A stretch of DNA of 32,016 nt from Chthonomonadia bacterium (GTDB taxonomy: Bacteria; Armatimonadota; Chthonomonadetes; Chthonomonadales; CAJBBX01), in NCBI GenBank assembly GCA_041487935.1, contig JBGPOG010000001.1, forward strand, positions 1 through 32,016. Direction: 5' to 3'. The notes beneath the pieces are model-generated. The model ran no database searches. It saw nothing but the letters and a program-made list of their open reading frames with translations, and was not told where the DNA came from. Position numbers and translations under genes: made by a program. Every line of letters starts with the position of its first letter. Within the stretch, counting starts at the first letter, position 1. Positions 1-32,016 of this stretch are shown here, one piece after another.

Positions 1-114
1 GTCATCCTGAACGGAGTGAAGTCCATACGGACCCGTACCGGGGGATCTGTTTTTGATCTCACAGATCTTTCGGTGCCGGGCTAAAAGCGGATGCTTCACT
101 CCGTTCAGCATGAC
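1..114. repeat. Inverted-repeat (REP/MITE-like) element at the window edge
   Basis: Arm 1-21 (gtcatcctgaacggagtgaag) is the reverse complement of arm 94-114 (cttcactccgttcagcatgac) with 20/21 matches. An inner 7-bp hairpin is gatctgt (44-50) / acagatc (61-67). The element lies just downstream of the minus-strand gene ending at 151. It may be truncated by the window start. Confidence 0.5.
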
Positions 115-150
115 GGCAGTGCGACTTTTGCAATTACCTCCCAAATTAAC

Positions 151-357
151 CTATTCCGCTTCCGCGATGCTCTTCGGTGTTTCCTCTACTTCTTCGGTCT
201 GCCAGTTATCGCAATCTAGCCGCTTGCAGTGGAGCATGCGGCGATTGGAACTGTCCTCCATCTCGACGGTCGCAATAGAGGCAAAACGGCACGACAGGCA
301 GAGAGCGGGTTCCATGAGCCGCACTATTTTGAGGCGCGTGTTTTCTTCGCGTTGCAT
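151..357 (-). CDS. Small Cys-rich hypothetical protein with a possible zinc-ribbon (CxxC ... Cx4C)
   Basis: The open frame is 151-402. An ATG at 357 is preceded by GAGGA 7-8 nt upstream, and a GTG at 402 is an alternative start. Motifs CLSC and CKRLDC are present. It sits 10-55 nt downstream of the STAS gene on the same strand. I recognise no family. Confidence 0.45.
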   Translation of the reverse strand: MQREENTRLKIVRLMEPALCLSCRFASIATVEMEDSSNRRMLHCKRLDCDNWQTEEVEETPKSIAEAE

Positions 358-412
358 CGGATTATCCTCGTACAGACGGAAACCGTCTGGTCGTATTTTC
401 ACTGGAACCGCG

Positions 413-805
413 TCACAGCCTTGGCTTCGCCGTACTCAACTCTCCAGGAGCGAGCATCGGAACTCGCTTAATCCGCGCAATGGCGCTCTCTTCGGTAGCT
501 GCCAATCGAAAGACGCGTTGCGCCTGCTGTTTACAAAGCTCGTCGCGCTGCTCGGCATTAACTACGAGATCGATGTGTCCAAAATGATCGCGAACTGACT
601 GGACGGTCCGTCCCAATCCGGCAAGGGCGGAAACGCCGCCCAGGGCTCGCTTTACGTTCAAAACGATCTCGAAATGGCCTGCGCCGACGAGGGACGCAAT
701 CATCTCGGTTAACGCCTCTGTTACACCAGGCGCCCATTCCCCGAGCACGTCAACGATCGGCACGCCGCTGTGCAGCCGCAAACGAACAGCATTCTCAGCA
801 GACAC
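413..805 (-). CDS. STAS-domain protein (anti-sigma-factor antagonist / SpoIIAA-like fold)
   Basis: 130 aa with a GTG start and GGAG about 11 nt upstream. The sequence pattern EIVLNVKRA...LAGLGRTVQSVRDHFGHIDLVVNAEQRDEL...RVFRLAATEESAI matches the STAS layout. The plus-strand ORF 53-598 is its shadow. Confidence 0.7.
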   Translation of the reverse strand: MSAENAVRLRLHSGVPIVDVLGEWAPGVTEALTEMIASLVGAGHFEIVLNVKRALGGVSALAGLGRTVQSVRDHFGHIDLVVNAEQRDELCKQQAQRVFRLAATEESAIARIKRVPMLAPGELSTAKPRL

Positions 806-810
806 GGTAA

Positions 811-993
811 TTATCTCCGTCCTTCAAATCTGGATGCCATAATTATCGGTATCCGGCGCCCAGGTCCTGAGGACGAAAGTTCGCAAATGCCACCTGGCCA
901 TTCAATAACAATCCGATTCAAAAACCGGTCTTGTTGCCAAGCAGATTGCTTGTTATAATCTTGAAACATGCGAACTTGTTGGGATTGTTCCAC
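811..993 (-). CDS. Hypothetical small protein (weak call)
   Basis: 60-codon frame with a GTG start, ending 6 nt before the STAS gene. The region is AT-richer than its surroundings. No recognisable domain. Confidence 0.25.
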   Translation of the reverse strand: MEQSQQVRMFQDYNKQSAWQQDRFLNRIVIEWPGGICELSSSGPGRRIPIIMASRFEGRR

Positions 994-1060
994 AACGCGA
1001 TACCAGGTTTCACCAATGTCATTTTGTGAACGTTAAGCATGGCGATCGAACGAGGTTCTG

Positions 1061-2290
1061 ATGACGATCATCTCACAATCCGCTGATAGGCTGCTTCCGA
1101 AGGCGGCATCGCTCCTATGCGACCTTATCGAACTTCCGACGGTATCCGGTTCGGAGGAGCCTGCGATCGAGCGGTTGAGCCAGGAGTTTGAGGGCGGCAT
1201 ATGTAAAACGGAGATCCACGACATCGAGGAGTCGATCAAATCGGATCCCGATTATGCGGGTCTCGATCTCGGACTGGAATACGATGGGCGGCACAATCTC
1301 TATGTGCGCGCCGGCTCGGGCGAAGTGAACCGGCGTCTCATTCTTCAGACTCACGTGGACGTCGTCCCGGCGGGGGATTGGCCGGATGCGTTCCGCCCGC
1401 GAGTTCAAGGCGATGCCGTCTTCGGGCGCGGCGCGTGCGACTGCAAGGGGCAGGCCGCGACATTGTGGCTTGCTCTGGCCGCACTGGAAGACGCGGGGAT
1501 CGAGCTTAGAGGGCGCGTCTGCGCTCAGTTTGTCATTGAAGAGGAGATCGGCGGCAACGGCGCACTTGCGACCATACTCGATGGCGAAAGAGCCGATGCC
1601 GCGGTGATTCTAGAGCCGACGGGGATGAACGTCCACCCCGCATGCCGCGGAGCGTGCTGGTTCAGGATCAACATCCATGGTCGCAGCGTTCACATGGGCC
1701 GCAAGTACGAAGGGGTGAACGCGATCGAGAAGGCGATGAGCGTAATTGCGGATTTGCAGGCATTCGAGACGCGCCTGGTCGAGGAGAGCTTGAACCAACC
1801 GCTGTTCGAGCGGTACGACCGCCCGGTCCAGGTAAATGTCGGAACGATCCGAGCCGGCGATTGGCCCTCCATGGTGCCCGGGGAGTGCGAGATCGAGGGC
1901 GGGGTAGGATTCCTGCCAAACAAGCCTATGCGGGTAATCCAAGACGAATTGCGCCAGATTCTGGCGGAATCAGAAGATCCGTGGATTCGAGAACACTCGC
2001 GGATTGACTTCCCAAAGCTTCGCAACGACGCCTATGCCGGAGACCCGAACCATCCTGCCGTCCAATGCCTCGCGAGCGCGTGCCTGGCGAACGGACTACC
2101 CGGCGACGTATTTGGTTGGAATGTATCCTGCGATGCGCGACTCTATGCGCTGCGGGGTGGGATGCCGGCAATCGTGTTTGGACCGGGCGACGTGAAGGAT
2201 GCGCACTCGAATCACGAGCAGATAAATCTTTCCGATATTGCAAAGGCCGCGACGGTTCTTGCGGAATTCATCGTGGCTTGGTGCGGGTAG
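1061..2290 (+). CDS. M20-family metallopeptidase (ArgE/DapE/acetylornithine deacetylase-like)
   Basis: 409 aa with an ATG start and GAGG 5 nt upstream. The M20 metal-ligand and catalytic motifs are present: HVDVVP, GRGACDCKG, VIEEEIGG, and a C-terminal HSNHE. Confidence 0.9.
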   Translation: MTIISQSADRLLPKAASLLCDLIELPTVSGSEEPAIERLSQEFEGGICKTEIHDIEESIKSDPDYAGLDLGLEYDGRHNLYVRAGSGEVNRRLILQTHVDVVPAGDWPDAFRPRVQGDAVFGRGACDCKGQAATLWLALAALEDAGIELRGRVCAQFVIEEEIGGNGALATILDGERADAAVILEPTGMNVHPACRGACWFRINIHGRSVHMGRKYEGVNAIEKAMSVIADLQAFETRLVEESLNQPLFERYDRPVQVNVGTIRAGDWPSMVPGECEIEGGVGFLPNKPMRVIQDELRQILAESEDPWIREHSRIDFPKLRNDAYAGDPNHPAVQCLASACLANGLPGDVFGWNVSCDARLYALRGGMPAIVFGPGDVKDAHSNHEQINLSDIAKAATVLAEFIVAWCG

Positions 2291-2325
2291 GACGAATTAT
2301 TTTGTCAAGAGCAGTGTCTCAATCG

Positions 2326-2634
2326 TTATGCCGCGATGGGAAGTTTCTCCCCAGGAGCTTCCGGCACTTCCGTACTCAATGATTCGGCGCCCGGCATGGC
2401 GGCTAGCCGTTGTAGGAGAGTGTCTCGGAGCGAATCTCCGCCGGAGTAAACGCGCAAAACTTCGGCGAAGCGAAGGTATTCCTCCCACCCCGACCGCAGG
2501 CATTCGACGGCAAGCGCCTCCGCGCCCCGCAAAAAATAGGCCTCGGAAAGCCAGAGGTTTGTCTCGATGCTATCAAGAATAGATCCGACACTGGTTTCCT
2601 CGGTCTCCTCTATCCGTTCGATTGCTGAGTTCAT
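2326..2634 (-). CDS. Hypothetical helical protein
   Basis: The frame is 2326-2685. I prefer the ATG at 2634 (MNSAIERIEE...) because GGGAGAG lies about 8 nt upstream. It is convergent with the peptidase gene and divergent from the sigma-factor cassette. No recognisable domain. Confidence 0.45.
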   Translation of the reverse strand: MNSAIERIEETEETSVGSILDSIETNLWLSEAYFLRGAEALAVECLRSGWEEYLRFAEVLRVYSGGDSLRDTLLQRLAAMPGAESLSTEVPEAPGEKLPIAA

Positions 2635-2946
2635 TAGATATCTCTCCCTTTTTGGATGTTCGATGCGATACGGAGCCATCTTCATTAAGTACCGGCTTCC
2701 ACGATCCGTTCCTTAACGTCTGGCGGCGCGTTGTATTGCAGGGTATTCGGCGCGAAACGGCGTAATGAATTTCGGAATTCAGCATTGCGTCGACGCATGC
2801 CGCACCACCGCGGACTTACTCGCGCGGATACTGCGCAAACCGGAAAAAGGAACGGATTTATTTTTTCGCACTTTTTCGCCGTCGGATTTTCCGCTTTTGA
2901 GCCGTTGGCGGGAGTAAGGGAGCGGCGGTCGTAGAGGAGAACTTTC

Positions 2947-3693
2947 TTGCGCGGAACCCACGCGCTGTTGAGACCGCTTACAAGAGACTACACGCGAGAA
3001 CCGCAGGTGGTCGCTCAGATTCTCACCATGCAAGGCTTGGAGGATTCTGAGTTTTGGCGGCGCGTTTCGCTTGAGAACCACCTCGATCCGGATTGCCCGT
3101 TTCCGGAAAGTTTGGTTTGCTGGATACGTGAGTTTATGGACCGGGGCGACAGCAGGCGCGCGTGGGACGTTGTCACGGCGCTCGAGCGGCGGGTTGCGCG
3201 GATTGTCGATCGTGGTCTAACGCGAGTTTACGATTTGAGGCAGGATCAGATCGAGGATCTAACGCTGGATCTCATTACGAACCTATATCACGAATGGCTC
3301 AGTCTCGAACCGCCACATGAGTTCTGGGAGATACGGTTTATCTTTTGTCTAAAGCGGAAATTGATTTCGCACGTGAGACGCTTCATTCGCGACCGGGATA
3401 TCGAAGTCGATTTGGCCGGCGGCATTCAATCTGCGGCAGATGCAGAAGATCCGCTTTCGAGGCTCTCAGACCAGCGATCGATCGACACTGAGAATGCCGC
3501 CATTGCCAACGTCGCTCTTGACCAGCTCGGGTATCCGCTTAACCGGGCATTCTTTCTCTACCATTATGGCGAGCTGACGCAGGAGCAGATCGCCAAGGTG
3601 CTTGGAGTTACCGAGCGCACCGTGCGCAATTGGCTTCGAAAGGCGGAAGATCTGCTTGAAATTCGGAGAAGCCAGGAGGGTTACATCCAATGA
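2947..3693 (+). CDS. Sigma-70 family (ECF-like) RNA polymerase sigma factor with an N-terminal extension
   Basis: TTG start at 2947 with GAGGAG 7 nt upstream. An ATG at 3028 is an alternative start. The region-2-like segment is DQIEDLTLDLITNLYHEW...FWEIRFIFCLKRKLISHVRR. The region-4 HTH is LNRAFFLYHYGELTQEQIAKVLGVTERTVRNWLRKAEDLL. Its stop overlaps the next gene's ATG (ATGA at 3690-3693). Confidence 0.8.
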   Translation: MRGTHALLRPLTRDYTREPQVVAQILTMQGLEDSEFWRRVSLENHLDPDCPFPESLVCWIREFMDRGDSRRAWDVVTALERRVARIVDRGLTRVYDLRQDQIEDLTLDLITNLYHEWLSLEPPHEFWEIRFIFCLKRKLISHVRRFIRDRDIEVDLAGGIQSAADAEDPLSRLSDQRSIDTENAAIANVALDQLGYPLNRAFFLYHYGELTQEQIAKVLGVTERTVRNWLRKAEDLLEIRRSQEGYIQ

Positions 3694-4322
3694 GTCGAGA
3701 TATCGATTCGGTGCTGCTTGAATATGACACCGCAGCAGACCAGCCCGGCGGGACAAAACTCGCTGACTGGATCGCGCGGTATCCCGAGTACCAGGACGAT
3801 CTGATCGATTACGCCTATTACAACTTCGTTTTCCAGAAGGGCGAGTCTTATAGGCGAACGGACGCAAAAGCGGCGGGGTATCTAACCCTGGCGGGAGTCG
3901 TACGCGAGCGAATGATGGCAGAAGGCCTATATGCCGCCGGCCGGTCCGCCGATCCGTTGAAAGGAATTCTCATTGCGGCGCGCGCACAAAGCATCGAGCC
4001 TCCTGAATTGGCTCGACGAATCGGGATCGGACTTCCGGTCGTTATCAAGCTCGATCGCCGGCTTATCCGGCCGTCGACGATACCCGTTGAATTGGTTTCC
4101 CGGATCGCTAAAGAGCTCCAGGCTTTCGTTTCGGACGTTTCCGCGTATCTCCGACGACCGCTTACCCTCTCACCACAGGCAAACTACCGGGCTTCGAGCG
4201 CGCCGCAGGTGAGCGCGGCTCAGGATTTTCTGGACGCACTGAATGCGTGTGCAGACGTCTCCGCCGAGCAAAAGGAGTTCTGGAAGAACGAGTCCGGGGT
4301 AGTTCTCGGCGACACGGAGTGA
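3690..4322 (+). CDS. XRE-like helix-turn-helix protein, the partner of the downstream ImmA/IrrE-domain protein
   Basis: 210 aa with an ATG overlapping the sigma gene's stop and AGGAGG 10 nt upstream. The central segment (about nt 3960-4124), PPELARRIGIGLPVVIKLDRRLIRPSTIPVELVSRIAKEL, has the XRE/Cro-type HTH layout. It occupies the position of the HTH partner in the canonical XRE + COG2856 gene pair. Confidence 0.65.
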   Translation: MSRDIDSVLLEYDTAADQPGGTKLADWIARYPEYQDDLIDYAYYNFVFQKGESYRRTDAKAAGYLTLAGVVRERMMAEGLYAAGRSADPLKGILIAARAQSIEPPELARRIGIGLPVVIKLDRRLIRPSTIPVELVSRIAKELQAFVSDVSAYLRRPLTLSPQANYRASSAPQVSAAQDFLDALNACADVSAEQKEFWKNESGVVLGDTE

Positions 4323-4326
4323 TGGT

Positions 4327-7300
4327 ATGACCGGCTGGCCCGCCATTCGATCAGAGGCCCGACGACACCGCCAGGAGAGTCTTGCGAGTGCAGACTCACA
4401 GGGCGGCCTCGTTCCCGCCGAAGAATTGATCGAATGCGCCTTGAACGCAGCGGGATTGTGCCGGCTTGCGCTCCCGTTGGACGATCCTCTGCTGGCAGGC
4501 GCCCATGCGGTTCTGGATCGCCAAGCAGGTTACATCTGGAACCGCGCTGGCCTGTCCCCTGAAACCACTCGCTTTAACATTGCCCACGAGCTTGCTCACT
4601 GGTGGCTTCACTCAGATTCTCGAATGGGATGCAGGGAGGAAGATATCGTCGACTCCCCGGTTGCCGAACCGCTGCCGTTTGGAGAGGCCTATGTCGCGGG
4701 ATACAGCCCCGCACAGCGCAGAGAGGTCGAGGCAAATGTCTTCGCAGCCGAATTTCTGCTCCCCGCTCCGTTGATCGAATCGCTGTTCCTGTCGCCCGAC
4801 CCTCCGAATACGAGCGAGAGTATTGCAGCCGCTATCGGAATCTCGGAAACCGTTGTGTTGGGGCAGATGGCGGAGACGCTGCTCCTGGACGATAGACGAT
4901 GGACGATGGACGATACGTCAATACCTCCGTGCGAAACCGATTCATACATCGTCGATCGTCGATCGTCCATCGTCGACGATCTTGATCCCTCTCAAAAACT
5001 GGCCGCAGAGATGGATCGCGGCCCGGCGCTGATTACGGCAGGGCCCGGAACCGGCAAGACGAGAACGCTGGTCGCTCGCATTCTGGCGCTGCTCGATCGC
5101 GGAGCGGCGCCGGAGCAGATCCTCGCTCTCACATTCTCGAACCGTGCCGCGAACGAGATGAGGTTACGGCTGGCCGAGGTCGTGCCCGCACAGACCCGAC
5201 GGTTGTGGATTGGCACGTTTCACGCGTTCGGCCTGGAGCTTTTGCGGCGATTCGGCACCCGGATTGGTTTGCCGGCCGATCCGAAATTGATAGATCCGGT
5301 GGATGCCGTGTCGCTGCTCGAAAACAACCTCGCGCGGCTCGACCTGGTCGAATATGAATACTTGCATCGCCCCTCGATCCCGTTTCGAGACATATTGTCG
5401 GCAATCTCGCGCGCCAAGGATGAGTTGATTTCGCCGGGACGGTACGCGGAGCTTGCCGAGGCGATGGAGGTCCCAAGCGACGGCAAGGAGCGCGAAGAAG
5501 CCGAGCGCGAACGTTCGAAAGCGCTGGAGGTTGCAAGGGTTTACCGCGTTTATGAAGAGATCCTCAGCGAGAAAGGCTTGCTCGATTTTGGAGATCTCAT
5601 TTATCGGGCTGTCGAGCTATTGAAAACCTATCCCGATGTGGCTGGTCTGGTACATAAAGAGTTCCGCCATCTGCTCGTCGATGAATACCAGGACATCAAT
5701 CGCGGCAGCGCGGTTCTTCTGAAGCTGGTCGTCGGAGAGGGTGAAGGCCTGTGGGCCGTGGGCGACCTTCGGCAGGCTATCTACCGATTCCGAGGCGCAT
5801 CTCCCGCCAATGTCAGCGCATTTGAAGAGGACTATCCTACTGGCAAAGAGCTTTCGCTCGAAATAAACTACCGGTCGCAGCCGAAACTGGTAGATCTCTT
5901 TAGCTGCGCTTCCAGGCAAATCTCCGCCGGTTCGGATTACGACGGGTGGCGCGCATTCCGAAACTCTACCGAATCGTCACTCATCTATGCCGAGGCCGAA
6001 GACGAAGCCGCCCACGCTGACGGCATCGCCCGGTCCATTCGGAATTTCGAGGTAGATGGATTCTCCCTCAACGATCAGGCAGTTCTTTGCAGGACAAACG
6101 CACAGGCAGACTGCCTTGCACGGGAATTGGAAGCCCGCAGCATACCGGTTCTCCATCTGGGTGGGCTGTTCGAACGCCCGGAAGTGAAAGATATGCTTTC
6201 GCTCCTCTCGCTGGCGGTGGAGCCCGGCGGATCGGGCATCGCCCGGGCGGCAGCCATTGACGAGTACCGCATGACAACCGAACAAGTAGCCGGTATTTTG
6301 GCGCGGGCAAGCGAAACCGGGGACGGTGTGGTTGCAGCATCAAAGGGTTCGCCGGAAGAGCAGCTTCCGGCATTCGGCCTGCTTAACAGCCATCTCTATC
6401 CGATTGCCTATCGAGGCGACGCCTGGGCATTCATCGCGCGGTATCTATTCGGACCGGCGCGATATCTTCGCGACAAGATTCGTGCCGGCACCGTCACAAA
6501 TCGCCAGGCGCGCCTTGCGCTCTATCAGCTTCTATTGACGGCAAAGGCCTTTTCGAGCAAAACAAGCATAGCGGTCTCCCAAGATGACGGCAAAAACGAT
6601 CACCCTCAGCGAGCATTTTTGGCGCATATTCGGCATCTTGTCTCAATTGGCGAGGACACGAGGGTGCGAGTACCAGGTGCGGCAGGCGGCCCGCCAGCCG
6701 TACGCATCATGACGATACATGCCTCAAAAGGGCTGGAATTCCCGGTGGTATTCCTACCCAACCTGTCGCAAGGCCAGTTTCCGAGCCGAAAGCGTGGGGG
6801 ACTCGTAAAGCTTCCGCCGGGCTTTGTGCCGGAACAGGAAGACTCCGATCGGCAGGAAGATGAATGCCTGTTTTTCGTCGGGCTATCGAGAGCTCGCGAT
6901 CATCTGGTCCTTACCCGCGCGAGAACGAGAAACGGCAAACAAATACAGCCGTCTCCACTCTTATCGTTGATCGAGGATCGATTCGAAGCCATTGGCGGCC
7001 TGAAAGAACAGTGGGGGACGGAACCGAACGTGAACGTTGAATTGCATGATGGGAACGTCGAATTCGCGGTGAGCGCGAGTATCCTAAGCAGTCCTGGTGC
7101 GGAGCAGGCTCCTTCAGTTTCCAGCGCGCATGCATTGGAAGAGTATATGAGCTGTCCCCGGAAGTACTTTTATTCAAGAGTGTTGAATTTAAGAAATGCC
7201 GGCGAGACGACGCCTTACGCCGCCTTCCACAAGTGCCTTTGGAATGTCATTCGGTGGTGGAGAGGTGAGCGCGAGGCGGGGAGAGTGCCCGGCAGAGTTG

Positions 7301-7821
7301 AGCTGGAAGCCCGGCTAAGTGACGAGTGGCAATCCTTCGGGCCGGATCCCGAGCATCCGCACGAGCAAGTACTGCGGGCCAGGGCAAACCGGATCGTTAC
7401 GAATCTCACTGAGGAAACGGTGGAGATGCCCGACGATCCCGCGCTTCGAAGAGTCGAAGCGAAGCTGCACGGATCGGTTGTGAGGGTAGAGCCGGACGCC
7501 ATCGGTATCAGCATCGAGGGAGGAATTGTCGTAGAAAAGTGGCATGCGGGCAAGCCCCGAGACAGCCATCGAAACTCCCCGAGACTCGCGCTGATTCGCG
7601 AGGGAGTGCGGCAAGAGCATGGCCGCGCGCCGGAGGAGATAAGACTGCGATACCTGACGACCGGCGAAACGCTAACCATCAAGGAGCAGCCGCGTTACGA
7701 GCCTGCTAGAGTCGCAAAATACGAAGAATCGCTCATAGGAATTGAAGCCGGCGAGTTTGGCGCCAGGCCGTCGTCGGACGAATGCCCGCATTGCCCGTTT
7801 TTCTTTATTTGCCCGGCTTAG
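4327..7821 (+). CDS. Fusion protein: ImmA/IrrE (COG2856) HEXXH metallopeptidase + UvrD/PcrA-type SF1 helicase + Cas4/AddB-type Fe-S PD-(D/E)XK nuclease
   Basis: 1164 aa with an ATG start and GGAG 7 nt upstream.
- Protease: HELAH at nt 4585-4599, plus EVEANVFAAEFLLP.
- Helicase: GPGTGKT (5041-5061), LALTFSNRAANEM, IGTFHAFG, DEYQD (5680-5694), GDLRQAIYRFRGA, INYRSQ, IHASKGLEFPVVFL, FFVGLSRARDHLVL.
- Nuclease: CPRKYFY (Cys at 7153-7155), then PDAIGISIEGGIVVEKW, then a terminal CPHCPFFFIC, which is a Cx2Cx5C motif (7783-7812). Confidence 0.9.
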   Translation: MTGWPAIRSEARRHRQESLASADSQGGLVPAEELIECALNAAGLCRLALPLDDPLLAGAHAVLDRQAGYIWNRAGLSPETTRFNIAHELAHWWLHSDSRMGCREEDIVDSPVAEPLPFGEAYVAGYSPAQRREVEANVFAAEFLLPAPLIESLFLSPDPPNTSESIAAAIGISETVVLGQMAETLLLDDRRWTMDDTSIPPCETDSYIVDRRSSIVDDLDPSQKLAAEMDRGPALITAGPGTGKTRTLVARILALLDRGAAPEQILALTFSNRAANEMRLRLAEVVPAQTRRLWIGTFHAFGLELLRRFGTRIGLPADPKLIDPVDAVSLLENNLARLDLVEYEYLHRPSIPFRDILSAISRAKDELISPGRYAELAEAMEVPSDGKEREEAERERSKALEVARVYRVYEEILSEKGLLDFGDLIYRAVELLKTYPDVAGLVHKEFRHLLVDEYQDINRGSAVLLKLVVGEGEGLWAVGDLRQAIYRFRGASPANVSAFEEDYPTGKELSLEINYRSQPKLVDLFSCASRQISAGSDYDGWRAFRNSTESSLIYAEAEDEAAHADGIARSIRNFEVDGFSLNDQAVLCRTNAQADCLARELEARSIPVLHLGGLFERPEVKDMLSLLSLAVEPGGSGIARAAAIDEYRMTTEQVAGILARASETGDGVVAASKGSPEEQLPAFGLLNSHLYPIAYRGDAWAFIARYLFGPARYLRDKIRAGTVTNRQARLALYQLLLTAKAFSSKTSIAVSQDDGKNDHPQRAFLAHIRHLVSIGEDTRVRVPGAAGGPPAVRIMTIHASKGLEFPVVFLPNLSQGQFPSRKRGGLVKLPPGFVPEQEDSDRQEDECLFFVGLSRARDHLVLTRARTRNGKQIQPSPLLSLIEDRFEAIGGLKEQWGTEPNVNVELHDGNVEFAVSASILSSPGAEQAPSVSSAHALEEYMSCPRKYFYSRVLNLRNAGETTPYAAFHKCLWNVIRWWRGEREAGRVPGRVELEARLSDEWQSFGPDPEHPHEQVLRARANRIVTNLTEETVEMPDDPALRRVEAKLHGSVVRVEPDAIGISIEGGIVVEKWHAGKPRDSHRNSPRLALIREGVRQEHGRAPEEIRLRYLTTGETLTIKEQPRYEPARVAKYEESLIGIEAGEFGARPSSDECPHCPFFFICPA
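4888..4981. repeat. Inverted array of heptamer repeats inside the CDS: (GACGATN)x4, 32-nt spacer, (ATCGTCN)x4
   Basis: Left units are at 4888, 4895, 4902 and 4909 (gacgata, gacgatg, gacgatg, gacgata). Right units are at 4948, 4955, 4962 and 4969 (atcgtcg, atcgtcg, atcgtcc, atcgtcg), followed by acgatc. All eight hexamer cores are perfect, and the two arms are reverse complements of each other. Confidence 0.8.
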
Positions 7822-7837
7822 GAGATCATTAGCATAT

Positions 7838-8599
7838 ATGTTCAGGCTTGATGGGAAGGTCGCGCTCGTAACCGGCGCGGGATCGGGAATTGGCGAAGAG
7901 ATTGCGCGGAAGTTTGTCGCCCAGGGCGCAACTGTCATCGTGGCGGATATCGACGAGGCGGCGGGACACCGCGTCAACGATTCATTGGGGCCGTTGGCGC
8001 CCTTCCAAAGGCTCGACGTGACCGGCGCGGACGACTTTCAGGCCGCAGTTACTCTTGCGGCTGACCGGTTCGGCAAGCTCGACATTCTCGTGAACAACGC
8101 CGGAATCGGGCTCGTCGGAAATGTCGAAGAGACTTCGGATGAGGATTTCGGCCGCCTTCTGAATGTCAACGTGACGGGGGTGTTCCACGGCTGCAAATGC
8201 GCGGTCCCAATCATGGTGGCGCAAGGCGGTGGAAACATCATCAACATCGGTTCCGTCGCCGGCCTCGTTGCGATCGAACGGCGCTTTGCCTACAGCGCGA
8301 CCAAAGGCGCGGTAATTGCGCTGACCCGCCAGCTTGCCATGGACTATGTTTCCAAAGGGATTCGCTGCAACTGCATATGCCCGGGGACGGTCTACACACC
8401 GTTCGTCGATTCCTATCTGGAGAAGTTTCACGCGGGCGAAGTCGAAGAAACCAAAGCGAAGCTTCATGCGCGCCAGCCGATGGGGCGAATGGGCCGGCCC
8501 GACGAAATCGCGACGATGGCAGTATATCTGGCGTCTGACGAGTCAGAGTTCGTAACCGGAGCGGTTCTGCCTATCGACGGTGGCCTAACTGCGCGATAA
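7838..8599 (+). CDS. Short-chain dehydrogenase/reductase (SDR) family oxidoreductase
   Basis: I prefer the ATG at 7838 (MFRLDGKVALVTGAGSGIGEEIA). The track's start at 7742 would overlap the helicase gene. Motifs TGxxxGxG, NNAG and the catalytic YSATK are present. Confidence 0.9.
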   Translation: MFRLDGKVALVTGAGSGIGEEIARKFVAQGATVIVADIDEAAGHRVNDSLGPLAPFQRLDVTGADDFQAAVTLAADRFGKLDILVNNAGIGLVGNVEETSDEDFGRLLNVNVTGVFHGCKCAVPIMVAQGGGNIINIGSVAGLVAIERRFAYSATKGAVIALTRQLAMDYVSKGIRCNCICPGTVYTPFVDSYLEKFHAGEVEETKAKLHARQPMGRMGRPDEIATMAVYLASDESEFVTGAVLPIDGGLTAR

Positions 8600-8624
8600 T
8601 AACGGATTGAAATGGTGAATATCG

Positions 8625-9866
8625 ATGAGGATGCGTAAGAGGTCCGCCACAAACGGCCTATCGGACAGTCCATATCTCTCGGAAGCCCTGAAGGTCGCAT
8701 ACTATCACTGCGTTCTAGAGATGCCCCTCAAGTCCATCGCCGAAATGCTGGGCAAGAGCCCGGCGACGATCACCCGGCGGCTTGACGAAGTCCGCCAGGC
8801 CGGGTGGCTCCGCGATCATCCCGAGTTTAGCCCTCCGCCTGAAATCTGGCGCGAGCTGCAAGGCCGCATGACCTGCTCCGACATTGAGAACGGCCTGCTC
8901 GATCACTTTGGCAGGGAAGTGTTAAAGCGAGTTACGGTCCTGCCGTCTCTCCCCAAGCAGGGCATCCGGCATCCCGTCGAAGCCAGCCCGGAGAACGTCG
9001 AACGCGTGGGGTTGTATGCGGCACAAAGGTTATGCGAGACTCTCGCCGATGGTGCGCACGTGGTGGGGGTCAACTGGGGCTGGTCGGTTCGCCACTGTGT
9101 TACCACGCTGAGGCCTAGCCGCCCAAACCCAGACCTGAGGTTCATTCCGCTGATCGGCAACTTGAGCCTGGATGAAAACGATCCCCATTTCGAGGAGGCG
9201 ATCGACTGTTCCAGCAATCGTCTTGCCCAAATCGCTGCGTCTGCATTCGGCGCGCCCCGCGCACCGCGATTGAGCACTCCGGCGTATATTCCCAGGAGGT
9301 TTCACAGCGATGCGCGCGGTCTTCGGGCAATCCGCGATTTCATCGAGAGCGATATCTCATTCCGACGGATATTTGGCGGGGCAGATGAAACAGGCATTCC
9401 TCAGACAGGATTGATCGAACAGGTCGATACAATCGTGACCGGCATGAGCTCGATCGACGTGGAAACTCTACCTATCTACCGGCCTAACCTTATCACGCCT
9501 AACGACGTGGAGGTGCTCGAAAGGGCCGGCGTAGTGGGCGACCTGGCATTGCACCTCGTCGTTGAAGATGCACCGGTCAAACGATCGGAGGAAGAAAGCC
9601 TGGTTCATTCGATAAACGGACTGATCGTAGGTGCGTCACCTGCGGATTTCATTCGAATTGCGGAGCGCGCGCGCTCGAGCGGCGCGAGCGGATTGGGGGT
9701 CGTTGTCCTATCCGTGGGCGCGTGGAAGGCGCGAATTCTGTCCACCGCCATCCGGCTTCGCGCGGTAAACGAGCTCATCACCGATCTCGAAACCGCGCTC
9801 GCGGTTGGCAAGCACGCCGGAATCAGTTTTCCCACCGGATCCTATCTCCCAGGAGGAAGAAGATGA
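8625..9866 (+). CDS. SorC/CggR-family sugar-binding transcriptional regulator
   Basis: The N-terminal HTH is LKVAYYHCVLEMPLKSIAEMLGKSPATITRRLDEVRQAG. Blocks typical of the SorC sugar-binding domain follow: VGVNWGWSV, IPLIGNLS, GVVGDLALHLV, and VVVLSVGAWKARILSTAIRLRAVNELITDLETA. Its stop overlaps the pgi start. Confidence 0.8.
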   Translation: MRMRKRSATNGLSDSPYLSEALKVAYYHCVLEMPLKSIAEMLGKSPATITRRLDEVRQAGWLRDHPEFSPPPEIWRELQGRMTCSDIENGLLDHFGREVLKRVTVLPSLPKQGIRHPVEASPENVERVGLYAAQRLCETLADGAHVVGVNWGWSVRHCVTTLRPSRPNPDLRFIPLIGNLSLDENDPHFEEAIDCSSNRLAQIAASAFGAPRAPRLSTPAYIPRRFHSDARGLRAIRDFIESDISFRRIFGGADETGIPQTGLIEQVDTIVTGMSSIDVETLPIYRPNLITPNDVEVLERAGVVGDLALHLVVEDAPVKRSEEESLVHSINGLIVGASPADFIRIAERARSSGASGLGVVVLSVGAWKARILSTAIRLRAVNELITDLETALAVGKHAGISFPTGSYLPGGRR

Positions 9867-11317
9867 GCGCGGACCAAAACTCGCCGCTCGAATTCGACGC
9901 GACCGCAGCCACCGCTCTTCTCGAAAGCGGCGTCAACCGCGCGCATCTGGCTGAACTCGACCAACGGGTAGACGCGATCCAACAGGCATTCGCAGCCGAA
10001 CAGCAGCAAGGCTACGCCACCCTTGAGCGCAACTTGCGGGCGTGGACGCAGAGCCACCTCCGCAAGGACGAAATCGAGGCCACCATTGCGCTGGCAGGGC
10101 GGGTTCGAAATAAGTTTGCGGCGTTCATTCTCGTCGGAATTGGTGGGTCGGATCTTGGCGGGCGAACGCTGCACGATTCTCTGGATCATCCATTCCATAA
10201 CCAGCTATCCCCCGAGCGGCGGGGCTGCCGTCCGGACGGAACCGGCGGAGCGCCGGAGATCTATTTCACCGGCGACACATTCGACCCAAAGCGGTTGCTC
10301 GGCCTTTTGGATCTTCTGGAAACGCGCGGACTGCTCGACAAGACTTGTGTCGATGTCGTCAGCAAATCCGGCAAGACCGGTGAAACCATCGCCGCCGCCA
10401 TGGTGATCCGAGAGCGGATGGAGCAGGCAGGGATTAAGGATTGGACCCAGCGTTTCGTCGCCACCACCGGCCAGAACGATCGGAGCGTATTATTCAAGAT
10501 GAACCAGTCTGCGCCTTTTTTCGGGATGCTGCCGGTTCCGGAAGGTGTGGGCGGCCGGTTCAGCTTCGCTTCGCCGGTAGGACTGCTGCCGTTCGCGGTG
10601 ACGGCGGTTGATGAATTGCCCGCCGAACGAGTAAAGAGCGCCCTGGCGGGATACGCGGAAGCGCACCGGCGATTCCTGCTGCCGGCTAACGATCCGTCGA
10701 ACATTGCTTGCCAACTCGCCCGCTGGTGGCAATTGGGAGAGCAGTTCTGCCACAAGACGGATATGCTCTTCAGCAACTACGCCGATGACGCCCGGATCGG
10801 AGATTGGTTCACACAGCTCTACGAAGAGAGCGTGCAGGAGCGTGGCGGCGGGATAAACGTGATCGGCACGCGAGGCCCCACCGGCAATCACTCCATTCTG
10901 AACGGTATCCTGCGAGGGCCGCACGATAAGCTGGTGATGCTTGTCCACTGGGCGGACCTCGGAAGAGGAACTCAGATTCCGACGGGCACCGGAATCGGAG
11001 GCGACCTGAAGTACTTCGAAGGACTTTCACTGAATTCGGTGCAAAGCGCCTCTTGCCGGGCGACTGCTGCGGACTTCCTCGCCAACGGCGTGCCGACGGC
11101 GACGGTTCAGGTGAGCGGGCGGGACACTTACCACACAGTCTTACTTATGCGAACGCTAATGGATGCCGTTGCCATTAAGGGTAGATTACAATACCTTCAC
11201 GTCAGCGCCAAAGGAGAGCCGGATCCCGCTACAGACCTCACCTATCAGCAGGACGGAGTGGAAGGGTACAAAATTGGCACGCGGAAGAACGCTGAGGAGA
11301 TGCAGAAGCAGTTGTAG
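9863..11317 (+). CDS. pgi: Glucose-6-phosphate isomerase
   Basis: ATG at 9863, in an ATGA overlap with the SorC stop, with AGGAGG upstream. PGI motifs are ILVGIGGSDLGGR and VVSKSGKTGETIAA. The track's start at 9722 is an upstream in-frame extension inside the SorC gene. Confidence 0.9.
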   Translation: MSADQNSPLEFDATAATALLESGVNRAHLAELDQRVDAIQQAFAAEQQQGYATLERNLRAWTQSHLRKDEIEATIALAGRVRNKFAAFILVGIGGSDLGGRTLHDSLDHPFHNQLSPERRGCRPDGTGGAPEIYFTGDTFDPKRLLGLLDLLETRGLLDKTCVDVVSKSGKTGETIAAAMVIRERMEQAGIKDWTQRFVATTGQNDRSVLFKMNQSAPFFGMLPVPEGVGGRFSFASPVGLLPFAVTAVDELPAERVKSALAGYAEAHRRFLLPANDPSNIACQLARWWQLGEQFCHKTDMLFSNYADDARIGDWFTQLYEESVQERGGGINVIGTRGPTGNHSILNGILRGPHDKLVMLVHWADLGRGTQIPTGTGIGGDLKYFEGLSLNSVQSASCRATAADFLANGVPTATVQVSGRDTYHTVLLMRTLMDAVAIKGRLQYLHVSAKGEPDPATDLTYQQDGVEGYKIGTRKNAEEMQKQL

Positions 11318-11550
11318 GCAGGCCGTCGCTGAATTCGAACGGAATTGTTTGGTTGGGACCCTGGAGTCCCTCACGACTTGCCGTCATCGATGCTGCCCCT
11401 GAGGAACAGTAGATCGATGTCGCCGGCCCAAGTAACGGATGGGAGCGCTGGCCTGCCTCGGACCTGATGCCGATTTGGGATGGGTTCGCGCCTATCTTGG
11501 AGCAAACATAGCACAATCGATGATGTGAAATTCTCGACTGGAGAGTAACT

Positions 11551-12570
11551 TTGATTTTCATCTGCCCGTTGGTAGCGATGTGTACAATACCGGCTCCTGA
11601 GCACACCTCTGTTAGCGTCACCGTCAGCGGTCATCCCCGCCGCATCGTCACCGACGCAGGCGCCGGCGGTTATCAGGCTTTCCCCGATGTCTGCCGCCTC
11701 AAGAATGGCGAGCTGTTTTGCGTTTTCTACGCGGGATACACGCACGTCTCGCTTCCAAACGCACAACTGCCGAAAGGAGGACGGATTTGCGCGATTCGCT
11801 CGTCCGACGAAGGGAAAACGTGGAGCAGCCCACAAACCATCATCGACACGTCCTTCGACGACCGCGATCCTTCCGTATGCTGCCTGCCGGACGGCGCCCT
11901 TCTCTGTAACTTCTTCAAGTACTCTGCCAATACCGCGGCGGATACGTGCATTTCTCGATCGACCGACGACGGAATGACCTGGAGCGAGCCGGATATGATC
12001 GCGCCGAGCTTTGCGACCTCTACACAGATACGGCGGCTTCGATCGGGCCGTCTGGTGCTGCCGGTCTATACCGTCGACGGGGCCAAACGCGCGTTTGCGG
12101 CGGTATGTCTGTCCGACGATCGCGGCCGGACCTGGAGCGGCCCACACCCCATCGGATTGAACGCCGGCAAGACGCTGGACGAAACCGACGTTTACGAGAG
12201 GAAGGACGGCACGCTGCTGGCCGTCATGCGCGAGGTGATGTGCGGCTCAGAGTCCAGGGACCGCGGCAAGACGTGGGGGCCGGTTTTTGACCTGGGGTTT
12301 CCCGGACACTGCCCTTGTTTGCTGATGACGCGGTCGGGCGTTCTTTTGATGGCTCATCGGCTGCCGGGGACGTCACTGCACTACAGCCTGGATGAGGGCC
12401 GAACGTGGCAAGGGCCGGTTAAGATCGACAACGTTATCGGCGCCTATCCGAGCCTGCTGGAGCTGCGTAATGGCCGAGTCCTTTGCGTCTACTACGAGGA
12501 AGGGAAGGGCTCCGCTATTCGGGCGGTCGAGCTATCCGTGACAAAAAATCGCCCGGCCTCGAAGGAGTAA
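11551..12570 (+). CDS. BNR/Asp-box repeat beta-propeller protein (sialidase-like fold)
   Basis: Five Asp-box motifs are present: SSDEGKTW, STDDGMTW, SDDRGRTW, SRDRGKTW, SLDEGRTW. TTG start with GGAGAG 6 nt upstream; an ATG at about 11578 is an alternative. I saw no clear FRIP motif or signal peptide, so sialidase activity is not asserted. Confidence 0.85.
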   Translation: MIFICPLVAMCTIPAPEHTSVSVTVSGHPRRIVTDAGAGGYQAFPDVCRLKNGELFCVFYAGYTHVSLPNAQLPKGGRICAIRSSDEGKTWSSPQTIIDTSFDDRDPSVCCLPDGALLCNFFKYSANTAADTCISRSTDDGMTWSEPDMIAPSFATSTQIRRLRSGRLVLPVYTVDGAKRAFAAVCLSDDRGRTWSGPHPIGLNAGKTLDETDVYERKDGTLLAVMREVMCGSESRDRGKTWGPVFDLGFPGHCPCLLMTRSGVLLMAHRLPGTSLHYSLDEGRTWQGPVKIDNVIGAYPSLLELRNGRVLCVYYEEGKGSAIRAVELSVTKNRPASKE

Positions 12571-12736
12571 CCGGGCTCAAGTGCACGCAATGGGTAGACG
12601 TGTACATCCGGTCAGACGGCGCGTGTTGATGGGATGTTCCCAAAATCCGCAATATTCTTAAGATTCACCAAAGATACGTCTATATGGAGACCGTTAAATA
12701 GCGCGACACTCAAGCGGTCTCGCCTCTTCACGCCGG

Positions 12737-13089
12737 TTATTTAGAGTCCACAATCTCACCGGGCGGTAGCAGTGCTGACACTGCAGCCTCAATCCCTGGG
12801 ACCGTCCTCGTCACGGTGGACCATACCTTGCCGTAGTGGATAGCATCTAAACGTGGATGTAGAAGTTTCGAAGCTTGATGAGGAACTCCCAGTCGACCTG
12901 TGTATGTGCGCTTCGGAAACCCGCAGAAACTCGGGATGCCGTCTCTCCCATAATCTCTAACTCACGCACGACCGCAGCCTTCGTCTAATCATCCAATAGA
13001 AACTCCGCGCGGCTAATACCCTCAACGTATCGGCTGCGCCTCCGAGCGGCGTTGCGGATATCCTCGAGCGAGATCTCATCCTTTCGCAT
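12737..13089 (-). pseudogene. Disrupted HEPN (DUF86-type) toxin gene of a HEPN/MNT module
   Basis: The ATG at 13089 overlaps the MNT stop by 14 nt. The frame reads MRKDEISLEDIRNAARRRSRYVEGISRAEFLLDD, then an in-frame TAG (12985-12987), then TKAAVVRELEIMGETASRVSAGFRSAHTQVDWEFLIKLRNFYIHV. That segment contains the Rx4H HEPN motif RNFYIH. A second TAG follows at 12847-12849. The C-terminal part, DAIHYGKVWSTVTRTVPGIEAAVSALL...*, continues in another frame, consistent with a 1-nt deletion in a TAY codon. The reconstructed length of about 116 aa is typical for DUF86. Confidence 0.8.
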
Positions 13090-13393
13090 AAATAGGCTCC
13101 ATGGTCGAGAAAATCTCCTTCTTAAGGAACCTGTTTTCGCTCGCCTCGATGCCTTCCCGATCCAGAACGTCAACCTCGCGGCCTAGGATCCTTGCCAGCT
13201 CGTCCTGCATCCGAAAGTGATCGGCCAAATCCCAATTCGCATCGGCCTCATGCACCACTACAAAATCCACGTCGCTATCAGGACCGAAATCGTCGCGTGT
13301 CACCGAACCGAAGATACTTAAACTCTCAATTTTCCACTTCAGGCAGAATTCCAGAATGGCAGACGAATCGAATTTGATCCCATGCTTCGTCAT
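13076..13393 (-). CDS. MNT-type minimal nucleotidyltransferase (antitoxin-like partner of HEPN)
   Basis: 105 aa with an ATG start. The Pol-beta-superfamily motif is IFGSVTRDDFGPDSDVDFVV (GS-x-DxD). It overlaps the start of the downstream HEPN remnant, as in canonical MNT-HEPN operons. Confidence 0.85.
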   Translation of the reverse strand: MTKHGIKFDSSAILEFCLKWKIESLSIFGSVTRDDFGPDSDVDFVVVHEADANWDLADHFRMQDELARILGREVDVLDREGIEASENRFLKKEIFSTMEPIYAKG

Positions 13394-13573
13394 TGTATTG
13401 CCTTTCTGGCCATCATTGTATCACAGCCACGACAACTTGGTTCTCCTTAGAAGCAACCCTAGTGCGAATATGCGGGTTAGTGTTTCAAAAATCAGCGGCT
13501 TATGGTCGTCCGTCCATTGTGCAGAGTGACGGTCCGACAATTTGGCTGTCGTTTTCAATAATGGCGTGTGCGA

Positions 13574-13822
13574 TTAGCTCGCTACGAACAGCTCTCGAAG
13601 TAGTGCCGGATTGGAATTGGTTCTTGCGGCCAATGCACGCAGGTTTGACCTAGAGATTGCCGTCGGAAAGCGGGCAGTCACCGACTTAAACTCGAGTCTA
13701 TCTCCGATACTCTCCGCCCATCGACTCAGAGTATATCCAATTGTCTGTCCGTCAACGTTCAGCAATTTGATTGACCGCTTGTGACGTCTCAGACTTGGCG
13801 GGCAGACGGGATTGTAGCTCAT
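13574..13822 (-). CDS. Hypothetical small protein
   Basis: 82 aa with an ATG start and AGGAG 6-7 nt upstream. It lies upstream of the MNT gene within the AT-richer islet. No recognisable domain. Confidence 0.4.
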   Translation of the reverse strand: MSYNPVCPPSLRRHKRSIKLLNVDGQTIGYTLSRWAESIGDRLEFKSVTARFPTAISRSNLRALAARTNSNPALLRELFVAS

Positions 13823-13954
13823 TAGGTGCTCCTACAGGGCCAATTCCTTACTTAACACAGCAGAACCCAAATCGAATCGGCCAGCGTGCAAAATGGTCCG
13901 AGCAGAATAGTGCCCGGACCCTAGCCATTGCGATCGCCAAAAGAAGCAATTACT

Positions 13955-13975
13955 CCCCTCCCGATTCGGGAGGGG
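13955..13975 (-). terminator. Putative intrinsic terminator downstream of ftsZ
   Basis: GC-rich hairpin cccctcccg (13955-13963) / cgggagggg (13967-13975) with a 3-nt loop, about 45 nt after the ftsZ stop. On the minus strand a T-rich tract (ttgcttctttt) follows after 5 nt, not immediately. Confidence 0.45.
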
Positions 13976-14021
13976 TTATGCAGCTATCTTCTCGCACGAA
14001 CCATTACGGGGTGGGATTCGC

Positions 14022-15203
14022 CTACCGTCTCCGCAGAAACGCCGGAATATCCAAATCGTTTTCGTTGACCGTCTTGACGGTCGGTTCTGCCGGTTCCGTT
14101 ATCTGGTTCAGTGCCGGGGGAGACTGCGGCGGCTGTGGAACCTGCTGGCGGATTACGGGCGGGGTTTCCAGTTGCTTCGCCGTGGGATGCGGCTGAGGCA
14201 CGGTTTGAGCCGCATGAGCATGTCCCTGCTGGCCGCGGTGCCCGGAGAATCCGGTTGCCAGCACGGTCACTCGAACCTGCCCCTCCATGCCGGAGTCGGA
14301 CACCCAGCCGAAGATGATGTTGGCTTCCTTGCGGTCGCACAGCTCGTTGATGAGCAGCGCCGCTTCGTTTGCCTCGGCCAGGGTCAGATCCGGACCCGAT
14401 GTCACGTTGATGAGCACTCTCAAGGCGCCCTCGATGGAGGTTTCCAAGAGCGGGCTGGAGATGGCGGCTTGCGCGGCTTCGACCGCCCGATGATCGCCGC
14501 TGGCGATGCCGATTCCCATCAGCGCCGAGCCCGCGTTCGACATGATGGTCTTGACGTCCGCGAAGTCCACGTTGATCTGGCCGGGGATTGTGATGATATC
14601 GGAAATTCCCTGAACGCCCTGCCTCAGCACGTCATCCGCCACTCGGAATGCCTCCACAAGCGTCATGCGCTTGTCCCCGACGGACAGCAGCTTGTCGTTC
14701 GGGACGATGATCACCGTATCGACTTTGGCTTTCAGATTGTCCACACCCTCTTCCGCGAGCCGCATCCTCCGAGGGCCTTCGAAGTTAAACGGCTTGGTGA
14801 CGACTGCCACCGTCAGCGCGCCGATCTCGCGGGCGATTTCCGCGATTACCGGGGCTGCTCCGGTGCCGGTGCCGCCACCCATGCCGGCCGTGATGAAAAC
14901 CATGTCCGCGCCATCCATAGCCTTCTTGATTTCGCTCTTGCTCTCTTCAGCGGCGCTTCGGCCGATCTCAGGGTTGCCGCCGGCGCCCAATCCCCGGGTC
15001 AAGTTTTCGCCGAGCTGCATTTTCAAGGGAGCCAGCGCGATGTTGAGCACCTGGCGATCGGTATTCATTGCCAGGAAGTCGACTCCCGTTAAGCCGGATT
15101 CTATCATCCGGTTAACAGCGTTCGTCCCGCCGCCACCGACGCCTATGACCTTGATATGCGCGCCTACGGTCTCTTCGAACCGCCCCCCGCTGAAACCTGA
15201 CAT
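14022..15203 (-). CDS. ftsZ: Cell division GTPase FtsZ
   Basis: Motifs [13 protein letters not shown] and the tubulin signature [16 protein letters not shown] are present. A P/Q-rich linker leads to the conserved C-terminal peptide [12 protein letters not shown] prefer the ATG at 15203 over the track's TTG at 15209. Confidence 0.97.
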
Positions 15204-15338
15204 AAGCAATGGCCCCCTTATCGAATCTGTCGCGTCCCGGCCTTATCGGCCGATAAGAATTCTCGATGATGTGTTGGTCCTGCCGATCGGTGCAATTGTT
15301 CGACCTGTAATCGGCTGTATTGTCCGGGAACTCGTCAT

Positions 15339-16580
15339 TCAATCCGTGCGAAGCTTGTTGAATATGCCTGACAAGAAACGGGAAACCCCTCCGAGGGGGC
15401 CCTGGGCCGCGAGGTTGCGGCGCTGTTCCATCTGCCGGTGCATGCCGTACTGAACCAGACCGACTGAAGTGGCGAACGTAGGACTCTCCACAGAATCCGC
15501 CAGGCCCCAGATTCCCGCCGTCTTGCCCAGCCGAACGGGCATTTTCAGAACGTCTCCCGAACACCCAAGCGTACCACGCAAAAGCGACCCGCCGCCGGTC
15601 AGAACCATGCCGGCAGGGACAGTATTCTGACACCCGGACTTCACAATCTCTTTCTGCACGAACTGGAAAAGCTCCTGCATCCTGGCTTCCACGATTTCGC
15701 AAAGAACGCGGCGCCTCAGAGTTCTGCGCTCCGAGCTCCCGATCGGTGTGAGCGGGAATCCTTCGTTCTCCCCGACGCCTTCAGACGTGGCGGATCCGTG
15801 CTCGATTTTGACCTTTTCTGCCTCTTCAAGGTTAACGCGCAGCAGCGTCGCTATGTCGCTCGTCACATGGTTGCCGCCAACCGGGATTACGGCGGAATAG
15901 AAAATCTCCCCGCTTTGAAAGATTGCCAGGTCGCTCGTTCCGCCGCCAATATCTACCATGCAGACGCCGAGATTCTTTTCGGCCGGCAGCACGACTGCTT
16001 CGGCTGTTGCGATCGGCTCAAGAACCATATTTGCGTGTGCGAGCCCGGCCCGGAGCACGCATTTTTCCACGTTTTGGAGAAACGTGTGCGCGCCCGTTAC
16101 GATGTGGGTCTCGACCTCCAGCCTGGAGCCGGACATGCCAACCGGCTGGCGGATGCCGTTGTGCCCGTCGACGGAATAGGAACGTGGAATTGCGTGGAGA
16201 ATCTCACGATCCGGCGGAATAACGATGACGCACGAGGCTTGAAGGACGCGGTTGACGTCGTCTTCGTTGATCTCGCGGCTGGGATGGGTAATCGCGATAC
16301 GCCCGCTGGAGTTCAAGGAGGCAATGTGCTCGCCGGTCACCCCGACATAGACGTTAGAAACCGTGTTACCGGACTGCTGCTCGGCCTTGCCGACGGCCTC
16401 TTTGATGGACTGAACGGTCGAATCTAGATCGACGACGATGCCCCGTTTGAGCCCGCTCGACGGGTTAACGCCGACGCCAACGACGATCAACTCACCGCTA
16501 TCGCCAATTTCAGCGATAACGCAACAAGTCTTGGTCGTTCCAATATCCAGGCCGGCAATGAGATCGTGTTTCACCGACAA
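15339..16580 (-). CDS. ftsA: Cell division protein FtsA (actin-like ATPase)
   Basis: Motifs LDIGTTKTCCVIAE, VDIGGGTSDLAIF and MVLTGGGSLL are present. It sits immediately upstream of ftsZ. TTG start at 16580; a GTG at 16574 is also possible. Confidence 0.95.
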   Translation of the reverse strand: MSVKHDLIAGLDIGTTKTCCVIAEIGDSGELIVVGVGVNPSSGLKRGIVVDLDSTVQSIKEAVGKAEQQSGNTVSNVYVGVTGEHIASLNSSGRIAITHPSREINEDDVNRVLQASCVIVIPPDREILHAIPRSYSVDGHNGIRQPVGMSGSRLEVETHIVTGAHTFLQNVEKCVLRAGLAHANMVLEPIATAEAVVLPAEKNLGVCMVDIGGGTSDLAIFQSGEIFYSAVIPVGGNHVTSDIATLLRVNLEEAEKVKIEHGSATSEGVGENEGFPLTPIGSSERRTLRRRVLCEIVEARMQELFQFVQKEIVKSGCQNTVPAGMVLTGGGSLLRGTLGCSGDVLKMPVRLGKTAGIWGLADSVESPTFATSVGLVQYGMHRQMEQRRNLAAQGPLGGVSRFLSGIFNKLRTD

Positions 16581-16825
16581 TCGCTCCGGGGTTTATACAA
16601 TAGGAGGCAGTGTGCGGTCTGCCAAAATGAACGAATGCAGGGCCGGCGGATAACGAGGTGTGTGAACCGCGCGCGAACCCTGCTACGTTACAGCCATAGA
16701 TTATACCGGCAACGCCCCAATGCGTGAACTGTGAACGCCGGTGATTCAAATGATTTTATCAGGAGTTTTTGGGGAAGTATCCAACAGGCCGCTCCTCCAC
16801 AGTCAGCGCCTCTTGTTTTTGGCCA

Positions 16826-16854
16826 TTCAGGCACTCTTGGCGCTATGGTAAAAT
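16826..16854 (+). promoter_or_regulatory. Possible sigma-70-type promoter with an extended -10, upstream of the cysteine desulfurase gene
   Basis: tg-g-taaaat at 16846-16854 is an extended -10 element. A weak -35 (ttcagg, 16826-16831) lies at 17-nt spacing. This is a sequence match only. Confidence 0.25.
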
Positions 16855-16927
16855 GTGACCGAAAGTCCGAAATCCCGAAAGGCCGACAAACCAATTTCCC
16901 AACAACCCAACAACTCAATGACCCCAA

Positions 16928-18088
16928 ATGCCAAACCTTCCCATCTACTTAGACAATAACGCATCCACCCCCGTGGATTCCCGCGTACTGGAAACGATGC
17001 TGCCGTACTTCACCGAGCATTTTGGCAACGCGGCCAGCACCGGACATGCGTTTGGGCGCAAGGCCCGCGAGGCGGTTGAACGGTCGAGAGCATCCATCGC
17101 GAAGGCGATCGGCGCCGCTAAGGCGGAAGAGATCGTATTCACGTCCGGCGCGACGGAATCGGATGGACTTGCGCTGCGCGGATTAGCCGGTCGTTACCGC
17201 GACAAAGGCAATCACATCATTACGGTAACGACCGAGCACAAGGCCGTGCTTGACACCTGCCGCCGCCTCGAACGTGAAGGCTTCGAGGTGACATATCTTG
17301 GTGTCGAGCGGGATGGTCTGATCGATCTGAACCGGCTCACGGACGAAATCACGGCGAAGACGATCGTCGTGTCTGTCATGGCGGCAAACAATGAAATCGG
17401 CGTTATCCAGAACATCTCGTCAATTGGCTGGCTCTGCAAAGAAGAGGGCGTTCTATTTCACACGGACGCGACCCAGGCGGTCGGAAAAATCCCGTTCTGT
17501 GTAGAAGAGATGAATGTCGATCTGGCCTCGTTCACAGCCCACAAGATCTACGGACCGAAGGGCGTCGGCGCGCTCTACGTTCGCGGAAGCAGCCCTCACG
17601 TTGAGCTCGAAGCGCAGATCGACGGCGGAGGACACGAAGGCGGCTGCAGGTCCGGTACGTTAAACGTCACAGGGATAATCGGGTTGTGTAAGGCCGTCGA
17701 ATTGTGCCTTGAGGAGATCGATACTGAAGCTCGCCGCCTTATCCACCTCCGCGACCGGCTGAAGAACGGCATTCAACAAGAGGTCGGCGGAGTGTCACTA
17801 AACGGCCACGAGACCGCCCGCCTTCCCGGGCACCTCAACTTGTCATTTGAAGGGATCGATGGCGGGAACCTGCTTGGCACAATGCCTGAGATCGCACTTT
17901 CTACGACTTCCGCTTGCTCCACGGGCGCCCGAACCGCGTCACATGTACTGACAGCCCTCGGGTTGGACGGAGATCGGGCCTTCAGCGCCATCCGTTTCGG
18001 AATCGGGCGCTTCAATACCGAGGAAGAGATCGACTACACAATCGGCCGAATTGCGGATGCTGTCGCTAAACAGCGCCGGTTTCGATAG
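16928..18088 (+). CDS. Class I (NifS/IscS-type) PLP-dependent cysteine desulfurase
   Basis: 386 aa. The PLP-lysine motif is FTAHKIYGPKGVGALYV, and the active-site Cys loop is LSTTSACSTG. The N-terminus, IYLDNNASTP, is typical of the family. Confidence 0.92.
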   Translation: MPNLPIYLDNNASTPVDSRVLETMLPYFTEHFGNAASTGHAFGRKAREAVERSRASIAKAIGAAKAEEIVFTSGATESDGLALRGLAGRYRDKGNHIITVTTEHKAVLDTCRRLEREGFEVTYLGVERDGLIDLNRLTDEITAKTIVVSVMAANNEIGVIQNISSIGWLCKEEGVLFHTDATQAVGKIPFCVEEMNVDLASFTAHKIYGPKGVGALYVRGSSPHVELEAQIDGGGHEGGCRSGTLNVTGIIGLCKAVELCLEEIDTEARRLIHLRDRLKNGIQQEVGGVSLNGHETARLPGHLNLSFEGIDGGNLLGTMPEIALSTTSACSTGARTASHVLTALGLDGDRAFSAIRFGIGRFNTEEEIDYTIGRIADAVAKQRRFR

Positions 18089-18128
18089 AGACGTATCACG
18101 CCGTCCGACCGGCAACTCATTCAACCGG

Positions 18129-18437
18129 ATGAAATCGTACGACGAAACGACGGTCACCTTTCTGCATGCCGAACGTCAGGTTGCGGCTCATCCTGGCGAT
18201 ACGCTGCTCGATGTCGCGCTCGACAATGGCATCGACCTGCCGCACGAGTGCGGCGGAAACTGCAGTTGCACAACTTGCCATGTTGTAATCCTCGCCGGCT
18301 CCGCCAACCTTTCTCCAATTGAAGAACCTGAGGCGTATAGGCTCCAGTTTGCCACAGATAACGTCGCCGGCTCACGTCTCGCGTGCCAGGCGCTTATCAA
18401 GCCGGGATCTATTACAGTGGAGATACGTCGCGGTTAA
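18129..18437 (+). CDS. [2Fe-2S] ferredoxin (adrenodoxin/ISC Fdx type)
   Basis: ATG at 18129 (MKSYDETTVTF...). The cluster ligands follow the pattern Cx5Cx2C...C: HECGGNCSCTTCHV ... RLACQ. The track's start at 18051 overlaps the desulfurase gene. Confidence 0.85.
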   Translation: MKSYDETTVTFLHAERQVAAHPGDTLLDVALDNGIDLPHECGGNCSCTTCHVVILAGSANLSPIEEPEAYRLQFATDNVAGSRLACQALIKPGSITVEIRRG

Positions 18438-18470
18438 TGCCCGCTCCGGCGTCCGCTAATTGCAATCATC

Positions 18471-18491
18471 ACTATTGTTCGGAACAATAGT
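18471..18491. promoter_or_regulatory. Perfect 9+9 palindrome (actattgtt-cgg-aacaatagt): candidate operator or weak terminator
   Basis: It lies in the intergenic region between the ferredoxin stop (18437) and the glycosyltransferase start. The arms are 18471-18479 and 18483-18491. The stem is AT-rich and is followed by ttgccttctc. Confidence 0.35.
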
Positions 18492-18648
18492 TGCCTTCTC
18501 GGTGTAAACATATACATACGCTATCCGAACCAGGTAGAGTGACCCCACGAGGTTAAGCAATCGTCCGTTCGCAAGCTGACGATCGTTGAAACGCGAGTCC
18601 CGGCGGAAGCGGGGTATCGTTCCCGCGCCGGTCGGATGCGACAAAACG

Positions 18649-21087
18649 ATGACGAGAGGTCAACCCGCCATGAGCCTGCTAGTCAATGGGCTGCTGTCGA
18701 AGTCTCTGGGAATTAGACAGAAAGCGCGTCCCGTCCGAGAGAACGGCTTTCAGGAAGAACGACATTCCGAAATCAGAAAGGTGGCTTTCGTCGCCGATTA
18801 CGTCCCACGCCGATGCGGAATTGCAACCTTTACAAACGATCTTCGCGGCGCGCTTGCGGACCAATACCCGGGCTCCGAATGTGTGGTCGCAGCGGTTAAT
18901 GACGTCGACACTGGATATGAGTATCCGGCTGAAGTTCGCTTCGAGATCGACGAGCAGGACCCGGAATCCTATCGAAGAGCTGCAGATTTCCTGAACTTCG
19001 GAAATTTCGACGCGATTTCGATCCAGCACGAGTTCGGCATTTTTGGAGGACCGGCGGGCAGCCACATCCTCGCCCTCATGCGATATCTGGACACTCCCGT
19101 CGTCACGACGCTCCACACCGTGCTCCGCGAGCCGAATGCCAGGCAGCTTCGCGTCATCAACCAATTGGACGAGCTGTCCGCGCGCCTGGTTGTCATGTCG
19201 GAGACCGGAAAGCAGATGCTTCAAGAGGTATACGGAGTCCGGAAGGAAAAAATCGATCTTATCGCGCACGGAATTCCTGACATGCCGTTTGTCGATCCCA
19301 ACTTCTACAAAGACAAATTTGGGGTCGAGGGGAAATATGTGCTTCTTACGTTCGGCCTGCTCTCGCCGAATAAGGGTATCGAATACGTTCTCAGGGCGCT
19401 TCCGGACGTGATCCGCCAATTCCCGAACCTTGTCTATATCGTTCTCGGGGCCACGCATCCGAGCCTGCTCCGAAGCGAAGGAGAGTCCTACCGCATCGGG
19501 TTGGAACGGCTAACGCACGATCTGGGGATCAAGCGGCACGTCATATTCCATAACCGGTTCGTCGAGTTGAGCGAGCTCAAGGAGTTTATCGGCGCCACGG
19601 ACCTCTACGTCACGCCTTATCTCAATCCCGCGCAGACCACCTCCGGCACCCTGGCATACGCCTTCGGGTGCGGCAAGGCGGTGATTTCTACTCCTTATTG
19701 GCACGCTGAAGAGCTCCTCGCGGAGGACCGCGGCTTACTGGTGCCGTTTGGAGAACATCAACCTATTGCTAACGGAATTCTGGAGATTTTAAGCGACGAG
19801 ACCCGGCGCCACGCCATGCGCAAGCGGGCCTACATGCTTGGGCGCGAAATGATCTGGAGCGAGGTTGCACAGCAGTACATGTCGTCCTTCGAGAAGGCGC
19901 GTCGCACTCGCAAGGATGCCGTCCGCCGGCTTATCGTGCGAACCCTGGAAGAACAACAGCGCCAGCTCCCGCCAATTCGGCTGGACCACCTCCGGCGACT
20001 GACCGATTTCACTGGCATCTTCCAGCACGCCACGTATTCGCTTCCGAATTACGCCGAAGGATACTGCACCGACGACTGCGCCCGGGCGTTCCTGGCAACG
20101 TTGCTTCTTGAAGATCTTGGCCACGATCCCCGGGACGTTCTCCGGCTCGGCAGTATCTACGCTGCCTTCTTGAACCATGCGTTCGACCGCGAGCGCGGCC
20201 GATTCCGCAATTTCATGGCCTATGACAGGCACTGGCAGCCGGAAGGGGAATCGGACGACTGCCAGGGCCGTGCAGTCTGGGCGTTGGGGATGTGCCTTGG
20301 CCGCTCCCGCCAGCAAAACCTTAGAATGTGGGCGGCGGGAATCTTCGGTCCCGCGCTGTCCGAACTGATGAATACTACCTCCCCGCGAGCTTGGGCTTTC
20401 GGCCTTTTAGGAATTCACGAATACCTGCGCCAGTTGAGCGGAGACCGGCACGTGAACATGGCCCGAGAGGATCTCGCAAATCGCCTGGTCGATCTGTTCC
20501 ATCGCAGCTCGCGACCGGACTGGCCGTGGTTCGAAGACATCCTCTCCTACGATAACGCCGTCCTTTCTCACGCTCTAATTCTGAGCGGGCGCTGGACCGA
20601 TCACGAGCAAGCCTTCGATATCGGCATCCGTTCGTTAAGATGGCTTGCGGAGCTACAGCGCGCGCCGTCCGGACATTTCCGGCCGATCGGGAGCGCCGGA
20701 TTTTATCGCTATGGCGGAAACAGAGCCGAGTTCGACCAGCAGCCGATAGAAGCCTATGGAATGACCGCGGCCAGTCTCGAAGCCTATCGCTGTACGAACG
20801 AATCCTGGTGGCTCGATCAAGCATGGTCGGCGTTCGAGTGGTTCCTTGGAAGGAACGATCTCAGCCAGCCGGTCTACGACGCGGGGACGGGCGGATGCCG
20901 CGACGGGTTACACGTGGATCGGGCCAACCAGAACCAGGGTGCGGAATCCACAATCGCATTCCTCCTGGCGCGCGCGGAAATGGGCCTTATCGAGAGCACG
21001 CTCAGCGCGTTTCGTCAGCCGGAAGACCCTGGCCTTCCTGCCGCCGTCGTCACCACCCATTTTGAGGCGGGGACCGTTAAGATTTGA
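18649..21087 (+). CDS. GT4-family glycosyltransferase fused to a C-terminal (alpha/alpha)6-barrel-like domain
   Basis: I prefer the ATG at 18649; the track's TTG is at 18586. The N-terminal half has a GT-B/GT4 layout (KVAFVADYVPRRCGIATFTNDL, LLTFGLLSPNKGIEY, GTLAYAFGCGKAVISTPYWHAEELL). The roughly 400-aa C-terminal half carries motifs typical of six-hairpin glycosidase-like folds: GYCTDDCARAFLA, GRAVWALGMC, SYDNAVLSHALIL, QGAESTIAFLLA. Confidence 0.85.
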   Translation: MTRGQPAMSLLVNGLLSKSLGIRQKARPVRENGFQEERHSEIRKVAFVADYVPRRCGIATFTNDLRGALADQYPGSECVVAAVNDVDTGYEYPAEVRFEIDEQDPESYRRAADFLNFGNFDAISIQHEFGIFGGPAGSHILALMRYLDTPVVTTLHTVLREPNARQLRVINQLDELSARLVVMSETGKQMLQEVYGVRKEKIDLIAHGIPDMPFVDPNFYKDKFGVEGKYVLLTFGLLSPNKGIEYVLRALPDVIRQFPNLVYIVLGATHPSLLRSEGESYRIGLERLTHDLGIKRHVIFHNRFVELSELKEFIGATDLYVTPYLNPAQTTSGTLAYAFGCGKAVISTPYWHAEELLAEDRGLLVPFGEHQPIANGILEILSDETRRHAMRKRAYMLGREMIWSEVAQQYMSSFEKARRTRKDAVRRLIVRTLEEQQRQLPPIRLDHLRRLTDFTGIFQHATYSLPNYAEGYCTDDCARAFLATLLLEDLGHDPRDVLRLGSIYAAFLNHAFDRERGRFRNFMAYDRHWQPEGESDDCQGRAVWALGMCLGRSRQQNLRMWAAGIFGPALSELMNTTSPRAWAFGLLGIHEYLRQLSGDRHVNMAREDLANRLVDLFHRSSRPDWPWFEDILSYDNAVLSHALILSGRWTDHEQAFDIGIRSLRWLAELQRAPSGHFRPIGSAGFYRYGGNRAEFDQQPIEAYGMTAASLEAYRCTNESWWLDQAWSAFEWFLGRNDLSQPVYDAGTGGCRDGLHVDRANQNQGAESTIAFLLARAEMGLIESTLSAFRQPEDPGLPAAVVTTHFEAGTVKI

Positions 21088-22535
21088 TGATTGTAAAGCG
21101 CAGCGGCCTGGTCCTCAAGCCACAGAGCGCGCGCGTCCTCGTTCGGCGATTCGTCCCCAAGAACGAGGAGCGCATCGTCAAGATCATCGCGAGAGTATCG
21201 GCCCTTTCCGAAGACGAAGTTTGCCGGCTTATCAAGCAGGTATTGGATGAATTCGTTGGCCGGCATCAAAAGCTCAAGCGGTTCCTGATCGGCCAATTCG
21301 AAGAGGTTCGGCGATTCCTGATCACGGATGCGCCACTCTCCGAGGAGCGGCGGCTCCTCATTGGATCGTACTTCACGCAAGAATACGCGCTGGAATCCGC
21401 AGGTCTGCTCAACCCCTCCATGATCTGGCACCCGGACCAGACCGGCATCGAGGAAGGATCCAAGCGGTTCATCTTGAGCCTGCGGGCGATAGGCGAAGGC
21501 CACATTTCGTCCATCACATTCCGTACAGGGGTAATTGACGCAGAACACCGCATCGCGTTGGATATTCCCTCGGCATTCGCTACGTCCCCAGAAGTCGTGC
21601 CGAATGCTGCCTACGATCGGTCGTTATTCGAACGGAAACTGATGGAGCTCGGCTTCGCGGGCGGCGTGGCAGAGCAGGTCTTGTCGACGCTCCCGGATAC
21701 GTTCTCATTCGACGAGCTGCAATCTATCCTCAAACTTATAGGGCGGCGCCATCGCGCGGAGCCTCAGGAATTCGATCGCACGAGCAGGGGAATCCTGACC
21801 CTGGCTCAGGCAAACTACGAAGTCGAGTTTTCGCCGGACGAGCACCTGTCCGCGAGAATCATCTTCCCGACCTCGCCGACAGAAGCCAGAGGAATTGAAG
21901 ACGCTCGCTTTGTCGAGTTTCATGAAGACAACGGACAGGTCTGTTATTATGCTACCTATAGCGCTTACGATGGGGAAGTTGTATTACCCCAGATCCTCGA
22001 AACGGATGATTTCCTCCACTTCCGCCTCTACACCCTCAACGGCCCCGAAGTCCAAAACAAGGGCATGGCTCTGTTCCCTCGCAGAATAGACGGCCAGTAT
22101 GCGATGATCTCCCGCCAGGACAACGAAAACATCTATCTGATGTATTCGGATATGCTGCACTTCTGGCACTCGAAGGAGCCGATCGTCAAACCGACGTTCC
22201 CATGGGAGTTCGTGCAGCTTGGCAACTGCGGCTCTCCGATCGAGACGGAAGAGGGTTGGCTGGTCCTCAGCCACGGAGTCGGGCCAATGCGCAAGTACGC
22301 CATCGGAGCATTCCTACTGGATCGCCACGACCCGCGCAAGGTAATCGGCCGCCTATCGAAGCCACTGCTGACTCCGGAAGGGGACGAATGGGAGGGGTAC
22401 GTTCCAAACGTGGTCTATAGCTGCGGAGGCATTGTACACAACGGAGAACTGATCGTCCCGTACGCAATGTCAGACTATGCCAGCAGCTTCGCAACGGTCC
22501 CGCTCAAGGAATTATTGGCAGAAATGGACCCGTAG
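21087..22535 (+). CDS. GH130-family glycoside phosphorylase/hydrolase-like protein with an N-terminal extension of about 170 aa
   Basis: ATG at 21087 overlaps the GT stop by 1 nt (TGATG). The C-terminal beta-propeller region matches GH130/DUF377-type sequences: EDARFVEF, YYATYSAYDG, NKGMALFPRRIDGQYAMISR, GWLVLSHGVG, YAIGAFLLD, VPNVVYSCGGIVHNGELIVPYAMSD. Confidence 0.85.
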   Translation: MIVKRSGLVLKPQSARVLVRRFVPKNEERIVKIIARVSALSEDEVCRLIKQVLDEFVGRHQKLKRFLIGQFEEVRRFLITDAPLSEERRLLIGSYFTQEYALESAGLLNPSMIWHPDQTGIEEGSKRFILSLRAIGEGHISSITFRTGVIDAEHRIALDIPSAFATSPEVVPNAAYDRSLFERKLMELGFAGGVAEQVLSTLPDTFSFDELQSILKLIGRRHRAEPQEFDRTSRGILTLAQANYEVEFSPDEHLSARIIFPTSPTEARGIEDARFVEFHEDNGQVCYYATYSAYDGEVVLPQILETDDFLHFRLYTLNGPEVQNKGMALFPRRIDGQYAMISRQDNENIYLMYSDMLHFWHSKEPIVKPTFPWEFVQLGNCGSPIETEEGWLVLSHGVGPMRKYAIGAFLLDRHDPRKVIGRLSKPLLTPEGDEWEGYVPNVVYSCGGIVHNGELIVPYAMSDYASSFATVPLKELLAEMDP

Positions 22536-22560
22536 GGACGCGCACCATGCGTACAAGGCG

Positions 22561-23100
22561 CTACTCCCGCGGCATCTTCGTGATATGCCAGCGCGCTTTC
22601 GATCCCCGGCTGTTCTGAATTTCGACGTCCAGCGGCTCGCCACGGCCGGCCAACGCGGCTGGAATGGCTGCCATCAAGAAATACCGCGGATAGTTGTTCG
22701 CGAAATTCGCATTCTGATTGGCGATATGCCACTGAAGCTCTTCGCTCCTGACACCAGGCGATGAGGCCCTAACGGTAAAGAGTCTGCGGTCGTAACTCAT
22801 TTTATCGGGCTGCTTCTGCGCGTCTGACGTGATTGTTACCTCCATCCAAATTCCGACGCTCCCGGCAGGCGCCTTAACCTCCGCCCAATTCTCCTGGCCG
22901 CCATTCATCGCATCGAGGTAGTAGTGTCTCGCGACCCCGTCCGGACCCACCGGTTTCAACTCTGCAAGCTCAAACTCACCCTGGCGAGCAGGCGTGGATG
23001 CATCCACGCGCGCGGATTGACCCATCCGCATCATCATCGAGGCTGCGCTTAGGATGCAGATCACGCCAAGAATTGCAACCGGTGTTAGTTGGAGTTTCAT
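22561..23100 (-). CDS. Secreted hypothetical protein
   Basis: 179 aa with an ATG start and an N-terminal hydrophobic signal-like segment (MKLQLTPVAILGVICILSAASMMM). It starts 10 nt downstream of the preceding gene's stop on the same strand. I recognise no domain. Confidence 0.6.
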   Translation of the reverse strand: MKLQLTPVAILGVICILSAASMMMRMGQSARVDASTPARQGEFELAELKPVGPDGVARHYYLDAMNGGQENWAEVKAPAGSVGIWMEVTITSDAQKQPDKMSYDRRLFTVRASSPGVRSEELQWHIANQNANFANNYPRYFLMAAIPAALAGRGEPLDVEIQNSRGSKARWHITKMPRE

Positions 23101-23109
23101 CTCGTTCGA

Positions 23110-24009
23110 TCAGGCGCAGAGCCGCAGATACTCCTTCAACGCTTTGGGAATCTCTACCAACGGATCGGCCGCTCCTTCATACTCAAGGTGCAAATAGCCT
23201 CTATAGCCGGCATCTTTCAGGATTTTCACCTGGCGCGCCATATCGGCATCCTCGTGTATGTTTCCGCGTGTTATGTCGGTTTTCATATGGGTCGTCACCG
23301 CATACGGAGCGCACCGCGCAAGATCCGCGTAAGGATCCTCCGTGTGGAAGTTGCCGGAATCCCACTTCATGCCGAACCAGTCGCTTTTCACGGCCTGGAG
23401 AATCTGCATCACGCCGTTGGAATCGCCGACAACGCCGCCGTGGTTCTCCAGTGCGAGCATCACTCCCTTTTTCTCGGCATATTCACAGGAGGTCTCGATA
23501 CATTCGACAACCCACTTGCGCGCCTGGCCGTCCGAAACCCCTTTCGGGGTCGGACCGGCAAATATGCGCGCGCAAGGAGCTCCCATATCTACTGCGTAAT
23601 CGATCCACTCTTTGACCTTGGCGATCTCCTTGTCGCGCGCCTCGCCAGGCGGGTGCGTGAACTGGTTGCCCACCGCCGTGCCGTTGATATCGAGCCCGAG
23701 CAGAAACGCACGCCGAACCAGTTTCTGGATGTAATCCAACTTGACCGGGGTGGGGAAGTAGTACGAGGTGAGCTCGACGCCGTCGATCCCAATCTCGGCG
23801 CAGCGGTTGAGGAAATCATCGAGCGTCATTGACGGCTGCTTCTTGCCCTGAAGAAAGTCGCGGTAAGAATACGCGCAGCAGCCCACGCGAAGGTGGGGCC
23901 CGCCGGTGCGTTTAGGAGGCTCGATAGCATTTGCCGGCATAGTAAGCAATCCTGCTCCAACGGCGCCCGCGCCGGACAGCAACGACCGCCGAGATAAGTA
24001 CTTTGGCAT
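23110..24009 (-). CDS. TAT-signal sugar phosphate isomerase/epimerase (xylose-isomerase-like TIM barrel)
   Basis: I prefer the ATG at 24009 because GAGGAA lies about 7 nt upstream; an ATG at 24024 is the alternative. The twin-arginine signal is MPKYLSRRSLLSGAGAVGAGLLTMPANA. The barrel motifs GIDGVEL, LALENHGG and GYLHLEYE are typical of AP-endonuclease-2/xylose-isomerase-like proteins. Confidence 0.85.
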   Translation of the reverse strand: MPKYLSRRSLLSGAGAVGAGLLTMPANAIEPPKRTGGPHLRVGCCAYSYRDFLQGKKQPSMTLDDFLNRCAEIGIDGVELTSYYFPTPVKLDYIQKLVRRAFLLGLDINGTAVGNQFTHPPGEARDKEIAKVKEWIDYAVDMGAPCARIFAGPTPKGVSDGQARKWVVECIETSCEYAEKKGVMLALENHGGVVGDSNGVMQILQAVKSDWFGMKWDSGNFHTEDPYADLARCAPYAVTTHMKTDITRGNIHEDADMARQVKILKDAGYRGYLHLEYEGAADPLVEIPKALKEYLRLCA

Positions 24010-24053
24010 GACATTTCCTCGCATTGATGTAATTCAAAGCTCGCCGCGTTCTG

Positions 24054-24683
24054 CTAAAACTCGTCTGATTCGTCGGCCGGGTGAATATCGGTGGCGACCA
24101 ATTCTTTCCAAAGCGACTCAACTGCGGGATTAGCGTCAAGGCGTATTAGCTTCTCCGTAACGGCTCCGGAATCAGACTTGAGTTCGGGGAATTCAAGCAA
24201 TAGCATCGCGATATCTCGCCAATCCGTTCCAGCTTTTGGGTTGCCGCGACGAGCATAATAAGAGATCACTTTGCTCGCGATCAAGTCCACTGGTGACAAT
24301 ACTTGAATGTCAGCGATTTTACGTGACTCCGGTAGTTTGTCGACGGGTCGAATGTCAACAAGATGCCGATTGCCGGTCTTTTGGACCTGGAACAGCCGAA
24401 ACCCACGACCCTGACCAATCTCCCTGATTCGAACTGCAATGTGAAAGTGGCTGCTGATATGTTCGCGCAGCTCATCGGCAAGCTCGCGAGCCCGTGTAGA
24501 CATAATGTCAATGTCCTGCGTCATTCGCGGCTCATTCACATAGGCATTAACGGCTTGAGCGCCAAAGAGTACGGCGTCTTCGCGGCCACGCAAAAACTCG
24601 AGCACCCTTTCGTGAATCGTTGCGAGCGGCAGCGGTTCTCTCAACTCAAACTCCTTGAAAGCGAGTGCGCCCGAGCCGAACAT
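24054..24683 (-). CDS. Nucleotidyltransferase-fold protein (Pol-beta superfamily, AbiEii/DUF-type), with no cognate partner nearby
   Basis: 209 aa with an ATG start and AAGGAG 7 nt upstream. The NTase motif is LFGAQAVNAYVNEPRMTQDIDI (G-x-A...T-x-D-I-D). The C-terminal helical region includes KAGTDWRDIAMLLL. No AbiEi-like or HEPN-like neighbour is present. Confidence 0.6.
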   Translation of the reverse strand: MFGSGALAFKEFELREPLPLATIHERVLEFLRGREDAVLFGAQAVNAYVNEPRMTQDIDIMSTRARELADELREHISSHFHIAVRIREIGQGRGFRLFQVQKTGNRHLVDIRPVDKLPESRKIADIQVLSPVDLIASKVISYYARRGNPKAGTDWRDIAMLLLEFPELKSDSGAVTEKLIRLDANPAVESLWKELVATDIHPADESDEF

Positions 24684-24807
24684 CCTCTAACTCCTTGTTT
24701 CAGCGTTCATTTCGATGGCCGTTTGCTGCAATCCTCTTTGCTTTGCTGGGCCTCAACAATCGTAAATGGCGCAGACAATCGCACCAGATAATCTGTTTTT
24801 CACGCTT

Positions 24808-25830
24808 TTAGAGCGTCCTTCCAACCGCCTCCGCAATCGGCCGGCACTCGCTTACGAGACTCGCAAAGTTCTGATGTGTCAGCGACTGCGCGCCGTCTTT
24901 GATCGCCTTGTCCGGGTGGGCGTGGACCTCGATCAACAGGCCGTCCGCGCCGCACGCGACAGCGGCTTTTGTCATGGGTCCCACCAGGTTCCATTTTCCG
25001 GTGCCCTGGCTTGGGTCGACGATCACCGGCAGGTGCGTGAGTTGCTTCACGAGAGGCACCGCGCTGAGGTCCAGAGTGTTTCGTGTGCTGGTCTCGAACG
25101 TGCGGATGCCGCGCTCGCAAAGCATCACGTCGTGATTACCGCCGAGTAGGATATATTCCGCGGCCTGCAGCCATTCCTCGATCTTAGCCCACATCCCTCG
25201 TTTCAAGCAAACGGCCGTGTGGCATCGTCCCACTTCTCGGAGCAGATCGTAGTTCTGCATATTGCGGGTGCCTATCTGCAGGATGTCGGCATGCTCGCAG
25301 ACAAGCTCCACGTTGCGCGGATCCATGACTTCAGTGATGACCGGAAGGCCGGTCTCCCTGGAAACAGCCTGGAGAATCTTGAGGCCTTCCACCCCCAGCC
25401 CCTGGAATGAGTACGGAGAAGTACACGGTTTGTAGGCGCCGCCTCGAAGGATGGCCGCTCCTGCGGCCTTCACGGCCACCGCCGTCTCCAGCGTCTGCTC
25501 GTACGATTCCACCGTACACGGCCCGGCCATCATCACCACGCGGGACGTGCCGATTTCAACCCCGCGCACGTTGATAACGGTTCCGTCCGGGTGAATCTCC
25601 CGGCTGACGAACTTGTAAGGCTTGATGATCGCGATGACGCGCTCGACGTATCCCAGGCTCTCGAGCTGTTCGGCGTACGCGGCTTTGTCCGCATCCGGTA
25701 CGCCCACGGCGCCGATGACGGTCCGCTCAGCGCCGTAAATCGGATGGACGCTATAACCCCAGCCCTGGATGCGCCGCTCGACCTCCTCTATCTGTTCGCG
25801 CGACGCGTGCGCCGCCATCACCACGATCAT
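24808..25830 (-). CDS. aroF: 3-deoxy-7-phosphoheptulonate (DAHP) synthase, type I-beta, with an N-terminal ferredoxin-like regulatory domain
   Basis: ATG at 25830, in an ATGA overlap with the hisC stop. Motifs [47 protein letters not shown] and [14 protein letters not shown] are present. The invariant KPRT motif reads KPCT here. The track's start at 25980 lies inside hisC. Confidence 0.9.
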
Positions 25831-26909
25831 TGCTTGAGCACTTCCTCCAAATCGCAAAGAAACTTGGAATTCTCCGCGCCTGTCCCAACGGTCACCCGCA
25901 GATGCCTGGGGGAGCCGAAGATATCCCCTGTGCGGACGATGACTCCTCGCCGCAGCAGGCCGTCGAACACCGGACGGCAATCCCTTGAGACATCCACCCA
26001 GACGAAGTTCCCTTCCGTGTGAATATAACGTAATCCTACTGAATCGAAGCCGGAGTAGAGCTGGAGCTTACCTTTGCGGTTCGTGCTGCGCGTAAGATTA
26101 AGGAATTCAACGTCTTCCAGCGCGGCCACACCCGCTGCTTGAGCGATCGAGCTCACGTTGAACGGTTCGCGCACCTGATTGAGGTAACCCGCGATCTCCG
26201 GCCGCGCCACGCCATATCCCAACCGCAGCCCCGCCAACCCGTAGGCCTTGGAAAAAGTCCGCAAAACTACCACGTTGCGCCCTTCCCGAATGTATTGCAA
26301 GCAGTCCGGGTAGCTCGCGCTCTCGACGAATTCGAAATATGCCTCGTCGAAAACGACGATCACGCGGTCCGGCGTACGTTCGAGCAGACGCGCCACCTCA
26401 TCCGCTGTATTGATCGTCCCCGTGGGATTATTCGGATTGGCGATGAAGATCATCCGTGTATGCTCGTTGATCTTCTCTGCCATGGCTTCAAGATCGTGCG
26501 TCCAATTCCGCAAGGCGACCTTGTGGCACGGGCAATGGTGCAAGATCGCTGCCGCTTCGTAGCGAACGAAGGAGGGATCCGCCTGGATGACCTCGTCGCC
26601 GGGATTGAGGAACGTTACGCCTAGCAGGTGGATGATATCGTCCGAGCCGTTTCCGAATACCAGATGGTCTTCGGGCACATTGAGGTGACGGGAAACTCCC
26701 TTGCGAAGGTCATGGCAAACGGCATCAGGATAGAGGTGGACGCGATCGGAAGCTTCGCGAATCGCATCGACTGCCCGCGGAGACGGCCCGAGCGGATTCT
26801 CATTGCTTGCGAGCTTGATAACCTCGGTCAGTCCAAGCTCGCGCTTGACCTCTTCAATCGGCTTGCCCGGCCGGTAGGGCACGAGCCGGGTGATGTTTTC
26901 GCCTACCAT
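25827..26909 (-). CDS. hisC: Histidinol-phosphate / aromatic amino acid aminotransferase (class II PLP aminotransferase)
   Basis: ATG at 26909 (MVGENITRLVPYRPGKP...) with GAGGA 10 nt upstream. Motifs LASNENPLGPSP, NPNNPTG and the PLP-lysine motif FSKAYGLAGLRLGY are present. The track's start at 27134 overlaps the GH9 gene. Confidence 0.9.
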   Translation of the reverse strand: MVGENITRLVPYRPGKPIEEVKRELGLTEVIKLASNENPLGPSPRAVDAIREASDRVHLYPDAVCHDLRKGVSRHLNVPEDHLVFGNGSDDIIHLLGVTFLNPGDEVIQADPSFVRYEAAAILHHCPCHKVALRNWTHDLEAMAEKINEHTRMIFIANPNNPTGTINTADEVARLLERTPDRVIVVFDEAYFEFVESASYPDCLQYIREGRNVVVLRTFSKAYGLAGLRLGYGVARPEIAGYLNQVREPFNVSSIAQAAGVAALEDVEFLNLTRSTNRKGKLQLYSGFDSVGLRYIHTEGNFVWVDVSRDCRPVFDGLLRRGVIVRTGDIFGSPRHLRVTVGTGAENSKFLCDLEEVLKQ

Positions 26910-26968
26910 GACGCTTCGTTCCTCGGGACAAATGGCAATAAGAAGCAACAGTTTACCACACGGACCGA

Positions 26969-29581
26969 TTAGCGGGGGAGGGCCGTGAGCGCGAGGAGGT
27001 ACCACATGTTGTGGACGAGCCATGGCTCGCTCGTCCGGTAGCTTGCGTGGCGCTTGCCTGGCCCGGGCCTGCTCATGTCGAAGCCTGGACGGTCTTCGCC
27101 GGAAACGTCGCGCACAAAGCCGTTCGGAATGCACCCTGGAACCGCTCCTCGCTCATGTCCGGGGATGGAGTCGTACCGGTGATGGTAGCGCGGCGGATTG
27201 ACCGCGCCGGCGCCTTCCATCATGCAAAGGTTGTAAGGGTTCTTGCCGAGCACCCAGTCGATCTGGTCCGTTGCAAAGACCAGCGCTCGGGGATCTTTAT
27301 TGACGCGATAAATCAGCGCGGCAGCCCAGCCTTTCTGGAGCTGGTTGAAGTTCAGCCCTAGAGCCGAAGTCGGCTCGAAGAAGTAGTCCTTTTCGCCCAC
27401 GCTCTGCTTGCTCAGTCCGAACGGATTATCGGCCGTACTGTAAAGGAACTCCGCATAGTCCGCGAGGGCCGTGCGTATCTTATCGGATAACGACTCTTTC
27501 GGATGGGCCAACGCATAGAGGGCGAGGGCGCCCGCATTCAACTCGCCTCCCGTCCCCCAGGCGCCGCGATACCGTCCCTCTTTGTTCTGTCCTTGAAGTA
27601 ATGAACCGGCCGACTTGTGGGCGAACTCGTCATAGGATGCTTCGTTCGTCGTTGCGAAGAGATCCAGTGCGCAAATTAAGAGATGCGGGGAGTTGCCGGC
27701 CGGATTATTGTCTTTGAGGTATTCCCAATACCGGTCGACGCGATCGCGAAAATCGTTCGGACCAAGTACTGAATCCGGCAGCTTTGCAAGCTTCGCCCAT
27801 GCCACGGTAACCAGCGGCGAATAGCCTTCGCCGGTGTCTATGACGGGGTCATCGGCTGTGCCCGGCGTACCATCTGTATGCTCCTCAGGCGGGCACCACT
27901 TCATCCAGTCACGGCCTGGCCCCTGGCGGATGTCTTTATAAAGCCCGCCGGTATCCGGATTTTGCACCTTGGCGACAAATCTTGCTCCCCACAGCGCCTC
28001 ACTGACGATGTCCGGAGCGCCGGTATGGTCGCGGTCGAATCGGCGAAAGTAGTCCGGCCACGTGTCGAACGCCTTCATGAGCGCGTACGCCACGCCGCCG
28101 TCGCCGTTTTCGTATATGATTTTGTTGTAGTCGCCGGCGCTGTGCCAGCCGCCTGTCGCATCGATGTGCTCCCCGCCCGGGAGTCTTGCGTCGTCCAGGT
28201 GGCAGGCATGGTGCCAGCCGGGGACGTCGTATCCGCACCTCTGTACGAAGAAGAAGTCCACACACAGCTTCCCGGTCGCCTCGATCAGGGCATTGTCGCC
28301 GATCGTGAACGAGACCGACGAGCCGCTTGAGCTGCCGATCCGGCAAACCGCGCGATATCGCCCGGATTTCTGCAGGCTGCTAAAATCTCCGCGCCAAAAA
28401 TACGAACCCCAATCCGCGGATTCTCCGTCGTGAATTCGCGACGCCTGCATCGATGACGACGCTACGGCCTTGCCCGAGTTGTCTAGAATCTCCAATGTAG
28501 TTTTGGGATTATCCGTTGGAAAGAAGTTCGTCGCAACGACTGCGGACTTCGGCCCTACCCGTCCGTAACTCGCTTGGTTAACGAATACCCGAATGACCGG
28601 CTTCCGTGACTGCGCGGAATCCGCGGAAAAAAGCGAGAAATCGTCACAAACGGCTTTGCCGCTTGAAACCAGGGCAACGGCGGCAACCTGGACTGCGCCT
28701 GCCGGCATCGCCGTCGTCAGGGATTGGCATTGCCAGCCTTCGGACCCGGCGCCAGGAGGAGTAAGCTCCGTTCGTAAGACTTTCTCGTCACGATCGAGCC
28801 ACACGACTCCTACCTGCGCCTTGCCACCTTCGGACTTCGTCCAACAACTCAAGCGATAGGTCGTTACTCCTGGGACGACGTTCGCCGGGACAACGCGAGA
28901 GGCATACCACTTGTTCGGTTCCGCAGTCAGTTCAAGCCCCGCGCCAGTATGCCCGTTTGGGGTGGAGGCAAATCTCCCGCCGCGCGCCCCGGGCCGAATT
29001 GCCGCCGTCTCTTCGCTCCACATCCCTATGCGGCCACGAGTGTCGGTATCAAAGCCTGAGTTGAAAACGAGGTTTGCATTCGTCGGGCAAAGCACAAGGT
29101 CGTCCAGTTGAGCTATGCCTTCCACCTCAAACCAGATGTGGCCGCGCACCGTCCCGGGACGGACGTCGAAATCGACCGCGGAATAGACCCAACTCAAGCT
29201 CTTCGCAACCCAGGGCGTCGCGGAAATCGATACCTGCCGGTCCATCACGTCGTTTAAGCCGATCACCACTCGCCCGCGTCCGCGCTCCGAGCGGATCCAG
29301 CCTGAAAGACGATAACCTTGTTCTGGGTCGATATCGAACGTTTTGCTGCTGCAGACACCGGCAGCTTTCGGGGAAGCGCCCTCGACGGACCGCGCGCCGG
29401 TTCTTCCCGCCGCAATCCGCGCAAGTGAAGGGACGAGAGTCCAATTGTCGATCCCGGTTTGGCCTCGCTCGAACGAGGGATTGGGAGCGATGTTGGTGGA
29501 GGCGGCAAGAGCGGCTGAGGCGAACGGAAAAATCGAAGCAATAACACAAGACGCATGAACAAAACGGCATTGGCAATTCAC
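26969..29581 (-). CDS. Secreted multidomain GH9 glycoside hydrolase (2x CBM4/9-like + Ig-like CelD_N + GH9 catalytic domain)
   Basis: The frame is open to 29632 (GTG). A GTG at 29581 gives a normal signal peptide (NCQCRFVHASCVIASIFPFASAALA/AST). Two CBM-like modules begin NIAPNPSFERG...W and NLVFNSGFDTD...W. The GH9 blocks are GGWHSAGDYNK, NPPRYHHRYDS, and SYRTSEPWLVHNMW near the C-terminus. Confidence 0.85.
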   Translation of the reverse strand: MNCQCRFVHASCVIASIFPFASAALAASTNIAPNPSFERGQTGIDNWTLVPSLARIAAGRTGARSVEGASPKAAGVCSSKTFDIDPEQGYRLSGWIRSERGRGRVVIGLNDVMDRQVSISATPWVAKSLSWVYSAVDFDVRPGTVRGHIWFEVEGIAQLDDLVLCPTNANLVFNSGFDTDTRGRIGMWSEETAAIRPGARGGRFASTPNGHTGAGLELTAEPNKWYASRVVPANVVPGVTTYRLSCWTKSEGGKAQVGVVWLDRDEKVLRTELTPPGAGSEGWQCQSLTTAMPAGAVQVAAVALVSSGKAVCDDFSLFSADSAQSRKPVIRVFVNQASYGRVGPKSAVVATNFFPTDNPKTTLEILDNSGKAVASSSMQASRIHDGESADWGSYFWRGDFSSLQKSGRYRAVCRIGSSSGSSVSFTIGDNALIEATGKLCVDFFFVQRCGYDVPGWHHACHLDDARLPGGEHIDATGGWHSAGDYNKIIYENGDGGVAYALMKAFDTWPDYFRRFDRDHTGAPDIVSEALWGARFVAKVQNPDTGGLYKDIRQGPGRDWMKWCPPEEHTDGTPGTADDPVIDTGEGYSPLVTVAWAKLAKLPDSVLGPNDFRDRVDRYWEYLKDNNPAGNSPHLLICALDLFATTNEASYDEFAHKSAGSLLQGQNKEGRYRGAWGTGGELNAGALALYALAHPKESLSDKIRTALADYAEFLYSTADNPFGLSKQSVGEKDYFFEPTSALGLNFNQLQKGWAAALIYRVNKDPRALVFATDQIDWVLGKNPYNLCMMEGAGAVNPPRYHHRYDSIPGHERGAVPGCIPNGFVRDVSGEDRPGFDMSRPGPGKRHASYRTSEPWLVHNMWYLLALTALPR

Positions 29582-29690
29582 GGTTGGAAACCTTTGACAG
29601 ATAGGAAATAATGAGCCGTTGAAAAAGTACACCTTTCCGATTATGAACTCTTCGCCCGGACGCCGTCAATCACCTGCGTGTACGCCGCGC

Positions 29691-30632
29691 TCACTCTTTC
29701 GGTTTCTTTGCAATCTTGTGGGCGATGAATACGAGCTTCGTTTGCTCGGCGTCCGCGGGGAGATCCGTGTATCCGCACCTCACTTCGGTCCCTTTGAATC
29801 CCGCCCGCTCCAGCATTGAGATCAGCTCCCTGCAAAGGTACAGGTTCGTCCGGAGCGCGTGCTCCTCTTGCGAGACTTTTCGTCCTTTCTGCCATAGCGT
29901 TGCGCGCATCTGCAGCGTAAGCCGCTGTTCCAGCGCGTCGAAATCGTGAATGCGCGAGATCAGCTCAATCTCATCTCCATTTGCTGCCCGCTTTCGCGGA
30001 CCGGATTCAGGCCAGGGTTGTGGAAACGATGCGCGCCGGCCAGGTAACCACTGATCCCACTGTTCCGCGTTCGAATACGGAAGGTCGTGGCTGAAAACGA
30101 GCGCGCCCCCAGGCTCGAGGTGGCGACGGACCCGACGAAGCGTCTCGATATCATGGTTCCTCTGCCCGCCGATCCCAAACGAGTCGCAAATGATAATCGT
30201 GCGATAAGAGCGCGGCATGTGGAGGGCGTGCATCGCCTGATTGAATAGGTGTGGACAAAGTCCTTCGAGTTCGGCCTTTGCCCGGCATAGTTCGAGCATG
30301 TCGGAGGAGATATCACAACCATCCACGTCGAATCCGGCGCGCAGCAGAGGGAGCAGTATCCGGCCCGTGCCGCATGCGAGGTCAAGCGCAGGTTCGCCGT
30401 TCTGCTCGATGATTCCCCGATAGAAGGCCAGCTCTTCGTCGCTCGCGACATTGAACTCGGCCCACCAGCGGGCTATCAGCCCGTAATGCCATGTTTTTGG
30501 CTGCTCGTTTGTAGCCACTAATCGGTTCTCTATTCGCCGGAGAATCGTTCTAGGGTGGAGACGCGGGTTGACGTGGCTGCTCGCAATCGGTGCATATTTC
30601 GCAAGTATGAAATGTTTCGGGACCAATGTCAA
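29691..30632 (-). CDS. Class I SAM-dependent methyltransferase
   Basis: The SAM-binding motif I is ALDLACGTGRILLPLLRAGFDVDGCDISSDML. The start is uncertain: TTG at 30632 or GTG at 30518. Confidence 0.8.
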   Translation of the reverse strand: MTLVPKHFILAKYAPIASSHVNPRLHPRTILRRIENRLVATNEQPKTWHYGLIARWWAEFNVASDEELAFYRGIIEQNGEPALDLACGTGRILLPLLRAGFDVDGCDISSDMLELCRAKAELEGLCPHLFNQAMHALHMPRSYRTIIICDSFGIGGQRNHDIETLRRVRRHLEPGGALVFSHDLPYSNAEQWDQWLPGRRASFPQPWPESGPRKRAANGDEIELISRIHDFDALEQRLTLQMRATLWQKGRKVSQEEHALRTNLYLCRELISMLERAGFKGTEVRCGYTDLPADAEQTKLVFIAHKIAKKPKE

Positions 30633-30823
30633 CGCAAGGTTGGGAGCGCTCGCGATTGCTTCTGCCCAACCGCGTGCTATAGTTATTGCAATGGGTGCGA
30701 GCGGTCACAAGTCTGCATGACGATGACCCTTGCGAAGCGCCGTTCTTGTCTTGGCCGGCTCAATGCCAAATCTTAGCGTCACGGGCCGGGCCGTCTTTCG
30801 AAACGAAGGGATGGAGCATCGTT

Positions 30824-32016
30824 ATGCGCTATTGCCTCTGTACTCTAGGTATCGCTGCATTCGCCCTTGGGATTGGTCCGCGCGCACGAAGCGCTCCCGT
30901 TCCCGACAAGCAGCCCCCTGCTTCACCGCTCATCCGCGCACTGCTCGCTAACGACGTCGGCACGGCCAAAGCGCTCATCGAGAAGGGCGCGGACCCGAAT
31001 GCGCGGGACTCCCAGGGTTCTTCGGCCCTCATGGACGCGATCGGAATCCGGCAGAAAGACCTCGCCCGCGCGCTCCTCGCAAGGGGAGCCCGCGTGAACG
31101 ATAAGGACCGCGCGGGCATGACGGCGATCAACCTCGCCAGCTTCCTCAAGGAGCCGGAGATCGTCCGGATGCTGCTCGAGCGCAAGGCCGATCCCAACAT
31201 CCGCACGTCGCGCGGGGACTCCACCGCCGTGACGAGCGCGGCTTCGGCCGGGTCGGTTGAAATATTGAGCGCGCTGCTCGCACACGGAGGCGACATCAAC
31301 GCGACAGGACGACGAAACGATTCCTTGCTGCTGACGGCGCTGCGCAAGGGAAACATGCCGATGGTCGATTTCCTTCTCGACCGTCACGCCGACGCCAACT
31401 CCGTGAACAAGGATGGCGAAACGCCGCTGATGCTCGCCGCCGCAATGGGAAAATCGGAACTGGTCATCCGGCTACTTTCCGCCGGGGCCAATGCGCGGGC
31501 TGTCGATCTCGACGGCCGGACGCCGCTAATGTTCGCCGCGATGGTTGGCTCGGAACGCTGCCTCCGTAGCCTGATCGAATCCGGTGTGAATGTGCTGGCA
31601 AAAGACTCGTCCGGCAGATCGGCGTTGATGGCTGTCCGAGGGGCCGACCCGGGCGCCTGCATCGAAGCGTTCAAGTCGAAAGGGCTCGACTTGAACGCGC
31701 GCGACAAATTCGGGTGTACGGCGCTCATTCAGGCCGCAAAGCGGGGCGATCTGCCGTCCGTTAAGGCGCTCCTGCAGCAGGGGGCCGACGCGGCGATCAA
31801 GGACGCCCGGGGCCGCACGGCGCTGGCGAGGGCTCGGGCCCTCGGGAATACCGCGATAGTGAAGGAGCTTGGAGAAAAGGACTCCGGCGGCGATTCGGCT
31901 GACGCGGCCCGAACGGCCCTCCTGAGAGAGACGGTGCGGAACAGCGTCCGTCTCCTGGAGAGCAGCGCAACGAGGTTCCGCGAGAACGTGGGAGGAACCT
32001 GCTTCTCGTGCCATAA
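30824..32016 (+). CDS. Ankyrin-repeat protein with an N-terminal signal-like segment, truncated by the window end at a CXXCH motif
   Basis: It is absent from the supplied ORF track because it has no stop inside the window. My manual translation from the ATG at 30824 is open for 397 codons. It begins MRYCLCTLGIAAFALGIGP... and continues with repeated ANK consensus blocks (G.DPNARD..G.SALM.A, GARVNDKDRAGMTAINLA, DANSVNKDGETPLMLAA, ANARAVDLDGRTPLMFAA, LNARDKFGCTALIQAAKRGD, GADAAIKDARGRTALARA). It ends ...RENVGGTCFSCH at 32000-32014. The minus-strand ORFs listed for this region are shadows. Confidence 0.8.
   Translation, partial: MRYCLCTLGIAAFALGIGPRARSAPVPDKQPPASPLIRALLANDVGTAKALIEKGADPNARDSQGSSALMDAIGIRQKDLARALLARGARVNDKDRAGMTAINLASFLKEPEIVRMLLERKADPNIRTSRGDSTAVTSAASAGSVEILSALLAHGGDINATGRRNDSLLLTALRKGNMPMVDFLLDRHADANSVNKDGETPLMLAAAMGKSELVIRLLSAGANARAVDLDGRTPLMFAAMVGSERCLRSLIESGVNVLAKDSSGRSALMAVRGADPGACIEAFKSKGLDLNARDKFGCTALIQAAKRGDLPSVKALLQQGADAAIKDARGRTALARARALGNTAIVKELGEKDSGGDSADAARTALLRETVRNSVRLLESSATRFRENVGGTCFSCH

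Follow-up and report, generated by a model that had tools for sequence, protein, structure and literature searches.

The cassette and its surroundings

We identified three consecutive genes at positions 2947 to 7821, on the forward strand, of a 32,016-nucleotide stretch of Chthonomonadia bacterium DNA (hereafter the window, meaning the whole stretch that was analysed). Gene 1 (2947-3693; 248 aa, TTG start) encodes an ECF-type sigma-70 family factor, gene 2 (3690-4322; 210 aa) an all-helical partner protein with an XRE-type HTH, and gene 3 (4327-7821; 1164 aa) a fusion of a peptidase, a helicase and a 4-Cys domain. Genes 1 and 2 are joined by an ATGA overlap at 3690-3693, genes 2 and 3 are separated by a 4-nt gap at 4323-4326 (TGA-TGGT-ATG), and SD-like motifs precede each gene (GAGGAG at 2934-2939, AGGAGG at 3674-3679 and GGAG at 4316-4319, respectively), so that the coupled arrangement and the separate SD sequences described in an initial annotation of this DNA were both recovered. 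The open reading frames lie far beyond chance expectation, because they are long and have more than 100 full-length homologues.

The flanks of the window consist of core genes (M20 peptidase, SDR, PGI-like, FtsZ/FtsA), and contain no tRNA, integrase or defence genes, in agreement with the housekeeping setting first reported; the cassette region is syntenic with a related locus, L081. No second large helicase-nuclease subunit was found in the ORF list of the window operon. The window cassette is a "solo" chromosomal copy, without an adjacent effector operon, and differs from the Bil and Bub systems in that tblastn searches of the whole window detected neither the Ubl, E2, JAB and E1 genes of the former nor the Multi_ubiq, E1 fusion and DUF6527 genes of the latter.

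We additionally identified a small divergent gene on the reverse strand (2326-2685; 119 aa as listed, although translation may start at a second Met at about 2634). It has no Pfam match, and proteins 45-49% identical to it occupy the same divergent position beside the cassette in L081/L082 and L083. A clade-specific promoter motif precedes it on its own strand, and we consider it a candidate member of a local regulon in the clade of the window.

Conservation and domain architecture

The linkage of the fusion gene to the sigma and HTH genes, on which the initial annotation depended, proved to be conserved across at least seven phyla, with both small genes retained beside the fusion in 39 of about 40 loci examined. 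In each of the 26 full-length GTDB loci (spanning Acidobacteria, Alpha-, Beta- and Gammaproteobacteria, Chloroflexi, Armatimonadota and Verrucomicrobia), on 6/6 plasmids, and in L081-83 and L091-94, the fusion is immediately preceded by the sigma-like and middle genes, and 4-nt overlaps are frequent; copies of the cassette occur on 46 plasmids. The genome of L090 contains the fusion without the two small genes, next to an AP-endonuclease-family gene, indicating that the fusion can exist independently of them.

Directly downstream of the cassette, in 30 of about 40 other loci, are the ubiquitin-like defence operons BilABCD or Bub, which are encoded on the same strand and preceded by a sigma-type promoter motif. 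Some copies reside in defence islands beside RM, BREX, SIR2 and HNH genes, and in the Armatimonadaceae locus L004 the cassette adjoins genes for a bona fide PARP (with WGR, PARP_reg and PARP catalytic domains), an HHH protein and RecN. BilABCD has been studied in the literature as a four-gene unit, and the cassette is accordingly accessory to it. No known system in PADLOC matched the trio and no description of it was found in the searchable literature, as the initial annotation had anticipated; the trio is thus widespread but undescribed, and is probably a gene-control switch.

The gene 1 protein matched TIGR02937 (sigma70-ECF) over residues 81-235 (1e-12; 48 bits against a cut-off of 42.9) and Sigma70_r4_2 (1.5e-9), as did 17 and 16, respectively, of 24 family members; Sigma70_r2 was not detected by the Pfam search. 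The family profile matched solved ECF sigmas, and the top Foldseek matches of the structural model, itself poor (pLDDT 52), were all ECF sigmas. A conserved N-terminal extension with the motif RPLTR..Y.REP.V, of about 80 aa where about 90 had been estimated initially, is followed by sigma-2 and sigma-4 domains only, as judged from the coverage of TIGR02937 and the weak structural model. Gene 1 is therefore an ECF-type sigma-70 family factor.

The gene 2 protein of the window has no Pfam, NCBIfam or PADLOC match. The XRE-like HTH proposed for it was nonetheless borne out by a confident AF2 model (pLDDT 90.5), and by HTH_31 or HTH_26 matches in a few family members (HTH_31 at 8e-8 in 3/25). The model comprises an N-terminal 4-helix segment (residues 1-82), the HTH (residues about 93-154; nt 3966-4151), an extended loop and a C-terminal helical hairpin (180-201). 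The HTH superposes, at about 2 Å over about 60 residues, on those of DdrO, SinR, ClgR, the 434/P22 repressors and the N-terminal domain of CapH (Foldseek). The loop (A-x-Y166-R167-A-x3-P172; nt 4179-4205) carries a motif kept in 88-99% of 174 sequences, and its aromatic-basic dipeptide (Y/F-R/K) is the most conserved feature of the family, which numbers 1022 representatives.

SigmaE-RseA and SigW-RsiW are ECF sigma/anti-sigma pairs under regulated proteolysis. The cassette resembles them in the small, translationally coupled partner that comes after its two-domain ECF-type sigma, in the position of an anti-sigma factor, in its predicted autoregulatory promoter, whose -35 is distinctive and whose -10 contains CG, and in encoding a protease. 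It differs in the conserved extension of the sigma, in a presumed signal of DNA rather than envelope stress, in a protease that is an M78 peptidase fused to a DNA helicase and not a membrane site-1/site-2 protease, and in a partner that is cytoplasmic, contains an HTH and has no recognisable anti-sigma domain. No homology to known anti-sigma domains could be detected in the N-terminal segment of gene 2, and ASD/zf-HC2 homology is absent from the family except in one natural variant, L008, in which the gene 2 protein carries at its N-terminus a fused zf-HC2 anti-sigma zinc finger (ZAS) that scores above the Pfam cut-off.

The gene 3 protein begins with a Peptidase_M78 domain (PF06114; residues 63-177, nt 4513-4857, 8e-11), in which H87/E88/H91 and, downstream of HEXXH, E133/E135/E142 are invariant among homologues. 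Its closest solved relatives by profile are CapP (7t5t, 6.7e-8) and IrrE (3dte, 8e-5), identifying the COG2856/M78 zinc metalloprotease that the initial annotation had read from the sequence. The full UvrD-type helicase proposed there was equally evident: a UvrD/PcrA-type SF1 helicase region (aa 219-865, nt 4981-6921) with matches to UvrD-helicase (PF00580; residues 219-504, 5e-64) and UvrD_C has intact ATPase motifs, of which GPGTGKT (with K244), DEYQD (452-456), V and VI are invariant. The NCBIfam scores for PcrA, UvrD, AddA and RecB all lie far below the equivalog level (118-306 bits against cut-offs of 650-1144), and PADLOC returned strong but generic helicase-model matches (GajB and RTasHel).

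At the C-terminus we identified a Cas4/AddB-like 4-Cys domain (PDDEXK_1; residues 933-1163, nt 7123-7815, 1e-11). Gene 3 shares with the AddB, AdnAB and Cas4 family the order of a UvrD-type SF1 motor and, after it, a PD-(D/E)XK fold bearing the Fe-S signature C-x(n)-C-x2-C-x5-C; it differs in being a single polypeptide without a partner subunit, in its added N-terminal protease, and in a motif III that is degenerate in about 90% of members. The Fe-S cysteines (C943/C1153/C1156/C1162) are invariant and 113/120 homologues retain the motif II Asp, whereas motif III, (D/E)xK, is canonical in only 11/120, its acidic residue is E in only 40/120, and the window sequence reads V-V-E-K-W, with no lysine at +2. 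The fold and Fe-S cysteines of the nuclease named in the initial annotation are thus present, but the catalytic triad found in AddAB, AdnAB and RecBCD is not, and the label "nuclease" is doubtful on account of the degenerate motif III. With invariant helicase motifs and Fe-S cysteines beside it, this degeneracy suits a sensor rather than an effector.

A promoter motif shared within loci

A bipartite motif, TT(T/A)CCGG-N17-cGATT(A/G), was found ahead of Bil/Bub operons, with a further occurrence ahead of or within gene 1; in the window's clade it reads TTTCCG-N17/18-GAGTA. The window contains exactly two matches to TTTCCGN{18,19}GAGTR, against 0.06 expected, and 0/100 shuffles reached two. Both lie upstream of the cassette in divergent orientation. 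One, on the forward strand at 2888-2918 and about 29 nt 5' of the TTG start of gene 1, faces the cassette (-35 TTTCCGC at 2888-2894, 17-nt spacer, -10 GAGTAAG at 2912-2918), while the other, on the reverse strand at 2815-2846, faces the small gene (-35 TTTCCGG at 2846-2840, 18-nt spacer, -10 GAGTAAG at 2821-2815) and has minus-strand equivalents in L081 (6450), L083 (6463) and L093. No sigma-70-type promoter was predicted in the intergenic region before the window cassette. The two copies are candidate promoters of the cassette and of the conserved small gene.

Elsewhere, 18 loci together contain 33 sites with the TT(T/A)CCGG motif, placed ahead of the cassette or gene 2 and ahead of Bil/Bub; the cassette-facing copy in the window matches their -35 box. 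The motif was first noticed visually, and its formal pattern was drawn up from those same loci. It was present in 17/27 intergenic regions between the fusion and Bil/Bub, where a background of about 1 per 44 kb predicts about 0.1; the strict form fails in the other 10/27, with near matches in L002, L012, L021 and L085. A second copy takes one of two mutually exclusive positions: upstream of gene 1 (L003, L086, L087, L009, L026 and L091) or, in 15 loci, within gene 1 and about 215 nt ahead of gene 2. The internal copy encodes Ile by ATT in 15/15 loci, even where ATT accounts for 7-20% of Ile codons. The copies within a locus moreover co-vary, as GATCA/GATCA in L003 and L086, TTACCGA/TTACCGA in L020, L084 and L088, ATTGA/ATTGA in L092 and GAGTA/GAGTA in the window's clade. 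The sequence evidence thus points to autoregulation through a dedicated promoter in which both the -35 and the -10 are conserved.

A probable sigma switch and its alternatives

We consider it probable that the cassette works not as an effector nuclease but as a protease-gated sigma switch, one that senses DNA and controls the operons next to it. The reading of a protease-gated release of a dedicated sigma draws strong indirect support, at the level of sequence, from the conserved, locus-co-varying promoter motif. The dedicated promoter that the gene 1 sigma would recognise has TT(T/A)CCGG as its -35, followed after 17-18 nt by a -10 that differs between clades: cGATT(A/G) in most lineages and GAGTA/nAGTA in that of the window. 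Gene 2, as a negative regulator that presumably binds the sigma, would double as the protease substrate. Gene 3 is probably the DNA sensor: DNA ends or ssDNA, which may arise from damage or invading DNA, would be engaged by its UvrD-type motor together with the Cas4/AddB-like Fe-S domain; such engagement would activate the fused CapP/IrrE-like metalloprotease, which is predicted, by analogy with CapP, to cut the gene 2 product in the post-HTH loop at Y166|R167. Cleavage would then free or activate the sigma, which may transcribe its own operon and a neighbouring operon with the same promoter. We infer both DNA as the trigger and this positive direction of regulation. The output in most bacteria would be the BilABCD or Bub operon, and in the window only the cassette itself and the small divergent gene at 2326-2685.

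The closest precedent is CapH/CapP, an HTH repressor and M78 peptidase associated with CBASS, Bil and Bub, in which CapP, activated by ssDNA, cuts CapH just after the HTH at the aromatic-Arg bond F82|R83 (Lau et al. 2022, bioRxiv 10.1101/2022.04.27.489752); CapP and IrrE alike are proteases activated by ssDNA or DNA damage that cleave XRE-type repressors just after the HTH. The cassette shares with CapH/CapP the M78 HEXXH domain, for which CapP is the best solved match, an adjacent partner whose XRE-type HTH matches the N-terminal domain of CapH, the conserved Y/F-R/K in the loop equivalent to the CapH cut site, and proximity to immune operons that include Bil and Bub. In contrast to CapP, gene 3 has a full UvrD helicase and the 4-Cys Cas4-like domain in place of the linker and GAF domains: no GAF match was found, and the helicase begins directly after the peptidase at residue 219. 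Gene 2, at double the size of CapH, has additional helices at both termini; a dedicated ECF sigma is added as a third gene; the cassette is co-directional with the operon that it would regulate, whereas CapH/CapP pairs are divergent; and the candidate promoters carry a sigma-specific sequence motif, with no palindromic operator seen.

In IrrE/DdrO of Deinococcus and ImmA/ImmR of ICEBs1 and phage phi105, a COG2856/M78 protease likewise cleaves an XRE-type regulator upon DNA damage, IrrE being the second-best profile match of gene 3 and DdrO the best structural match of the gene 2 HTH. These systems lack a sigma factor, helicase or Fe-S domain, and their output is de-repression at operators, not sigma release. 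CapW/BrxR (a WYL repressor) and CapK/CapS (a kinase and STAS-wHTH repressor), which are DNA-damage-responsive regulators of defence operons, occupy the same genomic niche at the promoters of Bub and other immune operons (PMC13373217); their proteins are unrelated to those of the cassette, and they act by de-repression rather than through an alternative sigma factor.

Since its closest HTH relatives are DNA-binding repressors, gene 2 might instead act on DNA, as a CapH/DdrO-like repressor of the sigma-dependent promoters that is removed by cleavage, the sigma supplying specificity only. We regard this as unlikely, though several points favour it: the HTH, with its best matches in DdrO, SinR and CapH, is the only recognisable domain of gene 2, CapP and IrrE act on precisely such repressors, and anti-sigma homology is not detectable in the protein. 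However, inverted repeats around 24 promoters were no commoner than in shuffled sequence (mean arm 5.6 against 5.2 nt; arms of 7 nt or more in 11% of both), and no operator-like sequence common to the upstream and downstream promoters of a locus was evident. The order of a sigma gene and a co-translated partner is moreover that of sigma/anti-sigma pairs, and the L008 variant adds a ZAS domain; none of these four observations is decisive.

It is improbable that the cassette serves in this genome as a chromosomal DNA-damage-response regulator or repair factor, an IrrE/DdrO-like system of Armatimonadota-type bacteria with a dispersed repair regulon and no immunity role, whose fusion protein may also process DNA ends like AdnAB/AddAB. 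The core-gene flanks, the synteny with L081, the PARP, HHH and RecN genes of L004 and the AP-endonuclease-family neighbour in L090 favour such a role; elsewhere, however, the module is overwhelmingly linked to mobile defence operons, and a dispersed regulon cannot be seen from just two promoter copies in the 32 kb available. As it differs from the sigma switch only in trigger and output, this reading is compatible with it and does not amount to a rival mechanism.

The least probable reading, entertained in the initial annotation, makes the cassette an anti-phage or abortive-infection effector in its own right, its helicase-nuclease degrading invading or host DNA on the logic of Gabija, Nhi, Hachiman or AddAB with the protease and sigma as auxiliaries. 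The generic GajB/RTasHel matches, the copies on plasmids and in defence islands and the retained PD-(D/E)XK fold and Fe-S cluster speak for it, but in about 90% of the family the active site of the nuclease is degenerate, genes 1 and 2 match no PADLOC system model, neither a GajA-like protein nor any other effector partner is present, and the cassette looks like a regulator, since it mostly lies immediately upstream of separate, known effector operons.

With the sigma switch as the preferred reading, the trio is a variant of the CapH/CapP- and IrrE/DdrO-type switches that is new to the searchable literature, and one that would place BilABCD and Bub operons in most bacteria, and in the window's clade the small divergent gene, under a dedicated sigma factor.

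Three coupled genes and their products

The cassette consists of three plus-strand ORFs, gene 1 (2947-3693; 248 aa, TTG start), gene 2 (3690-4322; 210 aa) and gene 3 (4327-7821; 1164 aa), and the ATGA overlap, 4-nt gap and SD-like motifs described in the initial annotation are all present in the sequence. The proposed composition stood for the sigma factor, the M78 peptidase and the UvrD helicase, and is doubtful for the nuclease.

Gene 1 exceeded the curated NCBIfam cut-off for TIGR02937 (sigma70-ECF, residues 81-235) and additionally matched Sigma70_r4_2; 17/24 and 16/24 of its homologues, respectively, matched these two profiles. The family profile recovered solved ECF sigma factors, and the sigma identity of gene 1 is established computationally. 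An AlphaFold2 model was poor (pLDDT 52), as the set of homologues stayed shallow, and lends weak support only. Word-indexed searches with genes 1 and 2 returned 2-3 matches, reflecting the fast divergence of both proteins.

For gene 2, we found no match in Pfam, NCBIfam or PADLOC, and the XRE-like HTH assigned to it earlier is borne out by a structural model. An exhaustive HMMER search identified 1022 representatives at 50% clustering (E <= 1e-3; 494 at E <= 1e-10), nearly all of 195-235 aa. AlphaFold2, run with 68 homologues, gave a confident, all-helical model (pLDDT 90.5), in which residues ~93-154 form an XRE/Cro-type HTH, the sole part resembling known structures. The best matches, at ~2 A over ~60 residues, were DdrO (the substrate of IrrE), SinR, ClgR, the 434 and P22 repressors and the N-terminal domain of CapH, and neither the four N-terminal helices nor the C-terminal hairpin had a match among known structures. 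The most conserved feature across the family is an extended loop after the HTH, A164-x-(Y/F)166-(R/K)167-(A/S)168-x3-P172, whose positions are conserved in 88%, 90%, 97% and 99% of 174 sequences. CapH is cleaved by the ssDNA-activated protease CapP at the F82/R83 bond, just after its HTH, and by analogy we predict Y166/R167 to be the scissile bond of the gene 2 protein.

A variant locus in the uncultured bacterium MFD01476.bin.2.180 (L008) encodes a longer middle protein (5847-7004, 385 aa) that begins with an added anti-sigma zinc finger, zf-HC2 (ZAS), which exceeds the Pfam cut-off and was found in none of the other gene 2 family members scanned. This domain fusion hints at a functional tie between the family and sigma control. 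We also considered the gene 2 N-terminus as a degenerate, zinc-less anti-sigma domain, and rejected this (hhalign probability of 0.3 for the L008 ZAS segment against the family profile). The idea that the gene 1 and gene 2 products are paralogous HTH proteins was likewise rejected, on a negative profile-profile comparison.

Gene 3 contains Peptidase_M78 (residues 63-177), UvrD-helicase and UvrD_C (219-865) and PDDEXK_1 (933-1163) domains by Pfam, an architecture common to more than 100 cluster representatives of 39-56% identity. The closest solved relatives of its N-terminal domain, by profile, are CapP (7t5t, 6.7e-8) and IrrE (3dte, 8e-5). Within the fusion family the HEXXH motif (H87, E88, H91), Walker A (G239-T245), DEYQD, helicase motifs V and VI, and the cysteines C943, C1153, C1156 and C1162 are all invariant. 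In the C-terminal domain, motif II Asp1057 is kept in 113/120 homologues; the motif III position is a glutamate in 40/120, with R/K at +1 instead of K at +2, and only 11/120 have a canonical (D/E)xK at any position of the appropriate segment (V-V-E-K-W in the window). Because motif III is degenerate in most homologues, nuclease activity is doubtful, and from its sequence we treat this region as a Cas4/AddB-like, Fe-S DNA-binding domain.

Conservation of the trio and its linkage to ubiquitin-like operons

A species-level scan (one genome per species) identified 26 loci that encode the fusion at full length, distributed over Acidobacteria, Alpha-, Beta- and Gammaproteobacteria, Chloroflexi, Armatimonadota and Verrucomicrobia. 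In all 26, two same-strand ORFs of the gene 1 and gene 2 pattern lie directly upstream, usually with overlapping stop and start codons between successive genes, confirming the linkage of the fusion to sigma and HTH genes. The first encodes a protein of ~215-310 aa (357 aa in L008), with an N-terminal motif RPL-K-R--DG--Y-R-PEVE in most loci, and the second a protein of ~185-235 aa (385 aa in L008) with a conserved N-terminal segment. The trio was additionally found on six plasmids, in the closest metagenomic relatives, in three more genomes and on one E. coli chromosome. The fusion itself is present on 46 plasmids, and no full-length copy was found in phage genomes. The fusion can exist without its two partners, as in a 2.96-Mb genome (L090, 7001-10465), where a full-length copy has no sigma or middle gene upstream and neighbours a response regulator, a MerR regulator and an AP_endonuc_2 protein.

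Directly downstream of the cassette, on the same strand and in most loci after a gap of ~100-150 nt, we identified a Bil or Bub operon in 21 of the 26 genome loci, in all six plasmids, in loci L091 and L092, and in the E. coli locus. The Bil operons (BilABCD) matched PADLOC profiles at 1e-50 (BilA), 2e-60 (BilB), 9e-66 (BilC) and 1.5e-155 (BilD); the other kind are type I or type II Bub operons, in which Multi_ubiq is followed by JAB-ThiF or DUF6791-ThiF and lastly by DUF6527. The anti-phage function of Bil has been established by experiment; Bub is a related system of unknown role, reported in association with CapW, CapH+CapP or CapK+CapS regulators. Both the conservation of the trio and its linkage to Bil and Bub are established computationally. 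Degeneracy of the active site and the existence of separate effectors both disfavour the reading of the cassette as an effector nuclease, entertained in the initial annotation.

Individual loci differ in their surroundings. Among 5,426 complete E. coli genomes, only CP61_Sichuan (NZ_CP053730.1, 1335701-1342605) carries the cassette, there with a type II Bub operon behind it and with IS1 and IS4 elements flanking the whole block near fimH; its genes 1 and 2 are annotated as hypothetical proteins. The L008 cassette adjoins BREX genes (BrxL and a DNA methylase). In an Armatimonadaceae MAG (L004, 10338-13988), the genes after the cassette encode a bacterial PARP (with WGR, PARP_reg and PARP catalytic domains), two unknown proteins and a helix-hairpin-helix protein, and RecN is encoded on the other strand. 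This arrangement suggests that the switch can be wired to DNA-damage functions besides Bil and Bub. No effector adjoins the cassette in the window, its closest relatives (L081-L083) or L093.

A dedicated promoter motif and the window copy

Bil and Bub operons are preceded by the motif TT(T/A)CCGG, a 17-nt spacer (26/33 sites) and cGATT(A/G) or cGATCA, usually with an A-tract upstream. The strict pattern occurs in 17/27 cassette-to-Bil/Bub intergenic regions, where the background rate of these loci predicts ~0.1, and this motif too is computationally established. Six loci have a second copy ahead of gene 1; in 15 others it falls within gene 1 itself, in the 3' portion and ~215 nt ahead of gene 2. 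The coding sequence of a conserved Y-R-x-x-L-x-x-A-I-D peptide overlaps this internal copy, and its synonymous positions are fixed too: the Ile codon is ATT in 15/15 loci, even where ATT makes up 7-20% of Ile codons, and Arg is encoded by CGG in 12 loci and by CGA in just those three whose Bub promoter also has TTACCGA. Where the -10 box varies, it does so in step at both promoters of a locus. Within the sigma-4 recognition helix, T225 is near-invariant (consensus EKTVRN), which would fit a constant -35 box. We found no enrichment of operator-like inverted repeats at these promoters. Judged from sequence, the pattern looks like an autoregulated ECF-type sigma regulon.

In an uncultured Alphaproteobacteria MAG (L022), an in-frame TAG within the internal promoter-like motif (~6075) splits gene 1 into two ORFs, possibly a pseudogene or an assembly error. 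Separately, in L003, L086 and L087 the 5' leader that runs from the sigma-type promoter to bilA is conserved across genera (e.g. L087 10315-10382; ..aagggacg..ggcaatgg.gcctc.c..ttc..tccccggag..), and could be an RNA element or a binding site.

The window and its relatives L081, L083 and L093 carry a different form, TTTCCG(C/G/A)-N17/18-(G)AGTA, as two divergent copies between gene 1 and a small gene. A proteobacterial PWM missed the promoters of this clade on the plus strand; the clade has a different -10, identified by comparing the relatives directly. In the window, TTTCCGN{18,19}GAGTR occurs exactly twice (2888-2916, plus strand; 2846-2817, minus strand), against 0.06 expected, and none of 100 shuffles reached two. 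No sigma-70-type promoter or terminator stood out in or after the window cassette.

The second copy precedes the small gene (2326-2685, minus strand), which is divergent from the cassette and encodes a small acidic helical protein of no Pfam family. Its homologues, 45-49% identical, occupy the same position in L081-L083, and it was not found outside these closest relatives. We consider it the only candidate for a local sigma target in the window.

Downstream, a short-chain dehydrogenase (SDR) gene (7838-8599, plus strand) starts 17 nt after the fusion stop codon with no terminator-like site between them, and so may be co-transcribed with the cassette. It is followed on the plus strand by ORFs for a SorC-type regulator (8625-9866) and a PGI-like protein (9722-11317), whose listed coordinates share 145 nt; a later start codon is probable for the PGI-like gene. 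Beyond these, the minus strand carries FtsZ (14022-15209) and FtsA (15339-16580). In L081 the cassette is followed by the same set of SDR, SorC-type regulator and transaldolase/PGI-like genes, with three inserted genes (HEAT_2, Mut7-C and an ABC transporter). The flanks are core chromosomal genes, consistent with their earlier description as housekeeping, and contain no tRNA or integrase. Given these flanks and the synteny with L081, the window cassette is a chromosomal, probably vertically inherited solo copy, i.e. one without adjacent Bil or Bub.

A proposed DNA-triggered sigma switch

The reading that best fits the cassette is a sigma switch that senses DNA, is gated by a protease and controls its own operon as well as neighbouring ones. 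From the homology to CapP/CapH and IrrE/DdrO, the gene order and the L008 fusion, gene 2 would sequester the sigma factor instead of repressing on DNA, gene 3 would cleave gene 2, and the trigger would be DNA ends or ssDNA. We tentatively propose, as a reading that falls a little short of probable, an unrecognised form of sigma control, in which a fused CapP-like protease is gated directly by a cytoplasmic, DNA-translocating helicase that bears an Fe-S end-sensing domain, and destroys an HTH-type anti-sigma partner, turning aberrant DNA into a dedicated transcription programme. Such a module may natively switch on a large share of Bil and Bub operons and, in Armatimonadota-type bacteria like the present one, form a chromosomal, stand-alone sigma regulon for DNA damage or invader DNA.

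The initial annotation had failed to match the cassette to a characterised system, and we likewise could not trace any sigma / HTH / M78-helicase module in PADLOC 2.0, where gene 3 gave generic GajB-type helicase matches and none that were system-specific, or in the searchable literature, including the Bil, Bub, CapH/CapP and CapK/CapS papers and a 2006 comparative-genomics paper. We rate the protease-gated HTH switch as a kind already known, and the input (helicase and Fe-S domain) and output (a dedicated sigma) as new. CapH+CapP were reported with 168/544 Bub operons (PMC11601596). Since CapP is scored by PF06114 annotation in published studies, some of these associations may be the present cassette.

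The ubiquitin-like conjugation systems Bil and Bub of bacteria are being actively studied, and how they are switched on natively is only partly known (CapW, CapH/CapP, CapK/CapS). If correct, a sigma-based regulator that senses through a DNA motor would add a fourth solution, different in mechanism, and would account for the lack of phenotype of Bub operons tested outside their native context ('data not shown', PMC11601596). ECF sigma activation would also gain a cytoplasmic route that is triggered by DNA and depends on an M78 protease. Two families labelled 'hypothetical protein', or variously as sigma-factor or DNA-binding proteins, would gain a role, and the promoter motif offers an immediately testable predictor of the regulon. 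For the bacterium studied here, this would mean a chromosomal solo switch with the divergent small gene as its sole candidate output.

Follow-up and report, generated by a model that had tools for sequence, protein, structure and literature searches.

A single open reading frame at positions 4327 to 7821 (+ strand) encodes a 1,164-amino-acid protein in which an M78 protease, an SF1 helicase, and a degenerate Fe-S nuclease-like domain are joined, and it comes last in a conserved three-gene cassette that also encodes a sigma factor and an Xre-type helix-turn-helix (HTH) protein. It lies in the first 32,016 nucleotides of contig JBGPOG010000001.1 of an Armatimonadota genome (Chthonomonadia bacterium, GCA_041487935.1), here called the window. 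From sequence comparisons, structural models, and gene neighborhoods, we consider it likely that the three genes form a switch in which a DNA-sensing protease cleaves the HTH/anti-sigma protein, leading to sigma-dependent transcription. In many other bacteria, this proposed switch sits before ubiquitin-like anti-phage operons.

All three domains of the fusion protein score above their Pfam gathering thresholds, and its full-length AlphaFold2 model is confident (mean pLDDT, 89.5; pTM, 0.92). At least 120 full-length homologues share the protease-helicase-nuclease-like architecture, and among 145 family members HExxH, E133, all helicase motifs, and four cysteines are each kept in at least 97%. 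Judged by this conservation, the M78 protease and SF1 helicase are a genuine covalent fusion maintained by selection, and both look competent. An earlier note, made from the sequence alone, had given this open reading frame with its strand and length, the coordinates of its motifs, and its three domains correctly, the last now backed by Pfam in each case. Its statement that every catalytic motif is intact is true of the protease and helicase and fails for the nuclease, where K-W-H replaces D-x-K.

Residues 1 to 190 (4327 to 4896, + strand) form an M78 zinc metalloprotease domain of the ImmA/IrrE/CapP type (PF06114, 8e-11; residues 63 to 177; 42.2 bits; gathering score, 22). The two motifs on which the protease had been recognized are both in place: HELAH at 4585 to 4599 (residues 87 to 91), which is invariant in alignments of 22 and 111 sequences and at least 97% conserved among 145, and, downstream of it, EVEANVFAAEFLLP at 4723 to 4764. 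The third zinc ligand of M78 proteases is a Glu about 25 to 45 residues past HExxH, in an ExxxN...LLP block; here it is E133 (4723 to 4725), and H87, E88, H91, and E133 are each conserved in at least 97% of the 145 sequences. The best PDB sequence matches of the domain are IrrE (3dte) and CapP (7t5t), and E113 of IrrE pairs with E133 in the phmmer alignment to 3dte. Neither Pfam nor the AlphaFold2 model places a GAF domain after the protease; a disordered linker (residues 194 to 209) runs directly to the helicase.

The UvrD/PcrA-like SF1A helicase core spans residues 219 to 905, approximately (4981 to 7041, + strand), with matches to UvrD-helicase (PF00580; residues 219 to 504; 5e-64) and UvrD_C (PF13361), and its best Foldseek matches are UvrD, PcrA, and Rep. 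The full SF1 motif set that the earlier note had read from the translation was recovered (SQKLAA, GPGTGKT, TFSNRAANEM, GTFHAFG, DEYQD, GDLRQAIYRFRGA, NYRSQ, IHASKGLEFP, and VGLSRARDHL), so that motifs Q, I, Ia, II, III, IV, V, and VI are all present; K244, D452, E453, Q483, R516, and R855 are each at least 97% conserved in the 145 sequences. Orthology to PcrA, UvrD, or Rep was rejected on scores of 306 versus 911, 259 versus 1,144, and 255 versus 951 bits, respectively, the second value being the NCBIfam equivalog cut-off. An assignment to Gabija GajB was also rejected, as GajB models match the generic helicase core only and the window holds no GajA-like gene.

The C-terminal domain (residues 925 to 1164; 7099 to 7818, + strand) is of the RecB/AdnA-type PD-(D/E)XK fold (PDDEXK_1, PF12705, 1.3e-11; residues 933 to 1163; 45 bits; gathering score, 22). 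A family profile matched the AdnA nuclease domain with an E value of 4e-7, the CxxCx5C tail included, compared with 2e-3 for AdnB and 0.06 for Cas4. The four-cysteine arrangement described previously was confirmed: C943 (7153 to 7155) lies in CPRKYFY (7153 to 7173), and C1153, C1156, and C1162 (Cx2Cx5C) lie within 7783 to 7812, this C-terminal triad aligning to that of AdnA. These four predicted Fe-S ligands are conserved in 99 to 100% of 145 sequences. The nuclease had been called intact on the cysteines only, and the D-x-K and Q...Y residues are absent. The catalytic D934-x-K936 of AdnA (VVVDLKTGK) aligns to residues 1071 and 1073, which in the window belong to a degenerate motif III, K1071-W-H1073 (7537 to 7545, + strand), where active relatives have D-x-K. 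Within the family (n = 145), R stands at 1071 in 72% and at 1073 in 46%, and just two sequences have [DE]xK in the motif III strand. The positions equivalent to Q...Y of AdnA, R1086 and I1090 in the window, are likewise unconserved (R, I, or V at the former; Y in 38%, L in 31%, and I in 15% at the latter). The sole AdnA-type active-site residue to survive is D1057 of motif II (7495 to 7497), which is found in 92% and pairs with the Asp of AdnA GRLDRLE. Relatives without an M78 domain retain hhD(Y/F)KTG. By these alignments, the D-x-K active site has been lost specifically in the protease-fused lineage, with the fold and the Fe-S ligands retained. Because D-x-K is lost, what the earlier note termed a motor-nuclease should be read as a motor plus a nuclease-derived Fe-S DNA-binding module. 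The part of its interpretation that concerns a protease-helicase fusion with coupled proteolysis stands, and the intact Cas4/AddB-like nuclease does not; coupling of proteolysis to DNA engagement inside one molecule appears to be the best reading of the fusion.

The fusion family is real, widespread, and undescribed. It comprises hundreds of clusters in at least 6 phyla and occurs on at least 46 plasmids, and database annotation of its members reads "UvrD-helicase domain-containing protein" only. The earlier note had considered that the architecture might be that of a common, characterized repair helicase family with a noncatalytic N-terminal domain; the family is indeed common, and it is uncharacterized, with every catalytic residue of the N-terminal domain retained. 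Cassette loci span Armatimonadota, Chloroflexi, Acidobacteria, Verrucomicrobia, and Alpha-, Beta-, and Gammaproteobacteria. Occurrence of the fusion is patchy, in the manner of a mobile element, with plasmids and islands flanked by insertion sequences among the carriers. It was present in one complete E. coli genome among 5,426.

The cassette context, consisting of the HTH gene, the sigma gene, and, in relatives, Bil/Bub operons, is decisive and had previously been missed. The gene order is a sigma-70/ECF-like factor, an HTH protein of about 200 amino acids, and the protease-helicase. Among 33 M78-bearing loci, 31 have the sigma factor, 31 the HTH protein, and 30 both, one locus (L002) encoding the fusion protein without either gene, and none of nine M78-less relatives has sigma and HTH genes beside it. 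The start of the HTH gene overlaps the sigma stop by 4 nt (ATGA), and 4 nt separate the end of the gene from the helicase ATG, which indicates one operon; the protease-helicase gene is translationally coupled to the Xre-HTH gene and the sigma gene. The sigma factor (2947 to 3693, + strand; 248 amino acids with an N-terminal extension) has a GAGGAG 7 nt ahead of its TTG start, and its sigma-2 and sigma-4 regions score above the cut-offs of TIGR02937 (residues 81 to 235; 48 bits; cut-off, 42.9) and Sigma70_r4_2 (1.5e-9; 37.8 bits; cut-off, 25.7).

The second gene (3690 to 4322, + strand) encodes a 210-amino-acid Xre-HTH protein, a predicted protease substrate that may be an anti-sigma factor or a repressor. 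It has no match in Pfam. AlphaFold2 predicts a five-helix bundle (pLDDT, >93), of which the HTH bundle occupies residues 90 to 155 (3957 to 4154), and every Foldseek match is an Xre HTH domain, DdrO (6rnz) and CapH (7t5u) included, with E values that are weak for so small a domain (0.17 to 1.5) and probabilities of 0.9 to 0.99. In its modeled structure, the folded core has the Xre-type HTH fold known from the M78 substrates DdrO, CapH, and ImmR. At one locus only (L010), the HTH module is fused to a zf-HC2/ZAS anti-sigma motif (HxxxCxxC), and a sigma-like ORF lies upstream. Outside the folded domains, the sole strongly conserved motif is S-(Y/F)-(K/R)-A-x3-P, located in a flexible segment with low pLDDT (ANYRASSAP in the window; residues 164 to 172; 4179 to 4205, + strand), and this may be the cleavage site (Y|R).

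A ubiquitin-like operon of the Bil (9 loci) or Bub (13 loci) type follows the cassette directly, on the same strand, at 22 of the 33 loci; plasmids and one E. coli chromosome are included. A cassette-specific bipartite motif that resembles -35 and -10 elements is found ahead of the cassette and, in these other bacteria, ahead of the downstream Bil/Bub operon. The consensus TT(T/A)CCGG-N16-18-CGATT(A/G) was matched 40 times against 4.65 expected, about 30 of these matches being at the two fixed positions, and where the motif overlaps coding DNA, synonymous sites are fixed. We infer that the cassette sigma factor recognizes this motif, which could instead be a site bound by the HTH protein rather than a promoter.

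In the window, a promoter-like copy (TTTCCGC-N17-GAGTA; 2888 to 2916, + strand) precedes the sigma gene by 30 nt and stands back to back with a second copy (TTTCCGG-N18-GAGTA; 2817 to 2846, - strand) that faces a small divergent gene (2326 to 2634, - strand). The 102-amino-acid product of this gene matches no Pfam entry and has no known domain there, and it is related to syntenic small proteins of L001 and L086 to L089 (tblastn E value, 3e-22). The clade variant of the motif recurs at the matching place in L001, L086, L088, and L089, and the divergent intergenic region contains all 11 of its matches (6 loci), where 1.5 would be expected. The small divergent gene is probably a member of the sigma regulon in the window's clade. 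No ubiquitin-like or other defense operon adjoins the cassette in the window or in its clade, which belongs to the 11 of 33 loci without one. The surroundings in the window are chromosomal and of a housekeeping nature (FtsZ, FtsA, and metabolic genes).

The proposed switch would begin with loading of the helicase and Fe-S module on single-stranded DNA or DNA ends that arise from DNA damage or phage replication. ATP-driven DNA engagement would switch on the fused protease, which would cut its HTH partner, with the conserved S-(Y/F)|(K/R)-A as the probable site. Cleavage would free or de-repress the sigma factor, which would then transcribe promoters bearing the bipartite motif; in the window's clade, these would drive the cassette and the small divergent gene, not a ubiquitin-like operon.

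Among the closest known systems is CapH+CapP, in which CapP is activated by single-stranded DNA and then cuts CapH at F82|R83 (Lau et al. 2022, bioRxiv 10.1101/2022.04.27.489752), and cleavage of CapH de-represses immune operons, including 6e/Bub systems (PMC13373217; bioRxiv 10.1101/2022.04.27.489752). Both pair an M78 zinc protease with an Xre-type HTH partner beside defense operons that include 6e/Bub, the N-terminal domain matching CapP (7t5t) and the 210-amino-acid protein the N-terminal domain of CapH (7t5u), and the predicted trigger and aromatic|Arg cleavage bond are the same. In contrast to CapP, which has an HTH-like domain and a GAF sensor, the fusion has about 950 residues of helicase and Fe-S nuclease-like module in place of the GAF domain. 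It is also accompanied by a dedicated sigma factor; cassette and operon share one strand, whereas capH/capP are described as divergent, and the window's cassette lacks an adjoining immune operon. In IrrE (PprI)/DdrO of Deinococcus and ImmA/ImmR of ICEBs1 and phages, a COG2856/M78 protease likewise cuts an Xre-family repressor upon DNA damage. The geometry of HExxH and the Glu ligand is common to IrrE and the fusion, and the HTH of DdrO structurally matches the 210-amino-acid protein, but IrrE and ImmA are proteins of 170 to 330 amino acids without a motor domain, and the output of those systems is a repressor regulon with no dedicated sigma factor. The order of UvrD-like SF1 motor and RecB-fold domain recalls AdnA/AdnB, AddA/AddB, and RecB, and the 1 + 3 cysteine arrangement recalls AdnA (the closest), AddB, and Cas4. 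Unlike these, the fusion is one polypeptide with an extra N-terminal protease, no partner subunit, and neither D-x-K nor Q...Y. As in ECF sigma/anti-sigma pairs (RseA-sigmaE; ZAS), a sigma-70-family factor is cotranscribed with a small partner that is a predicted protease target, and the L010 homologue has the HxxxCxxC of ZAS anti-sigma factors. Compared with canonical anti-sigma factors, however, the partner is cytoplasmic and built on an Xre HTH domain; a DNA-motor fusion protease takes the place of the membrane site-1/site-2 protease of RseA-sigmaE, and the elements are TTTCCGG and CGATTA or GAGTA rather than the usual AAC and CGT of ECF promoters.

A reading closer to CapH/CapP has the sensor-protease step in common with the switch proposed here and departs from it solely in the target held by the HTH protein: this protein would be a DNA-bound repressor on or near the motif promoters, cleavage would de-repress them, and the sigma factor would give specificity without being sequestered. 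In its favor, the fold of the HTH protein is the one seen in DNA-binding repressors, CapH, DdrO, and ImmR are all DNA-bound repressors, and inverted repeats follow the -10 element in several Bub-operon promoters. Yet a search for a shared operator found no inverted repeat common to the two promoters of a locus, the L010 homologue bears a ZAS anti-sigma motif, and a dedicated sigma factor without a partner would be unusual, so that we regard this reading as rather unlikely. Lower still do we rate a stand-alone anti-phage or stress effector, with the protease-helicase, for example, degrading proteins on invading DNA or acting as a toxin, and with the HTH protein as its antitoxin or autoregulator. 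COG2856-Xre pairs have been discussed as toxin-antitoxin-like modules (PMC2701414), and the patchy spread over plasmids and islands, the 11 of 33 loci (the window's clade) without an adjoining defense operon, and matches of the helicase core to PADLOC models of GajB and of a DRT-associated helicase would fit such a role. Those matches are to the generic UvrD core, however, with no GajA or reverse transcriptase nearby; DNA degradation is unlikely because the predicted nuclease active site is lost, and neither the linked sigma factor nor the promoter motif shared with Bil/Bub operons would be explained.

Very improbable is a housekeeping double-strand break repair enzyme of the AdnAB/AddAB/RecBCD type with an incidental N-terminal protease-like domain. 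The Foldseek and profile likeness to AdnA/B, AddA/B, and RecB and the housekeeping chromosomal setting of the window are in keeping with it, but the nuclease active site is gone family-wide, a second-subunit gene is absent, the equivalog cut-offs of AddA and RecB are missed by a wide margin, and neither the spread, with its 46 plasmids and near absence from complete E. coli genomes, nor the linkage of both sigma and HTH genes suits a repair enzyme. If the three-gene switch that we favor is correct, this DNA-triggered sigma switch would be a variant alongside ImmA/ImmR, IrrE/DdrO, and CapP/CapH.

The fusion gene is a single, uninterrupted open reading frame (ORF; 4327..7821, + strand) encoding 1,164 amino acids, as the earlier note had claimed, and all of the motifs quoted there were found, with coordinates exactly as given. 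Each of the three domain types scored above the Pfam curated threshold: Peptidase_M78 at residues 63-177 (42 bits against a threshold of 22), UvrD-helicase with UvrD_C and AAA_19 at residues 219-865 (E values of 5e-64 and 6e-35), and PDDEXK_1 at residues 933-1163 (45 bits against 22). Structure prediction with AlphaFold2, proposed as a check, gave a confident model from an alignment of 111 homologues (mean pLDDT, 89.5; pTM, 0.92), with predicted disorder limited to the interdomain linkers at residues 194-209 and 910-919. The solved folds nearest to the model are UvrD, PcrA, and Rep, followed by the AddA, AdnA/B, RecB, and AddB helicase-nucleases. The fusion is real and under selection.

Residue conservation was assessed in an alignment of 145 family members. 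The protease residues H87, E88, and H91 (HExxH) and E133, which aligns with the third zinc ligand of IrrE (E113), are kept in at least 97% of them, and every SF1 helicase motif is as well conserved. In the PDB, the N-terminal domain matches IrrE and CapP best by sequence, and by all sequence criteria the fusion protein is a member of the Peptidase M78 family. The helicase is SF1A UvrD-like without being orthologous to UvrD, PcrA, or Rep; the fusion protein scores far under the cutoffs of the PcrA, UvrD, Rep, AddA, and RecB equivalog models. The GajB and DRT helicase identities returned by PADLOC were rejected as generic UvrD-core matches with the partner genes absent.

The statement that every catalytic motif is intact stands for the protease and the helicase but is refuted for the nuclease. 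The four cysteines of the C-terminal domain are 99 to 100% conserved among the 145 members, and D1057 is 92% conserved. Because a single-sequence PDB search with this domain yielded only spurious matches to ribosomal proteins, a family profile was needed, which matched the Fe-S nuclease domain of mycobacterial AdnA (E = 4e-7) with the C-terminal CxxCx5C inside the alignment. Since both wild-type AdnA (VVVDLKTGK) and its D934A mutant (VVVALKTGK) are present in the PDB, the catalytic D-x-K could be mapped unambiguously to positions 1071 and 1073. At 1071-1073 the window's protein has K-W-H instead. Across the family, Arg occupies position 1071 in 72% and position 1073 in 46% of sequences, [DE]xK is found in the motif III strand in only 2 of 145, and the positions aligned with the Q...Y motif are likewise unconserved. 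Because motif III fails, the C-terminal domain derives from the RecB/AdnA Fe-S nuclease fold but lies outside that nuclease family.

Relatives that carry the same C-terminal domain without M78 (about 950 to 1,050 amino acids; loci L026, L048, L049, L052, L067, L073, L074, and L080), from CPR, Saccharibacteria, and Melainabacteria-type genomes, keep the canonical hhD(Y/F)KTG, which indicates that nuclease chemistry was lost specifically in the protease-fused lineage. Judged from its sequences, that lineage has retained the fold and the Fe-S ligands with the nuclease chemistry gone, and the M78-less relatives are probably the ancestral, active single-chain helicase-nuclease form. These relatives also retain the Fe-S cysteines, and sigma and HTH neighbors are absent from their loci.

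The survey of phyletic distribution that had been suggested found the same architecture to be widespread. The best 120 matches in a collection of 5.8 billion proteins were full-length at 39 to 57% identity, nearly all with an identical Pfam architecture, and carried names no more specific than "UvrD-helicase domain-containing protein" or "superfamily I helicase / Zn-dependent peptidase ImmA." With the C-terminal domain as the sole query, an exhaustive search returned 541 clusters at the 50% identity level. Among species-representative genomes, full-length copies were found in Acidobacteria, Chloroflexi, Armatimonadota, and Verrucomicrobia and in Caulobacter, Sphingomonas, Mesorhizobium, Lichenicoccus, Nitrosomonas, Collimonas, Methylococcaceae, Pseudomonas, Aeromonas, and Kluyvera. 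A copy spanning at least 80% of the protein is carried by 46 plasmids. At blastn sensitivity, just 1 of 5,426 complete E. coli genomes has a copy, within an IS-flanked island; this locus, L090 (E. coli CP61_Sichuan chromosome, 1333195-1347312), holds a complete cassette and Bub operon, flanked by IS1 and IS4-family elements near fimH and cueO. The phage collection gave helicase-core matches only, with no phage record containing the fusion. A housekeeping repair enzyme is disfavored because the distribution is patchy and mobile and the scores are far below the equivalog cutoffs.

The most interesting content is the genomic context, which the earlier note had missed. A sigma-like ORF (2947-3693, +), whose product matches TIGR02937 of the sigma-70/ECF superfamily (48 bits; cutoff, 42.9), overlaps the next ORF (3690-4322, +) through ATGA, and the latter stops 4 nucleotides (nt) ahead of the fusion-gene ATG. 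The product of this second ORF, a 210-amino-acid HTH protein, has no family match in Pfam, NCBIfam, or PADLOC. When the genes around full-length loci were clustered and then searched with hidden Markov models, the sigma gene and the HTH gene each turned up directly ahead of the fusion gene in 31 of the 33 M78-bearing loci, a linkage that holds across all phyla with full-length copies sampled, and in none of the 9 loci whose helicase-nuclease lacks M78. Two apparent exceptions, the sigma gene of L010 and the second gene of L007, were recovered by other tests; L002, on a 2.96-Mb contig, is the only M78-bearing locus truly without both genes. Divergently upstream in L002 (3833-5616) are genes for a MerR-family protein and a response-regulator receiver, which may represent an alternative regulatory wiring. 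In L003, from a long-read metagenome-assembled genome, the HTH gene is present as two overlapping ORFs (5062-5915), reflecting either a frameshift or an assembly error.

The HTH protein, of about 200 amino acids, is fast evolving, with about 20 to 25% identity across clades. A word-indexed search gave only three relatives of the 210-amino-acid protein; the comparison instead drew on syntenic homologues and on a profile search. Its predicted structure comprises, from the N to the C terminus, a small helical domain, a flexible linker, a five-helix bundle (residues 90-155; pLDDT above 93), a low-confidence stretch, and C-terminal helices. The profile had only weak Xre matches in the PDB, later confirmed by a fold search, in which the matches were without exception Xre-type HTH proteins (SinR, P22 c2, 434 Cro, ClgR, and HipB), including the HTH domains of DdrO (6rnz) and CapH (7t5u). 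Probabilities were 0.9 to 0.99, target TM-scores 0.6 to 0.75, and the root mean square deviation about 2 Å; the E values were weak because the HTH domain is small. IrrE and CapP, both M78 proteases, are known to act on DdrO and CapH, respectively.

Outside the folded parts of the HTH protein, the sole strongly conserved linear motif is S-(Y/F)-(K/R)-A-x3-P, present in the window as ANYRASSAP (residues 164-172) in the flexible stretch. CapP cleaves CapH at F82|R83 (Lau et al. 2022, bioRxiv 10.1101/2022.04.27.489752). An aromatic|basic signature is common to this cut and the conserved motif, and by analogy we propose Y|R in ANYRASSAP as a candidate cleavage site. In L010, the counterpart of the HTH protein is 385 amino acids long; its N-terminal zf-HC2 domain, which bears the ZAS anti-sigma motif AHLERCTRC, is joined to the HTH and SFRADRAPE module, and a sigma-like ORF lies upstream. 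This fusion, in one locus, is the main argument that the gene in the HTH position acts on the sigma factor. The L010 cassette variant (3696-14621) has a DNA-methylase-like gene, HicB, and the BREX protease BrxL as neighbors, and the cassette therefore occurs in non-Ubl defense islands too.

Of 33 sampled loci, 22 have a Bil or Bub operon directly downstream of the cassette, 40 to 210 nt past the fusion gene and sharing its strand. Nine loci have a BilABCD operon (BilA_UBL, BilB-like E2, Prok-JAB, and BilD E1), and 13 have a Bub ("6e") operon (Multi_ubiq, Prok-E2_E or DUF6791, ThiF E1, and DUF6527/BubE). These loci include some on plasmids (Acinetobacter lwoffii pNL1, Aminobacter pSR7, and Rhizobium-group plasmids) and on the chromosomes of E. 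coli CP61_Sichuan, Kluyvera, Aeromonas, and Pseudomonas, and the cassette is annotated as a UvrD-like helicase and hypothetical proteins, nothing more. Downstream of the Bil operon in L003 are an HNH gene, an RE_BstXI-like gene, and a methylase gene.

The gap between helicase gene and operon contains a bipartite motif, TT(T/A)CCGG-N16-18-CGATT(A/G), that starts a few bases past the helicase stop codon. With a strict regular expression, 40 matches turned up across 27 loci, where shuffles predicted 4.65, and about 30 of the 40 lie on the cassette strand at just two positions. One is the gap between the fusion gene and the Ubl operon. The other is upstream of the sigma gene in Bil-type loci and L024, and within the sigma gene toward its 3' end, about 200 nt ahead of the HTH gene, in Bub-type loci (embedded copies in L008, L009, L012, L014, L015, L019, L022, L072, and L084). 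Protein constraint contributes to the conservation of the embedded copy, which overlies the conserved sigma-4 peptide (F/Y)R-x5-AID-x-LP. Its synonymous sites nevertheless show unusual fixation (Ala GCG, 11/12; Ile ATT, 11/11; Arg CGG, 8/12); equally conserved Ala and Ile columns elsewhere use three to four codons each. This codon fixation fits a promoter lying inside coding sequence and suggests an internal promoter whose feedback would reach the HTH and protease genes but bypass the sigma gene. Where the sigma proteins are more divergent, the motif takes a different, T-rich form, as expected if sigma factor and promoter coevolve. A scan for the sigma-70 consensus found no match at the cassette promoters, and a search for an operator-like inverted repeat common to both promoters of one locus found none. 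Short inverted repeats, such as GGCGAA-ATAA-TTCGCC and CCAGAA-AATTCC-TTCTGG, lie just past the -10 element of Bub-operon promoters (L012, 9270-9300; L084, 9270-9295; also L014, L019, and L022); they vary in sequence by locus, are absent from the other promoter of the same locus, and could be a 5' untranslated region hairpin or an operator.

In the window and its closest relatives (L001 and L086 to L089; 49 to 57% identity), the cassette stands alone amid housekeeping genes. The window encodes FtsZ, FtsA, a short-chain dehydrogenase, a SorC-type regulator, and glycosyl hydrolases, and no Ubl or other defense operon was found in its 32 kb. A small gene (2326-2634, -), encoding 102 amino acids with no Pfam match (tblastn E = 3e-22 to syntenic proteins), is conserved, in divergent orientation upstream of the sigma gene, in this clade alone. 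The roughly 250-nt divergent region contains two back-to-back copies of a clade motif, TTTCCG[GCA]-N16-18-GAGT[AG]: one (2888-2916, +) faces the sigma gene, whose TTG start, with a GAGGAG Shine-Dalgarno sequence, lies 30 nt further on, and the other (2846-2817, -) faces the 102-amino-acid gene. Since all 11 matches in six loci fall within the divergent region, against 1.5 expected over 109 kb, the predicted regulon is the cassette plus the 102-amino-acid protein, which is probably the switch's output in this clade. Strict-motif matches at 20980 (-) and 24995 (+) were dismissed as noise, being intragenic and near chance expectation. Scans of the window with Rfam and for tRNAs gave no matches. 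The gene at 24054-24683 (-) encodes an AbiEii-like nucleotidyltransferase toxin domain (PF08843; 9e-10), with a matchless 178-amino-acid ORF nearby, and may be left over from a type IV toxin-antitoxin or Abi system that has no relation to the cassette.

DNA-end binding by AddB-type enzymes requires their Fe-S domain. Based on the domains, their conservation, the operon structure, co-occurrence, the HTH fold, Bil/Bub adjacency, and motif enrichment, we tentatively propose, as quite possible, that the ATP-driven helicase and its nuclease-dead Fe-S domain serve as a DNA sensor and gate the M78 protease, which destroys an HTH-type anti-sigma and so releases a private sigma factor. In place of the GAF sensor domain that CapP and IrrE have, the helicase and Fe-S module would engage single-stranded DNA or DNA ends; this engagement would switch on the fused protease, which would cut the HTH protein, and the sigma factor would thereupon drive the motif-bearing promoters. 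The four steps are modeled on ImmA/ImmR, IrrE/DdrO, and above all CapP/CapH, in which, according to PMC13373217 and Lau et al. 2022, single-stranded DNA activates the protease and cleavage derepresses the adjacent immune operon. The cassette may work similarly to CapH+CapP, yet it lies outside that family: it has no GAF domain, adds a helicase and a sigma factor, and is on the same strand as the operon it would control.

The HTH protein may either sequester the sigma factor, as the ZAS fusion in L010 favors, or bind DNA, as the HTH fold favors. The fusion protein might instead be a stand-alone effector or toxin-antitoxin-like module, or a repair helicase-nuclease as its nearest folds would allow, but both accounts fit less well with the dead nuclease, the obligatory sigma/HTH linkage, and the distribution than does the proposed protease-gated sigma switch.

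How anti-phage operons are silenced and switched on is an active question. CapW/BrxR, CapH+CapP, and CapK+CapS have been described as controllers of CBASS, Bil, and Bub (Corbett-laboratory papers; PMC13373217), and by the counts given there none of the three families is present at about half of 544 cataloged Bub operons (219 + 59/544). The word "helicase" is absent from the main texts and searchable supplement of the Corbett-laboratory Bub/Bil regulator papers, and the primary Bil papers mention no helicase. Literature on M78/ImmA/COG2856 with UvrD, sigma, or anti-sigma gave nothing relevant, although subscription-only papers could differ. The fusion and cassette are undescribed in the literature searched, with the same proviso for subscription-only work.

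These findings should surprise specialists in phage-defense regulation and SF1 helicase-nucleases, and they are directly testable in cultivable hosts, with the E. coli locus L090 as a handy experimental entry point. If the proposed switch is correct, it would be the first case of a sigma-factor switch whose regulated proteolysis is directly coupled to a helicase motor and would account for the activation of many Bil/Bub operons without known regulators. It would also reveal a new sensing principle, in which a protease has a translocating helicase and a retired nuclease for its ligand-binding module, and would show clearly how a nuclease domain can be recycled as a sensor, and the dedicated sigma factor would be a new output in the ImmA/IrrE/CapP paradigm. 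In the window's Armatimonadota-like clade, the stand-alone cassette points to a nonimmune, possibly DNA-damage, regulon with a single 102-amino-acid output.
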